From Eutreptiella sp. 'Long Island Sound 2002' (taxonomy: Eukaryota; Protista; Euglenida), in the NCBI GenBank assembly GCA_964036045.1, contig OZ038379.1:6634001-6698000 (forward strand): 64,000 nucleotides of DNA. The letters are read 5' to 3'. Below are positions 1-64,000 of this stretch, piece after piece (positions within the stretch are counted from its first letter, which is position 1; every line of letters begins with the position of its first letter). A program made the position numbers and the translations under genes. The notes below the pieces were generated by a model that saw only the letters and a program-made list of their open reading frames with translations, made no database searches and was not told where the DNA came from.

Positions 1-1800
1 GCCCAAATTTCCCATGCACAGTTTGGTGTCAAAGCACAAACCTCAATGTGATGACGCTCATGCACTGTACCTATTCTCAAGTGCCTGGCACCTTTTGGCC
101 CAAGTGGGTGGATGGCTAACACAAAATGTGCGGCATGTGTGTGATTGAGCATTCAAGCATTGTCTACATAGGCTTTGCAATGATGCATCTACACTCCATC
201 TACCACATACACACACGAGCAAGAGGATAAATAATGGCCAAATGAGTCACACAAGGTAGCAACAAGGCCACTGCCTTGTCCAATTGGCAAGTCAAACACA
301 CACAACACTCAAACAACACAATACCAACACAAAAAAAAGACAACACAAAACAAGAAAGCACAAAAGGTGGTAAGCATGCAACTTATTCTAGGACACCTAC
401 AAACCGCCACAAATACCCAAACTCAACAAACAACAGACCACACAAAGAAATTACGCCTGCATAAAAAAAGGGCCAGCAACTATTAACTCCAACAGCTGGC
501 GGGCAGGCTTGCGGCGGAATTGACCTAACGGCTGGCCACCACCAACAACACTATGTTGACATAGCCCAAAGAAAGACCGCCCATGTGGTTCAAGGTCATG
601 CCCATGTTATAGCAGCCCCGCCCCCCCCAAAAAAATTGGGCATCTATCCTACCACACATTGCAACTGTGGAGTCTTTTGCATTGCAAGCTGGACAGGTTT
701 TCATGAAAGTAACCAAAAAAAGAGCAAATTCGTGCTTCTGCTTTGGGGAGCAAGCTCTTTCCTCGCTGTGTCTTTTTCCCAATCAGGGTCTTTGGTGGCT
801 TCAACACAGAGCACGAGGGCATCTGGTGGCCAAACGCGACTCCTTGAGTGTTGAACGGAATATTGAGAACGACTTGGAACTGTACACAAATGTGCAGTGC
901 ACATAAAAAAAGAGCATCCTCCAAGCATCCGTCCGACGCAACGACACAAACAACGTGCGCGAAACAAGCTTCACCTGCAAGGAACGAGTGGAAGCACGTC
1001 CTCGTCAGGAATAGTCGACGTACGATGTGCGAAAGCCGTCGAAGAACTGCAGAGACGAATTCACGACCTTGTGGCGGCACTCTGAAGACAAAAACAACAT
1101 TGTGGACTTCTCTGGCACTTGGTAGAGCTGGTGTTTTGTGTGCATTGCTGGATTCGGACCCCTTGGAGCTACATACTGGATGCAAACAAAAAAAGGATGC
1201 ATTTGAACTGTGTTGAACTCTCCACTGTTTGAACACAAAGCAACACAAAAAAGGTAACGACACAAATTCGTGCTTCTGCTTTGGGGAGCAAGCTCTTTCC
1301 TCGCTGTGTCTTTTTCCCAATCAGGGTCTTTGGTGGCTTCAACACAGAGCACGAGGGCATCTGGTGGCCAAACGCGACTCCTTGAGTGTTGAACGGAATA
1401 TTGAGAACGACTTGGAACTGTACACAAATGTGCAGTGCACATAAAAAAAGAGCATCCTCCAAGCATCCGTCCGACGCAACGACACAAACAATGTGCGCGA
1501 AACAATCTTCACCTGCAAGGATTCGCGAGGCACGAATGGAAGCATGTCCTCGTCAGAAATAGTTGACGTATGACGTACGAAGCCGTCTCGTACGAAGCCG
1601 TCTAAGTGAGAGTTCGCGACCTCGTCGAGGCACTCTGAGCGATGAGAGCTAGCCACGTCTCGGACCTCTTGAACGTTGAAGGAATCCGTCTGGTGGCAAG
1701 CCACCACGTCGGTAGGCACGTCGGAGTGATCGTTGAAAACAGACAACCCGTACTTGGAAATGGTCCGGGCCAACACGTGTATCTCGTCACCAGCAATCAA
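1..1800 (-). pseudogene. Decayed KDZ (Kyakuja-Dileera-Zisupton)-like transposase remnant
   Basis: Broken minus-strand frames contain KTCPACNAKDSTVAMCGRIDA (CxxC...D), AYVDNA*ML and TVHERHHIEVC (YD-x-x-C-like and H-x3-H-x3-C-like motifs of KDZ transposases). Many stops and frameshifts; motif recall only. Confidence 0.35.
725..1575. repeat. Direct duplication of ~300 bp, period 538 bp (725-~1025 and 1263-~1575)
   Basis: CAAATTCGTGCTTCTGCTTTGGGGAGC...CACCTGCAAGG occurs twice, near-identical; the second copy has a short insertion. Confidence 0.9.
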
Positions 1801-1830
1801 ATACAGAATGGGAATCCCCCGAGCTCCCAG

Positions 1831-2013
1831 CTCCCCCGAGTCTCGCTTTGCCTGCTTCCCCAAGCGTAGCTCGGGGCATAAAAAGGTACGGCGGATCCCC
1901 CAAAATTCGCTTCGCCTGCACGGCTCCCCCAAGCGCAGCTCCGGCCATAAAAAGGTAAGGCAACTCCCCCGAGTCTCGCTTCGCCTGCAAGGCTCCCCCA
2001 AGCGCAGCTCTAG
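1831..2013. repeat. Tandem repeat, ~67-bp unit x ~3
   Basis: Recurring CTCCCCCGAGTCTCGCTT(T/C)GCCTGC...CCCCAAGCG(T/C)AGCTC and CATAAAAAGGTA motifs. Confidence 0.8.
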
Positions 2014-2327
2014 GCATCTCCACAAGTCCCATGTTCTGGTGGAGAGACCTTGAGCAAAAAGGTAAGGTGAAGGCACACCCAACAAAGAGCAAAGGTAAAG
2101 GTCAGAGGTAAAAGGTCAAAGTGCACACAACAAAGAGCAAAGGTCAAGTTCCAAGGTCAAAGGTCACAAGGGTGCAAGTCAGTTTGGAGATGATGCAGGT
2201 CACTGTGGAGAAGGTGTAACTGACAGCAAGCAGTAAAGGCAAAAGAAAGCACCTAGCAGCCTACAATGCGACGACCAAACATGCCAACTAATTTGCCTAA
2301 CTGCAATAATTATGTATTATGTATACA

Positions 2328-3644
2328 TGAACTAACAAGCGTAGCGTCATGACACAAGAACTTTTGCGGAGTAGCTGCGGAGTAGCGGCACGAGCAGACA
2401 ATTGGGTTTACGGTGGGTGCAAAAGTATTGAAATGCCCTCCCTTTAGCATTTACAGCATGAGGGCAAACACCTACGTACTATGCAATTGAACTTTATGAC
2501 ACTTGCTACTAACATCGGTGCTTGCACTCCATCATTTTGCGTTGATTCCAAAGCACAATATGCGGGTGAGACACATGCAGCCCATCCATATCCTCAAAGC
2601 TTCACGATGCGTGACACTCAGATGGTTTATGTTCATCCTTGCTTCAAGAGACAAATACAAAACCTTAAGGCTCCCAATTAGGAGGTGTGTTCAAATTCAC
2701 CCGGATAGTACATGGAAGGGTGAATTGTACAACACAATGCAAAGCAAGCGAGCAGCGCTCAAAAGCTCAAAGACATGGAACTCGATATAGACAGCAAAAT
2801 GCGGTGCCCCATGTGCTGCTGGTCTCAACACCAATAATCTGATGGGGGGCACGGTACAAAAGGGATTGAAAACAGGAAAATGGACGACCCTTGGACGTCT
2901 CAGTTTGAATGGCATCGCATCTATACCATAAACAATTTGTCATTTGGGGCACGCCAACTCTTCGGCAATCGCGAAGTCTCCCGAGGCAGAAGGAATACCT
3001 TCTCGAGCCTTCCGTAGGATGGGATCAAAATTTTACCCGCGCCCGCAAGGGTCGGCCAAAACCAAAACCAAACAAAACCAAAATTTGGTGCCACGCACAG
3101 GTTAGCAGCTGCTACAAGCGGAAAAGTAAGGATGCGGGCTTCAATGGGGGAGAGCTGATGAAAATGTTCTCAAATAAAATGCATCCGGGCTGCACCCGTG
3201 ACAAGTGGTAAAAGAGCCTTCTCCGTTCTCAAATTGTGCAATGCCAGTAAGGGAAACCACTTCAAGTGATAGCGACATCCACACGATGCAAGCCAATCCA
3301 CCCTCCACCATTGAGTGCAAAAAGTCCAAGATATCGCACTTTTGATGCCAATTCAAACGAAAGCGGATGGTTCGCCGCTGCTGTGCATAGCGCATGACGT
3401 CGTGCCTGCAAAATCGTTCAAAAACCCAGTTCAGCCGCAAACGGTGGTCACTAGCGAAAAAACATGAACACGACTCTCCAATACGGCCATGTGGTTGGTC
3501 GGCATGGCAAATCCCTGCTCTGGCACTCCCGGGAACCTAGTGACTTGGGAGGGAATGGGCCCAATTGTGGTTGTAGCTCACGTGTTCCCTTTGCAAGATT
3601 TTGTCCTTCATGCAAAACGGAAAATCTTTGAATCTTTGAATTGA
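2328..3644 (-). repeat. Left arm of a ~1.3-kb inverted duplication; contains the empty YR-element target site (CT core at 2668-2669, minus strand)
   Basis: Reverse complement matches 5691-6727 joined to 14587-14928. The ORF track shows identical peptides on opposite strands (e.g. 2909..3211+ and 6184..6486-). Confidence 0.93.
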
Positions 3645-5252
3645 GCCGCCAACCTAAGCTTGGTTGGGGTTTGGATACATGTGAAAAATCCCTAGATCAT
3701 CGAACAAAGGTTCTGTACTCCGTTTCCCATCCGGAGCCCCCGTTTGGCGCGAAGATTTCCCCGACAACTTTACCACAAGAGCACACACCCGAGGCATTCG
3801 TTTAGGGGAATTAGACGCAAGGTTTTGGTGGAAGCCCCGTTTTTGGTGCGGGAACATGCATCGAGTTTACTGAAGACGTGCCGCGAGGTACATGTTGCTT
3901 CACGGATGAACTTGCCGTGACCGGCAGTGCTGAGGATGGCCTGAAGGGAGACGGGGCACGCAGTTTGCGCTCTTGTTGCACCGTGAGAGCGTGTGCTGGT
4001 GAGGGTTGTACTTGTTGGGGTACATAGGCTCACCACCACTAGCGGAACACCACTCCGCTGTTGGACAGAGTGTTTGCACTTCGTGCTGAAAGGGGTATTG
4101 CCGTGTGGATCCCCAAGGGAATGTGCATATCCCAAGATGTTCCCTTCATAAAGTCCGTTCCGGACCCTGGCAACTCATTCCATTTGAAAAACTCCGTTCC
4201 AGCTAAACTCCATTCCATTCCATTTTGAAACTCCTATCCCAAGATCTCGAATATTCTTGTCGTACTGCAGAATTTGTGTTAAATAAGGAATAATAATGGC
4301 CTCGGCCACCGCGGGCTTTTTTCCTTATCCTTATGTTCTAATAATGTGTTTTGTAGAGCCAGGATGTTTTCCTAATTTTCTAATGGAGCCCAACCTCAGG
4401 GATGTATTTTGATGTGTTCCTCATTCTTTGCTTCGCCGCCTTCGGCGGTATTGTTCCTTGAATGAATGCACATAAGCATGCATGGGCACAAAGCAGGCAC
4501 AAAGCGTAAGAGGGAATTCTGAATGTGCTAAGCACGGCTAACCAAGGACGTGCAGCGAATCACGTCGCACATCTGCTCCCACCAAGTATGTCAGAGCCGA
4601 CTTGTGCCGAGGCTGAGCCTTTTGGGCAGTGATCGAGTAAGGCAAGCCCAAGGCACCAAAACCAGAGCGGCAATTTCATGAACGCAAATTCGGGGTGCGA
4701 AGCACAAAAAGTTTTTTCCCACCTAGTGCTGTAGTGTGTCTCCAAGCACTTGTTGTGGAATCCGTCCCCTGGAGTTGAGGCACCGGCACTTTAATGAGGA
4801 TAGTGATGAGGATGATGAGAATGACCCAGCTTGGGTTGATTTCATGGTAGAGATGGGGAGGAAGATGAGGAGGTTCAAGAGGAGGAGGACGATGACAATC
4901 AATTGCCGACCAATCTTGCTGATTGATAGCTTTAAAGCTACTACCACCCGCGGTGGACGAAGTACATGCATTCGACCCAAGTACTCATGAGTTTAGTGTC
5001 ACATGTGGACAACGCCGATGTTTTGGCTGCTGTCGGATCTGTGGCAGATTGAAACTCAGGTATCACACCTGGGTGATCGATCAATCACTCTACTGTATAT
5101 ACAGGTCAACACAGTCAGGCACCGTTTTGGTGCCTTCGCGGTCCCCACAGTAGCCACAGAAACGGTCAAGCGGGTAACCGGGCAGATCACGGAGTGTCAA
5201 ACCACCAGGTGCCAGTATGCAATTTGCAGCCTATAGGACGCACTAGAGGTTT

Positions 5253-5393
5253 CACAGCGCAGATAATTCCCCGTAAATTCGCGGTACGTCTCTGGACGAT
5301 GTCTGTGGTGGGGAGTTTTCGCACACAGCGCAGATAATTCCCTGTAAATTCGCGGTCGTCTCTGGACGATGTCTGTGGTGGGGAGCTTCTGAC
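5253..5393. repeat. Tandem repeat 2 x 71 bp
   Basis: CACAGCGCAGATAATTCCC(C/T)GTAAATTCGCGGT...GATGTCTGTGGTGGGGAG twice. Confidence 0.85.
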
Positions 5394-5690
5394 ACATTTG
5401 TGGGATGCGGCTAAGTAAGGGATAAGTCCCTTACTGAGCCGCGTCATCTTTTCTCCTCAGTATCTGACAGGACATTCAGGAATTGACACAATGTTGGAAC
5501 CGGATTTTCTAGGATCACATTTCTGATTCTGATTTCTATCTATTGCAGAAATTTGGCAATTTCAGAATGCAGACTAGGGGCCCAAAAAAAAGAAAAGTGA
5601 ATGATGTTGATTGTTTCGACAGTGCTATCCCATTACATCGTCTAAATGTATCATTTCAATGAGACAATCCATGGTTATGCTTTTTTTTTA

Positions 5691-6727
5691 TCAATTCAAA
5701 GATTCAAAGATTTTCCGTTTTGCATGAAGGACAAAATCTTGCAAAGGGAACACGTGAGCTACAACCACAATTGGGCCCATTCTCTCCGTATGTCCCCATG
5801 GCCGTACCAAGAGGACGCAAAAGTTTCGCCGAGTCGCTTCTTCCTCCCAAGTCACTAGGTTCCCGGGGAGTGCTAGAGCAGGGATTTGCCATGCCGACCA
5901 ACCACATGGCCGTATTGGAGAGTCGTGTTCATATTTTTTCACTAGTGACCACCGTTTGCGGCTGAACTGGGTTTTTGAACGATTTTGCAGGCACGACGTC
6001 ATGCGCTATGCACAGCAGCGGCGAACCATCCGCTTTCGTTTGAATTGGCATCAAAAGTGCGATATCTTGGACTTTTGCACTCAATGGTGGAGGGTGGATT
6101 GGCTTGCATTGTGTGGATGTCGCTATCACTTGAAGTGGTTTCCCTTACTGGCATTGCACAATTTGAGAACGGAGAAGGCTCTTTTACCACTTGTCACGGG
6201 TGCAGCCCGGATGCATTTTATTTGAGAACATTTTCATCAGCTCTCCCCCATTGAAGCCCGCATCCTTACTTTTCCGCTTGTAGCAGCTGCTAACCTGTGC
6301 GTGGCACCAAATTTTGGTTTTGTTTGGTTTTGGTTTTGGCCGACCCTTGCGGGCGCGGGTAAAATTTTGATCCCATCCTACGGAAGGCTCGAGAAGGTAT
6401 TCCTTCTGCCTCGGGAGACTTCGCGATTGCCGAAGAGTTGGCGTGCCCCAAATGACAAATTGTTTATGGTATAGATGCGATGCCATTCAAACTGAGACGT
6501 CCAAGGGTCGTCCATTTTCCTGTTTTCAATCCCTTTTGTACCGTGCCCCCCATCAGATTATTGGTGTTGAGACCAGCAGCACATGGGGCACCGCATTTTG
6601 CTGTCTATATCGAGTTCCATGTCTTTGAGCTTTTGAGCGCTGCTCGCTTGCTTTGCATTGTGTTGTACAATTCACCCTTCCATGTACTATCCGGGTGAAT
6701 TTGAACACACCTCCTAATTGGGAGCCT
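5691..6727 (+). repeat. Right arm (part 1) of the inverted duplication, interrupted by the YR element
   Basis: Reverse complement of 2668-3644, with one ~60-bp indel. Confidence 0.92.
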
Positions 6728-6796
6728 CGTGTTTTGTGCTTGCTCAAAACACGGGTTTAACTTAATTACCTCTTCATTAGGCATTTGTCAGTTTGT
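6726..6796 (+). repeat. Split direct repeat A1 (left terminus)
   Basis: CTCGTGTTTTG(T/A)GCTTGCTCAAAACAC...GGCATTTGTCAGTTTGT; 71 bp, near-identical to 14070-14140. Confidence 0.93.
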
Positions 6797-6808
6797 TCCC
6801 TTTTTGCC

Positions 6809-7337
6809 ATGTCTGGGCTTCACGGGAGCAGCGGGATGCAAGAGGACGCAATTTTTGTGTCCGACGATTCACACGCGGAATCGGGTACGGCCAAGGAATT
6901 GGCCGAGTTGAAGGCCATGCTCCGTCGACAGGATGCGGAGGTGGAGCGCTTGAGGGTACAATTAGCCGCCACGGAGATTGAAAAGCGCAAGGACACGGAA
7001 ATCCCGGACCTCAACTTGGATGGGATAGAGGAGTTTTTGAAGAAGGAAAGAGTCACGGTTTGGATGAAGGATGCATGTGCGGTATTAAAGAAGTATGTGA
7101 CGGCGGTTCCGAAGCCGAGTAGGCCAGCAGACGTGGGAGGTAAGCAAGGAGAACAATTAAGTCTCGGAGATGCGTTGGCGTACAGAATGTGGAAAGTCCT
7201 CATTGTTGCACATGCGACTTACGTGAAGAGGTATTCGCCGGGACAAGCATCGGGGCCCAAAGGAAAGTCGGAAAATTTTGATGAGGCCATGGCGAGTGGC
7301 GGGGATTCCTGGAGATATATAACTGCTAAGATCTGTT
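6809..7337 (+). CDS. gag-like ORF, 5' part (coiled-coil), interrupted by a nested insertion
   Basis: ATG 6809 follows TTTGTCAG plus a pyrimidine run; heptad-like ELAELKAMLRRQDAEVERLRVQLAA. The ORF's stop (7355-7357) lies inside the inserted inverted repeat. Confidence 0.65.
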
Positions 7338-7527
7338 CATGGGATGCAGCGTTCTAGGGCGTGGTGCGGAACCCCCCCAATTTTGGGTGTTGTTAATATG
7401 GTTGGAACCCGGAATTTCACATGTTACAAGGGTGCACTATGATGCAACAATGTGCCTTCCATGTATTGTTTGCTCGATATTGCCCGTTTTGCACTTTTTG
7501 CGATTTGATCTTTGTGTGCTCTAACTA

Positions 7528-7667
7528 GTTATCGCGGGGTTAGAACGGGGTTAGAGCACTAGTTATCGCGTGGGTTATCGCGCGATAACCTAGTTATCGC
7601 GGGGGTTATCGCGGGGGTTATCGCGCGATAACTAGTTATCGCGTGGGTTATCGCGTGGGTTATCGCG
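7528..7667. repeat. Array of GTTATCGCG motifs (9 forward, 2 reverse), mostly 12-bp spacing
   Basis: Counted directly; includes two perfect 16-bp palindromes GTTATCGCGCGATAAC (7574, 7617). Confidence 0.9.
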
Positions 7668-7670
7668 CTT

Positions 7671-7698
7671 CATTTTATCTTTCCCCTTTTCGCTTTAG
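7671..7698 (+). promoter_or_regulatory. Putative (trans-)splice acceptor for the dioxygenase ORF
   Basis: Polypyrimidine tract CATTTTATCTTTCCCCTTTTCGCTTTAG ending 28 nt upstream of ATG 7726. Confidence 0.45.
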
Positions 7699-7725
7699 CT
7701 CTCAAAGCCTTCGTATTCTTTGATA

Positions 7726-10236
7726 ATGGCCCTTGCTGCTGCCCACGCTTGGTGCGAGCACCATCAAAAGCTCCTTGGGGTCCGTCGCCTTGGCGGTCCT
7801 GAGGGGTTTACGATGGGTGATGCCAATGTGAGGCGCCCTGTGGCGACCCGCTTTGAACATGGTGTGGACTTTGGACTCCTTGTCCATAAGTCCCCCTTCA
7901 TGGCGGACGACCGAGACCCCCTGGTTCTCAGCAACTACATCTTCGAGTTGCTAGAGGTAAATCCAGGGGTTGCTGGATTTTTGATCCAGCTTCATCCGGA
8001 CGATGTGGACGCGGTGGTGGAGTCCGTCACCGCCCATGCCGAGAAGGGTGCGGGGACGAAGACGACCCTCTATGTGGGTCAGGAGGAGGAGGAAGTGGAG
8101 GAAGTGGAGGAGGAGGAGGAGGATGCGGGGGGGGTGGGGGCTGGGGGGAGGAAGGAGAAGCCCCACAACCCCCTCATGATTAGTGTCCAGAAGGTAAGGA
8201 TCCGACCGGGTAAGGGGAAGGGGCAGTCGGATGGTTGGTTCCCCCAACCCCTCACCCACAACACCCGCCGGGTCTGCACTGACGACCCCGAAAACAAGCT
8301 CCCCATGCACTCCCTTTGCCCCACAAGGGAGTGGGAGCGTGAGTGGTATGGGGTCACCACTCCCAACATTGTTTCGGGGCAGGGGGTGATTCTTTTTCCA
8401 TTTGGGGCAACACCCCCCCTTATTGGGGAGGCGGAGGAGGTGGTTGCCGCCGAGCCCTTGGGGGCCTTTAATAGGGACCCCAATGACCTTGTGCTCACGG
8501 TGGGGGGGAAGCTGGTGGTCAACCACCTCCTGGAGCACGATTTTTTGAGTGCTGTGCAGCTCCAAAGTCTTTTGGATGATTTGGATAGGGTGCCTCTCTC
8601 AGAGAAGGCACCCATTTTCAATGAGAACCCCCCCATTGTCGGCAGGCCCCAAGATTCTGGGACCCGCCGTACATTGTACGGCAACTATGGGGGTGCCCAC
8701 CACCACAGGCACAACCCCCACAAGCTCCATGATCTGCCAGTCCTCAAAAGGGTGGCAGATCGTGTGCTTGAGACGGCGAAGAAGACTGTGGTGGGGGGGG
8801 TTGGATGGAGCTGCACCATCCTTGACATGGCCGAAATTTCGAGCTATGACCACACCCCCCAGCACCTCCATCGCGACGCCCCCCCCTACACCATTCCTGA
8901 AGGCACATTGATTGTCAATTGCCTTATTATGCTAACCCATAATCATGAGGAGGAGGATGGGTCACATTTTCTTTTTGTGCCCTCCAGCAGTTCGGGGTTC
9001 CCTGACCCTTGGGTGGAGAGGGCTGTGCCATTCAAGAGGGGCACTGCCTTTTTTTTTAATGCCCTTGATGTCCACAGGGGGTCGGGGATTCCCAAGGCCT
9101 CCCCCACGGGGGTGTCCCACCCCCGCCTCATGGCATTTTTTGCCATTGAGCTTACCGTGGGGGGGAATCTTCGATTCCCCAACCTGCACGTGACCCAGTC
9201 CATTAAGAGGCCCCAGCTGGGGGCACCTGGTGGCCGGGTGGCCAGGACAGTCCAGTGTGATGGGGCGGTTAGGTGTAGGGGGAAGGTGGTAGCCAATTGC
9301 TACGGATGCAATCGGCTGATTTTGTGCACCGCCCACAAAGATGGCCTTTGTGTGCCATGCCAGGAGGGGGAGGAGGTGGAGGGGGGGGAGGAGGAGGAGG
9401 TGGTGGTGGACCCCAATGGGGTCAGCATTGAGCAATCTGCTCAGTGCTTGCTCCCGGTGGGAACAACCACCGGGCATTTTTTGTTGTCGGGGTGGGGGGT
9501 TGGGAGGGAGGTGATTGCCCCCCTCACTAATGAGGAGGCGGGGGCGGTCGCAGGCCACCCCGATCAGTGCCCCTTGGCCAAGGTGTGCCATGGGGAGGCA
9601 CTGCCCTGGCCCACCCTGCAAGGGCATGTTGGGATGAAGGTGCCGGCGGGCACCATTTTGGTGGTGAGGAGGGGGTTGTATGGGGGAGTGGCAAGGGTGG
9701 CCCCTGAGGCGGAGGGGGTGGCCCAGGTGGTGGAGTGGCGGCAGGTGGGGGAGTATGCGGCCGTCACGGACTTCGTGTGGCTGCGGAGGCTGGGCCTGGT
9801 GCTGGACGACGCCAAGAAGGAGGGCCAAGGCATGTGGGTAGGTGGGTGTTCCAGAAATTGCGTTCTAACTAGGGGTTCCGCACCACGCCCTAGAACACTG
9901 CATCCTACACATAGACGCGTACGTGTTGAAATCTCAACACGTACGCGTTGGTTTTTTCTTTGTTGGAAATTTGTCATTTTTCATGCAAAATTCATGTGTG
10001 GGGTATCACCTTACCCAACCCAACCCCTCTTTGCCCTTTCCCTACACCACTGGGTGCCACTGCAAACATTGCCGACCGTAGGTCGCCTTCTCCCTCTGCA
10101 GAGTGTCCCGAAAACCATACTGAATTTCCCAAAACAAGAGTATTCAATTCAAGAAACGGGACGGGGTAGCCTACTGGTTATCCAAGGCCGGAGACTGGAT
10201 ACCGGTGGACGCACAACCCAGCGAAGATTGCCGTAG
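7726..10236 (+). CDS. 2OG-Fe(II) dioxygenase (DSBH, PhyH-like motif spacing) fused to a Cys/His Zn finger; genuine coding probably ends ~9850 and then reads through the cassette end
   Basis: HLHRD (HxD, 8869-8877), FFFNALDVHRG (distal His 9073), PRLMAFF (2OG-binding Arg 9124). C-x5-C-x7-CxxC-x5-CxxH-x4-CxxC at 9256-9360. Acidic poly-E linkers; intronless. Confidence 0.75.
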   Translation: MALAAAHAWCEHHQKLLGVRRLGGPEGFTMGDANVRRPVATRFEHGVDFGLLVHKSPFMADDRDPLVLSNYIFELLEVNPGVAGFLIQLHPDDVDAVVESVTAHAEKGAGTKTTLYVGQEEEEVEEVEEEEEDAGGVGAGGRKEKPHNPLMISVQKVRIRPGKGKGQSDGWFPQPLTHNTRRVCTDDPENKLPMHSLCPTREWEREWYGVTTPNIVSGQGVILFPFGATPPLIGEAEEVVAAEPLGAFNRDPNDLVLTVGGKLVVNHLLEHDFLSAVQLQSLLDDLDRVPLSEKAPIFNENPPIVGRPQDSGTRRTLYGNYGGAHHHRHNPHKLHDLPVLKRVADRVLETAKKTVVGGVGWSCTILDMAEISSYDHTPQHLHRDAPPYTIPEGTLIVNCLIMLTHNHEEEDGSHFLFVPSSSSGFPDPWVERAVPFKRGTAFFFNALDVHRGSGIPKASPTGVSHPRLMAFFAIELTVGGNLRFPNLHVTQSIKRPQLGAPGGRVARTVQCDGAVRCRGKVVANCYGCNRLILCTAHKDGLCVPCQEGEEVEGGEEEEVVVDPNGVSIEQSAQCLLPVGTTTGHFLLSGWGVGREVIAPLTNEEAGAVAGHPDQCPLAKVCHGEALPWPTLQGHVGMKVPAGTILVVRRGLYGGVARVAPEAEGVAQVVEWRQVGEYAAVTDFVWLRRLGLVLDDAKKEGQGMWVGGCSRNCVLTRGSAPRPRTLHPTHRRVRVEISTRTRWFFLCWKFVIFHAKFMCGVSPYPTQPLFALSLHHWVPLQTLPTVGRLLPLQSVPKTILNFPKQEYSIQETGRGSLLVIQGRRLDTGGRTTQRRLP
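9915..9948. other. Perfect hairpin, 15-bp stem, 4-nt loop
   Basis: ACGCGTACGTGTTGA-AATC-TCAACACGTACGCGT, 9 nt after the right inverted repeat and followed by a T-run. Confidence 0.95.
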
Positions 10237-10303
10237 ATGCACGGCGGCGGGAAAGCTGGAGAACTTGCGGTACTGGTGTTTCCGGTGCCCATTGTGGTCG
10301 TGA
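9952..10303 (+). pseudogene. gag-like ORF, 3' part (Pro-rich linker plus Cys motif CRRC...YWCFRCP), frameshifted by a 5-bp duplication
   Basis: ACGGG is duplicated at 10156-10165. Removing one copy joins ...FNSRNG to VAYWLSKAGDWIP...CRRC...CFRCPLWS, ending at TGA 10301-10303. Confidence 0.55.
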
Positions 10304-12022
10304 CGAGAAAACCCGTGGCGGTATCGGGATGCCGTCGCGGGGATCGAACCACCGGGAGAGCAGAGGCCGACGTACCGGTGGTTGGCGCTTGAGTTTGAGT
10401 CGCACCGACGTGAGGAAGAACCCACAACACCTGTGGGTGTTGCAATTCGGGGTTGGAAGCCGTCTACGACGGCTGGATACGCGTCCAGTTTGCGAAGGTT
10501 GGGAGACCTTGAGGAATCCTTGGGAGAAGAGGGCAACTTGCCTTCCATCCTATCTCGGAAACTCGCTCAGCACGTTCAAAATGGTGGCAGCTCAAGTGGG
10601 GCGAGAGGCATCATCTCGGTAGTGCGGGCTTGTGAAGACCTCCAAATGGCTGCAGGGGTCGTCAAACCACTGCATTGGCGGCTTGCTAAAGCGGGGGCCC
10701 AAGCGGGAGTCCAAGAATATGCAAGTCCTGTACTGCTGCGTCATTTGGTGGATAGAACGACTTCGGATGGCGAAAGGGCGGTCGTGGCAATGGCCCTGGT
10801 GTCATATGTTTGTTTTCTTAGAGTGGCGGAGGCTGCTAGCGTACGTGTTGGGGATGTACGTGACAGCAGTTATTTGGTTTTTTGGAATAGTAAGACAGGA
10901 CATGAAGGGTGGCAGAGGAGGCCGGTGCCTCCTTGGGTCAGGCCGTTTGTTGAGTGGCTTCACGACTGGGCTGAGGGACGAGGGTGCGCCAGGGACGACT
11001 TGCTCTTTCCTGCAGGGGCTCCTCAGCTCGAGAAAACAATGGCGGACTTGGTGCGTGGGACGGCATGGTCCCGACATCGGTGGCACTGTTTCCGACGTGG
11101 AGGAGCTGCAGCGTGCTGGAAGAGAGGACCGGCCCTGCCTCATTTTAAATGGTGGGGCAGATGGGCAGCAACGGCGACGGCAATGGCGTATGCGCTTGGG
11201 TACCGAGATGAAGAGGTTGTGGCCCCGCTTTGTCTACCACAGGTTTGGGGTTCCGTATCAGCGGCAGCTTTCGCGGATCCGCAGCAAGTATGGGGAGACA
11301 TCATGTTCGATGAGCGGCATCAGGACAAAAACCGGCCGGTGTGGGGCCGGAGCGAGCGACGCCGAGCAGCGCCCAGTATGTTCAGGGGTAAGAGATTTGC
11401 AGGGGAACCGAGATCTGATGCGGCAGACTTGGGCAGTTCATCGGAGGACACGGGATCAGGAGTATCGGCCGATGATGGGCCGAGTGTGCGTTCGGGTGTC
11501 CGGAGGACTGCAGAGGTTGTTCCAGCGCCAGAGGCAAGAAGGAGTTCAAGAGCAGGACCGACGATGGGGAGGCCAGGTGTCGCTGAGCGGGGACTTGCGG
11601 GTCCTGCCGGTCCACTCCCCAGCGGGGGATCGGATGCCAGCGATGCAGCGAGTGCTGGGCAGCAAGTGCCCGGCAATGGAGGAGAGAGGGCAAAGTTCAG
11701 ATTCACGGCGCCGCCGCCGGGACGACCAAAGGCGCCAACGAAGTCGGGGCCATGGCGGTCAGCCGCTGAGCCTGCCCGAGGGCACCGAGGAGTCAAGCGT
11801 ACGGTGGGTGGCAGAGCCCTTTCAGTACCAGCAGGCCGGAAGGGTGGCGCGGCGGTGGCGGTGGCGACGCCTTCAACGAGACGCCCGGTTACCACAAGGG
11901 TGGCGGGAGCTACACGACGACCGCGGCACAGCGATGGAGAGTCCGGACCGGGACGGAAGCGATCCAGGACTCTACCCAGTGGAGCCGGCAGCACCAGGGG
12001 GGGGGCTCGCCAGCAACGGTGA
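10304..12022 (+). CDS. Tyrosine recombinase (phage-integrase family) with a low-complexity C-terminal tail
   Basis: CFLRVAEA (R), WNSKT (K), HCFRRGG (HxxR), WWGRW (H/W), AMAY (Y); N-terminal KPSTTAGYASSL core-binding-like segment. Frame is open from 10304 with no ATG before ~10646. Confidence 0.9.
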   Translation, partial: RENPWRYRDAVAGIEPPGEQRPTYRWLALEFESHRREEEPTTPVGVAIRGWKPSTTAGYASSLRRLGDLEESLGEEGNLPSILSRKLAQHVQNGGSSSGARGIISVVRACEDLQMAAGVVKPLHWRLAKAGAQAGVQEYASPVLLRHLVDRTTSDGERAVVAMALVSYVCFLRVAEAASVRVGDVRDSSYLVFWNSKTGHEGWQRRPVPPWVRPFVEWLHDWAEGRGCARDDLLFPAGAPQLEKTMADLVRGTAWSRHRWHCFRRGGAAACWKRGPALPHFKWWGRWAATATAMAYALGYRDEEVVAPLCLPQVWGSVSAAAFADPQQVWGDIMFDERHQDKNRPVWGRSERRRAAPSMFRGKRFAGEPRSDAADLGSSSEDTGSGVSADDGPSVRSGVRRTAEVVPAPEARRSSRAGPTMGRPGVAERGLAGPAGPLPSGGSDASDAASAGQQVPGNGGERAKFRFTAPPPGRPKAPTKSGPWRSAAEPARGHRGVKRTVGGRALSVPAGRKGGAAVAVATPSTRRPVTTRVAGATRRPRHSDGESGPGRKRSRTLPSGAGSTRGGARQQR

Positions 12023-13961
12023 CCAGCCCCTGGGCTCCCCCTTGAGAGTGCCTGGGATTCTGGGGGGTTGGGTGGGCACGGAGGCTGGCCTGCATCTTAA
12101 AGGTGGAATTCTCCTGACCATCATGGCTGTGCTGACCCAACACTTCTGGTGGCTCAAGTGTAGGCTACAGTGTGCAGTAGGGGTTCTGGTGCGTCGTCTG
12201 TGGATACTGTTGAATCGCATTATTTCTGTTTGTGAGGACTTTCGGTTGGATGAGCCACTGGGGATTTGCCTGATGGCAGTACAGTACCTCTCGCCAGGGG
12301 TTTGGGATTCTGTTAATCACCTCTCCACCTCTCCCAAGCCTAGGGAAGCGAAGGTCACCCCGGAGATTTTGGAGGCTGGTATAGGTAATGTGGGGTGCTA
12401 TGCGATGTCTGAAGCGGAATGGGATGCTGCGGTGCCCCCGGAGTTTTTGGAATTCATGAGAACTTTTGATCTGCGGGAGGCTGACAGGGGAAATGGGAGG
12501 GTGCGAGCAACGGTGAGTGGAATGACGGACGCCATTCGAAGGACTGGTGTTTTACATGATGAATCACCCTCTCTACCGCCAACCTGTTTTCCTTTTGTAA
12601 TACCCAAAAATGATATTAAGCGCTCCTTGATTTTAAGTTGCGTGGGTATTCACAGGGGATTGCATCTCAAGCCACCAAAGTTTTCACTAGCGTCTTGGGA
12701 GGGAATAGGTAGATGGATGGCGGAGCAGCCGGCTGGGGTGGAACTGTACGGTACTCATATCGACCTCTCTAATGCCTTCTGGTCGTTCCTGTTACCCAGA
12801 AAAGCGAGGCGAATTTTCCGCTTCTTTACCCACCAGAAGGGGGGGCTCGTGTCGCTGGACCGCCTCCCGTTTGGGTGGGCCTTTTCGCCCTATCTGTGTC
12901 AGGAGATATTGGGGCGGGTGGTGGGAGATGCAGTGCCGGATGGGGTCTTTTTGGTGCATTACTTGGATGACTTTATTTTGTTATCCAGCGACAAACCCCT
13001 GCTTGGGACAACCACGAGTCACTTGAAAGATCGTATCGTGCGGGCGGGATTCTTGGTTAGTGCTAAGAGCACACTGAGCCCCGTCCAGAAGCTACAGGCC
13101 TTGGGGAAGGTGGTTGATTTGAAAGAACGTTCCATCCAAGTGCAGCCTTTTGTGTTCCTCCAGTTCCTGGTTGCGTGGTTGCGACTGGCCACGGGGGCGT
13201 ACTCGAAGCGGCGGCTGGACAAGCTGCTGGGTACCCTGCAGTGGCATTTAGGGCCACGACGCGGGTTTTCAGGGGTGCTCGCAGGAGCGTATGCCTGGTC
13301 GAGATTTGGACCGGAAAGGGCGCCAGCCACCCCTGTTAAAGTGTTGGAGGGATTGGCGACAGCAATTGCGCGCATAGGCCAGAAGTGGAGACCGCTGTCG
13401 GAGTCGCGCATGCGAAGGGTACGGCAGCTGGGAGGTTGGTGCCTCTCTGAAAGGCCGGCATCTAGAGGCGATTTGTTTGGGGCTGTGATATTGGTGGATG
13501 CCGCCAAAGACGGTGTTTGCTACAGGGTGGGTGGTGTGTTGCCTGCTAACCAGTCTGTGCGAACATGGGTATGCCCGGACGGACCCTGTAACCAGCAGGT
13601 GGCGGAGCTCATGGGCATAGCGTGGGCGGTGAGATTGGCGGTGCGGTTGGGTTGGAAGGTTTTCACTGTCTTCGCCGACAGTATGGTGGGCATTGCTCAG
13701 GTGAGGGGTTTGAAGGCAGCATCCCATCTGCGTACCCAGTTGCGTGTGTTGCGCGCACTGACGTGGGTGCTGTATAACACAGGAGTGATAGTACGTCTAA
13801 TTTGGGTGCCGTCAGAGCTTCATCCTGCCGATCCAATGAGTCGAGTGGACATGGATTTCGGGGGGCGGGTGCACCAAGCTGAGTTGGAGGCGTGGGAGAG
13901 ATGGCGAGTATTGCAGAAGTATCCTGAACTCTGCTGGGTGCAAGGCCTAGCTTATGTATGA
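11934..13961 (+). CDS. Reverse transcriptase plus RNase H (DIRS-type); frame is open back to 10632
   Basis: HIDLSNAFWSF, RLPFGWAFSP, HYLDDFILL, LQALG; RNase H ILVDAAK, QQVAELMG, VFADSM, WVPSELHPADPMSR. The start codon is uncertain. Confidence 0.93.
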   Translation: MESPDRDGSDPGLYPVEPAAPGGGLASNGDQPLGSPLRVPGILGGWVGTEAGLHLKGGILLTIMAVLTQHFWWLKCRLQCAVGVLVRRLWILLNRIISVCEDFRLDEPLGICLMAVQYLSPGVWDSVNHLSTSPKPREAKVTPEILEAGIGNVGCYAMSEAEWDAAVPPEFLEFMRTFDLREADRGNGRVRATVSGMTDAIRRTGVLHDESPSLPPTCFPFVIPKNDIKRSLILSCVGIHRGLHLKPPKFSLASWEGIGRWMAEQPAGVELYGTHIDLSNAFWSFLLPRKARRIFRFFTHQKGGLVSLDRLPFGWAFSPYLCQEILGRVVGDAVPDGVFLVHYLDDFILLSSDKPLLGTTTSHLKDRIVRAGFLVSAKSTLSPVQKLQALGKVVDLKERSIQVQPFVFLQFLVAWLRLATGAYSKRRLDKLLGTLQWHLGPRRGFSGVLAGAYAWSRFGPERAPATPVKVLEGLATAIARIGQKWRPLSESRMRRVRQLGGWCLSERPASRGDLFGAVILVDAAKDGVCYRVGGVLPANQSVRTWVCPDGPCNQQVAELMGIAWAVRLAVRLGWKVFTVFADSMVGIAQVRGLKAASHLRTQLRVLRALTWVLYNTGVIVRLIWVPSELHPADPMSRVDMDFGGRVHQAELEAWERWRVLQKYPELCWVQGLAYV

Positions 13962-14012
13962 CGCCCACCTGGGTCGCGCCGCGGGTGTCAGAAGCCAGCC
14001 TGGTAAAGCTTT

Positions 14013-14140
14013 CCAGTGAGCCGAGGCAAGCATTGTTTAGTATTGTTTCGTGCATGCACTAGGGTTAAACTCGTGTTTTGAGCTTGCTCAAAACACTGGT
14101 TTAACTTAATTACCTCTTCATTAGGCATTTGTCAGTTTGT
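14013..14140 (+). repeat. Internal B1-A2 junction (circle-junction copy) of the split direct repeats
   Basis: B1 14013-14071 matches 14530-14588; A2 14070-14140 matches 6726-6796; shared CT at 14070-14071. Confidence 0.93.
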
Positions 14141-14529
14141 CCCCCCCCCCCCACCCCCTGCCACTAATCGGGGCGGGTTTCTGCCACACTTCATAGCTGT
14201 TTTGTGGAGTGGGAGCGGTGGGATGTCCAGCTTAAGAGCGACAGTAGTGGGCGCAGGGGGGGGGTTTGAAGGTGAGAGGGTGGCCTGCTCTGACCCCACC
14301 CACCCACCCCCTGCCGCGATTGAGTTACATCCGCGCATGACCAGCTATGATGGGCAGGGACGGGGCACTGTATGTTGAATGTATCTTTGCTTTCGTCGGC
14401 GGGACATGACAGAATACGCGGGTGAGTGAGTGCGTGAACGTGTGGGTATTGGTCGGGTCCCCTGCGGGGAGGCGAACGCTGTCGGTCACAACGATGTTAT
14501 ACTGGCCACTACGGTGGCAACTGAACAGG

Positions 14530-14588
14530 CCAGTGAGCCGAGGCAAGCATTGTTTAGTATTGTTTCGTGCATGCACTAGGGTTAAACT
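14530..14588 (+). repeat. Split direct repeat B2 (right terminus)
   Basis: CCAGTGAGCCGAGGCAAGCATTGTTTAG...CACTAGGGTTAAACT, 59 bp, identical to B1. Confidence 0.93.
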
Positions 14589-14928
14589 TAAGGTTTTGTA
14601 TTTGTCTCTTGAAGCAAGGATGAACATAAACCATCCGAGTGTCACGCATCATGAAGCTTTGAGGACATGGATGGGCTGCATGTGTCTCACCCGCATATTG
14701 TGCTTTGGAATCAACGCAAAATGATGGAGTGCAAGCACCGATGTTAGTAGCAAGTGTCATAAAGTTCAATTGCATAGTACGTAGGTGTTTGCCCTCATGC
14801 TGTAAATGCTAAAGGGAGGGCATTTCAATACTTTTGCACCCACCGTAAACCCAATTGTCTGCTCGTGCCGCTACTCCGCAGCTACTCCGCAAAAGTTCTT
14901 GTGTCATGACGCTACGCTTGTTAGTTCA
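14587..14928 (+). repeat. Right arm (part 2) of the inverted duplication
   Basis: Reverse complement of 2328-2669 with few substitutions. Confidence 0.92.
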
Positions 14929-15108
14929 CAAAATCATTGTTTTCCATTATTTAAATTATGTATTATGTATGTTCATGTATTACATATTATTCATTTCGTT
15001 TATTTACATGTAAAACGTGCAAGTAACCCGTTTTACCGGCACGAAAACGGGCTATTAACCCGTTTTTCTCGGCCATGTAACCCGTTTTACTGCCGAAAAA
15101 ATAGGTGC

Positions 15109-15681
15109 TGTTTCTATTTTGTTTTTGGTTGCAAAGGCAATGCCATAGACTCCGGGTACCATGGACGCATCCCTACAACCCTTGGACTCGAGTCCGGAGA
15201 CTCCACCCCAATAGGCTATGGTCCGACAGTCCAATCCCCCATCGTCCTCAGCATATGTATGCCTTGCAACAGAAGACATATTAAGGATGACTCTATGTAT
15301 CTGGCATATTCATCACCAAGACCATGTCTTATGTGACTGCACTACATTTGGTACCGAATTCAAGTAGGTTTGAAATAAATACGGTCCCTACTTACTGTGG
15401 CATGGACAAGGGCGTGGCTATGACAAAGGCGAGGGGTACCTTGTTTGACACAGCCACCTACCATGAGCTACTGCATCACTACTACGGAAACCTACTATGG
15501 AAAGGCACACAAACGGTGTTGTTTCTATTTTGTTCCTAGTTGCAAAGGCAATGCCTCAGACTCCGGGTACCATGGACGCATCCCTACAACCCTTGGACTC
15601 GAGTCCGGAGACTCCACCCCAATAGGCTATGGTTCGACAGTCCAATCCCCCATCGTCCTCAGCATATGTTTGCCTTGCAAC
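15109..15681. repeat. Direct repeat of ~160 bp (15109-15270 and 15520-15681)
   Basis: TGTTTCTATTTTGTT...GACTCCGGGTACCATGGACGCATCCC...GCCTTGCAAC twice. Confidence 0.88.
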
Positions 15682-16095
15682 GCCAAGCGCAGGGAGCAAA
15701 AATTCAGAAGTGGTCCCCAACAAAGGGGAGCAAAATCAGAAGTGGCTACCTCACCCCTGCCTTCTCGGGGGCCAAAAAGGGGGCGGAAATGCTATGGTGC
15801 CCCTGCATTCTCGGGGATCCCCAACGCCAAGCGCGGGGAGCAAAAATTCAGAAGTGGTCACCAACAAAGGGGAACAAAATCAGAAGTGGCTACCTCACCC
15901 CTGCCTTCTCGGGGGCCCAAAAGAGGGCGGGTATGCTTTGTCACCCCATTCTCGGGGATCCCCAACACCAAGCGCGGGGAGCAAAAATTCAGAAGTGGTC
16001 CCCAATAAAGTAGAACTAAATCAGAAGTGGCTACCTCACCCCTGCCTTCATGGGGGCCCAAAAGAGGGTGACGTATTCTTTGTGGCGTTTTGGCG
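15681..16095. repeat. Tandem repeat, ~143 bp x 3
   Basis: CCAAGCGC(A/G)GGGAGCAAAAATTCAGAAGTGGTC...AAATCAGAAGTGGCTACCTCACCCCTGCCTTC units. Confidence 0.88.
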
Positions 16096-19000
16096 ACATT
16101 CTCGAATCCCCTCGTAATTCCATTTGAGTCCACACGGGCAAGGGAATGGTGACACAAGTGGGCGGTCAGGTTCACGCAAGCCGGGGGTCAGAACCCGCTC
16201 CCCAGTCGCCACGTGTGAAACCGAAACAGGGCATTCCCGCAGACATACAAATGAACCCACGAGGCACACGCAGAGCGTTGCTAAAGGGTGGGGCTGAGCT
16301 GTGCGGGGGGGACCCCAACCCCGCAGAGGATTGTGAGGCCTTTGTCTTCACATGGGACGGGGCACAACAAACCCGACTGAAACCCCCCGTTCCCAGAAGA
16401 CCAACAAATGCCATACTACTGCAGCTGTACATTGGGGGGGGGGGGGGGTGGCAGGACAGGGCAGACAGGGGACTAGGGCCCGAACCCACTCCCATGTCCC
16501 ATCTCCACCCGCGCTTCTTATTGCCATCCCTGACCGTCCTTGTCGGCCAATGGACAATGCGGCCCAATCACTTACCGGGGGCTTTGGGGGGGGTGTTAGA
16601 TCCCCCCCACCCCACCCCCCACCCGCGAGATGTTGAGTTGTGAAGCAAAATTCTGGGCACCCGCCTAAAATGGTAAAAAAAAATCAACCAATTGAAGACA
16701 GCCTTTGACGAAGGTGTGGGGGTCTGTAAAGGGGGGACGGGGTGCGGACGTACTCCGCGGCCGCCATCTCCATCGTGGCTAAGCGCCAGTGAACATCAAA
16801 GCCCAGAGGAACCCACGCCCACGGCAGGTATTCGTCTCCGCAAAGCACGGGGTCTCTGGGGCTGAGGTGATCGTACAGTCGACGTGCTCCAGGACCCCTA
16901 CAAGCTGCCCCATGACTGCCAAGCGGTGGATACCGATGCCTTCGACTTCATCCAGCGTCATCTCAAAGCACGACCAACCCTAGGTGCACCCGGGGGGCCT
17001 CTACCAGAGATGTATTGGATATACTGGATCCTTGTATGGTCCCCCTGACCCCGGCGTCAAAGGTGCCAGAAAAAAAATTTTAAGCTTAAATCCTGTTGCA
17101 CCAAAGGCGCAGAAGAAAATTCTGCCTCAAACAGTGGAACGGGAGGAGGGGCGGGGGGGGGGGGGGAGAGGGGTCCAGCGGGGGGGGGGGGGGATCCCCC
17201 CTCCTCCGACGGTAAACGGTCGTTCTAATACATCCCTGGCCTTTACACCATCTCCAGCAGATGCCTGTACATCAGCCCCCTCTCTTTCTGGCCCTCTTTC
17301 TGAAGGTCATGCCGTGCCCATTGCTGCACCCCTGCGCAACCCCATGCTGCGCCCTTGCGCCACCTTGCCCTGCGCCCCTTCGCGGTCCCACCCTGCGCCC
17401 CTGCGCAGCTCTGCACTGTGCCCCAAGAATTTGTACGCCGCCCCCGTGTGCGCCTTTCTGGTGCGGTCCTTCAGGTTTCGACGCAGAGTGGCTTCCTATG
17501 AGCAGCCATCTTCACGATCCGCCTCCTGTAGCATGGACTGCAAGCCGTTCCGAATTGGTACCGCCTGCTTGCTCCGCTCGCATGTCCCATCGCCAACTGT
17601 AACCCCTCTTCCAGGACCCCAGGGTCAGTCCTCCTCCACCACGGATTTGCACGTGGGCTGTGCATCCGCCGGCTCCATTCTTCGCCTGAGAAGAGCGGGT
17701 GTGCGACTGAGAGACAGGGGGTTCCTTCGAAGACCTCTGGTATTTGTGGTCTCCCCCCCCCGGCCCAGAACCGTCCCCCACCCTCTTCCCTTTGCTCAGT
17801 GCCGAGTGTGCGCATTGGCGTTGCTTGCCGATGCTTTTGAGGTCTACCACGTTTTTGGGGGGTTCTTTTGACCCCCTCCCCTGAGTTTTGCTTAAAAGGG
17901 GGCGCGGGGGGTCTGGAACCCAAAAGTCCAACAGTTTGTGTACCAAAAAAATTAGCCCAAATCAATATTTCCTGTTGTACATTTCACTTTTTTCCCACAA
18001 TGTTTCAAATCGCATCACTGGCTTCTGTAGGTTTGTCAGATGCTGCCTGTCAAAAAAATCAACCTCCTAACGCTTTGACGGCACTATTAACCGCAAAAGC
18101 CAGGTACCACATGACTACGCGTATAAAGGCAACTTTTTTGGGACGAAATTTGAATATGTGCTCGCAATGTTGATGCTTCTTATGAACAGATATGCAAGTT
18201 GCAAAGCTCGAAGATCATGAAATCATGGGTGTTGGTCAAATCGGGTCCGAGAGGGAGGGGTGTTAGCCCCCCCCCCCCCCAAGGAGATGCTGAGTTGTTA
18301 AGCAAAACTCTGCCCCTCCCCCACAAAAAAATTCTTAATGAATTGCTGCCATGACCTGCCACCCCTCGAGAAAATGGTGGGCTAACAGCGGTGTCCGAAA
18401 ATGGCTAAAATCGCCAAAAATTAATCCAAATAACGCTGTGCAAAAACGGCCGAAACGCCTGAAAACAATACAACTACCGCCATCCGAAAACGGCCAAAGC
18501 TGTGTCTGCGGCATATTGCACATCACCGGTCCCGCCCCCGCTCAGGCGCAAGATGTGAAGCCAATGGGTGTCCGTTTGTGGCTGTTGTGGAATCCGGGGA
18601 TATCCGTGGCCTCCTGTTAAATCGGACACGAGCGTGCGGTACCGCCTTTGCTGGAAAAGATCACGGAAAGGCGTGCCAAGTGGTGCCGGCAACAATGATC
18701 ACTTGGCAATGATCATCGCGGCATCATGGCAGGGGGTGGTGTCTTCTATGCATGTTGAATTTGTGTTTTGCTTTGCGCTGCCTATGTTACCAATGCAACC
18801 TAAGTCTTGAGACTTGTCTCACCCCGCCCCCGCCCCCCCCTCTGGCAACATTCGGAACTGGTTGGCAATGGCCATATGCCTTGGGTGCTGTGGACGGGAG
18901 TCCCCAAGAAACTGGTGCACAAATTGCTTAACCAGTTTGCTGCCCCAATAGCACAGCAACCCGTACCTTCAACATGTGACCACGCACCATGTTCAAAGCT

Positions 19001-22000
19001 CATATATGAAGGTGCGTAGTCTTGCCGCATTCATGTGAGTGGTACTCGTCGTGTGCCCACAGGTAACACAGTCCCCTCTACGCTTCGAGGTGTGTTGCCG
19101 AAGGCAATAGAGGTTTGGTTCGGCGCCTTTGGCCCCGGATTTCATGGCGAGTGCTGCATCGATGGTGGTTGGCGGTCAACGGCAGTGGCGGCAGGCGTTC
19201 ACACCACGGATGGTTGGAACAGGGCTGTATGACAGTGCGAGGGCCGACTGCAAAGACCATAGGCTGCAGTCTTGGTCTTGACGCGCACACGATGCCTCGC
19301 GCCAGACCTGGGCCGGTCGGCACAGACGAGGGTGAGTACTTGAATGCTTGGCAGGAGCCTACTACTGCCAAACTGAGGAAACTTGTGCTGTGTGCATGTC
19401 AAATCACATCATATTTTTTGTAGTGCGCTTTGGCCTGTGGTGGTGGGGCTACGAGAATATGCCACACAAGCCCTACACAACTGTCGTGCAGGATTCGTTC
19501 CACAGAATTTCTCACCTGGAAACCCCCCCTTGGCCCAGAAAGAAGACTGGGTTGTGGCAGTAAGCCGGCAAGCGTTAGCAGCGCATGAAGCAGAAGAAAG
19601 CCCCGTCAGTGGCTGTGGAGGACCATGGGTACCTTTCTGTCACAAAGAGGGACGGATTGGTGGGCCCTCGATGAACAGGGGCAATCAGCGGTTCAACAGC
19701 GGCGGTTGGCGGTCAACTGACGACGGTTGGCGGCTGGCAGGACGGTGCACCAGGTGCAGGGGGGGGGGGGGTCCCGAGGGCAGAAAGAAGAACAAAAAGG
19801 GCCCCCACAAGACCCGTGGCAACGCACTTTGCACAGTGCCCAACAAAGAGCATCATGCCGGTCCCCAAGGCCCCCCTTGTGGGCAGCACTTCTTTTCACG
19901 TAGGCACACACACACATACCGTCCCATGATGGTGCCCTCGTCAGGGCTCTGCAGCAGATCACTGGATTCGGGGTCCGCCCACGTCAGCTCCACCCACTTA
20001 CATTGTGTAAGCACCAGCTGCTCCTACAACACGCAAGCCGTGCAGACTGGCGAGCGTTGGCCACGCAGGAGATCAAAGACCGGGGTTAATCTCCAAGATC
20101 AGCACAACTCATTTCACAGCCCATATCACATCCTGTACACATCTCTTGTGGCGCCCCCCCCCCCCTTTTGCAGGTGCACGCATTTTGTGTGCACTAGGCA
20201 ACCCCCCGCCCCCTTGTGGTCTGCCATGTGACAGACCCACTCGCCGGCCCACACATATCACACGCTGTGCAGATCCATTGAAGGGAACACCCGCTGGTGG
20301 CATCGCACAGTAAAAAATGAGCCAAAAGCGCACGAGTAACCCAAAAGCGGGCCCATGGTGCTTTAAACCTGGGCGGGCTTGGAAGAGGGAGTGTGGTAGG
20401 CGCAGGGGTATGCCCCTCAATCCGCACTATAAAATTCGCATTATTTTTCTGGGTTCACTTTTTCAGGTTTGGAGTAGTGTTAGGCCAAAAGAAAGGCCCT
20501 GATAACCCCAGCCCTACCCCTACTCCTGGAACACGGACCCTTCTTTGATTCGGATTAGCGGTCAGTGGTGGGGTTGTAGGAGAAGCAAAGTGAAGCACAG
20601 AGAAAAGGTCCTGCATTGGACAATGACACACAACAAAATTCTGTGCTGGGCAACTGCATTGACTTTGGTGTTCGCTAATCCTACGCTTACTCAACTTTCC
20701 TCAACGTTGAAATGTGAAATCAGCAGCACCATTGGTATCATGATCCTGAAGCTACAATCTGTCAAACATAGGGCAAGGTGGGGGGGGGGGGGGTCCGCAT
20801 ACAGGGAATGGGCCCGCCTCCCGCCTTATGACCACATAATCTACATGGCATTGACAAAACCAGCATCAACATGGTGATTGTCCCGGTAAAGTGTGCAAGA
20901 TTCACGCAAAAAAAATTAGCTGCCCGCCCCGACACGACCGCCCATCCACCCTGACACGCCTACCAGCCAGCCCCAACATGCCCGCCTGCCCACCGTGACA
21001 CGCCCGCCTGCCCACCCTGAGACACGTGCCTGCCGGTGTAGACACACGTGCCTGCCCGCCCCACTGCGCCCGCCCGACACGCCCTCCCGCCCACACCAAC
21101 ACGCCAGGCTGCCCGCCCTGACACGCCCGCGACACACGTGCCCACCCGCCCGCCCACCTACCCTGACATGTGCATGCACCCCCACATGCACGCGCTCCCG
21201 GACACGCCCCCGGCCACACACCCGCCTCATTTTGAGATAATAGGAAAATGAGGGGCTCAAAACCCGACCCCAGAGTTTTGCTTAAGGGAGGTGGGGGATG
21301 GGGGGGGTCCAAGGGGGGGAGGGGGGGCTCACCACAAATGTGTACCATAGTATCACAGTGCAGGTCAGCTTCGGCGCCTTGTAGAAATTTGCTTTGGCGC
21401 CTTCGGCGCCTAGTATTTCCTATGCTTTCTGGGCCAAGGTGACGGTTCCCCCCCTGGGGGCGGGGGGATTTCAAAGGGGGTAGGGAAGGTACCATTGACG
21501 AAGGGCAGTGGCAGCCTTCGTAGCCCATGCACTCCACCGCAAAAACTCTTTCGCCACATCTTCATACCCCATGCTTTGGCTCCGGGTCTGGCACTATTTC
21601 GGCTCATTTTCAACCCAGGGGAATCGCCCTTCAGCCACTACACTCTAAACACATACGCTGTGTAGAGGGGTGGAGTGCACAAAACGTAGTGTGACGCACA
21701 GTCTGAAAGGCAGTCAACCTGCACTTTAGGGTCCATCACCTTTTTTGTCTCCTTGGTCTCCTGCTGCTGCAGGGCCAATTTCTCGTTCAGCATGTCAACA
21801 AACTTCCGTTTGGCCTCGGCGTGCGATGGATCAGTGGATGCAACCTGAAAACACAGACAAACATGCTTGCAGTAAATCCGAACCCAACAGTGACCTCCTG
21901 AGCAGACCCATGGGGTGCGTGCAGGAAAGGCTCAGTACGTGTGCCGGGTGATACAGATGTAGGCAGAGGGTTGGGTTTCACCAGGAAATTGTCCGGATTT

Positions 22001-22899
22001 TTTGTCGACAGACGGTCAGGAAGTGTTTTTTGGGAGATGAAAATGGGCCTTATGCCCACAGATGTGCTTCTGCCCCTTGGTGTTCCTCCAGTGCTGGCGA
22101 CACCCATGGGGGGAGAGGGGGGGGGGGGTTCTGGATATCATGAAGCACTTCTACCCATGCGCAGACCGCGGTGCTGCTGCTGAGCACATTCCACTCATCC
22201 AACATCAACGCCTCTGAACTATCACTTTGGTGAGCGAGAGACCGGCCAGTCTGAGGCTATGAAGCGACAAACATCGAAACAGTCTTGAGAGCAATCAAAG
22301 CAAACACAGCGGGGGGGGGGGGGGCTGTGCCAGGGAAATTCTGCAGCAGCTTATTCTGATGGACGGGGGGGGGGGGGGCTGTGCCAGGGAAATTCTGCAG
22401 CAGCTTATTCTAATGGCACACATTCTATGCAAATTGTACAGTAGCCAGAATATGCCCATGGATCGTCACCGAGGTGGTCCCCTCCGTTGGGCAAGCCACC
22501 GTCGGCAGCCCCAAATGGCGGCAGCCGTTCAAATCACGGATGATTGAAACAGGGCTGTATGACAGTGCTAGGGCCGACTGTAAAGACCATCGGCTGCAGT
22601 CTTGGTGTTGCCACGCAGGCGATGCCCCGCGCCAGACCTTGAAAAACCTTGAGTGAGAGCACCTGGTCACACTCAACGTGATCGGGGCACGGTGCCAGTC
22701 ACTGCAACACACACTGTAGGCTAGGAAACTGAACCCGAGGCTGGGAGATGGCCCACGCTACCCACAGCAATGCACACCCTTCTACCCACCACTGTGTGCA
22801 GGACACTATTCACATCATGCCACATCGTATCCAGTACCACCTCCCCCACCTCGCCTACATGCGATGACAACACTGCACACAGTGCCATCGCAACGGTTC

Positions 22900-24545
22900 A
22901 GCCTTGCAACCCCAGAAGTGTGGTCGTGCAATTTTGCTTCCGGTGGGGCTTTGCGTCATGTACGAGGGGTTCGTTCCACTGCCACGTCTTACTGCTGTTA
23001 GTCGCGTTGTTGGTGGGTAGTGACGAGGAATGTGGTGTGGTGGTGGGGGGGGGGGGGAGGCATTTTTCTGGTGGTGGGGGTTGTAACCACAGGTTGAATC
23101 TGGGCCGGACGTCTGGGGCAAGGGGAAACAGGCTATGAGCACTCGGGAGTCCCCATTGGCCTACGTCCACCGTTGCCTCTTCTGCCAGGCCCTCTTCTCG
23201 CTGTGAGTCACGTTGTTGGTGGGCAGTGACGTAACGTGGTCTGATGGATGGGTGGGGGGGGGGGGTGGCGCAGTTTTCTGGTGGTGGGACTTTGGAAATG
23301 GAGACATTGTGACATGTTGGTTGACTCCAAATGATTCATGCTGCACAGGGCATGTTCGTCGCTCGCTGGCACTTTCAGGTGCACAGTGCAGGTGCCAGAA
23401 TTGAAATGGGAATGGGAGAGCCCTGTGACACGCTGGTTACCCTAAATGATTCATGCTGCATAGGGCCGGCTTGCTGCGCGATGGCTCATGCAGGGCGTAG
23501 TGCGGGCAGTCAAATCGATTGAGTGGCATCCTACGGTTCGTTGAGTCCAAAGCATTCACCCTGCACTAGGCAGGTTCACTGTGCGCTGGCACATGCAGAT
23601 GCATAGTGCAGGCACCAGTAGAAATGGGAATGGAAGAGCCCTGTGACTTGTTGGTCAACCGAAAGGTTCATGTTGCACAGGGCCGCTTTGCTGCGCGATG
23701 GCACATTCAGGGCACAGTGCAGGCATCAGAGTTGACTGAGGGGCACTCACCAGTTGGGAATGGGAGAATCTTGCGACGTGTTGGTTAACCCAAACGATTC
23801 ATGCTGCATCGGATTGGTTCGCTGCACGCTGGTACTTTCAGGTGCTCAGTGCAGACATCAGAATTGACTGAGAGGCACTCAACCGCAGGAAGTGGGAACT
23901 GGTGTTAAATGAATTTCGTGACGTTGGGCAGTGATGAGGAATGTGGCGTGACGGGGGGGGGATGGCAGTTTTCTGGTGGCGGGACGCTGCAACCACAACT
24001 GAATTTGGCCCGGACGTCCGGGGCAAGGGGAAACGGGCTATGAGCACTGGAGAGTCCCCATTGGCCTACGTCCACCGTTGCTCCTTCTGTCATGCCCTCT
24101 TCCCGCTGTTAGTCGCGTTGGTGGTGGCCAGTGACGAGGAATGTGGTGTGGTGGTTGGGGGGGGCGGGGTCGGCATTTTTCTCGTGGTGGGGCTTGCAAC
24201 CACAGGTTGAATCTGGGCAAGACGTCTGGGGCAAGGGGAAACAAGCTATGAGCACTCAGGAGTCCCCATTGGCCTACGTCCACCGTTGCCTCTTCTGCCA
24301 AGCCCTCTTCTCGCTGTGAGTCGCGTGAGGGGAGGGGAGGGTGGCGCAGTTTTCTGGTGGTGGGACTTTGGAAATGGAGACATTGTGACATGTTGGTTGA
24401 CTCCAAATGATTCATGCGGCACGGGGCATGTTCGTCGCTCGCTGGCACTTTCAGGTGCACAGTGCAGGTACCAGAATTGAAATGGGAATGGGAGAGCCCT
24501 GTGACATGTTGGTTACCCTAAATAATTCATGCTGCATAGGGCCGG
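22900..24545. repeat. Cluster of diverged block duplications
   Basis: GGACGTCTGGGGCAAGGGGAAAC...CCTACGTCCACCGTTGC at ~23105, ~24010, ~24215; GGTGGTGGGACTTTGGAAATGGAGAC... at ~23280 and ~24355. Confidence 0.8.
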
Positions 24546-24993
24546 CTTGCTGCACGCTGGCACATTCCAATAGCTTGCGGCGTCAAAATCTTGTGTCAAT
24601 AGCTTGCATCAACAGTTGGTGCCAATGTCTTGTGTCAAGAGCTTGCGTCACTAGCTTGTGTCAATAGCAGGTGTCAATAGCTTGTGTCATGGTTTGCACT
24701 GGTTTGAAAATGTGCGGCAAGCTGACTAGCGCGGAGCCAAGGGGCACCCTGGTTCATCCCCCCCCCCCCCACCCACCCCCAACCCCCCAACTCCCCAAAG
24801 TTCTTGAACCCAGTTTGAGGCAATTTCAGGTTTTGGCTAATTGACACAAGCTCAGCACTGCCCTTTTGTGCAGGCTCAGTTCACAGGAGCCCCTGCAAAC
24901 CGCCCAAACCTTCAATTTTGAGGGGGCTTGACACTCCCCAGCCCTGTCCCCCTCTGTGTCTGTGTCCCACTCCCCTAGTACCAGGGCTATGTC

Positions 24994-26405
24994 CTATGTG
25001 CCCCTGAGCTGAGCCGTCCGTACCGCATCCCCGCCGTTGACCATATCTCTGCTGGAACTCGCCTCACGCTTGACCAAACAACACATACCGCTGCCGGGGA
25101 CGAGGTACCCTTTGGGGTACTGTTGGCCTTTGCATATTATCGCGAGCTCTGCCCGCTGACTAGGGGCGATTCGGTGGTGGTGGTGGAAGTGTTGGCTTTG
25201 GCATGGACTTCCTGGCTCTACTTCTGCACGGCACTGATTCCATGTGAACCCACCATCGCAGTCATGGCAGCTGTAATAAGAACGAGCGGGCGCCCTCATG
25301 ACAAACCCAGTCTGTCTCCATCGATAGCCCCACCTCCTGGTGGAGACTCGACGGATGCGTTGTTTCATGGTGACTGTTGGAGTCTTGCTTGCCGGAGTTA
25401 GTGAGACTTTACGTTTGCTAAGATACTCAGTTTTTGTTTCTAGGATACACATTGGGTACGCCCTTTGGAGAGTTGGGGGACACAAGGGATGGGACACCGT
25501 AGCACACACACATTGATATCTTTGCAAAGAAATATCGTCGGGGGGGGGGGGGGGGATAATTTGAAGGGGTATTTTTTTTGGGAGGCCCCAAATTAAGGTG
25601 GGAAAATTGTGGACATTTTGGCACATAGCATCCTTAATGTTGAAGAAGATATTGGCTAGGAGGGAGGGCTTCCACACAAGTACTGCACAAGAACCAACAA
25701 AAACCACTAGTGTGTTTCAAAGCCGGCCCATCCCGCCCAAGTCTCGTTGCTTAATCAAATGGAGTTGGTGTCAATGTTACGCGGTGACGTTTCATCAGGT
25801 GAAATCCGGCCCTTTGGTCCATGCCTCATGGTAGTGATCGCCGTGTTTGTCAAGCTAGTGTGGTTGGGCGTGTAGCCCTTGTTCTTGGATAGCGATAACA
25901 TGTGGCTCACGCTAGGTTTGGGTGGAGGTGGTGCAACGGCAAACCCGCTCGGTTGAACCAGCCTTTGCCCGCCCCCCCCCCCCCTCCACCCGCCCCTAGA
26001 CCCTATGCTTGGGTCAACTTCTTCTGCACACCACCAATCAACACCTTTGATGTGCAACTCGCGGAGACTCGGTGACCACAAGCTTCCAATAGCGCCTAGT
26101 ACTCCGATCTCGATTTGGAATGTCCGCAAAACACAAATGGTATTGTTCTCCATGCTTCGGCGAAGTATCCGAAGCATCATCTACACATGACAAGTGAAAA
26201 AGACGAAGGCCGAGCTTTCTTGAGTTGAACACGAGCAACTAGCTTGTCTTGCAAAATTCCCGACGTTACGATCATTTTGGATCGGTTCGGCATGGCAACC
26301 AAAACCCGTCAAACCAAGTGGCCGCGGAATTCGGGTTCGAGAAGGTGAAAAGATGGCTTCTAGGACTAGAGGACTACGAAGGTCACACAACAAATGACGC
26401 GACAC
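24994..26405 (-). pseudogene. Possible decayed DNA-transposase (hAT-like) remnant
   Basis: Broken frames with FHLSCVDDASDTS...EQYHLCF (DxxxD-like) and STRRWGYR (TRW-like); weak, by eye. Confidence 0.25.
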
Positions 26406-26582
26406 TACGTGCGGTGTTGGTTACCTTGAAGCTTGCCGTGTGCACTTGTTTGGCGATACCATGAACGCACTTCGTGGATCCAAACATTGTCTACATCCCA
26501 GTCTACACAACAGAAGAAAATTGGTGGCCACTCGGCGTTCCCAATGCTTTAGGACCACTTTCTTCTTGCTTTTTCATTCGTT

Positions 26583-26685
<103 letters not shown>

Positions 26686-26704
26686 CTGCCGAAAAATCGA
26701 ATCC

Positions 26705-26904
26705 AAACTATACTCTATGCATTTTGGGCGACCGGCCTACTCCCTCTAGCAAAGGAGAAGAGGGAAAGAGGGTAGACGAGTGAGAGGAGCATCGGGATCA
26801 TAGAAATGCCGCAAACTATACTCTATGTATTTTGGGCGACCCGCCTACTCCCTCTAGCAAAGGAGAAGAGGGAAAGAGGGTAGACGAGTGAGAGGAGCAT
26901 CGGG
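26705..26904. repeat. Tandem duplication 2 x ~107 bp
   Basis: CAAACTATACTCTATG...GCAAAGGAGAAGAGGGAAAGAGGGTAGACGAGTGAGAGGAGCATCGGG twice. Confidence 0.88.
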
Positions 26905-29619
26905 GTCATGAAATGTCGAAGTCCTTGTTGCGAGGAACCACGTCTCCTAGTGCTCCGGATTGGGCAAGCCTATTATTCTAGATCAATGCCCACCATGTAT
27001 GCGGAATTCGAGAATTATTGTAGCTACATCTCGATGGCCGAGTTTCCTAAGAGGCGAAGCACGTCAACACGTAGAAATCATTAGGAAGCTATAGCCTCTA
27101 TTATGAGCCGTCACGCAAGGAGCTACACTCGCTACAGTAGTTACATTAGGAACCCTTGTTATTTAGGTCCCTCTCGTGGACGTTCTACGAAATCTATACA
27201 CGAAGAAGGCAATATCCATGGGAAGGGTTACCGGCCTGAATTGTTATGCAAAGGAAAGGGTTGCATCTCAATAGTCCCAGTTGGTGAGGCCTTTTTGTGT
27301 GATATTTTGGATGTGATCACCCAAACCGGAAAAACGTCAAGAGGCAAAGGAACAGATGCTGGCTATCCTTGTGGCTAGGATGGTTGAGCATACGTAGCAC
27401 GTACAAAAATATAGGCGCAAAGGAAGGCGTGTAACGCTTAAAGATTGAGAAACAACCCATTTGTGGGTCGGGAAACACTGGATGATGCAATGCACAAAGC
27501 ACTCACTCATCTGTTTCAGCTTTTTGCTAGTTGAACGCTTTCTCTTTGGGTTTTGCAACAACTTGACCCCCCTTGTTTTGGTGTTGTGATTGTTGGACCT
27601 TCGTTGGCTCCCCTTGTGTCTTCATTCACTTGGAAGACAGCCCAAAGTAGTGACAAAAGTTTCGATATGCAGCACTCCTGCGATGAATTATTTCCGGATT
27701 TCCCGATATCGATTACTTCGTGTGAAAATGCAACTTATGTTCGACAGCACATCTAGCAAATAAATTTTCAATCGGAGAAAAAATTGGCATGCCTTCCGAA
27801 TAACAAAATTTACCTGAGTAGTTGTTCTGTGCAGGCCGCGCACGCGACTCGAGTACCGTTACTTTTGGTTCACCACCACGTGTAAATCACCGTTCAGCAT
27901 CTTTGTTTTTCAATATATATATCTATATATATATATACATATATATCTTTTTATTATTAGTATTTATGTACATTTTTGTGTTGTTCGTCATGGTAATTAA
28001 TTGGCCATGAATTGGGAATTTAGCATGCATGGCTTCATGCATGGGCGTGACACATTCTTTGGCATCTTCACACAACTTGACACATGTGGATGCGCCAAGT
28101 GGCGGTTGCTGACACGCAATTTCAACCCATTTTGAGGAAAATGTCAACATTAGACAACGGGAATGCATTTGTTTATTATTTAGTCGTGTTGACACTGCAA
28201 ATTGAGTTGACCAATATGCCGCAAACATGCAGATCAAGACCCGCCTTTCAAGTATTACACCTTCTCTTCGGGGACTAGGCGATGTGATCCCCCCTGGATT
28301 AGAGTGGTGGAACCCTCCCAATGGACCGGATCACAGATTGGACATGGATATGACCCCCCACCCTCCTAACCCCCCCAAAATGGATTAGAGAAAAAAATCC
28401 AACAAAGACCGTACGCGCGTGTACTGCCATGGAAGCCCCAACCACCAAGTCTTCCTGAACTTTCCAACGTAGAGCCACGATGGGAGGCCACAAAGAGACA
28501 GGCACATGGCAAAGCAAATACATCCTTGACCATGCTAAATTTGAAAATTCCAAATTAGGTGCCCAAAGATGAACTTGCCAAGCAGCATTGGGCAGATCAC
28601 TCATGAGTCATGCTATCTTTGGGGGTCTTGAAGATGATGCGAGCACTACAAAGAACAACAAAGTTCTCGATCCATAAAGCAAAACTGAAGCAAGTTCCTA
28701 ATGGACAACAAATGCTTGGTTTGCAACATTGCACACGTGTACACACACCACACACATGCACACACAACACAACAACGGTGAACGAGAGCCAAGGAGCCAT
28801 GGACACCGCACACACCCCCACACAACACACGCACGGCGCACCGCAACAAACAATCACCAAAGTTCTTGATGCACAATAAAGTTCCTCATTCATAAATGCA
28901 AAATTAATGACATGAAGACACGTTACCACGAAGCACACAAACTAATTGCCCAATGAAAGTTCTTGATTCTTCCAAAAAAAAACATAGCTACTATCCACAC
29001 ATCATCCACATCATCAACTTGCCACAATCCAAAATGCATCAAACGAGATTGGAGGGCTAGATTGGATTGATTGGAGGGCTAGCAGATAGCACAAAAGCAA
29101 AAGACAGTGCACATTGGACCAGGCGAAAAAAATTAGACACTCAAAAAAGACAAGCGTGCACGCCCATAAAAATGGATCAGGGTGTTGACCCCCCCCCCCC
29201 CCACTCCCCAAGGACCAGATCATGAATCGGGATTCCCCCCCCACCCATTCGACTCCCCTTCAAAATATCCTTCAACCATCTTTGCTACCACCCAAGAAAT
29301 GATGCCCTCTGCCACATCTCCACGGAAAACCTTTTGTACCTTTTGTACCTTTTGTTGTTGCACGTCGGAAGACGTGTTGGCAAGGGTTTGGATTGTACTT
29401 GCCTATTCCTATAACCTTCTACAGATTACACGGTGGGGGGCGGCAAACCGGGGCATGTTTATTTTGTTTATTTTGGTTGATTGGCTGGTGGTTGGTGGTT
29501 GGTATACATGACCAGTTCGCTTGCCTTTCATCGTGTTGCACGCGACGTTTTGTCAATACCTTCACACTTTCATCAAGATTTTGTGCCATGGGGTCGTGCG
29601 GATCCACTTCGTAGACCAG

Positions 29620-30939
29620 ATGGTTCATGGGCGTGCGGCATGGGTACTCTTGACGTGGTTGTTCGTGAGCGCCTCGGCAAGCCCATTCCGATACGCCACG
29701 ATCAGTTACCAACGCGTGAAGGAGCCGGGGCACACTTCTTGGCAAACCTCGAACACGATCGAATTCTCGTCGACCTTTGCTTTTAATGCCTCGGAATTCG
29801 GGGAGGAAGACTTTGCGCCTGGGGACCCCTTTTCATACGGTGACCTTGTCATGCACTTCGGCGACGCGCAGTCAACCGCTTTTTCCAACGAAACTTGCGT
29901 CGTTACGTTGCACGATGACGTGGAGGACGTGGTCATCACGCAATGCAAGGTCACGCACACATACAGCCCCGTAGCGGTCGCGGCCTTGGACAACAAGGCC
30001 GCGGCGTACGTGGAGACGTGCTGCCGGCCGGTCGAGTTGCAGAACAACCCGAACACCACAATGCGGATTGCCGCCGGGGTCGATTTCCGGAGCAACGCGA
30101 CGTCCGGCATGGTGCTGGGGACGACCCCCACGGTGCGGATCTTCGTGCCGGTGGGGGAGCACAACTTCACGTTCACTCCGGTGCTGATGGCCGACCCCTT
30201 GGGGCGGATCCCTCACTTTCGGTTCGCCACGAGCCAAGAAATGAGCGGCAGCGCAGAGGGCTCGGGGGCCCCGGACGGCATGACTATCGACCCCGTCACG
30301 GGGTCCATCACATGGGTCAACGCCACGGGGACGGTCAACGGGGGCCTCTACAGCCTCCAGCTCGTCGTCACCGACGGCGACCGGACCGCCGCCGTGGACT
30401 TCCTCGTGGAGCTGCACCACCTCGGCCGCCGCTGCGACGACGCCTCCGGGGCCTTCGCCGGGGTCGCGTGCGGCACCTCCGCGGAGTGCGGCGCGGGCGG
30501 CTGCGCGCTGCCCGACATCCCGACGTTCGTCGCCCCGTCACCGCCCGCCGGGACGCGGTACGTGGCACTGGTGGGCGCCGCGCGCAACCTCTCCGTTGCC
30601 GCGCGCTCGCTGTCCTCGCATCCCGGCGGATACCTGGTGATGTCCCCGGGCTCAATTCCGCTGTATTTCGGGCCTCCCCGGCAAACCGGGCGCAACCCCC
30701 TGCAGCATGTCCACACGCTGTCGCCCTCTGTCAACCACACGAGCCCTGAGATCGTGTGCTGGACGGCCACGTGGGTGAACACGTCGGTGTGGGAGATGAC
30801 CACGTCGCTGCCGTACTGCCTGCAGGTCCAGCCCCTACTCGCCCCCTCGTACAGCACGGCCCCGCCGTCCGTGCACGGCTCCCAGGAGTTCGCCATCTAT
30901 TTCGAGGGCCAGGCCTTTGCGGAAGGCGATCTGTTTCAG
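29620..30939 (+). CDS. Giant repeat surface protein, exon 1: signal peptide plus Sib-like (Dictyostelium integrin-beta-like adhesin) N-terminal region
   Basis: MVHGRAAWVLLTWLFVSASA|SPFRYATISY..., TCCRPVELQNN, PDGMTIDP, GLYSLQ, AVDFLV. Donor CAG|GTGAGT at 30940, phase 0. Confidence 0.85.
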
Positions 30940-31475
30940 GTGAGTCGCCTCCTTCGCCTCCTTTGGCCCGTTGTGAGGGCTGCGGTGTGGCTATCCATTT
31001 AGTGCCCCTTACCCCCAAAACGTAATGCCCCCACCCCCTTCGCAATGGTGCCCCGGTCCTTTAAAAGGCATGCGTGCCCAAAAACACATGTACCCCCCCC
31101 CACACACACACTACCCCTGACAAGGTACGTCTACCAAAGGTTCCACCTACACCCTCGCTTAGCTCCCCGTAATTCGGTTTTACCACACACACACACACAC
31201 ACACCGCAGAAGGGGAGGGTCCAACGTTCCACAGAGGCCTCAGCAGTCCTGAGCCAAATGGGGCGTCCTGCCCAGCGCTGCACAAGGATCCACCTCTATA
31301 AGTACAGATCACACACACACACACACACACATTTCATTCCCACTCCTTTTTGAAATCATTTGCCTTTGAGTGGTTGCAATCCAGTAGGTGGGTGGGTGGG
31401 TAGGTGGGTTTGTGAAACATGGTAAGTCTACCAAAGGGCCCACCTTCGCTTAGTTCCCCTTCATCAGGTCTCAAC

Positions 31476-31481
<6 letters not shown>

Positions 31482-31549
<68 letters not shown>

Positions 31550-31647
31550 ACGCACGCGCACGCGCACGCGCACGCACACGCACACGCACACGCACACGCA
31601 CACGCACACGCACACGCACACACGCACACACGCACACACGCACACAC
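31482..31647. repeat. (CA)n/(CACG)n compound microsatellite in intron 1
   Basis: Direct reading. Confidence 0.97.
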
Positions 31648-32479
31648 CGAAAAAAAAACGAATGTAACCCGCCCCACGCACACACTTACTAACACCCAAA
31701 ACAATTCAATGTACCACCCCATCCCCCAGACACACGCTTGATGTCTCTCACCCCCCAACTCAAAATAACCCCCACGTCCCACACGCACGCACACCAACGC
31801 AACCCCTTTTGTCGCGTCGCGATGCCGGTCTCTGTCCGGCTCCAGCCCAGAACCCCCGTTGCTGCCAGGGGACCATACCGGCCACACGTCAAGCCTCACC
31901 CATGTTGTGTGCAATGCTCAGAGCTTTTACAGTTTCCTGGCTGACACGGGGGATAAGTGCTATTGCACAGTGCAATTCATGGGCGCCACAAGAAACACAG
32001 CTGTTGTTGAGATAAGACGCAACGAAATGGAAGCCCGGGACCTGGGGAGCTGGTGCACACCTCCTGCCTGATGAACACCCCCCCGCCCCCGTTGTCCAAC
32101 ACACCGTGCCCAACGAACAGTAGGCGTTCGGACGATCTGGGACCCCGTTTGATGGGGTAATGGTTTTGAGATAACAACATTTTGGGCCGAGAACTCCGAG
32201 GGAATGGCGCAACGGATACCACGTGTCTGTGGAATGATCGTTGTGCCATTGATGGTGAGCGGAGTTGGTGACCGGCAGGTGCTGTACGAACAACCATCAC
32301 CCGTCGACCCCTGCGCCCCCCATGTCCAGCGAACACCCGGTGTTGCGACCCATTTCAGGGGGGTCGCATACAGGTTTGCAGGGCAAACGGCCCTAGGCCG
32401 GGTCAGCAGTGGCGCCAGCAGCGCTAGAACCCGTGGGGGGGGGGGTGGGTCCATCTTCCCATTGCACCGCTTTCCACAG

Positions 32480-33517
32480 CTCGTCGACGCAGCCCACAGC
32501 CCATGCGGGAACTATTCAGAGCCGTTCTACGCCGTGACCCAGGGCATGCTCAACCCCGAGCGCACGCGCGTCGACGCCAGCGCGGTCACCCTCGAGTCCC
32601 GCCCGATGCGCGCCACGGTGTGCTACCGCTTCGGGGACAACCCCTGGTTCGCCCTCGATGCGCCGCTCGCGATCGCGGGGCCGCACGGGTACGCGAGCGC
32701 CGAGGCCCCGGTCCTGCAGCTGCGCAACGGCACGATCGTCGTGCGCGGTGTGGGGCTGGCGGCCGCGGATCGCGTCGCGGTGGCGCTGCAGCCCGACGAC
32801 GATTGCGACTCGCCCTCAGCCGCGTTCAACGTCACGGAGGAGATGGTGCTGGACGATGAGACCGTCGAGCTGCGGGACCTGCGGCTGACCGCCGGGGTAT
32901 ACCACCTCTGCTACCAGTCCCACACGTGGCATGCGCTGCAGCCGCCGCTCGAGGTCACCGGGACCGTCCGCTTGCACACGGTCCCGGCCGTCCCCGTTTC
33001 ACGCGCCAACTTGACGCTGGTTGTCGAGGGTGTCGGGCTCTCGACCGCGGACCATTTCGCGATCGCGCTGGAGGCGGAGGAGTGCACCGCCGTCGCGCGC
33101 ACCAACGTGACCAGCGGCATGTTCACCGGCGCAGACCCCCCGCGGGCCACCCTCACAATCCCGGTCTACCCGCTGGTCGCGGGCGCGTACCGCGTGTGCT
33201 ACTTCTTGAAGGGGGAGCCGGACCTGTTCGAGCCCGCGTTCTCCGTCCAGGGGGTATACGGCTATGCCGTGACCCCGGCACAGCCCCAGCAGACCACCAA
33301 TTTCACCCTCTCGATGCTGGGGATCAGGCTGTCGACCGAGGACACGTACGGCTTCTCGGACGAGGCCGCGGGGTGTGACTCCCTCAGTGACGGCGGCGTG
33401 TGGTCAGTGCATAGCGGCCTGCTCACGGGCTCCACCGGGTTTCTGGAGGGAGGGCTGCAGCTTCCGGCAGGACGCTACGTCGTGTGCTACAATGTGAACC
33501 GGACCGGGTGGCTGCAG
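32480..33517 (+). CDS. Giant repeat surface protein, exon 2 (4 repeats)
   Basis: Acceptor TTTCCACAG|, donor CAG|GTATGG, phase 0/0; recurring G-x-Y-x-VCY motif; high GC3. Confidence 0.88.
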
Positions 33518-34198
33518 GTATGGACGGGCCTCCTCTTCCATCTTTTCTCTGCACTTCTGCTCGTCTGCTCGCTCACTGCCTCTTCTCACTTCTCGTGATG
33601 GGCGTTCTTCGTGGGCATCGGCGGCATTCACGTTTCTTCGTGCTTTTGGACGGACCCCCCCTTGGTCCCGCTTCCGTGCGTCAGGATGGGGCGCAAAGCA
33701 GAACCACCCGCACCCGCCGGCTGCAGGAAGGGGGGGGGGTTCCGGAGCGGTTGACCGGGCAATCTCTGCACGCCAGCTATCCCTGCAGTGTCCCTCCCCT
33801 CGTGGGGTCACCGACACCCTGGCGCCTGAAACAGCCGTGCGTGCCAACTTACCACCCGGCCTGGGACTCATACTTGGGACCTCTAGTTCAAGTGTCAGGG
33901 GCATCACCAATTCGCTTTTGCGTGGGGGGGGGTCCCATGCTAGGCAACCTTACGGCGGGGGGCCAAGAAGGGGGGGTTTTGCCATGGCATGGGAGGGTGC
34001 AATTTGTCATTTGCAATTTTTTTTCACAAAGGGTTTTTTGTGGTGCGGCAGGGCAGGAGGGCTTTATTGTGCCACCGCAGGGCAGCAGGGCTGTTTTGTG
34101 TGTTTTGTCTATGTCCCTTTTGTTTTATTGTTTTATTTATTTTGTTTTTTTTTGTGCTGCCATCGGGCAGTAGGATTATGTGAGCTGCCATAGAGCAT

Positions 34199-34397
34199 CC
34201 ATCCAGAGTGCACCAAGAAATAGCAGCAACCATCCAAAGCACACCAGGAAATAACAGAAATAACATCCAAAGTGCACCAAGAAATAATAGTAACCATCCT
34301 GAGTGCACCAGGAAATAACATGAACCATCCAAAGCGCACCAAGAAATGTGAGCAACCGTTCAGAACGCACCAAGAAATCATGGCAACCATCCAGGGC
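34199..34397. repeat. Degenerate tandem repeat, ~31 bp x ~6
   Basis: CATCCA(A/G)AG(T/C)GCACCA(A/G)GAAATA... units. Confidence 0.8.
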
Positions 34398-34706
34398 CCT
34401 GTGGGACTAACAGTGTTTGTCCAAAGCAATAGCAATGTCCATCAAGGACTTTGGACGTTGGCCTGCACAAAGATGCAATTTTTGTGGACAATGGACAGCA
34501 ATCATGCGGAAGCCTTCGGAAATAAGAAACAGTAATACGCGGGGCAGGGGTTGTGTGGCGCCGCCGTATTGTTTTGTCCACTACAAAATGATCCCCCATT
34601 GCCCATTCGGGGTCTTGACTGGTGTGCCCAGCTACCATAGGTTATGAGGGGGATCACATTTAGCACATATGGGAAGCAACAATGGACGATGTAGACCCCC
34701 TCCCCC

Positions 34707-35470
34707 TTGTCCATCTCTGCCCTTCCCCTTCAGATAGAAAAAATATTTTTTGGTTATTGTATTGGTTTCCAATCACCAGGTAGATGATTTTTGTTTACAG
34801 TACTGGCACCGTAAACATTTTTGCAGGGAGATTTCGCATTGAGAATTAATCTCTACACCAAACATTACAAAAAATGGGAGCATTGACAGTGTGTTCGGGT
34901 TTCATTTGATCAATGTTTCCCTCCTTGCAGTTGTGCAATTAGGGAGATGTCTTTTAAATTGTCTGGAGAATGCAACTTATAACTATCTGTCTTTTTGTGG
35001 ATCTGCTTTACACATTCCCCAAGGGTTGCCAATGACCCGTCGTACCATATCCAAACAAGGTCCACATCGTGCGCTACTAGTTTCGGCTGTTGCTAGAACT
35101 GTGTTTTTCAGATACAACTCGGTGTAGAGAAAATGCAAAATCACCTCGAAGAGAGATCAAGCGTAGTTGCGGACACCATACACCCCCTTTTGGGGTGTCA
35201 TTCGCGTATCCCTGACTGACTGCTTCCCTGACTGACTGACGGATTGGCTGACTGTCAGCCTCTCTTCGAGGCCCCTTGCCAAAGGCAATAGAATTTGACC
35301 GAGATTTGTCAATGTTTACAGCGCCACCGCCGTAAAATTTTCATTGGTCATACATTTCCGTTCCAGTCAGTTGGTGCCTTGTCGTGCGCATGTTTTCAAA
35401 AAGAGTGCATTTTTTACGGCGCCCTTGGGTTTGGGGGTTTACGGCTGTACGTGTGCGTGTGGTGCACCCC
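34707..35470 (+). repeat. Dispersed MITE-like repeat, copy 1 (copy 2 at 46491-47075)
   Basis: Shared blocks TTGTCCATCTCTGCCCTT, GCAACTTAT..CTATCTGTC, GATACAACTCGGT, ACCGAGATTTGTCA; ~155-bp extra segment in this copy. Confidence 0.75.
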
Positions 35471-35690
35471 AAGGCCAAAGTAGCGCATCTTCATGCAGAG
35501 CCCCCCCCCCCCCCCTGCCAACCCACCAAACACCTTGAGGAGGGAGGAAATGGGCAATGATGCATTTTTGGGGACGGGGGCGGGTCCCCTCCCCATACCA
35601 TGCTCCTTAGGGGGGGGGGGGGGGGCTTAGCGGGGGGTGGGGCGTTTTGCCATGGCATGGGAGCCCCCGCCCCCATGTAAACGCGAATTG

Positions 35691-35801
35691 GAAGGGAGCA
35701 GTGTGACAGGCAAAGACACCCGAGGGTTTGGTCGGGGTACTGTGCAGGCATCGTTTGCTGAGGAAGTAAATTGGAGAGCGCGCGGGGAGGCGGGGGGGGG
35801 G
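35691..35801 (+). repeat. 111-bp intronic repeat, inverted partner at 41174-41285
   Basis: GAAGGGAGCAGTGTGAC...GGGGAGGCGGGGGG versus its reverse complement, ~3 mismatches. Confidence 0.9.
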
Positions 35802-36049
35802 GAGCCGAGCTGCTGGCAGCCCAGATGCATGACGACTGAGCTACGTGACCTCATTGAAGTAGAGGAAGAGGAGCAGGGGAGCGGACAGAAGAAGGAAAAG
35901 GGCGGGGGATGGGAATGGAGGGACCAGCGCACCGGGCAGGCGGTGCTGATGCGGCTCCTCAGGCTCCGCCGCGTGTGCGGGCGGCCTCTACGCCCCCCTG
36001 CCCCTCCTCGCCTCTGGCCCGTGGGGCCTATCCCGCGCCCCTCTCGCAG

Positions 36050-37210
36050 GTGGGGCCGGCATTCGTGGTCCTGGGGCCCACCGGCTATGTCACCGACCCG
36101 GCCCCGGTGCCGCAGGACGTGCCCTTCACTCTGACGGTGGCGGGGCACGGGCTTTCCGAGTGGGACCAGTGGGACGTGGTGCTGACCGCCACCGAGGCCT
36201 GCGGCGACCACGCCCGAAACGTCACGGGGGCGGGCCTCAACGCCACCAACGACACGGTGCGCGTCGTGCTGGAGGCCCGGGACGCGGAGAGCTACACCGT
36301 GTGCTACAAGTTCCGGCACATGGCCTGGCAGGGACTGGGCGCGCCCCTGCTGGTGCGGTTCGGCGCGGCGGCCATCGGGACGGACCCAGCGCCGCTGCTC
36401 CCGTACCAGCGCTTCAACCTGACGCTGACCGCGGCCGGCCTCGCGGCCGGGGACAGGTACGCGCTGCGGTTCTACGCGGACGCGTGCCGCGACGCCGGGC
36501 CCGGCACCAACGTTACCGGCGAGATGCTCAACGGCACTGCGCTGACGGTGCCGGCCCTGAGTCTACCCGCCGGCGAGTACACTGTGTGCTATCAGCTCGG
36601 CGACCGGCTCTGGGTGCCCTTTGGGTTCCCCGACCTCGGCCCGGTGGTGGTGCGCGGCGCGGCGTACTTCCGCACCGAACCCGAGGAGGCCTCCAACCTG
36701 CTGGCCTTCACCCCGATCGTCACCGGAAACGGCATGTCGACCGGTGACCGGTACGCGGTGGTCGGTGGTACCGGGGACGTCGGCTACTGCGAGTCGCAGC
36801 TGAGCCCCACTGGCGGGGCGCCCGCGGCTCCCGTCGACAACACGACCGTTGTGCTCGCGGGAATGACCAAGAGCCCCGGGGATTTCACGGTGTGCTACCG
36901 CTTGGACGGGGACGTGTGGAACGCGGTGCCCCGGCGCACCGGCGAGCACCTGATTGTCGCCGGCGCGGTCTACGCCCTGAGCGACCCTGTGCCGGTGCTC
37001 GTGAACAGCAGCTTCAACCTCTGGATCGTGGGCTTCGGATTCGACGTGGCGGCGGACCGATACGCGATTCGGTCCGGGGCGGAGGGCTGCGCGATGGACT
37101 CCGGGGCAAACTTCTCGGCGGCCCAGGTCTCCGAGGACCGGACGCGCGTGTTCGTGCAGGGGGCGTTTGTGCCCGCCGCCGGCATGCGTGTCTGCTACAA
37201 CGCCCGACAG
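36050..37210 (+). CDS. Giant repeat surface protein, exon 3 (4 repeats)
   Basis: Acceptor CTCTCGCAG|, donor CAG|GTAGCG, phase 0/0. Confidence 0.87.
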
Positions 37211-38572
37211 GTAGCGCCTCTTCTTCTCCGTGGGTTGTGCACACGTGCTCATCCCCCCTGGAGGTGATGGATGACGGGCATGCCTGCCATCTGGAGTGTC
37301 TGTCCCCAACACCCAATCCGTGAGTACGTAACCAAGAGGATGTTCCTGGTGCGGGGTGTGTGTCCATGCGCGCGCGCGCGTGCGTGTGTGCGTTTGTTTG
37401 CGCGTGCGCGCGCGCGCGTGTGTGCTCTCACCTTTCTCCCTTGTGACTGTCTTGCCTACAGGTACACCTGTAGGCCTGCGTGTGCGCGGTCGCCCCCCTG
37501 CTACTCATTCAGGCAGATTCACGACAGTTCTTGTTGTGTGGTTGGGGGCTGGTGCCCAACAATGTAGGTGAACCATGGGCTCCGCTGTGGAGAGCTTGCG
37601 ATCTGTGGGGTTTGGGCGGGAGTGCACGCCTGTCTGTCTATCCATCTGTCTGTCAGTCTGTCTTTGCCCTGACAGCTTACACACCCTTTTGACTCTGCCA
37701 TAGAAGAAAAGACGCCAAGAGCTGCTCTGCGGCGCCTGTGGAGTCTTCTCCAGCCGCTTGTTTAGCGTTGTCTGCTTCTTTGTTTGTTTTCCTTGCAGAT
37801 CTCATCGCGTGTGTGTGCGCGCGCCCGTGCGTGCGTGTGTGCTGGGGTGTGTGAATGATGGCATTTTTCAGGTGAAGAGCCAAACAGCGTCGTCGATGGG
37901 CAGTTGGTGTACATGTGTGCGTGCGTGTGTGCGTGTTGAGCTGCCTGTACGTAGTTTTCTGCGCATGGGTGTACGTGCAAGCGCGGCACATTTGTGGGTA
38001 TGCCCGCAGGAAGTTGTCGGAATCGGTTGTTGGGCGCCTGCGGGTCATGAGTTGTGGCTGGCACTACAGCAGGTCCTGGCTGCTCCCGGGGTGCGCACTG
38101 TTGTACCCGAAGTGCTTTGCCGCCCATGCGCGAGTATCGTACGATTGTGGCTGGTCGCATGTGCGCGCCGCTCTACGGTGGGAAGCTTCGTGTCAGGCCC
38201 GGGCGTTTCGCCGCGGTGCCCTCTCCCGGGGGCCCGTATACCCTTGCCCGTGCTTGGGATTCGGGAGCGTTCACAAGCGGCGATTCAGTAGTTAAAGGCC
38301 AAAAATGGCATGTGGAGGGCGGACGAGGAGGTTGCTTTGGCCATCCGGGAAGCGCCGGAGAAGCGCTTGCCCATACAATGGCTGTACCCGGTCATTTGTG
38401 CATTGGAGGCTGCCTTGGACAGCTACGCAGTTGCTGAGTCACTTCCGGTGTTAGTGAGAAGGATACAAGCGGAAAAAAGCCCTTGATCACAATGCATAAC
38501 TAGACACCGCGCCCCCCCCCCAAGCCCACCCCTCACCTCCGCCCTGGCTGCCCCTTCCTCGTCCTTTTGTAG

Positions 38573-40093
38573 GTGGGGTGGCTGCTGACGGCCCTCCAGG
38601 GGCCCACGCTCAGCTTCACCACAAGCCCCGCGGCCCCGGTGCGGCTGACCGACTTCACGCTCACCCTCAGGGGCGCCACCGGCGCGCTGAGCGAGGGCGA
38701 CCAGTACGCCCTCGTGCCCGTCGCCCACGCGTGCCACGGCGCCCTCAACGTCTCCAACACGCTGGTCCTGGGCGCCGGCACCAACGCCACCGTCGCGAGC
38801 GACGCCTTTGGCTCGAGCCTGACGGTCGCCGCGGTGAACGTGCCGGCGGGCGCGTACCACATCTGCTACGCCCCCGCGGGGCAGGCCTGGGTGCACCACC
38901 AGGAGCTGCGCGTCGCTGGGGGCGTCTCTTGGAGCACCGCAGGGTCGCCCGCGCACGGCGTCCCGTTCGCCATCGAGTTGCAGGGCTTCGGGCTGAGCCG
39001 CAATGACTCTGTCAAGGTCGTGCCATCGGGCGCGGAGTGCGGCGTGTGGCTGGGAGGCCCGTGGGTCCCGGGCGCCAATCTGACGGACGGCATGGTCGAC
39101 GCCGCCGGGGAGGCCGCGACGCTGCCGGGGCTGCAGCTCCCGGCGGGCCTGTTCGACGTCTGCCATGACCTCAACGGGTACGGGGCGTTGAGGCTGCCGG
39201 GGTCGCTTGTGGTGGCCGGCGCGACGCGCTGGGGAAGCGACCCGGCGCCGCCCGCGCGCGCGTCGAACTTCACTTTCGTCGTTTACGGGCACGCGCTGTC
39301 GGCCGACGACCGGGTCAAGCTCGTCGACACGAGTGCGCACGCGGACTGCCACAACGACACGCACCCGGGGGCGGAGGTGTCGGCCCCCGACCCGGACCGC
39401 GAGAACTCCGTGAACGTCACGGACCAGCGGCTGGACGCCGGGCGGTACCTCGTGTGCTACAACGTCCGCAACACGACGTGGGTGCCGCAGCCGCAGCCGC
39501 TGGACGTGTTCGGCGCGTCCGGCTTCAGCACCACCCCGGCCCTGCTCCTCCGAGACGTGGACTGGCTGATCGCCGTGCGGGGCCATGGGCTGGGCCCCGG
39601 CGACGCAATCGCCCTCGTCGCGGGCGCCGACGAAGCCTGCGCCGCGGCCGTCTATGCCCCGGTCTACACGCACAACGTGACCGCTCTGGAGGCCGTGACC
39701 GTGGACGGCGTCAGCACCGTCAACGTCACGCGCCCCGTCCGGCTCCCCGCCGGGCCCTACACCGTGTGCTACCGGCTCTTCGCGCACGCCGAGCGGGACG
39801 ACACGGACCCGGTGTGGGTCATGGTCGGGGACCCCCTGGAGGTGCTGCCGGGGGCGGGCGCCTACAGCGTCGCGCCGGCCCAGGCGGCGGACAACACGCT
39901 CTTCTCCATCACCTTCACCGGCACCAGCATGGCCAACGGCGACCGCTTCGCCTTCGCTCAGGGCGGCTGCGGCGGCCTCAGTCCGGGGTCATCGGGAATC
40001 ACGGTGGCCGGGGCCGCCGGGGATGGGACGTCAGTGACGGAGGTTGGGTTGCAGCTCGCCGCTGGCGTATACGATGTGTGCTACAGCCTCCAG
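38573..40093 (+). CDS. Giant repeat surface protein, exon 4 (5 repeats)
   Basis: Acceptor CCTTTTGTAG|, donor CAG|GTATGG, phase 0/0. Confidence 0.88.
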
Positions 40094-41173
40094 GTATGGA
40101 GTGGTTGTCAGAGGGGTGGTTGTCAGGCCGGATGAACAACAAAGTCCGTTTGGACTACTGTTGATCAAGAACTTCGTTCTGACCCGTTTTCGGTGAACAC
40201 GGTTTTTGTGGGCCCAGTATGCCCATGTTTGGCAGCCTGTGGTCTTGCCGAGAGTCGCCCATGGGCCGTTTCAAAGATGCGAAATTGCTGCTTGCACTCA
40301 AAATTGCCAACACGGGTTGGCTGAAAAACCGAATTTTCAAGTGACCCCTAATGACCCCGAGGGAAGTTGGGTTTTCACTTCTGGGGGACCCCCGAAAACT
40401 GGTGGGTGGTTCGGGAAAAGGGCTCAATTGACAGGACCATTAATAAGTCATTATGAACTCTGGCGCCGAAGGCGCCGAAAATGTTTTTGAGCATTGAAGA
40501 TGGTCAATTTTTTTTTTCACCAAATACATGGCAAATGTTGTTTTTTCTCAACCCCCTCGACGCACTGATTCCAAACATCTTATTTTCCCAAATTTTGGGT
40601 CCGGGTCACCTCCGGGCCCAGCATCGGTACGATTTTTGGGGGGCCCGTCAATTGAGCGTTTTTTTTGGGGGGGGTCTAGCCAGAGGGCTGTATCCAACCC
40701 CCCCCCCCCCCGGAGACGAAAGCCCGTCCACCCCGAGGTATATTTGAACCAGGGTTTGGGTCATCGTTTGGTAACCATGGAAGTGCATATTATTATGGCC
40801 TAACAATTCATTTTTGACCCCTTTTGGTCAATCCACTGGGGTCCGGACACCCAGTCAATAGATAAATTTCATACAATGCCCTTTGGCCAAACAATCCAGT
40901 GCGGACCCATGGTCGACAGCTCGGCGTTGTACAGGTCTGTGCAGGTCTGCGAAGGGTTGTGTACGAAGAGGTGCGCTCGGGGTTGTCCCAATGACGGAGT
41001 TGTCATGACTGGAGGAGAGGGCTGTGGAGGCCTGTGGAGGGGCGCTGAGAAGCCCAGAGGGCACGCGTGGGCGCGCGCGCATTCAACAACGGAGGGTGGG
41101 GTCTGAGATTTTTGACCCACGCAGCTCGGCTGCCCGCCCCCCCCCAGATCAGATACCGAGGCCTTGTGCCAAA

Positions 41174-41285
41174 CCCCCCCCCCCGCCTCCCCGCGCGCTC
41201 TCCAAGTTACCTCCTCAGCAAACGATGCCTGCACAGTACCCCGACCAAACCCTCGGGTGTCTTTGCCCGTCACACTGCTCCCTTC
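41174..41285 (-). repeat. Inverted partner of 35691-35801
   Basis: See partner; ORF-track peptides GSSVTGKDTRGFGRGTVQASFAEEV occur on opposite strands. Confidence 0.9.
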
Positions 41286-41975
41286 GCGCCTCCCAAGGAG
41301 TGCACTGCGCTTGAGGGGGTCCCTATCGCTGCTGGGGCCCGGAGCGGTCTCCCACTTGACTGAACGTGGGGGCGGTCCGTGCCCTGTTTGGCGTGACGCC
41401 CCCATCTGCATTGCTGTGCAGGCCTGTTGGCATCATGCAGCGTTGCTGGGGGTTTTTCTAATAAGTTTCTGAGGGCTGATGAGGGGCCAACGGGCTTTGA
41501 AGGGACGCTCCAAAGCTGGAGCGGAGGCTGGAGCTGAGACTCCGCAAGTGCGGCGCGATTGGAACGTGCGCCGTTCTGTCATACAATTCAGCCCCCGCTG
41601 GGTGGGTGGGTGGGTGGGTGGGTCTGCACCGCCCCAGCCCCCCCTTTGCTTGTATGGGCCCTGAGGTACAACCTTTCGCTGCTCCAGGCAAAGCCTTTTG
41701 GAATTCTCCTCCCCCCGCCCCAGTTCTTCCGTCTTCTTTGTGATGCACGCCTGATGGGCCTGGGCGTGTGCGGTGAGGCTGTAGGGCATGAAATACGGGT
41801 GCCTTGAACACTCAGCGGGAGCATTCGAAGAACAAGTAGCAAGCGCGGGAGAAAAGGCTGCAACCCACGATCAAGGCCCCACCTCTCCAGGGTTCACAAG
41901 CAGAAGCGGCAGCCGCGACAACAGCACGAATGGCATCGATACTTCTTGGGTTTTGTTTTAATTTTTTTTTTGATT

Positions 41976-42047
41976 TTTTGAATTCTCGGAAAATTTTGAA
42001 TTCTCAGAAATTTTTGAATTCTCGGAAAATTTTGAATTCTCGGAAAT
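41976..42047. repeat. Tandem repeat 4 x 18 bp
   Basis: TTTTGAATTCTC(G/A)GAAA(A/T) x4, no spacers. Confidence 0.93.
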
Positions 42048-42262
42048 TTTTGGGACGAAATTCCCAAAATGCAAATTTCAAGCAACGGCTGACTATTGAG
42101 GGCCCCATAGAGAGCCGTAGACGTGGCGTTGCCGCATGCGGCAAGGGTTGTGGAGGGCGTGAGGGCGTCGCAAGGCAGTGGTGGGCGAGGGTGGACCAGG
42201 ACCCCCCGGCATGTGCCGCCGGGTTGACGAACCGCGTGGGTTGATGGCTCCACAATCCGCAG

Positions 42263-42721
42263 GGGCTCGACTTCCTGGAGGTGGGCGGGAACCTGACGGT
42301 CGCCGGGGCCGCCGCGTGGACGACGGATCCGGCCGCAGTGGAGAACTACGAGAATTTCACGGTGACGATCACCGGGTTCAACCTGAGCGCCGCCGACAAG
42401 TACGCCGTTGTCAACGCGCGGACCAGTCTCAGCGGCTGCGACCAGCCGTCGAATCCCGCCTACGTCAGTGACGCTGCCGTGGACGGTTTGTCGGTGGGCA
42501 TCCCGGGCCTCCTGGCGCTGCCGGCGGGCGTGTACCTGATCTGCTACAACACGGGGGGCATCTCCTATTTGGATTCCGCGGCGCCGTACGTGGCCGTTGG
42601 GCCGCCGCTCCGCGTCCAGGGCGTGGAGTTCTTCTCGTCCGACCCCACGCCCCCCACCGACGACGCGCCGTTCACCGTTACATTCCACGGGCTTGGGCTC
42701 AACACGACGGACCGGTACCAG
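42263..42721 (+). CDS. Giant repeat surface protein, exon 5
   Basis: Acceptor AATCCGCAG| gives CYSLQ|GLDFLEVGGNLTV; donor CAG|GTCGTC (could slip by one codon); phase 0/0. Confidence 0.8.
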
Positions 42722-44220
42722 GTCGTCCTTGGGCTGGGGTGGGCGTTGATGTGGGAGTCAGCGGCGTTTCGAGGGGGGGGCAGCGGAGGTGAAACGTTGT
42801 GCTGGGTAGGGGGGCGGGCCATTCGGGACCCGCAGATGCAGCATGTAGAGGGTGGCGGTTTGGAGACGGTTTTCTCGTGCCGATAGCACGGTGGTATGCA
42901 CGCAGTCGTCCCCCCCCCCCCCCACAACCCACACCTTCCCTGGTCTACAAACATGTCGACAGTGTCTACAATCAGCAGACCGCGTCTACTTGTATCAGGT
43001 AGTGTTTACAACCCACAGAAGGTGTGGTCATTGCCCCGCCCCCCCCCCCTCTGCACGTGCAGCCTGGCGTTGCACCAAGTACGAGCGTTGAAGTACATTC
43101 CCTTGTAAAGGTATGGTGCGGTATGCAAGAACGCTGACTATGTGTCAAAAGCCCCCCCCCTCATGCGATACATGGATGGCAGAGCACAGCGTGAATCGTG
43201 CAGAGGGTGCACGGCCAAGTGCTGGATGTGCAGCGCGCAAAGTGCAATGTGGAATGTGTGTTGTGGATGAGTGTGCCGTCGGATATGCAGAGAGTGCCAG
43301 GGTGGGTGTAGTGAACACGCTGCCGTGTGTAGAGTGCACAGGGGTGCAGTGTAGAGTGTGGAGTGCCATGTGCTGGATGTGCGGTGGGCAGTGGGCGAAG
43401 TGCAGTGCAGGGGTACAAGTGAGTGGTGTGCAGTGAGATGTGCACAGTGTGCCTTGTGGAGAACAGTGTGCAGTCGTCAAATATGTGGCGTGCAGAGCGT
43501 GAAATCGTGAGTCCAGTGCGCGGTGTGTAGTGTGCGCACTGTGGAGTGCACTGTAGTGCAAATTGCACCACCTGCCCCACCACTTGGGTCCCGGTGTTCA
43601 GTCTTGTTGAGGTCTGGGCCCCATTCCCTTCCCGGTGCGCTACCTGGCCTGGCCACTGGCGGGGGCACACACCGTGCGCTGTGCGACAAGTAGGCTATTC
43701 TGGACCCGTTTCCCCCGATGGCCAAGGTGACCGCAGTAACTACGGTGTTCCCCTACACAGGACTACTGAGATTCTTACTCAGATCAGAAAATCAGACGAC
43801 GCGTTGAAACAAATGGTGTTTCGCACTGAAAATGCCAGAATGCTGTCTGAATCTGCTGTGTTTGCCCCGTGGGCGTGGCTTCCCCAGCGGTGGGTGGCTT
43901 TCAGGGTGGTCACGCAAATGCTGACTTTCTATTGGGCGCTGTGCCCGCGCTGTGCAGAAACGACCCCCTGGATAGCAGCGCCTCTGGCGCAACGCTGCCA
44001 CCCTCAAAAGCCTGCAACAGCTCTCGACTGGTGGGCACAGTGTCGCGTGTCTGAGGGGTGTGCAATCAGAAGGTTGTTGAGGGTTGTGGAGAGGTGCCCA
44101 GGGGTGATGGAGGGGGTGTGCGAGGTCGTGGAGGGTTGGAGGGGTAAGAGGATCGACCAGGACCTTCCCTAACTTCGGAACAAAAAGCCGACATCGCACC
44201 CTCTCGCACCCTCCGCTCAG

Positions 44221-44998
44221 GTTGTGGTGGGGACCTGCGTCAACGTCACGGACGGCACCAGCACCGGCGTGAACTTGACGGACATCTCAGGGGACGGGCT
44301 GGTCACGGTAGGGCCCTTTACCCCGGGGCCGGGCTGGGCCGTGTGCTACAGCTTCAACGGGCAGGAGTACCAGGTGGTGGACTTCGGCGGGGCCGTGGGG
44401 TGGGCCTCGGACCCGAGTCCCCCGTACCCCGAGGCAGACTTCGACCTCGTCGTCACCGGCGCCAGCCTCTCGGTGCTCGACAAGTTCGCCTTCGTCCCGG
44501 GCGACGCCGTCGGCTGCGCGCCCGCGACGTCCGGCGACGCGCGGCCCTACAACCTCACCGCGCCCGATGTGGCCCCGTCCCGCGCGCGCGTGAACGTCAC
44601 CGCCGGAACGGCGCTGTCCGCCGGGATGTACACCGTGTGCTACGCCGTGGACGCGACGCGGTTCGTCTCTATCGGGCACACCTTGACGGTTGGGGGCGCG
44701 ACTGGGTTCGCCTCCACGCCCAGCTTTCCCAAGCAGTACACGGGCTTCACGCTGCGGCTGGACGGGTACCTGTTTGGCGAGGGTGACCGGTGGGCGGTGG
44801 TGCCGCAGAGCGAGGGGTGTGCAGTGGCGGCAGAGGCGCGCGCGCGCAACGTCAGCGGGGCGACGTTCGCGATGGACGCGTACAACGTCACATCGTACAC
44901 GGTGGCGGCCGACGGGCAGGACGCGGGGTACCATGACGTCTGCTACGATTTCCAGGGATCCGGGTGGCTAAAGGTGGGCACAACACTCCGCATCGACG
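44221..44998 (+). CDS. Giant repeat surface protein, exon 6
   Basis: Acceptor CTCCGCTCAG|, donor G|GTATCT, phase 0/1. Confidence 0.87.
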
Positions 44999-46490
44999 GT
45001 ATCTATTGTGTCCTCTGATGGTTCTTGTCTCCTTTTGTCCCCGTTTGTGGTTGCTTGTTGTTTTTGTCGGGTTTTACTTGTTGTTGCTTGCTGTTGCTTG
45101 GTTTTACTTTTTGTTGTTTGTTTGTTCTTGCTCTTACTTGTGGTTGTTGTTTTTTGTTACTTGTTACTCTTTGGGTGCACTATGTGGACGCATAGAGCTG
45201 TAAAGTTAGGCTGCGCGGGGGCAAAAAGTGCCATAAACGCCACAGAGATCCATTTGGCCAATGCCAAAAGAGGGGTGGTAGGCGGATTGACACAGTTCTA
45301 ACGCAAACGTTTACGGCACCATTGCCGTAAACGTTTACGGCGCCACCACCATAAAGCGGCACGGGTATTGGAGGGGAAGCTTTTAGGTAGCAGGAAGACG
45401 TGCCCCCCCCCCCCCCAGAGGAATAGAGACTACACCCCCTCTCCCTTCTCTTCATCTTTCCACAGGCAAGAACCAACATGATCAAATAATTAGGCAATGG
45501 TGTTGAGACGATGGTGTGGACAGTAACAGCCTGCCTCAGGCCGGCCAGGTCATTTCCGAGGCAGGGCAGAGATGGAGAATTTGGGGCACCTGCGTAGCCC
45601 ACTAGGTACGGGAAAGCATTTTTACAGCGCTCCCGCCGTAAAACTGTACGGTGTTGCCGCCATAAGTTTGTGTATAGGTCCTTGATTGCCGGCGCAATGG
45701 TCTCAAAAATGTCATACCGCAACAGGAAAGCACTCAGTTGCACACTCTGGATATGAATAGAATAGGGCGCTCTCAAGAAATATATAGTAATCAAAATTTA
45801 GGGCTTTGGTGAAATTGAGCTCATAGGCCATCTATTTGGCTACTTACGGTGTTGGTTAGTGGTGTTAGGCCGTACAATTTTTCCTGCGGATATTATAGAT
45901 ATTGCAGATATTGTTTTCTGCGAAAACAAATCCTGTTGATGGGCAGCATGCAGTTTTGCCAGTGGACATGCTTTTGCATGTGTGTTGGGGTGTCTAGAGA
46001 AGGTGGAGGGGGGGGGGGTAATGGGATAAAATTGTGCATTGGGTTGGCCTCAAAAGGCATCAAAATGGCACCCCGCGGTGGTAAGCGCTGCTTTGCAGCC
46101 AAGGAGCCCGTAGTGTCTGACGGCGAGATAGAGGAGATTGGTGCAACGGCCGCCCCTGCAGTGGTCAGTTAAGAACCCCGGGATGTACCCGAGGACAAGT
46201 TGAGTGATGGTGACGCCAAATTTGGTGCAGTGGGAAATGACAAAATTGAAGCGGGTGCCGTAACACCCATCTATGAGGACCCTGCCAAGCAGGATACCAT
46301 TAGAGTACACAGGACACGGGTTTTGATCCTGCACCTGCAACAGATAAGGACTTGGACTTTGATGTGACGTCAGATGTAAGAACCGGTGGGGGGGCTCATT
46401 GTGTGTAGGGGTGACCACATGGTTAGCTCTGAGAGGGGATGACTGGTAGCATAGCATTGGTATAAGTGAACCATGCAGGTTCCTTCCAAT

Positions 46491-47075
46491 TTGTCCATCT
46501 CTGCCCTTCTCCTTCAGACAGAGAAATATTTTTCAGTCCTAGTATGGGTTTTTAATCACTAGGCCAACACCGTAAGCATTTTTGCGCTGAGATGTGCCAT
46601 TGAGGGTTAATCATTACACCGAAAATTAAAAAAAATGCGAGCATTGAACGACTGTTTGGGGCACATTTGATCAATATTCCCCTCGCTGCAGTTGTCCAAT
46701 TAGGGGGACGTCTTCTGGCTTATCCGGGTCATGCAACTTATAGCTATCTGTCCTTTTGTGGATCTCTTTTACATTTCCCTGGGGGTGCCAATGACCTGTC
46801 GCAGCAATTCCGAACAAGGTCCGGATCCCGCACTATTAGTTTAAAGCGCCGCTGGAGCTGTGTTTTTCAGATACAACTCGGTACAGAGAAAATGTAAAAT
46901 TCGACCGAGATTTGTCAGTTTTTACGGTGCTAGCACCGTAAAATTTTCATGGGTCATACATTTCCGTTCCACGGGGCTAAAGCCCTGTCGTGTACTTGTT
47001 TTTAAAAAGAGTGCATTTTTTACGGCGCCCTGGGTCTGGGGGTTTACAGCTGTACGCATGCGTGTAGTGCACCCC
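46491..47075 (+). repeat. Dispersed MITE-like repeat, copy 2
   Basis: Homologous to 34707-35470. Confidence 0.75.
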
Positions 47076-48685
47076 AAGTTGCTTGTTGTTATTTGTTGCT
47101 TGTGTTGTTAGTTGTGGTTGCCCTTCATTCATATCTTTGCTTTTTGACTCAAAATAAACGCCCGGTCTATAGCCGTCTACTGAGCTGTGACTCGATTTTA
47201 CCCTTACCGTACTTTCATTGCTATGAGTAGGGGGCTGGTTTGTTGTGTGTCGCCCCCTGTGGGCTGGCCCTGCTACTGATGTGCCCGCTGCCAAACGTGA
47301 TGAAGTCCGAATCAGCCCCCCCCTCCCAAAACAAATCCGCCGAGGCCCGATTTGGTTCCAGTGCTGCCCCATATTGTGACCGCCTGCCTCTTGCTGGAAG
47401 GTCTGCACCTGCAACAATCCTGCCAAACGCCGACCCCCTTCGTGGCCATGCTCCCACCCTCCGGCAATGGATTCACAGTACTTACCCCCTCCCCCCTCAA
47501 GAGCGCGTGCCACCGCTGTTTTTCTGACCGTAGTTTTTGCGGCCAAGAGTATCCAGTGACGTGGTTGGGTGCCGATTGTGGAGAAAAAGAGGGTGGCAGT
47601 ATTTCCTGTTGATGACAGCGTTCTGTTTGACACTAAAACCCAATGCTCACGGGGGGGGGTCTGACATACTGTAGGATAGTCTGCTTTGTGATATCTATAT
47701 GAGCCCTCTATAACAGTCTTGTCAGGGTACTGCATTGTACCACAGAGAAAGGTGCCTATGGCAATGTCACTAAAGAGCTTTTTGTCCTGACCCTGCTGCT
47801 CTGCAGCCTTGTGCCTGTGTGGTAAAGGTGTGGCAAAGCATACAACATCTGCATCCCACAGCGGGGGCCCTTGGTTTCCATGCGCGACTCCCCCTGTCCC
47901 TGCCCTGGGGGCCCAGTTAGTTGCAAAGGGTGGCCGCGTTTGGCCCATAGTACTGGTGCCGCCGAAGGTGTTGGGTGACGCCGTACGTCAGGTGTCATGC
48001 TCTCCTCCACCCCATGGCGATCGTTGTAAGGTGCATATATGTTGGGGTACCCCCTCCCCCGGCCGCTGGCTAGACCCTCCCCCTCAAAGGAGCCTTCGGC
48101 CCACTTCTACTTGGGGGAGGTGAGTCGCGTATCAACCCGAGGGGTTGGCCCCCGCGTGACCCAATGCCATTCCTGGCAACCAACAGAAAAGGGATGCCAG
48201 GGATCGGAAGCAGGGATGCTCTTGTAACGATGTGATGTCGTGCATCATGGACAAGTCACTGGAACTAAATTTTGTCGGCAAGACGTCTGTATATTGTGTG
48301 GCTGCTGTGCTCATGTGAAACCTGGTCTGGATGAGGTCTGGGTAGGTTTTTGGTGTATCCATCGGATCTCAAAACACGGGTCACAGGCAAGCACCATTTT
48401 GTGTCGAAGCTCCGCCCTGTGCTACGGTCGTTTCCCCGACTCCGGCCGACCAATTGTTCAAGATCTCTATGTTTGCCGAACACCAACAGGGTTCCTTCCG
48501 GTCAGCCCCCCCCCAAATCGACGGGGTTCGCTTGGACCCAACTTATCCAAACAGACCAAACGGCCACATGCCCCCTTCCGGGGTTGTTCGCATTGTGTGG
48601 AGGGCACCTGCGCAAGGGTGTGGGAGGGACATGCCTTGCCACTGGTCTCGATGTCTCGATTCTCCTCCTCCCTCCCGTCTGGCAG

Positions 48686-49377
48686 GCGCCCTGGCATACT
48701 CACACGGCTACCCCATCGCCAACGAGGTCTTCACGCTCACCATCACGGGACTCGGCCTGTCCAACTTCGACTCCTACGCAGTCGTCCCGGAGGCCGAGGG
48801 GTGCGGCGCCCCGACGGCGGTCCCCGTCGCCGGGGTATCCGGCACAACCTCCGCGACCCTCTCCGTGTCGCGTGCCGCCGGGAGCCACGTGGTGTGCTAC
48901 CTCCTCCTGGGCGCGGCCTGGAAGCAGGTTGGCGCGCCGTTCGTCGTCAACGGGGCCTCCGACGCCTACACGACGCCGCACCCGGCGGCGCGAATGACCA
49001 ATTTCACCCTGGTGGTGTCCGGCAGCGGCTTCGACTCCGGTGACAAGGTCGCGACGGTCCCGGCCGCGATGTCCTGCTCCGCAGTGAGCCCTCTCACCGG
49101 GGGTTACCTGTCGGTTGGGCCGGACATGATCAGCCCGGACAACACCACCGTCAATGCCACGCTGGTGCAGTACGCCGCGGGCGCGTACAAGGTCTGCTAC
49201 AACGTCCAGGATCTGGGGTGGCAGCAGGTCGGGACCTACGAGTTGCAGGTCGCCGGGGTGTCGTCGCACACCACGATCGGGAGCCCTGCGGCCGCCGGGG
49301 TGCGCTTCACGTTGAACCTGCACGGCAGCTTCTTGACGGACGAGGATGTCTACGGCATCGCGACACCCGGGCAAGAG
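48686..49377 (+). CDS. Giant repeat surface protein, exon 7
   Basis: Acceptor CCCGTCTGGCAG| is phase 1, matching exon 6 (RID G|ALAYS); donor GAG|GTCTGT, phase 0. Confidence 0.87.
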
Positions 49378-49378
49378 G

Positions 49379-50867
49379 TCTGTTGAGGGCTGCAGGGAAG
49401 GGTAGCGCAGCGCTTAACACGGGGGAGCTGTGACAGTTCATTCCGCCGCAACTACTTCTGCCCGCACCCAGCGGTTTGCCAACCGAATGGTAGTCGCCAA
49501 ACCTGGGCCCACAACCGCTTTTCCAACCATTGTTAACCGCCTCCGGCACCCACTTTTGAACTCCCCCTCCAGTCCCCCACTTCCAATCCCAACAATTATG
49601 ACTGTCCTCCATTTGGAATGCCAGGGTATCTTCCGGCTGTTGTTGCTTTGCAAAATGGCGCTGCATCTGAACTGGTTGCCCCCCCCCCCCCCAAAAAGAG
49701 ACAACACACAAATACAAAAAATAGTAGCAGACACAACCTCCCAACCCAACCCAACCCACCGACAAGCAGCACGATTAACCCGACCACAAATAAATTATCC
49801 GCCACAACAACTATCCGCCGACATTTTCCAGACTCCTGTTCCGACCTTGGTGTGTGGGGCTTGATTTGTCTGGGGTATTGTGCTGTAGTTTTTGATCTTG
49901 CGTGCCGTTGCTTCTCCATGAGGGTCCTTTGGTGCTGTCATGCTTTGTGGATGGTCAGATTGGTTGAAGGGTCATTTGGGCCGTATTTGGCCGTACTGCC
50001 CTCTACGGTGCCCCGCTGGCGCAAATTCCTCTATGGTCCACCCAAGGTGAGCACAACCCCCTCTATGGTGCCCCTACAGTGAGCACATTCCCTCTATGGC
50101 CTCGTGTAGTGATCACTCCCCTCATGGCCACTCAAGAGGGGGCAGACACTCTGAAATGGCGCCCCTTCAGTGAGCACAACCCCCTGCTATGGCCCCCCTG
50201 CAGTGAGGAGAAGCGCCTGTATGGCCCTCCAGGCGGCCCAACAGGACAACAAACAGGGCCCCTCGGTGCTAGCCATGAGGCAAGGGCGGGTGTAAGGCTC
50301 GGGGTGTACGTGGGTGGATTGGAGGGAGAGAAGGAGCGGGAGACCAGGAGGCAGCCCCGAGGGACGCCGCCCCCCTCCCTCCAGATGACGGTAGGCAGGT
50401 CTTCTTGTCCAAAGTAAGGGAAAACTCTCCATCAAAATTGCATCTGCAATGTGCCCCAGAAACGCATGTCAACCATATACATGCCTCCAGCAACAAGCAG
50501 CCCCTTCGTCCATGAAAAATCCGACGGCCAGTCCCTATCCTCTGTCCTGCACCTCATTGCGCCGTGCTCCTGTTCCCAAACAAAACTCCTGCCCCCCCAC
50601 CCGCCATCCATCTGTCAATACCCGCTTTTGCAACCGCTCTTGAAACCGCCTTCATGCCCCTGCTGTGCCCTTGCAGTGCGACAACGTGACGATGGTGGCA
50701 GTTTCTGCCGGTTGGGTGTCGGGTGGTGGCGCGCTGGTGGCAGTGCCGGAGCAGCAGCTGGACGCCACTGGGACGTACACCGTGTGCTACAACTTCCGCG
50801 GCCTGGGTCTGCTGTCCATCACTGACCTGGTGGTGGTGAGCGGGGCGGTGGCCTTCCGGACCGTTGG
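49379..50867 (+). repeat. 1.49-kb direct duplication, left copy (intron 7 from +2 plus first 191 nt of exon 8)
   Basis: Matches 59287-60777 with 4 substitutions and 2 homopolymer indels seen. Confidence 0.95.
50677..50867 (+). pseudogene. Truncated duplicate of exon 8 (5' part), cut by the retrotransposon
   Basis: CDNVT...AFRTVG then runs into element sequence and stops at 50998-51000. Confidence 0.85.
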
Positions 50868-52213
50868 ATGTATGCAGCGCCACTACTGCAACCCACGCAA
50901 ATCACCGCACTGCCCAGGGGAACCCCATCTACGTCTATCACCCCACAGCAATCGCCCGCCTACCCATACCCAGCGACACCGACATCATCTACTTCACTGA
51001 CGCATCCGGCACCCAGCAACCCACCCCCACGGTCGGTTGCGCCTCCGTGCGCATCACCCGGCACGCGGACGGCCTCCACGTGGAACACCACACCGGGGCC
51101 ACCATCTTTGGGGCGTCCTCCCACGGCGAACTGCGCACCATGGCAGACGCCGTCACCGCCACACCGCCACCCACGACGATCCGGCCCCGCAACATCTGGG
51201 TAGTCGTGGACGCCACGGTCGACATCCACCTCACCAGGCGCCTTGCGGACCTGCCCCTCCACAAAGCACTCGAATCCGGCCTCACCACACAAGCGTTGGG
51301 ACTATGGATGGCCTTCAAGGGCATGCACCCCCAGGACACCCTACACATCATCAAGCAGGAGTCACACCGCTACGCATACGGCAATGGACGCGCAGACACG
51401 CAGGCCAAACACCAGAACACCAACCACACCCCAGGGCTCGAACGCGTGCGACTGGACACCCCACACCACAGCCACCTGCAGCACCTGCCCCCGATACCCC
51501 CGGCCACACAGCCCCCCCAATGGATGCCCGAGGACACGCCGTACACGGATCGAGACAAGCAGTACCACTACCCCACACCCATCCAGCAACTGGCCACCAC
51601 ACTGGGCCACCCAGCGAACACCGAACTCCTCCGACGCCTCGAAGACTCCGTCCACACCCCCCTCTACTACTCCGCCCTGCGCCCGGATAGCCTCCCAGCA
51701 CACCTACAAAAGCCCCGACTCCAACTCGCCCTCGAACAACTTCCCCTCCTCACCCGATACCACCGATGGTATACGCGCCGCTCGATCCACGTCCCCGCAG
51801 GACACACCAAATGCATCTGCAGCCACGCGGAAGAAGAAACATGGGACCACTTCAAGGCGTGCCCCCTGTACAGAGGACTGGGCACCCTCACAGACTGGAA
51901 CCCAACCCACACCATCGCACAGCACGCCGGATGGCTGACGCAGTCCCCGGCGACCCAGCAACTCACCACCGTCGTCAAGCAGACGGAGGTGCTCGAGGCA
52001 GTCCGCAGGGGACTCGTCCCCACTGCCGTCTACACCTTGCTACGCACCCACGCGGAGGACCCCCAGGCCACGGCGGCGCACATGCAGCGGACGGCCGTTG
52101 CCAAGACGGCGGAGCAGCTCACATACCGCACCCACAAATACCTGCAGCATGCGGCAACCCTGCCCCCAACAGACCGAGCCCACCTCCTCAAACTCCTGTT
52201 CTACCAACCATGA
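50864..52213 (+). CDS. C-terminal part of a LINE pol: RNase H plus Zn finger
   Basis: IIYFTDASG (D), SSHGELRTM (E), WVVVDATVD (D), ESHRYAYGNGRADTQAK (H...N..AD); CICSHAEEETWDHFKACP (CxC-x9-H-x3-C). Confidence 0.85.
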   Translation: MDVCSATTATHANHRTAQGNPIYVYHPTAIARLPIPSDTDIIYFTDASGTQQPTPTVGCASVRITRHADGLHVEHHTGATIFGASSHGELRTMADAVTATPPPTTIRPRNIWVVVDATVDIHLTRRLADLPLHKALESGLTTQALGLWMAFKGMHPQDTLHIIKQESHRYAYGNGRADTQAKHQNTNHTPGLERVRLDTPHHSHLQHLPPIPPATQPPQWMPEDTPYTDRDKQYHYPTPIQQLATTLGHPANTELLRRLEDSVHTPLYYSALRPDSLPAHLQKPRLQLALEQLPLLTRYHRWYTRRSIHVPAGHTKCICSHAEEETWDHFKACPLYRGLGTLTDWNPTHTIAQHAGWLTQSPATQQLTTVVKQTEVLEAVRRGLVPTAVYTLLRTHAEDPQATAAHMQRTAVAKTAEQLTYRTHKYLQHAATLPPTDRAHLLKLLFYQP

Positions 52214-52228
52214 GAACCTACCCCGTGA

Positions 52229-54805
52229 CATACCAACACGGAACCCCCACCACGTCTACACACCATCCACCGAGCACAGCACTGGCACAACACACACGGA
52301 CGCCACAGGCACCGCACACACTCCCACCAGCATGCGCGCGCCACCAGCCCCCATCCCCCCACGCCGCCGTCCGTCCACAGGTACCACCAACCACCAGCCA
52401 CCGCATGTCCCCTCTGCGTTAGCCGGCGGCTACCACAGACAGCCCTGCCCTGCAACCCAGACCACTGGGTCTGCCTGGGAGCCGCGCACCGCCTCACCCG
52501 CTGCCCCCACTGCGGGGACCTCAACCCCCGCCACCACGGGCGGCCCGCGGCCCCAGCCGCACCCCACCCCGCCAGCCACCCCAGCTTCTTCGGGTTCCTC
52601 ACCGACACCCTCCGGGACCACCTGGGAGGGTACTACGTGGCGGACGCGGCGGACCACGCATGGACCATAGCCGTGGCCACGGGCAGCACACCCCTGCCCC
52701 CCCACAGCCCACCCCTACGCCACAGCGGAGGCGGCTTGAACGTGGCGGCCCGCCACATCCTCCTCGCCCTATACCTCCACCACCGAGACCTACACCTCCC
52801 AGGCCCACAACTCCCGGCCCCCCAAGCAGCAGCCCTGACGCCGGAAGCGTGGGCCGACACGGCACCAGAGGAGATAGCAGCCTACCTCCGAATCACTTGC
52901 CGCCGGTTCAAAAACGCCCTCGGCCGACGGAAGGGAACACCTTACCCCCTCAGCGCACTCCTCTACCCGGCACACCACCCCCACCCCGCACAACAGACGC
53001 CCCTGGAGGGCTGGGCGTCTTTTCGGGACGCCCACCTGGCCGCCCCCGACGAGGCCACCGCCACGCGGATGGGCCTCACGGACCAGGAAACCTACGTCAG
53101 AGGCCTCAAGACGAGCCTCCAAGAGGCACACCGCTGGCACGCCCGCTCCCCGTCGCCCCCACAGGGACAGGGGGGTTCACCCGCCCCCGACACCCACCAG
53201 GCCAAGAAGCCCAAGACAGGTCAGGGGGCCCGCCAACGCGCCCACCAGCAGGGCGCGACGCCCCGACCAAGGCCCGGGTCCAGCCACACCGCACCACCCC
53301 ACGCCCAGACCCCCGGGGCACACCAACAACACCGCCACCGCCAGCGCCCACCACCACCACCGTACCGCAGCACCCAAACCCTGCAGCCCAGTCAGCCACC
53401 ACCGCCCACACACGTCCACACCATGCCAGGACCACCATACGCGCAGAGCCAGGGGACATGGCACCACCAACACCACCACCACGCCCCCGTCCCTCCCAAC
53501 CCCTACCCCCTAATGCCCCCAAGCTACAGCGACCCCCACCAGCTACATCCCCACCACGCCCCAGCACAACCAGGCCCCGCGAACCACCCACCCCACATAG
53601 CGCACATCACCGCACCACACCATCACGTATTCCACCACCACCAGCCCCTGCCACCACACCCACCAACGCCGGGGTACCACACACAACCGGCACACCCTCC
53701 ACACCACCACCACGCGGTCCAGCACCACCCGCCGCCCCCGCTACACGGGCCCACGACATACGAGCCACGGTACACCCCCATGGACCCGCGAGGAGCCGCG
53801 CACGCACACCAGCAACACCAGGGCCTAGTAGGAGCGCCCCACCACCACCAACAGCCCCCCCACCCACACCCCATACCAGCGAGCACCATCCACCAGCAGC
53901 CACCCATCACATACGGACCACAGCCCCACCCGGGGGCTCATGCGGCCGCCTCCCACCCGCACCCCGGCACCACAACCAGTCAAGAACCGCAAGGGCCACA
54001 CGGCGCACACACGCAACACCCACACGACCCACAGGGACGCCCGGACCCCCAGCCGGCACAACACCCACCCCCGCCCCCCCCACCCCACCACCACCAGCAG
54101 CCCCCCCACCCACACCCCATACCAGCGAGCACCATCCACCAGCAGCCACCCATTACATACGGACCACAGCCCCACCCGGACGCTCATGCGGCCGCCTCCC
54201 ACCCACACCCCGGCACCACAACCAGTCAAGAACCGCAAGGGCCGCACGGCGCACACACGCAACACCCACACAACCCACAGGGACGCCCAGACCCCCAGCC
54301 AGCACAACACCCACCCCCGCCCCCCCCACCACCAACAGCGCCACCCCCACACCACCCCCCCCCCGCCCCCCCCCCCGAGACCAGGCCACGGACACAACAC
54401 GCGGCAGCCAGCACCAGCCAATCGACGTCGATACCCCCGCCGACACACGCCACCGCGAATCCCCCCTCCCGCGACCGCCACAAGAGACCCCATCACCGGA
54501 CCCCACGCGCGACAACGATGACCACCCCCCCCAACCCACACCACCCCCCCCATCACACCCCGCACCACCAGTCGCCGCACCGGCCGAACCCTACGCCCTA
54601 CACAACCCCGCAGCGGTACGGCAGCACCTCCGGGGACTCGGGGAACAGGACGTCGTGCTGTACCTCCGCACCTCCGGCACCAGCACCCCCATCCGGGCGG
54701 CCACCCTGGTCCAGGCGGCCACCCTGGGGGAAGGCGTCAGAGACTTCCTCTTCGACGCCTTCCTCCACGTCGCCCGACACGAGCGCCCCCCGCGCGCCAC
54801 CCTAG
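52229..54805 (+). CDS. Element ORF: RING-like Cys motif, helical segment, His/Pro/Gln-rich region with an 82-aa duplication
   Basis: Stop-free frame 52229-54805, start codon unclear; CPLC-x11-C-NPD-H-WV-C...CPHC at 52406-52513; 246-bp repeat ~53840-54330. Confidence 0.55.
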   Translation, partial: HTNTEPPPRLHTIHRAQHWHNTHGRHRHRTHSHQHARATSPHPPTPPSVHRYHQPPATACPLCVSRRLPQTALPCNPDHWVCLGAAHRLTRCPHCGDLNPRHHGRPAAPAAPHPASHPSFFGFLTDTLRDHLGGYYVADAADHAWTIAVATGSTPLPPHSPPLRHSGGGLNVAARHILLALYLHHRDLHLPGPQLPAPQAAALTPEAWADTAPEEIAAYLRITCRRFKNALGRRKGTPYPLSALLYPAHHPHPAQQTPLEGWASFRDAHLAAPDEATATRMGLTDQETYVRGLKTSLQEAHRWHARSPSPPQGQGGSPAPDTHQAKKPKTGQGARQRAHQQGATPRPRPGSSHTAPPHAQTPGAHQQHRHRQRPPPPPYRSTQTLQPSQPPPPTHVHTMPGPPYAQSQGTWHHQHHHHAPVPPNPYPLMPPSYSDPHQLHPHHAPAQPGPANHPPHIAHITAPHHHVFHHHQPLPPHPPTPGYHTQPAHPPHHHHAVQHHPPPPLHGPTTYEPRYTPMDPRGAAHAHQQHQGLVGAPHHHQQPPHPHPIPASTIHQQPPITYGPQPHPGAHAAASHPHPGTTTSQEPQGPHGAHTQHPHDPQGRPDPQPAQHPPPPPPPHHHQQPPHPHPIPASTIHQQPPITYGPQPHPDAHAAASHPHPGTTTSQEPQGPHGAHTQHPHNPQGRPDPQPAQHPPPPPPPPTAPPPHHPPPAPPPETRPRTQHAAASTSQSTSIPPPTHATANPPSRDRHKRPHHRTPRATTMTTPPNPHHPPHHTPHHQSPHRPNPTPYTTPQRYGSTSGDSGNRTSCCTSAPPAPAPPSGRPPWSRRPPWGKASETSSSTPSSTSPDTSAPRAPP

Positions 54806-55680
54806 ACGGCGAGAGCCCGCCCCCCACGGGGAGCCGGATCTGGGTGCCCCCCATCGACTGGGGGCGACACCTGGTCGGACACCCCGTGCCGGGGCGGGTG
54901 GGCACCAAGGGCCGCACCCGCTACCACGAGCCCGACATGGCCCACCCCCCACCCGACGCCACCCCCGACAGCACCAAAGAGTGGGAGCGGGAAACATGGG
55001 TAGCCCGGATGGCCTCCCTGAGCAACTTCCGGCACCGCGTCCCGGGGGACATCCCCACCCCCGACGAGCAGCAGCCAGCCCCCTCCACGTACATGACCCT
55101 CATGTACAATCTGCACTACACCCTCTCCACCACCACCTACGACGCACCCACAGACCACTGGGTGGTACACGGCACCGACTCCCTCCTCCCCGCCGACTAC
55201 ACCCCCCCCCCACACAACCCAGGCCCCGACACGTACGCCAGGGGGGACGACCCGGACGACCCCCACATCTGGGGCACGTGGGAACCCAAATCCCTGGACA
55301 CGCTGCTCTCCATCCGCAGCGGCTACCAGGGCCTTGGTAGGGCGATGTATTGCCTCGCCAAGTGGACCCAACGGACCTGGGGGATCCCCACGGACCGATG
55401 GGTGTGGGTGGTCACGCTGCGCCCCCAGCAGAGGGAAGCCCCCCCAAACCGCAGGGGACCCACCCCCCCACGCCCCACCACCCTACAACTATGCCCGTAC
55501 ATGGTGGCAGCCCGCCTCATGACGCTGCTGTGGACGGGCCCCCACACCCCCACCCAAAACTACCCCCACCTCACAGAGGAGGACATGCCCGGCATCCAGC
55601 GATGCTTCTTCCAGACCCTCGACTACCTCCAGCAAACACACCCGCACGTCCTAGAGCAGATATGGCCACCCCCCGGGTAA
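54571..55680 (+). CDS. Ulp1/C48-like cysteine protease domain (putative)
   Basis: GVRDFLFDAFL, YNLHYTL (His 55114), HGTDSLL (Asp 55177), PQQ (55426), QLCPY (Cys 55492), HLTEEDMPGIQR. The Gln-Cys spacing is atypically long. Confidence 0.55.
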   Translation, partial: VAAPAEPYALHNPAAVRQHLRGLGEQDVVLYLRTSGTSTPIRAATLVQAATLGEGVRDFLFDAFLHVARHERPPRATLDGESPPPTGSRIWVPPIDWGRHLVGHPVPGRVGTKGRTRYHEPDMAHPPPDATPDSTKEWERETWVARMASLSNFRHRVPGDIPTPDEQQPAPSTYMTLMYNLHYTLSTTTYDAPTDHWVVHGTDSLLPADYTPPPHNPGPDTYARGDDPDDPHIWGTWEPKSLDTLLSIRSGYQGLGRAMYCLAKWTQRTWGIPTDRWVWVVTLRPQQREAPPNRRGPTPPRPTTLQLCPYMVAARLMTLLWTGPHTPTQNYPHLTEEDMPGIQRCFFQTLDYLQQTHPHVLEQIWPPPG

Positions 55681-56424
55681 CCCACGTGCCCGCGCAGCCG
55701 AGACAACGCCGCCACGCCAGCACCAGCACGCACGGATCACCAGGGAAAACGCGCGCACACGCCCGATGCCCGAACCTGCACCCTCGTTCTCGCTACTTAC
55801 AGGACCCAGCATCATACGCCCGCCCCCGAGGCCCAGGACCCTCCGCCGTCTCCCACAGCCCTCTCCTCCGCCTCCGACTCCACAACCTCCACCACCACGA
55901 CCACCTCATCCACCACCACCACCACGTCCTCATCCAGCACTCCACCCCCCAGGCCGCGGGGGACACCTCCCAAACGGGCCTCCAAACCCGCCCCCACCGC
56001 GAGCAGCCCCGCCGCCGCCAAGGCCCACGCCCCGACGAAGCCCACACCCACGACCCAGCCGACGCCCAAGACCGCCGCCAAACGGCCACCCAAACCCAAG
56101 GGTCAACCCGCAGCCAAGCCCAAACCCAAGCCCAAACCTGGCGCCACGACGGCAGCGCGAGCCCGGCCCCCCGAGGACGTCCTCTACGACATCCGGCCCC
56201 AGCCGTCCCAGGCCTGAAGGCAGCAGCGCCCAGCGCGGCGCCCCCCCACCGTCACCGACGCCACCGCCACCACCTTCATGGCGGAGCGCGCCGCGGCCGA
56301 AGCGTGACGCACCTCGTCCCGCCACCTCTCAAAGCCCGCACCCCAGGCCCACGGACCGCTCCCGACCAAGCCAGAACAACGCCAGGGTCCACTAGCAGCG
56401 TCCCCGCCCCCCTACCGGCCCTCG

Positions 56425-57123
56425 ATGACAGCCCACATGCAACGCATGCCCCACTACCGCCGCCGCCGCGAATCCCCGCCCAACCCCGAGGCGGAGACCG
56501 TACGCGCACACCCGCGGGTCCACATCCGCGTGCACCCCCACTCCCCACGCACCCCCACGGAACAGGACTACGAGGAATCCCCCAGGCCCGCCACCGCCGC
56601 CGGTCCCCACGACCACGTCACACCCACCCACGCCCACTCCTCCGCCCAAGACCGCAGGCCCGCCCAGGAACAGTGGTGGCAGCGCTGGACCCACACGCAG
56701 CTCTGGGAGCTGCGGAAGTGGGCCCGGGGAGAGCCCTCCCTCGAGGGCCTGGTCCATCGGCCCCGCAAGGGGTCGGTGGAGAACTGCCGCCTCCGGCCGG
56801 CGGGGGGGTGGATGCCGCAGGCCGCATGGGAAGCCATGCTGGCCGATGCGCTCCACCCCCTGGGAGTCCACCCCCGCAACCTCCCCGCGCCCCAGGACCA
56901 CCCGTATGTCCTCAGGCGCCTGCGGGAGACCCTCCAGGAAACGCAGCGAGACGGCATCCGCCTGTGGGACATCACCCAAAGCCCAGCCCCGCACGCACAC
57001 ACCCCCTCACCACCCCACAAGCGTCGGCGCACCGACACCGGCGACACCCACAGCACCCCAGGAGCCCTGCGCGCCACACAACACGACGCGCCTGACCCCC
57101 CGGCCAGCGGCGCCGCCATCTAA
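56425..57123 (+). CDS. Orphan element ORF (232 aa), unknown function
   Basis: ATG-initiated; globular-looking Trp-rich core (QEQWWQRWTHTQLWELRKWARG...) in the element's sense direction. Confidence 0.4.
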   Translation: MTAHMQRMPHYRRRRESPPNPEAETVRAHPRVHIRVHPHSPRTPTEQDYEESPRPATAAGPHDHVTPTHAHSSAQDRRPAQEQWWQRWTHTQLWELRKWARGEPSLEGLVHRPRKGSVENCRLRPAGGWMPQAAWEAMLADALHPLGVHPRNLPAPQDHPYVLRRLRETLQETQRDGIRLWDITQSPAPHAHTPSPPHKRRRTDTGDTHSTPGALRATQHDAPDPPASGAAI

Positions 57124-57850
57124 CCCCGTTACCCAGCAAACCACCACCACGGGGCGCCACGCCAGGCCCCGCCCAGAAGTCACCAAACGAACCGGACGCC
57201 GAAGGAAGCCAACACACACGACAACGAGCACCACTACGCCCAAAGACGCCGAACCCAGGCCCGCTACCGTGGGCTCCTCTCCACCCTCAGCACGACACAC
57301 ACGTCGCTGGCGTCACTCCTCCGCCGTGCCCCCTCCCACGCCACCGCCCCGCCCCCCCCCCCTCCCGCCGCACGTCCCCACGCCGCCCAGCACCCAGCCC
57401 CACACACTGCGCCACAGCATCGCCCTAGTCCGGCTCCTCCACCATCGCGCCACTTGGCACCTCACAGTAGACCGCCGTCCTGTGGTCCCGCTCCCCCCGG
57501 CACCGCTCCCGGGGCCGCACCCGGCCCACGTCGTGTTCGCCCCCACGTCGCGGGCCGCGGACATCCTCCCGCTCCTCGCCGCCACCCCTCCCGGGCATCG
57601 CATACTGCTTGCCGCCAACCCCTCGGTCCTCAGTGAGGTCCTCATCGGGCACGCCGACGCCCTGCACGTGCGCCCGCTGCTGCCCAACCTGCACGCTGCG
57701 TACGCCCCCGGCACGCCCGTCGACCCCTCCGTGTGGGACTCCCAGTGAGGCCACCGGCCACCGGCCGGCCCGCACGCACCACCCCGCACTCGCCTCGGGC
57801 GCACGACCCCGTGGACGCCGCTACCCACACGCCCGGCCCCGCGCAACCGC

Positions 57851-58710
57851 CTAACCGAGCCAGAACCCAAGCACAAATCAAACCCGAGCCACACCCCAAA
57901 ACCGCTAACCCTTGACTCCTAACCAAGCCCGCCGAGGGAACACCGAAACCACAGCCCACACCCACAGCCCACACAGCCGCCTAACCAGCCAGCTCCAGAA
58001 GCAAAGAGACACCTCACCAAACCCACCCTGACCCAAGCCTAACCGAGCCGAAGCCCCAACACAAATCAAACCCGAGCCACACCCCGAAACCGTCAACCCT
58101 TGACTCCAAACCAGGCCCGCTGAGGGAAATACGTAGACACAGCCCACAGCCACAGCCCACACAGCCGCCTAACCAGCCAGCACCAGAAGCAAAGAGACAC
58201 CTAACCAAACCCACCCTGACCCATACCCGTGTACATCAGGACACGCGAGCCGCACCCCTGGGGCGCGACCGCCGCCACAGCACCGACGACACACGCCAGA
58301 GGACACAACGCTATTGCACCGCCGCACCAACTGCCCGTGCCTGTGCCTACAGTGTACGCGCGCCCCTGTTTTTCTCTTTTTTGTTTTTTCTTTTTTTTCC
58401 CCAAAAAAAAAAAAACAAGTAAAAAAAAAAAAAACAAGTAAAAAAAAAAAAAACAAAAAAAAAAAAAAAAAACGAAAATTAGGGGGGGAGGAAGAGGGAC
58501 ACAACCACCCATGGCACACGCGCACCGCACACAGCACGCACACCGGTGAACAGGAGCCCAGTGGCCCAGGACACCGCACATGCAACACAACACACCGAGC
58601 GAGCACACCGGTGAACAGGAGCCAGCTGGCCCAGGACACCGCAGACGCACCACAGCAAACCGCGCGGGCACACCGGTGAACAGGAGCCCAGCGGCCCAGG
58701 ACACTGCACA
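57851..58710. repeat. Element 3'-region repeats: 2 x ~188 bp (57851-58222), T-run/A-run segment (58369-58475), 3 x 65 bp (58541-58710)
   Basis: CTAACCGAGCC...CCCTTGACTCC twice; CACCGGTGAACAGGAGCC at 58541, 58606, 58671. Confidence 0.85.
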
Positions 58711-59286
58711 CACGTAGGGCGGCCGAGGGACAGGAAAGAACCAATACCCCATGGGTCGGACGCACTGGGGCGACCCAGCCGACCCACCGGGCCAGTGGCA
58801 GGAGCGGTACTCCAAGGCCACTGGTCCGAGCCCGGCCAGGCTGCATCGGGGACCATGGCAAACGTCACCCGGAGCCATGGAAGCAACCGGTGACAGGCGA
58901 GCCGGTACACAGTCCAGGAGGGGGTCACCTGCCAAGCAGAGTGGCCCCGCAACTCAAGCCACAAGGGTGAGGCGGACGTACCGTAGACAAGCGGGAGCAA
59001 TACCCCTTGTGGTGAGAGATACTCCACACGGCTGGGCAGCCCCCCAGAGCTGCCGCCCAAAGGAGGGGGCATGTGGCCCTACCCATGGACACATGTGGGG
59101 ACACCCTCCCACCTGGGCACATGGACCGGGTGGCGGCGACAATGCCTTCCCAAGCACATGCGGGAGCGGCTCAAGAGGCACCTGACATAGGGCAGTGGGA
59201 GGGACAGGACGTCCCCTTGGTAAGACCTTCTTCCTGCAATGTCAAAGGAGGCATCCCGAGCTCCCGAAGATACCTACCTACCTACC

Positions 59287-60777
59287 TCTGTTGAGGGCTG
59301 CAGGGAAGGGTAGCGCAGCGCTTAACACGGGGGAGCTGTGACAGTTCATTCCGCCGCAACTACTTCTGCCCGCACCCAACGGTTTGCCAACCGAATGGTA
59401 GTCGCCAAACCTGGGCCCACAACCGCTTTTCCAACCATTGTTAACCGCCTCCGGCACCCACTTTTGAACTCCCCCTCCAGTCCCCCACTTCCAATCCCAA
59501 CAATTATGACTGTCCTCCATTTGGGATGCCAGGGTATCTTCCGGCTGTTGTTGCTTTGCAAAATGGCGCTGCATCTGAACTGGTTGCCCCCCCCCCCCCC
59601 CAAAAAAGAGACAACACACAAATACAAAAAATAGTAGCAGACACAACCTCCCAACCCAACCCAACCCACCGACAAGCAGCACGATTAACCCGACCACAAA
59701 TAAATTATCCGCCACAACAACTATCCGCCGACATTTTCCAGACTCCTGTTCCGACCTTGGTGTGTGGGGCTTGATTTGTCTGGGGTATTGTGCTGTAGTT
59801 TTTGATCTTGCGTGTCGTTGCTTCTCCATGAGGGTCCTTTGGTGCTGTCATGCTTTGTGGATGGTCAGATTGGTTGAAGGGTCATTTGGGCCGTATTTGG
59901 CCGTACTGCCCTCTACGGTGCCCCGCTGGCGCAAATTCCTCTATGGTCCACCCAAGGTGAGCACAACCCCCTCTATGGTGCCCCTACAGTGAGCACATTC
60001 CCTCTATGGCCTCGTGTAGTGATCACTCCCCTCATGGCCACTCAAGAGGGGGCAGACACTCTGAAATGGCGCCCCTTCAGTGAGCACAACCCCCTGCTAT
60101 GGCCCCCCTGCAGTGAGGAGAAGCGCCTGTATGGCCCTCCAGGCGGCCCAACAGGACAACAAACAGGGCCCCTCGGTGCTAGCCATGAGGCAAGGGCGGG
60201 TGTAAGGCTCGGGGTGTACGTGGGTGGATTGGAGGGAGAGAAGGAGCGGGAGACCAGGAGGCAGCCCCGAGGGACGCCGCCCCCCTCCCTCCAGATGACG
60301 GTAGGCAGGTCTTCTTGTCCAAAGTAAGGAAAAACTCTCCATCAAAATTGCATCTGCAATGTGCCCCAGAAACGCATGTCAACCATATACATGCCTCCAG
60401 CAACAAGCAGCCCCTTCGTCCATGAAAAATCCGACGGCCAGTCCCTATCCTCTGTCCTGCACCTCATTGCGCCGTGCTCCTGTTCCCAAACAAAACTCCT
60501 GCCCCCCCACCCGCCATCCATCTGTCAATACCCGCTTTTGCAACCGCTCTTGAAACCGCCTTCATGCCCCTGCTGTGCCCTTGCAGTGCGACAACGTGAC
60601 GATGGTGGCAGTTTCTGCCGGTTGGGTGTCGGGTGGTGGCGCGCTGGTGGCAGTGCCGGAGCAGCAGCTGGACGCCACTGGGACGTACACCGTGTGCTAC
60701 AACTTCCGCGGCCTGGGTCTGCTGTCCATCACTGACCTGGTGGTGGTGAGCGGGGCGGTGGCCTTCCGGACCGTTGG
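59287..60777 (+). repeat. 1.49-kb direct duplication, right copy (continues into the intact exon 8)
   Basis: See left copy. Confidence 0.95.
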
Positions 60778-61015
60778 GTCGTTGGGGCAGTACCAGTCGT
60801 TCTCGCTGATCGTGGATGGCGCGGGGCTGTCAACGGCCGACAGATACGCCCTCGTGGCCAACGCCACGGCGGACTGCTTTGAGCTCACCGACCTGGGGAC
60901 GCTGATCCTGGCCGGGCAGTTGGCGGGCAGCACCCAAGTCAATATCCCAACGTTGCAGATGGGCGCTGGGCTTTACAGGGTTTGTTACCAGCTGGGGACC
61001 AATGTGGCGCGGCAG
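60587..61015 (+). CDS. Giant repeat surface protein, exon 8 (intact copy)
   Basis: Acceptor CCCTTGCAG|, donor CAG|GTACCC, phase 0/0; TPGQE|CDNVT is continuous with exon 7. Confidence 0.85.
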
Positions 61016-61482
61016 GTACCCCCCCCCCCCCGAAACTGCACCCGTGTGCCCTGTATCCCCTTTGCATGCCCCGTATACCCATGTGTGTGTGTGTGTGTGC
61101 CGCAGCCGGAGGGGAGCTTAAATGACATTTCACATTGTCCTTCACAGGCCCTTGGCTTAGCGCTCAGCGCGGCTGCCGAGGGCTGGAGACGGTCGGGATC
61201 GGGTGCAGGATGTGCCTCTTCCTCCCTGTACTGCAGAAAGGCGCCTAGTCCCTGATGGTCATGTCTGTTCTTTGACTATTTGCGGCCTGACGAGGATCTA
61301 CTTACGACCAGTGCCTGTGCCTGTCCTGTTCTTGCTGGTTCTGGGCTTTGGTCGCTTTGCGTCATCCGCGTGTGTGTGTGCCCTGTATTCCCCCCCTGTA
61401 CACCCTGTCCCTCCTGTATGCCCGGTGTTCCCCGTGCTCGCTCTGTATATCACCACAGCCCCACATTCATCGCATGCTTCAG

Positions 61483-61966
61483 GTTGCGGGCAATTACACC
61501 ATTTTTGGTGCCACCCAGTACACCACACTGCCCGCCACCCCATCCCGCAACAACCAATTCAACCTGACCATTTACGGCTACGGGCTCTCCGGGGACGACA
61601 AGTTCGCGCTCATCGAGGGCCACCCATCGACTTGCGATGACTCAGTGGGGGGGCAGCAGATAACTCCCCAGCTCCTGAAGAGCGACGAAGAGGTCAATGC
61701 CATGGCGTACACGTACGCCGCGGGCACGTACACTGTGTGCTACCGCTGGGGATTCTTCAGTTGGGCTGCAATGCAGGAGCCGCTGGTGGTGCTGGGCGCT
61801 ACTGGGTACTCCACAACACCCTCCCAGCCGACGGACATGGTGGCCTTCACAGTCACCATCTTGGGCAGCGGATTCAGCACCGACGACAATTACGCGTTGC
61901 TTGAATCCGCCAGCGACTGCAGCGGGGCAGGAGGTGCCTCACAGGACGTCACCAGTGGAATGATAG
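61483..61966 (+). CDS. Giant repeat surface protein, exon 9; the gene probably continues beyond the window
   Basis: Acceptor ATGCTTCAG|; probable donor ATAG|GTCTGA (phase 1), mid-repeat; no TM segment or terminus seen. Confidence 0.8.
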
Positions 61967-62639
61967 GTCTGATCTAACCCCGCCCGCATGTCTGTACCCA
62001 TGCCCAGTGCTCGGGCCAACCCTGCCCAGGCCTTGTGCCAGCCTTGACCATTGGTTAGCAAGGTTTAATCACTTGTAGGCTAAGACATAGGCCATACCAA
62101 AATGGACCAAATCACCTCGAAGAGGGTTGTTAGATCAAGCGCAGGCGCAGGCGTCGTATAACCCTACCCTTTTTTGGGTGTTGTTCGCGTAGCATACCCA
62201 AAGTTGTGGTATCGGATGTCCAACCCCTTGTAAAATCATCATTTTGGGCCAGAAAATGATCCCCCAATGAACTTTTCGATTTTGACACCCCTACCCCCTC
62301 GTACCTGGGTACCCCGTTTGGGGTGTGTGGGGGTGTGTGGGGGGTGGGGGCCAAAACTTCTTTGCATATTGTGGGCGCTGTGTGTTGACTCAGACCTAGG
62401 TCCCGAAGAACTTTTTTCTTGTATATGGAGCCCCTTACTCACGGTGGGGGTCTCAGGTCTGAACTCCGGGTACCCTCGGTCGCCCCCCCCCCCCCCCTGA
62501 ATGGGCCCTTGCCAATGAGGACTTCGCCATTTTCATGCTGGTCAGGCTGCCTAGTGTCACCTGAAAAATTTCCAAAATTCGACTTTTGCCGCAACCCTTC
62601 TGTCGCCCCTACGATGGGTTTGGGTGATCATTTGGTGAC

Positions 62640-64000
62640 AATCCGGGTACTTGAGCACCCATAGGGACCCACATAGTAGCCGCTAGGTCCAAGTAGCCCC
62701 CGCCATGGCCCCCCCGAAAGCCCCAACATTGCTGTTGTTTACGGGCAGGACGGGCTGGGGAGCGGGCTTTTCCCGCAAGTGCTGCAGCCGGGGGAGCACG
62801 ACCGTTATCCATGGGCCGACCTTTGTGGCCCGCTACCACGGCTGCCCCCGGCGCCGGCGCTGCGCATGCGGCCGGGCATGCCACCTGGATGGAAGGGGTG
62901 GGAGCTGGCCTTCGCCCACGACCTGGTCCGGTGGGCAGGGGCCCTTGCTGGGCAACCGGGCCTGGGCGATGTGTCCTAGGCCAAGCTGGCCTTGGACGAT
63001 GAGGCCTTCATAGGTTGGGCACTTCCGGTGTCCCCGCACCACAAGCTGCGAGGGACACACCGCCCCCTGGGTGAAAGGGCCCAGGTGCTGCGCCGCGCGG
63101 CTCAACTGGTGCAGCGACACATGGCGGCGGGACGGCTGCCGCAGGGGGCGCCCACGGACCAGTGCCACTCACTCCTTTTGCTTGGCGGTCGCCTTTGCCA
63201 GGGGCTATGGGCGCGCCCGTACTTCAGGGCACGGGAAGAGATGGCGCTGCAGCTGCTGCACGTGGCGGCGCATTGCCAAGAGATGTGGCTCAAACGGCTG
63301 CGCGCCCCAGCGCGGCTACGGCCAGCGATCGGGGAGCGCTATCTTATGAGCTACTTCCCCCCCCCCCCTGGGTGGGGGGGGGGGCAGGTATTGCCCCCGT
63401 ATGCGCAGCATCCGCGGCACGCCCTGATGCAAGGCGTCCCCCTGGTGGCCCCTCAAGGGCACCGAGGCTTGGGGCAGGGCCTCGGCACGGTGGGTGCCCG
63501 CTACTTGGAGCATGGAGCACGGAGCCCCGTCCTGTGACCGATGGGGTCGCATGCAGTTTGCCATCAGCCGGTGCTATCGAGCGGGGCACATGGGACATGA
63601 GCGCTGTGGCGCAGCCGTGGCGGGGCCCGGCACTGCGTGTCTTGACCCTGCAGATGCGACGGGAGGGGGCTAGGGCCCTATCGGCATGGTTGGCCTGGGT
63701 GTGTCCTGCCTCAGAGGCCTTGCCGCCCCCGGAGTGGCCGGTGGCGCGGCGCAGCTCCGCGGCGCCACGAGTACCGGGCAAGTGCCCCCTAGCCCTCCAC
63801 ACAAGCGACACACAGCCCCCCAGACAATGGGCGCGGACGACAACACGAGTGTGCACCGAGCCGAGCCCGCGGGGGGGGACCCCTCTGGAGACCCCCCCCC
63901 TCCCCTAGCCCCAACGACCTAAGCGCGCAGTGCGGGCGCCCCGCCCCCCAACCGCCCCCGCCAGCTCCAGCTGCGGTCGCACCCCACTTGCGGGGCTCCC
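62640..64000 (+). mobile_element. Probable decayed retroelement ORF fragment
   Basis: GC-rich coding-like frame 62779-63537 broken by stops (…WELAFAHDLVRW…, …LQLLHVAAHCQEMWLKRL…); no diagnostic catalytic motif. Confidence 0.3.

What the first reader, a model, noticed from the sequence alone, without database searches (positions are those of the whole stretch)
7338..9951. Mobile cassette carrying a 2OG-Fe(II) dioxygenase-Zn-finger gene, nested inside the gag of a YR retrotransposon
Seen: an intronless ~700-codon coding stretch with HxD...H...R dioxygenase motifs and an 8-ligand Cys/His finger. It has its own pyrimidine-AG acceptor and lies between 34-bp inverted repeats with a 3' hairpin and T-run flanks. 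Deleting 7338-9951 rejoins gag in frame (AKIC|FFSLLEICH...WGITLPNP). Known: non-autonomous Helentrons/DINE-1 have subTIRs, internal tandem repeats, a 3' stem-loop and TT insertion sites. TET/JBP dioxygenases travel with KDZ transposons in fungi, and euglenozoans use JBP dioxygenases for base J. Inference: this may be an undescribed family of mobile oxidative nucleic-acid or chromatin modifiers that transposons carry to manipulate silencing. The motif spacing looks PhyH-like rather than TET/JBP, so the substrate is unknown.
Basis: partly seen in the sequence, partly recalled or inferred. Interest (0 to 1): 0.85.

Follow-up and report, generated by a model that had tools for sequence, protein, structure and literature searches.

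The report
Truncated RAG1-fold transposon with oxygenase gene
The "cassette" is a shortened, non-autonomous copy of a very abundant, recently active cut-and-paste DNA transposon whose full form carries a RAG1-like transposase and a probable iron/2-oxoglutarate oxygenase gene; the mobility and the oxygenase-like gene are real, but the proposed Helitron-like architecture is not.

Summary
It has 36-bp terminal inverted repeats and a 2-bp target duplication (CA here; 9 of 9 pairs match). Nine paralogous empty sites show the insert is 7340-9909. The 3' hairpin and T-run are host sequence.

The copy is an internal-deletion derivative of a ~7.1-kb three-gene transposon. It keeps 703 of 709 ORF-A codons and loses ORF-C and ORF-B.

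ORF-A is PhyH-like. The window copy is below Pfam's cut-off, but a 26%-identical metagenomic homolog next to a transposase homolog passes it. HxD...H, an Arg and the 8-ligand zinc finger are conserved. Structure prediction of ORF-A failed, so the DSBH fold is unconfirmed.

The family has thousands of near-identical copies. The three filled host copies spread by segmental duplication, not retrotransposition.

This scan found the same family four times before on other DNA of this genome.

Verdict: a new variant of a known kind, resembling the fungal TET-carrying transposons.

The parts
7338..7339 (.). Left copy of the 2-bp target-site duplication (CA).
   Evidence: Empty sites carry a single CA. 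The flanking dinucleotides match in 9 of 9 elements for which both ends are held.
7340..7375 (+). 5' terminal inverted repeat, 36 bp, starting TGGGATGCAG.
   Evidence: Thirty genomic copies share sequence from this base on and have unrelated upstream flanks. It pairs with 9872-9907.
7522..7668 (+). 5' subterminal array of GTTATCGCG/CGCGATAAC units with CTAAC-TAG spacers. In full-length copies the same module stands upstream of each of the three genes, and it appears inverted before the 3' TIR.
   Evidence: TRF reports a period of 12/42. There are 11 exact units against 0.21 expected. The arrays in L033 lie at 1223-1329, 3547-3720, 5103-5264 and 7071-7180.
7669..7698 (+). Pyrimidine-rich tract ending in AG, 27 nt upstream of the ATG. 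It may be a trans-splice acceptor or a 5' UTR; this is inferred only.
   Evidence: Read from the sequence. Equivalent T-rich tracts ending in AG follow the arrays before ORF-C and ORF-B. No spliced-leader read was found.
7726..9834 (+). ORF-A, codons 1-703 of the canonical 709. Two substitutions (N325H, V558E) separate it from copy L033.
8542..9081 (+). PhyH-like 2OG/Fe(II) oxygenase region, aa 273-452. The putative iron ligands are H382 (8869-8871), D384 (8875-8877) and H450 (9073-9075). R467 (9124-9126) lies just downstream.
   Evidence: Pfam PhyH is sub-threshold here. The homolog in L050 passes the PhyH cut-off, with 27.9 bits against 22. These residues are invariant between 26%-identical homologs. 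A profile search of the PDB gives PhyH-type oxygenases 7vbq and 4nao as top, non-significant hits that align HRD and HRGS.
9256..9360 (+). Eight-ligand Cys/His zinc finger: C-x5-C-x7-C-x2-C-x5-C-x2-H-x4-C-x2-C.
   Evidence: All eight ligands are kept in the L050 homolog. The only family match is a weak IBR hit, E 0.1.
9836..9837 (+). Internal-deletion junction. About 3.8 kb relative to the 6368-bp copy L033 is missing (about 4.5 kb relative to the full form). The lost part holds the end of ORF-A, ORF-C, ORF-B and three arrays. One G of microhomology lies at the junction.
   Evidence: Most copies continue ...GGCATGTG|TCCATGTCACC..., whereas the window joins to the last ~70 bp of the element.
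9872..9907 (+). 3' terminal inverted repeat, 36 bp. It has two changes from the canonical form and ends ...GCATCCTA instead of ...GCATCCCA.
9908..9909 (.). Right copy of the 2-bp target-site duplication (CA).
9915..9948 (.). NOT part of the element: a perfect 15-bp-stem hairpin that belongs to the host ORF. It is present in all empty sites.
6785..7339 (+). Host: the upstream part of the first ORF of the tyrosine-recombinase retroelement. In empty copies it continues in frame with 9910-10236.

Best explanation
Window 7340-9907 is a non-autonomous, internally deleted copy of a high-copy, recently active cut-and-paste DNA transposon.

SHOWN:
- The family has 36-bp TIRs (TGGGATGCAG...CTGCATCCCA) and makes 2-bp target duplications of variable sequence.
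- Its full form is about 7.1 kb. The order is TIR, array, ORF-A, array, ORF-C, array, ORF-B, inverted array, TIR.
- ORF-B is a DDE transposase with the RAG1/Transib core fold (D177, D260, E495; C274-x2-C277; H470-x4-H475). [quoted passage not shown]
- The window copy keeps both TIRs, the 5' array and 703 of 709 ORF-A codons. It has lost ORF-C, ORF-B and the other arrays.
- It landed at a CA inside the first ORF of a tyrosine-recombinase retroelement. It was then copied with that host by a large segmental duplication.

INFERRED:
- It can move only if ORF-B is supplied in trans, and perhaps poorly, because the 3' array is gone.
- The internal deletion arose by abortive gap repair after an excision.
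- ORF-A is a PhyH-type Fe(II)/2-oxoglutarate oxygenase fused to a zinc finger. It is a stable accessory gene of this transposon lineage.
- I think ORF-A most likely acts on chromatin or DNA at the element, or on the transposition complex. It would help expression or mobility, as proposed for the TET/JBP genes of fungal transposons. The zinc finger and C-terminal part may target the CG-rich arrays.
For: Mobility and ends:
- Thirty loci are ~100% identical from base 7340 on and have unrelated 5' flanks.
- Complete copies of 839, 2568, 3020, 3729, 6368 and ~14,600 bp share the same TIRs.
- The flanking dinucleotides match in 9 of 9 cases.
- Nine empty sites and three filled sites were found among 12 host copies that are 100% identical over the 440-bp query.

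Copy number:
- First-look candidates number 2587 for the cassette, 3349 for an 839-bp derivative, 10,512 for an ORF-A-like protein query and 6,505 for an ORF-B-like protein query.

Deletion derivative:
- Only the three filled host copies share query positions 2500-2614. The other 37 long (near-full-length) matches continue into ORF-A's own stop and the next array.

Transposase:
- The AlphaFold2 model has pLDDT 85.5 and pTM 0.80.
- The Foldseek top 49 hits are all RAG1, BbRAGL or HzTransib, with E about 1e-10.
- The Atlas fold search gives TM 0.60-0.67 to clusters carrying Plavaka (PF18759), CACTA Transposase_21 (PF02992) and DUF1280.
- The clade definition is in PMC12730594.

ORF-A:
- Pfam PhyH gives E 0.011 for the window copy.
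- A metagenomic contig, L050, carries a 36%-identical transposase homolog directly followed by a 26%-identical ORF-A homolog (E 2e-26).
- That homolog passes Pfam's PhyH cut-off (E 3.4e-6).
- HRD, HRG, the Arg and all eight zinc ligands are conserved.
- Twenty-seven scored ORF-A-like places in this genome have an ORF-B-like place 0.7-7 kb downstream on the same strand.

Spread of the filled host copy:
- Sequence outside the retroelement on both sides is 100% identical next to the filled and the empty copies alike.
Against: - The DSBH fold of ORF-A is not demonstrated. AlphaFold2 with a shallow alignment gave pLDDT 25.
- The window's own ORF-A is below Pfam's cut-off. PDB profile hits are not significant (E 0.2-0.3).
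- No activity, substrate or need for ORF-A in transposition is shown.
- Two more distant ORF-B lineages (L056, L057) have no ORF-A or ORF-C homolog within about 8 kb upstream. On the downstream side this covers 8 kb in L056 but only about 0.5 kb of L057, where the contig ends. The pairing is therefore not universal.
- The termini are TG...CA, whereas most CMCT elements have CA...TG.
- No phylogeny against reference transposases was made.
- Transcription is only weakly indicated. Perfect-match contigs occur in two estuary RNA libraries, which could contain DNA. No spliced leader was seen.
Confidence: 0.85

Rival explanations
1. This would be a non-autonomous Helentron/DINE-1-like cassette with subterminal inverted repeats, internal tandem repeats, a 3' stem-loop and T-rich insertion sites, which has captured a dioxygenase gene.
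For: Inverted repeats, an internal tandem array and a nearby perfect hairpin do exist.
Against: - The hairpin and the T-run are present in nine empty sites, so they are host sequence.
- No other copy of the element is followed by them.
- The repeats are terminal.
- Insertion makes 2-bp duplications of variable sequence (AC, TA, TT, CA, CT, CC).
- Full-length copies encode a DDE transposase with a RAG1 fold, not a Rep/helicase.
Confidence: 0.02
2. ORF-A is passive cargo. On this view it is a host gene picked up by one transposon lineage, with no role in the element's life cycle, and it is conserved only because the copies are young.
For: - Copies in this genome are ~100% identical, so they say little about selection.
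- The more distant transposase lineages L056 and L057 lack the gene nearby.
- Kojima reports frequent passive transfer of TET/JBP genes between transposon lineages (PMC12730594).
Against: - An ORF-A homolog only 26% identical sits next to a transposase homolog only 36% identical in an independent metagenomic contig.
- That homolog has an intact frame, metal-binding motifs and zinc ligands.
- This implies long co-inheritance under purifying selection.
- ORF-A-like and ORF-B-like frames are collinear at 27 scored places, some with different frame lengths and match ranges.
- No non-transposon relative of comparable length was found in 5.8 billion proteins.
Confidence: 0.15
3. ORF-A is a non-catalytic structural or DNA-binding partner of the transposase, comparable to CACTA TnpA or to RAG2 for RAG1. 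It would recognise the GTTATCGCG arrays through its zinc finger and C-terminal part, and the oxygenase-like domain would serve only as a scaffold.
For: - The arrays flank every gene and lie subterminally in inverted orientation, like the TnpA-binding repeats of CACTA elements (the comparison is from my own knowledge).
- The eight zinc ligands are conserved.
- CMCT-type elements often need a second protein (my own knowledge).
Against: - The HxD...H triad and the downstream Arg are invariant between very distant homologs. That is not expected for a mere scaffold.
- No DNA-binding domain family was detected.
- This reading does not exclude catalysis; both could hold.
Confidence: 0.2

Closest known systems
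TET/JBP-carrying DNA transposons of fungi in the CMCT clade (ESTA, Plavaka, EnSpm; Kojima 2025, PMC12730594)
   Same: - Both are TIR cut-and-paste elements.
[quoted passage not shown]
- Target duplications are short. ESTA makes TA, and PlavakaA makes 2 bp with TGT..ACA termini. Here the duplication is 2 bp with TGG..CCA termini.
- Both carry a second gene for a 2OG/Fe(II) dioxygenase.
   Different: - The oxygenase here is PhyH-like, with no Tet_JBP hit.
- The host is a protist, not a fungus.
- There is a third gene, ORF-C, with a conserved in-frame stop.
- Every gene is preceded by a palindromic repeat array.
- The target duplication is not restricted to TA.
- No phylogeny ties it to any named lineage.
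Transib transposons and RAG1/RAG-like (ProtoRAG) elements
   Same: - The DDE triad and the Cys2 and His2 zinc site are in equivalent positions.
   Different: - The target duplication is 2 bp, not 5 bp.
- The termini are TGGGATG, not CAC(A/T)GTG-like.
- No Pfam RAG1 family is detected.
- There is no RAG2-like kelch/PHD partner; instead there is an oxygenase-zinc-finger gene and a coiled-coil gene.
- The Atlas fold search scores Plavaka/CACTA-type clusters at least as high (TM 0.61-0.65).
CACTA/En-Spm elements
   Same: - Both are multi-gene TIR elements with subterminal repeat arrays in inverted orientation at the two ends.
- Both have many internal-deletion derivatives that are mobilised in trans.
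- The transposase clade is related.
   Different: - The duplication is 2 bp, not 3 bp.
- There are no CACTA termini.
- The arrays also lie between the genes.
- The accessory gene is oxygenase-like, not TnpA-like.
KDZ (Kyakuja-Dileera-Zisupton) transposons associated with TET/JBP genes
   Same: The theme is the same: a DNA transposon that travels with a 2OG/Fe(II) dioxygenase.
   Different: - The transposase group is different (KDZ, not CMCT).
- The dioxygenase family is different.
It holds at the level of the theme only.

Membership tests
[quoted passage not shown] | DDE transposase with an RNase H-like catalytic core | tested here: met
   [not shown]
[quoted passage not shown] | [quoted passage not shown] | tested here: met
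   C274-W-L-C277 and H470-x4-H475 are present, and E495 is 20 residues after H475. C274, C277 and H475 are nearly invariant in 26 relatives. The definition is from PMC12730594.
[quoted passage not shown] | TIRs and 2-5 bp target-site duplications | tested here: met
   The TIRs are 36 bp. The flanking 2 bp match in 9 of 9 elements, and the empty sites agree.
[quoted passage not shown] | 5'-CA..TG-3' termini (stated as true 'in most cases') | tested here: not met
   The termini are 5'-TG..CA-3'. PlavakaA, inside the clade, has TGT..ACA, so this feature is not strictly defining.
[quoted passage not shown] | Phylogenetic placement among reference transposases | not tested
The Atlas fold search gives TM 0.65 to a Plavaka cluster, 0.61 to a Transposase_21 cluster and 0.60 to a DUF1280 cluster.
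Transib / RAG-like transposons in the strict sense | 5-bp target-site duplication and heptamer-like CAC(A/T)GTG termini | tested here: not met
   The duplication is 2 bp and the termini are TGGGATG. The defining features are from my own knowledge and PMC1131882, listed but not read.
Transib / RAG-like transposons in the strict sense | Sequence-level match to RAG1/Transib families | tested here: not met
   There is no Pfam hit for ORF-B or for 25 relatives at E up to 1. Sequence search of the PDB found no RAG1. Only the fold and the motif spacing match.
PhyH (PF05721) Fe(II)/2OG oxygenases, for ORF-A | Pfam gathering threshold | tested here: inconclusive
   The window ORF-A scores 16.5 bits against 22. 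Its homolog in L050, linked to it at E 2e-26, scores 27.9 bits, above 22, over profile positions 2-204 of 213.
PhyH (PF05721) Fe(II)/2OG oxygenases, for ORF-A | HxD...H iron triad and a downstream basic residue for 2OG | tested here: met
   H382-R-D384, H450 and R467 are invariant between 26-31%-identical homologs. They align to the HRD and HRGS of the PhyH-type oxygenases 7vbq and 4nao (not significant).
PhyH (PF05721) Fe(II)/2OG oxygenases, for ORF-A | Double-stranded beta-helix fold | tested here: inconclusive
   The AlphaFold2 model has pLDDT 25.5 and is unusable.
TET/JBP dioxygenases | Match to the Tet_JBP family | tested here: not met
   Pfam scans of ORF-A, of its homolog and of the 202-aa C-terminal piece of ORF-C (E up to 1), and of the 413-aa N-terminal piece (E up to 10), show no Tet_JBP hit. 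The Atlas look-alikes of ORF-A are all PhyH-type.
   The hairpin is host sequence. The ends are defined by TIRs and flanked by 2-bp duplications.

The most novel reading that the evidence does not exclude
ORF-A is an active, transposon-encoded PhyH-type Fe(II)/2OG oxygenase. It would modify DNA bases, chromatin or the transposition complex at the element's CG-rich arrays, and it would be needed for mobility or for escape from silencing. That would make it a non-TET counterpart of the fungal TET-carrying transposons. It would also be a functional partner of a RAG1-fold transposase in a protist, in the position that RAG2 holds for RAG1.
Probability: 0.3. Interest if true: 0.8.

Novelty: new variant of a known kind. 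Interest (0 to 1): 0.55.

Why it matters
Cut-and-paste transposons with a RAG1-like enzyme are of interest as relatives of the machinery that builds antibody genes. Those that carry TET/JBP dioxygenases are the best case of transposons encoding their own epigenetic counter-measure.

Here a protist genome holds thousands of near-identical, apparently very young copies of a RAG1-fold transposon. It stably carries a different kind of 2OG oxygenase, fused to a zinc finger.

If the enzyme is active, the theme of a transposon bringing its own oxidative modifier would extend beyond fungi and beyond TET/JBP. The family's youth, its simple ends and its natural deletion series (0.8 to 7 kb) make it a practical system for transposition assays.

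The window adds a clean natural experiment: identical host copies with and without the insert fix the ends and the 2-bp duplication exactly.

Tried and rejected
- AlphaFold2 of full ORF-A, using 15 same-genome paralogs as the alignment, gave pLDDT 25. It is unusable, so no fold search was done on it.
- Word-based protein searches with ORF-B, with the ORF-A region 230-520 and with an ORF-A+L050 profile returned only near-identical proteins from ENA. They are most likely from another assembly of the same organism.
- Sequence search of the PDB found nothing significant for ORF-A, ORF-B or the C-terminal piece of ORF-C.
- Two metagenome scans for ORF-A relatives confirmed no hits.
- Pfam found nothing for ORF-B, for its 25 relatives or for the ORF-C pieces.
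- ORF-C's 202-aa tail shows an H..D...H...R-x-S-like pattern. I considered it as a second oxygenase. It has no family, PDB or ORF-A similarity, so it is left as a lead.
- Spliced-leader use at AG 7698: only contigs were available. One contig from an RNA library runs straight through the site and no leader was seen, so this is inconclusive.
- Retrotransposition of the host element together with the insert is rejected. The flanks outside the host element are also identical, which means segmental duplication.
The target-duplication sample therefore stays at nine, and divergent in-genome families could be seen only as coordinates.
- Rfam found nothing in the window.
- The organism's name was not tested. 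The tools give none.
Full report
**1. The observation**

- An open frame runs from 7720 to 10236, with ATG at 7726.
- A 34-nt inverted repeat has arms at 7342-7375 and 9872-9905 (97% complementary). A tandem array lies at 7562-7668, and a perfect 15-bp-stem hairpin at 9915-9948.
- The unit GTTATCGCG occurs 11 times in the 64-kb window. All 11 lie between 7528 and 7667, against 0.21 expected by chance.
- Pfam gives only sub-threshold hits to PhyH (E 0.011, 16.5 bits against a cut-off of 22, aa 273-452) and 2OG-FeII_Oxy_3 (E 0.075).
- The neighbouring ORFs give Phage_integrase (weak), RVT_1 (E 1.4e-12) and an RNase H-type RVT_3. The host is therefore plausibly a tyrosine-recombinase retroelement.

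**2. True ends**

- A search of the window's own 2.28-Gb genome with 7338-9951 found 2587 first-look candidates. All 40 long (near-full-length) matches were ~100% identical.
- In 30 fetched loci the shared sequence begins at TGGGATGCAG (window 7340), and the upstream flanks are unrelated.
- Complete copies end in the reverse complement...CTGCATCCCA. This gives 36-bp terminal inverted repeats.
- The two bases on either side match in every element for which I hold both ends: CA (window), AC, TA, TT, CA, CT, TA, TA and CC, nine of nine. One of these is a copy nested inside another copy.
- Twelve fetched host copies are 100% identical over the 440-bp left-flank query. Nine are empty and read ...GATCTGTTCA|CATAGACGCGTACG..., with a single CA. 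Three, the window among them, are filled.
- The inserted unit is therefore 7340-9909.
- In empty copies the host ORF continues in frame across the site to 10236.

**3. This copy is a deletion derivative**

- Only the three filled host copies share the last 115 bases of the query. The other 37 long matches run on past window-equivalent 9836 into ORF-A's own last codons (...QGMCPCHQV, then stop) and a second repeat array.
- Alignment of longer copies shows a modular element whose variants differ by internal deletions.
- The full form, about 7.1 kb, is ordered TIR, array, ORF-A (709 aa), array, ORF-C, array, ORF-B (552 aa), inverted array, TIR.
- ORF-C is 413 aa, then an in-frame TGA, then 202 aa. 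The stop was present in 16 of 16 uninterrupted copies.
- Copies of 839 bp, 3020 bp (ORF-A only), 3729 bp, 6368 bp and 14.6 kb (with a nested insert) share the same TIRs.
- The window copy joins ORF-A codon 703 to the last ~70 bp of the element, with one base of microhomology. It differs from copy L033 at 4 of 2497 bases.
- It lacks ORF-B, ORF-C and three of the four arrays, so it cannot move on its own.

**4. The transposase**

- ORF-B has no Pfam or PDB sequence hit.
- An exhaustive HMMER search found 539 relatives. They include full-length proteins at 30-38% identity on short metagenomic contigs.
- With these as the alignment (A2), AlphaFold2 gave pLDDT 85.5 and pTM 0.80.
- The 49 best Foldseek PDB hits are all RAG1 core, amphioxus RAG-like or Helicoverpa Transib transposase (E about 1e-10).
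- The conserved motifs are D177 (SVDATS), D260 (GDGKG), C274-x2-C277, H470-x4-H475 and E495 (IPTE).
- Kojima (2025, PMC12730594) defines a CMCT clade: EnSpm/CACTA, Mirage, Chapaev, Transib, Plavaka, ESTA, Lanisha and RAG1. Its marks are exactly these C(2)C and H(3-4)H motifs and 2-5 bp duplications.
- Within that clade, PlavakaA makes 2-bp duplications with TGT..ACA ends. ESTA is RAG1-like by HHpred, makes TA duplications and carries TET.
- The Atlas fold search agrees: TM 0.65 to a Plavaka cluster, 0.61 to a CACTA Transposase_21 cluster and 0.60 to a DUF1280 cluster.
- The element is therefore a member of this clade, but not a Transib proper. It makes 2-bp rather than 5-bp duplications, has no heptamer-like ends, and has no sequence-level RAG1 match.

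**5. ORF-A**

- Structure prediction failed (pLDDT 25), so the fold is not shown.
- The sequence evidence improved, however. A metagenomic contig (L050) carries a 36%-identical transposase homolog followed by an ORF 26% identical to ORF-A over 412 residues (E 2e-26).
- That ORF passes Pfam's PhyH cut-off: 27.9 bits against 22, E 3.4e-6, profile positions 2-204 of 213.
- Several residues are conserved between the two: H382-R-D384, H450-R-G, R467, and all eight zinc ligands of the finger at aa 511-545.
- A profile of the two against the PDB puts the PhyH-type oxygenases TlxJ (7vbq) and 4nao on top. They align HRD and HRGS, but at non-significant E values.
- The language-model look-alikes are all PhyH-type and weak. 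There is no Tet_JBP signal anywhere.
- In this genome, ORF-A-like and ORF-B-like frames are very numerous: 10,512 and 6,505 first-look candidates. At 27 scored places an ORF-B-like frame lies 0.7-7 kb downstream of an ORF-A-like frame on the same strand. Some of these differ in frame length and match range, which suggests more than one family.
- Two more distant transposase lineages on long contigs lack ORF-A or ORF-C within about 8 kb upstream. Downstream this covers 8 kb in L056 but only about 0.5 kb of L057, where the contig ends.
- I read ORF-A as a long-standing accessory gene of one sub-lineage, not as recent passive cargo.

**6. How it works (inferred)**

- ORF-B cuts at the 36-bp TIRs and integrates with a 2-bp stagger.
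- Internal-deletion copies such as the window's arise by incomplete repair after excision and are mobilised in trans.
- The repeat arrays stand directly upstream of each gene. Each is followed by a T-rich tract and an AG, and the array reappears inverted at the 3' end. They could serve as protein-binding sites, as promoter or acceptor modules, or as both.
- ORF-A most likely is an Fe(II)/2OG oxygenase acting at the element. Its substrate is unknown.
- The closest precedent is the proposal that transposon-borne TET/JBP enzymes counter silencing.

**7. Expression**

- Contigs from two estuary metatranscriptome libraries match ORF-A and ORF-B with 0 mismatches over up to 761 and 508 bases. DNA carry-over cannot be excluded.
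- One such contig runs unbroken through the equivalent of AG 7698. No spliced leader was seen.

**8. Context**

- Sequence outside the host retroelement on both sides (window 1400-2600 and 14800-16000) is 100% identical next to about 25 copies. Most lie on the same chromosome-scale contig between 4.9 and 12.3 Mb. In the block next to the window, successive copies are about 158 kb apart. Both filled and empty copies are among them.
- The insertion happened once in one repeat unit. It was then copied twice by segmental duplication, or is represented twice by the assembly. It was not spread by retrotransposition.

**9. Earlier notes of this scan**

After reaching the above, I found that four earlier findings on other DNA of this genome describe the same family: a RAG1-fold transposase, 2-bp duplications, a PhyH-like gene and a gene with a conserved stop. 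My results agree. One note led me to check the stop codon.

**10. Verdict**

The element is mobile, oxygenase-like and nested in the host ORF. It is not Helentron-like, has no hairpin of its own, and is not autonomous.
- It is a new variant within a described clade. The open and interesting question is what the oxygenase does.

Noticed in passing
window 1400-16000; G000 contig C2, 4.9-12.3 Mb: The host retroelement and at least 1.2 kb on each side recur at 100% identity about 25 times, mostly on the same chromosome-scale contig. In the block next to the window, successive copies are about 158 kb apart. The window lies inside a large, very young segmental repeat.
   Followed up: partly
window 9915-9948: A perfect 15-bp-stem, 4-nt-loop hairpin sits inside the host ORF, 5 bp from the insertion point. 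It is host sequence. Whether a RAG1-fold transposase prefers such structures as targets is an open thought; I have only this one case.
   Followed up: no
L036:279-2132 (ORF-C of a full-length copy): The middle gene is a 413-aa frame with a coiled-coil-like tail, then an in-frame TGA (TAA in one copy), then a 202-aa frame. The stop was present in 16 of 16 uninterrupted copies seen. This suggests read-through or two products.
   Followed up: partly
L036:1524-2132: The 202-aa piece after the stop shows an H..D ... H ... R-x-S-like pattern that recalls a second 2OG oxygenase. It has no Pfam hit, no PDB hit and no similarity to ORF-A.
   Followed up: partly
window 7720-10236: The deletion removed ORF-A's stop, and the insertion phase happens to match. 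ORF-A therefore reads through the 3' TIR into the remainder of the host ORF, giving an 837-aa chimeric frame.
   Followed up: yes
L005 / L036 (G000 C4:163.207-163.219 Mb): One copy of the element is inserted into another copy at a TA, 337 bp from the outer element's 5' end. Each has its own matching 2-bp duplication.
   Followed up: yes
L035:5101-5939: An 839-bp MITE-like derivative with the same TIRs and a CT/CT duplication. A search with it gave 3349 first-look candidates, many of them half-matches at 95-98% identity. The short forms are therefore numerous and somewhat older.
   Followed up: partly
L050:600-2760: In the unrelated metagenomic contig, the transposase homolog is bracketed by inverted repeat clusters (about 617-712 against 2584-2762). 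This recalls the arrays that fence each gene in this genome's family.
   Followed up: partly
window 7318 onward; Dispersed copies of the host retroelement on other contigs (96-99% identical) match only up to window 7317 and then diverge, 22 bp before the insertion site. The host family therefore has sub-families that differ in this part of the first ORF.
   Followed up: no

What the first reader, a model, noticed from the sequence alone, without database searches (positions are those of the whole stretch)
49378..60777. LINE insertion with a 1.49-kb flanking duplication that begins at nucleotide +2 of the intron and may rescue the gene
Seen: 49379-50867 recurs at 59287-60777 (4 substitutions, 2 homopolymer indels) around a 5'-truncated element whose (TACC)4 tail abuts the second copy. 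The duplicated segment starts at the T of the GT donor of intron 7 and ends mid-exon 8. The gene therefore has a proximal dead-end acceptor (50677, stop at 51000) and a distal intact exon 8 (60587). Known: LINE TSDs are usually ~7-20 bp; much longer ones are rare. Inference: either a giant TSD, or RNA-templated duplication in which RT primed in exon 8 copied the host intron-exon splicing intermediate to its 5' end and then jumped to the LINE 3' tail. The second model would explain the start at the splice donor. Acceptor choice could switch between a full-length and a truncated secreted protein.
Basis: partly seen in the sequence, partly recalled or inferred. Interest (0 to 1): 0.75.

Follow-up and report, generated by a model that had tools for sequence, protein, structure and literature searches.

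The report
Kilobase target duplication by a LINE
A jumping gene (LINE) that landed in a gene of a large protist genome duplicated 1.5 kb of its landing site. This is the extreme end of a habit of this LINE family, not a DNA copy of a splicing intermediate, and the whole locus was later copied at least 17 times.

Summary
Window 49379-50867 recurs at 59287-60777 (4 substitutions, 2 homopolymer bases). The two copies abut the 5'-truncated start and the (TACC)4 tail of an 8.4-kb APE-type LINE. The left breakpoint is at the G|T of a well-supported splice donor.

The best reading is a giant target-site duplication (TSD) made during insertion. The lariat-RNA model is not supported. This family has at least 5,212 intact 3' ends in the genome. 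In 14 randomly sampled copies with both junctions resolved, TSDs are 10-14 bp (6), 17-27 bp (3), 47, 133, about 225, about 436 and 583 bp. The 1,489 bp is therefore the tail of a broad distribution.

None of the four other TSDs of 100 bp or more starts at a GT. In 28 of 31 independent copies the flank starts with T right after the tail, and TCTG is an enriched start. Ours starts TCTG, so the donor T is an ordinary nick site for this element.

The whole structure occurs in 17 complete and 5 partial near-identical copies, and the assembly holds no empty paralogue. The "rescue" by distal splicing cannot be tested here.

The scan had already noted a 1.15-kb TSD (another LINE) and a 95-bp TSD (this tail) elsewhere in this genome.

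The parts
48686..49377 (+). The acceptor AG is at 48684-48685.
   Evidence: Open frame and repeat motif. No Pfam family. The nearest atlas cluster is a hypothetical protein, commonest in Euglenozoa.
49378..49379 (+). GT donor of intron 7. The first-strand nick site lies between G and T.
   Evidence: The frame closes at the TGA 49384-49386.
49379..50867 (+). Duplicate copy 1: intron 7 from +2, plus the first 191 nt of exon 8.
50677..50867 (+). Exon 8 fragment behind the proximal acceptor (AG 50675-50676). Reading on into the LINE stops at 50998-51000.
50868..50870 (+). 3-nt filler (ATG) at the 5' junction, found in neither the host nor the LINE.
   Evidence: Comparison with the independent copy L042.
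50871..59270 (+). Body of the 5'-truncated LINE. It starts between the RT and the RNase H-like region of ORF2 and is followed by about 7 kb of C/A-rich sequence.
   Evidence: Family members carry RVT_1 and Exo_endo_phos.
50984..51412 (+). RNase H-like motif series (DASG .. E .. D .. H .. GN.AD) in the LINE ORF.
   Evidence: Motifs read. Not confirmed by Pfam or PDB sequence search.
51803..51871 (+). Cys/His knuckle (C.C..H...C) near the end of the LINE ORF.
   Evidence: motif only
53837..54328 (+). Internal tandem repeat of the LINE, 246 nt x 2.
57849..58223 (+). Internal tandem repeat of the LINE, 188 nt x 2.
58523..58717 (+). Internal 65-nt repeat x 3. Other copies expand it to about 20 units.
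59271..59286 (+). (TACC)4 3' tail of the LINE.
   Evidence: The tail has 3-6 units in 32 copies, most often 4.
59287..60777 (+). Duplicate copy 2: intron 7 from +2, running on into intact exon 8.
60587..61015 (+). Intact exon 8 (acceptor AG 60585-60586, next donor GT 61016-61017).

Best explanation
An APE-type LINE with a (TACC)n tail inserted by target-primed reverse transcription. Its endonuclease nicked the bottom strand opposite G|T at 49378/49379. This is an ordinary site for the family, because the target T pairs with the U of the UACC tail. Reverse transcription stopped inside ORF2, giving the 5' truncation.

The top strand was broken 1,489 nt downstream, inside exon 8, instead of the usual 12-14 nt. 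The cDNA end was joined there with 3 filler nucleotides, and both single-stranded stretches were filled in. This duplicated intron 7 (minus its G) and the first 191 nt of exon 8.

Shown: the anatomy, the family's nick-site rule and the family's broad TSD range. Inferred: the order of the cuts and the nature of the distant top-strand break. After the insertion, a large block holding the gene and the insertion was amplified to at least 17 complete and 5 partial copies.
For: 1. Both ends of the duplication abut the element's ends exactly, with no short TSD inside.

2. The insert is a LINE. It has a constant 3' end with (TACC)3-6 and variable 5' truncation in more than 30 copies. L042 shows RT motifs and RVT_1. 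P0026 has RVT_1 at 59.6 bits and Exo_endo_phos at 29.3 bits, both above the curated cut-offs. The genome holds 5,212 intact 3' ends.

3. TSDs of 14 randomly sampled resolved copies are 10-13, 12, 12-14, 12-16, 14, 14, 17-21, 27, 27, 47, 133, about 225, about 436 and 583 bp. Seven of 14 exceed 20 bp, against 1 of 25 for ZfL2-2 in PMC2666801 (Fisher P=0.0014).

4. Twenty-eight of 31 independent flanks start with T (P about 1e-16). TCTG is enriched as a start: 3 of 28 against a background of 1.6% (P=0.01). Ours starts TCTG.

5. Only one difference between copy 1 and copy 2 (49471) is shared across most amplified copies, and two copy-2 sequences still carry the copy-1 base. The two copies were therefore probably identical at birth.

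6. Precedent exists. One ZfL2-2 insertion had a 1,228-bp TSD (PMC2666801). Extremely long TSDs are reported with 5'-truncated L1 in HeLa cells (PMC2912911). L1-made tandem duplications are described in PMC7058536.
Against: No empty site exists in the assembly, so the pre-insertion state is inferred.

The left breakpoint coincides with a splice donor. That has a chance of about 0.15% per genic insertion: 4 donors among 2,708 T in 12.3 kb. With more than 5,000 copies and a scan that selects oddities, a few such cases are expected, but this is a rough estimate.

The TSD sample is small. It is also biased against long TSDs, because only 2.9-6.5 kb upstream was fetched. Seven further copies stayed unresolved.
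Confidence: 0.8

Rival explanations
1. RNA-templated duplication. The bottom strand was nicked in exon 8 at 50867/50868. RT copied the nascent lariat-exon 8 intermediate back to its 5' end (intron +2), then jumped to the 3' tail of a LINE RNA and copied that.
For: It explains why the duplicate begins at intron +2. The final structure is compatible with it, and the gene and the LINE have the same orientation.
Against: Four other long TSDs of the family start after C or T, never after G.

The nick this model needs is G|G, whereas 28 of 31 family nicks precede T. The observed left breakpoint is a favoured TCTG site.

There is no substitution or deletion within about 250 nt upstream of the acceptor, where a branch point would lie. 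The start at +2 rather than +1 is not a specific prediction of this model. I found no precedent for RT starting on a splicing intermediate and then switching to a LINE tail.
Confidence: 0.06
2. Two independent same-orientation insertions of the family, one at 49378/9 and one at 50867/8 on different alleles or paralogues. Unequal homologous recombination between the two elements then duplicated the stretch between them.
For: It would give exactly this structure. The family is abundant and the locus is multi-copy.
Against: At one copy per roughly 440 kb, two hits within 1.5 kb in the same orientation are unlikely. No parental single-insertion copy is among the 22 loci. Long TSDs recur at four unrelated single-copy sites, so a one-step origin is the simpler reading.
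Confidence: 0.05
3. Assembly or haplotype-join artefact that wrongly repeats 1.5 kb around the element.
For: This is a repeat-rich 2.28-Gb assembly with many unplaced contigs. C1045 and C763 are identical to this locus and may be redundant contigs.
Against: The same pair of junctions is assembled 17 times. The loci differ by SNPs, and two carry a 3.6-kb longer insert. Independent loci show the same kind of structure.
Confidence: 0.02

Closest known systems
Long TSD (L-TSD) of the zebrafish LINE ZfL2-2 in chicken DT40 cells (Suzuki et al. 2009, PMC2666801)
   Same: A LINE insertion flanked by a kilobase direct duplication of the target (1,228 bp there, 1,489 bp here). It is explained by second-strand cleavage far downstream of the first nick.
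   Different: There it was 1 of 25 insertions in wild-type cells. Here 7 of 14 sampled copies have TSDs over 20 bp and 4 of 14 have 100 bp or more. The host and LINE family differ, and this tail is (TACC)n.
Extremely long TSDs with 5'-truncated human L1 in HeLa assays (Gilbert et al., as cited in PMC2912911), and L1-made tandem duplications in tumours (PMC7058536, Fig. 7b)
   Same: A 5'-truncated element, filler or microhomology at the 5' junction, and a direct duplication bounded by the element's two ends with an endonuclease-type site at the 3' junction.
   Different: These are somatic or cell-culture events regarded as aberrant. The tumour cases are megabase-scale and are explained by invasion of a sister chromatid. 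Here the event is germline-fixed, lies inside a gene, and was later amplified.
U6/L1 and other L1 chimeric retrocopies made by template switching or RNA ligation (PMC6789731, PMC13174262)
   Same: This is the only documented way that host RNA sequence becomes joined to LINE sequence in one insertion.
   Different: In those chimeras the host RNA lies 5' of the LINE part and carries RNA hallmarks. Here the host segment keeps its intron, lies on both sides, and is best explained as DNA.
ingi/L1Tc LINEs of trypanosomatids (from my own knowledge, not tested here)
   Same: Euglenozoan APE-RT-RNase H LINEs with TSDs of about 12 bp, matching the mode seen here.
   Different: They have poly(A) tails. 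No phylogeny was made, so membership is open.

Membership tests
Non-LTR retrotransposon (LINE), APE type | Reverse transcriptase of LINE type in full or longer copies | tested here: met
   L042 frame 5937-9998 carries motifs PGVDGLP, KKGD..NWRPI, SGVPQG and CADD. RVT_1 scores E=6.7e-6 in L042 and 59.6 bits in P0026, against a cut-off of 29.6. The window's own copy is truncated downstream of the RT.
Non-LTR retrotransposon (LINE), APE type | Apurinic-like endonuclease domain upstream of the RT | tested here: met
   P0026 (96% identical to L042 over the RT) has Exo_endo_phos at 29.3 bits, against a cut-off of 24.5.
Non-LTR retrotransposon (LINE), APE type | Constant 3' end with a simple-repeat tail, variable 5' truncation, no terminal repeats | tested here: met
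   (TACC)3-6 in 32 copies. The 5' ends map to element positions from about 2200 to 8243. No inverted repeats.
Non-LTR retrotransposon (LINE), APE type | Target-site duplications at independent insertions | tested here: met
   14 resolved copies, 10 to 583 bp.
LINE-made long TSD / tandem duplication | Direct duplication whose inner ends coincide exactly with the element's 5' end and 3' tail, with no short TSD inside | tested here: met
LINE-made long TSD / tandem duplication | The 3' junction lies at a site typical of the element's endonuclease and priming | tested here: met
   T after the tail in 28 of 31 independent copies. TCTG is enriched and is present here.
LINE-made long TSD / tandem duplication | An empty site showing a single copy of the duplicated segment | tested here: not met
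   All 17 exon 7|intron junctions are followed by the LINE junction, and there is no intact paralogue in the assembly. Other strains or reads could not be searched.
RNA-templated (splicing-intermediate) duplication | The duplicate begins at the 5' end of an RNA species | tested here: met
   It begins at intron +2. This is the coincidence that prompted the model.
RNA-templated (splicing-intermediate) duplication | The required nick (50867/50868) fits the element's cleavage preference | tested here: not met
   The nick would be G|G, and only 3 of 31 family nicks precede a non-T.
RNA-templated (splicing-intermediate) duplication | Recurrence: other long duplications of the family start at intron 5' ends | tested here: not met
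   L045, L047, L067 and L071 start after C or T, not after G.
RNA-templated (splicing-intermediate) duplication | RNA hallmark in the copy, such as a branch-site scar | tested here: not met
   No difference between the copies in the last roughly 250 nt of the intron. This is weak evidence, because read-through need not leave a scar.

The most novel reading that the evidence does not exclude
This euglenid LINE family routinely uncouples the second-strand break from the first nick. About half of its insertions duplicate more than 20 bp and about 30% duplicate 100 bp to 1.5 kb. With more than 5,000 young copies, it would then be a systematic natural source of small tandem segmental duplications, including exon and intron duplications inside genes. 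It would also be a natural system for studying how LINE integration is completed.
Probability: 0.5. Interest if true: 0.55.

Novelty: new member of a known kind. Interest (0 to 1): 0.4.

Why it matters
Kilobase TSDs are known as rare accidents of L1 and ZfL2-2 in cultured cells. Here a germline example sits inside a gene, and the family behind it seems to make long duplications often.

If a full census confirms this, the family offers thousands of natural integration products for one of the least understood steps of LINE retrotransposition: second-strand cleavage and 5' joining. It would also be a concrete route by which LINEs create tandem duplications in a 2.3-Gb protist genome.

The result also removes an attractive but unsupported claim, that a splicing intermediate was reverse-transcribed into the genome.

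Tried and rejected
1. Pfam scans of eight ORFs of the window's element found nothing at E<0.01. Relaxed scans and PDB sequence searches of the RNase H-like part and of the downstream ORF also found nothing significant. RNase H therefore rests on motifs only. The RING/Ulp1 idea of note s1-206660 got no support from these scans.

2. The host protein has no Pfam family. The word search with exon 7 returned only an unspliced genomic ORF, P0001, ending in PGQEVC. That gives no transcript evidence for either acceptor.

4. I searched for an empty paralogue with junction 30-mers and found none.

5. I used 3' flanks as genome queries to find distant TSD partners of unresolved copies. The flanks of L049, L040, L057 and L060 are themselves repeats with 124 to 1,370 candidates, so this was uninformative. 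L060 has a 286-bp match at 92% identity lying 434 nt from the element, which I left unresolved.

6. L040 and L058 share another 5' module, so their apparent 5' ends are not junctions.

8. Exons were handled one by one, by reference.

9. The large representative search, structure prediction and fold search were not used, because no claim here rests on them.
Full report
**Observation.**
The repeat finder and a global alignment confirm that window 49379-50867 recurs at 59287-60777. The copies differ by four substitutions (49471, 49617, 49905, 50420) and by one extra C and one extra A in a C14/A5 run. Reading the sequence shows the order of parts:
- exon 7 ends at 49377;
- GT follows at 49378-49379;
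- copy 1 runs to 50867;
- foreign sequence runs from 50868 to the (TACC)4 at 59271-59286;
- copy 2 starts at 59287 and continues without a break into the rest of exon 8.

The donor call is sound. The exon 7 frame closes at a TGA six bases into the intron. The acceptor AG is at 50675-50676. The junction E|C restores the spacing 'D.Y..V......C' that eleven other repeats of the same protein show. The product of the proximal acceptor runs 44 codons into the element and stops at 50998-51000. The distal exon 8 (60587-61015) is intact.

**What the insert is.**
None of its ORFs matches Pfam, because the copy starts downstream of the reverse transcriptase. An independent copy (L042) shows one frame holding the end of an AP-endonuclease, the RT motifs including CADD, and then the same RNase H-like segment with which the window's copy begins. 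A family member, P0026, scores above the curated cut-offs for both RVT_1 and Exo_endo_phos. More than thirty copies share the 3' end and a (TACC)3-6 tail but are truncated at different 5' points. This is an APE-type LINE. An exact 28-mer of the 3' end plus three tail units occurs 5,212 times with at most one mismatch. Compared with L042, the first three bases of the insert (ATG, 50868-50870) are filler, and the templated part starts at 50871. RNase H rests on motifs only.

**The locus is multi-copy.**
The 1.49-kb segment and the element's 3' end recur together many times. Exact 30-mers give these counts:

| Junction | Places in the assembly |
|---|---|
| exon 7 \| intron | 17 |
| exon 8 fragment \| LINE 5' end | 17 (the same loci) |
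| continuous exon 8 | 21 |

That makes 17 complete and 5 partial copies, on C2 at 6.68-7.33 Mb and 10.9-12.27 Mb in both orientations, and on unplaced contigs. No copy lacks the insertion. Among these copies only the difference at 49471 separates copy 1 from copy 2 in most loci, and two copy-2 sequences still carry the copy-1 base. The other three substitutions are private to this locus and to two identical contigs. The duplication was therefore probably error-free at birth, and the amplification followed soon after. This also makes a local assembly artefact very unlikely.

**How the family usually inserts.**
I fetched 39 independent copies chosen by BLAST rank or by position in a list, not by structure. 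Fourteen had both junctions resolved:

| TSD length (bp) | Copy |
|---|---|
| 10-13 | L069 |
| 12 | L031 |
| 12-14 | L032 |
| 12-16 | L063 |
| 14 | L037 |
| 14 | L053 |
| 17-21 | L056 |
| 27 | L055 |
| 27 | L068 |
| 47 | L074 |
| 133 | L067 |
| about 225 | L045 |
| about 436 | L071 |
| 583 | L047 |

The four long ones are single pairs whose inner ends coincide with the element's ends. They are not tandem-array mimics: no further repeats appear in the flanks. Seven of 14 exceed 20 bp and four of 14 reach 100 bp or more (95% interval 8-58%). By comparison, 1 of 25 ZfL2-2 insertions in wild-type DT40 cells exceeded 20 bp (PMC2666801), giving Fisher P = 0.0014. The sample is small, and it is biased against long TSDs because little upstream sequence could be fetched. 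Seven copies stayed unresolved. The 1,489-bp duplication is thus the far tail of a broad distribution, not an isolated oddity.

**The nick site.**
In 28 of 31 independent copies the base after the tail is T (P about 1e-16). In 7 of 7 resolved cases checked, this T is also in the upstream TSD copy, so it belongs to the target and can pair with the U of the UACC tail. L045 even shows six bases of target-tail homology. TCTG is an enriched start: 3 of 28 against a background of 1.6% (P = 0.01). The window's duplication starts TCTG. The T of the GT donor is therefore a normal, even favoured, nick site.

**Weighing the lariat model.**
In its favour is only the coincidence with the donor. By my count this has a chance of about 0.15% per genic insertion: about 4 donors among 2,708 T in 12.3 kb of this gene. 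With more than 5,000 copies, a few such cases are expected somewhere in the genome, and a scan picks them out. This last step is a rough inference.

Several points count against it:
- The other four long duplications start after C or T, not after G.
- The nick that the model needs lies at G|G, against the T rule.
- There is no change near a plausible branch site.
- A start at +2 rather than +1 is not specifically predicted.
- I found no precedent. Known LINE chimeras have the host RNA on the 5' side (PMC6789731, PMC13174262).

I put this model at about 6%. Recombination between two separate insertions would give the same structure. It needs two hits within 1.5 kb and leaves no parental copy among 22 loci, while four unrelated sites show the same outcome, so I put it at about 5%.

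**Mechanism.**
[quoted passage not shown] Kilobase TSDs and L1-bounded tandem duplications are documented (PMC2666801, PMC2912911, PMC7058536). The TSD ends in this family show no common sequence on my reading. The distant break therefore seems not to be made with the specificity of the first nick. Whether it is a host-made break, a replication-linked end or loose cutting by the element is not shown.

**Rescue.**
Because copy 2 lacks the G of the donor, the only donor is at 49378. Splicing to 60586 would restore the normal message, and splicing to 50676 would give a truncated product. Both acceptors have identical branch and pyrimidine regions. I have no RNA data. All 17 complete gene copies carry the insertion, so any function the gene has would depend on distal splicing, but nothing here shows that it has one. 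The joined exon 7 + exon 8 protein was deliberately not searched. Exons were handled singly, by reference.

**Context from the scan (AI notes, mostly unchecked).**
The genome is called a euglenid, Eutreptiella (s1-219481). My only independent hint is an atlas cluster commonest in Euglenozoa. A 1.15-kb TSD around another LINE (s1-195238) and a 95-bp TSD with a (TACC)4 tail (s1-219637) were noted elsewhere in this genome. A similar intron-copy idea was rejected at another locus (s1-219492). These agree with my reading but were not re-tested. Nothing here looked human.

**Verdict.**
The giant-TSD reading is supported. The lariat reading is not supported. The rescue is untested. The event itself is a new member of a known kind. 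The family-wide tendency to make long TSDs is the part worth following up.

Noticed in passing
G000 C2:6.68-7.33 Mb and 10.9-12.27 Mb; contigs C523, C763, C912, C1045, C1065, C1132, C1953, C2256: The host gene with its LINE and duplication is amplified to 17 complete and 5 partial near-identical copies. Three same-orientation copies lie about 157 kb apart (6683364, 6841430, 6998100). Two loci have a 3.6-kb longer insert (15.0 kb between junctions instead of 11.4 kb).
   Followed up: partly
G000 C2:7320868-7333090: Two partial copies face each other head to head, with the LINE 3' ends at 7322375(-) and 7331583(+). This is an inverted duplication whose centre lies inside the LINE.
   Followed up: no
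L047+L051 (C6:21.84 Mb), also L055, L060, L062, L067: The element's internal 65-nt repeat (window 58523-58717, 3 units) is expanded to about 20 units in some copies, and several copies are truncated inside it.
   Followed up: partly
L040:2650-2712 and L058:920-985: Two copies carry the same unrelated sequence joined to the LINE at element positions about 5863 and 5767. This may be a chimeric or non-autonomous subfamily with another 5' module, or a recurrent nested insertion.
   Followed up: no
L042:427-3774: An intact-looking Ty3/gypsy chromovirus pol (RVT_1, RNase H, integrase, chromodomain) lies just upstream of a LINE copy.
   Followed up: no
L063 (C1:38.28 Mb): This LINE copy sits in a tandem repeat of about 420 bp. 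Such sites can mimic long TSDs and must be excluded in any census.
   Followed up: partly
window 52229-57750: About 7 kb of C/A-rich, proline-coding sequence lies downstream of the LINE ORF and holds long open frames of 1,006 and 581 aa with no Pfam or PDB match.
   Followed up: partly
window 38573-49377 and 60587-61015: The host protein is a long array of roughly 100-aa repeats (G.GLS..D.[YF]A.VP....C ... G.Y.VCY) with many N-x-S/T sites and no Pfam family. The atlas neighbours are hypothetical proteins of Euglenozoa and Perkinsozoa, with one weak TIG-domain cluster.
   Followed up: partly
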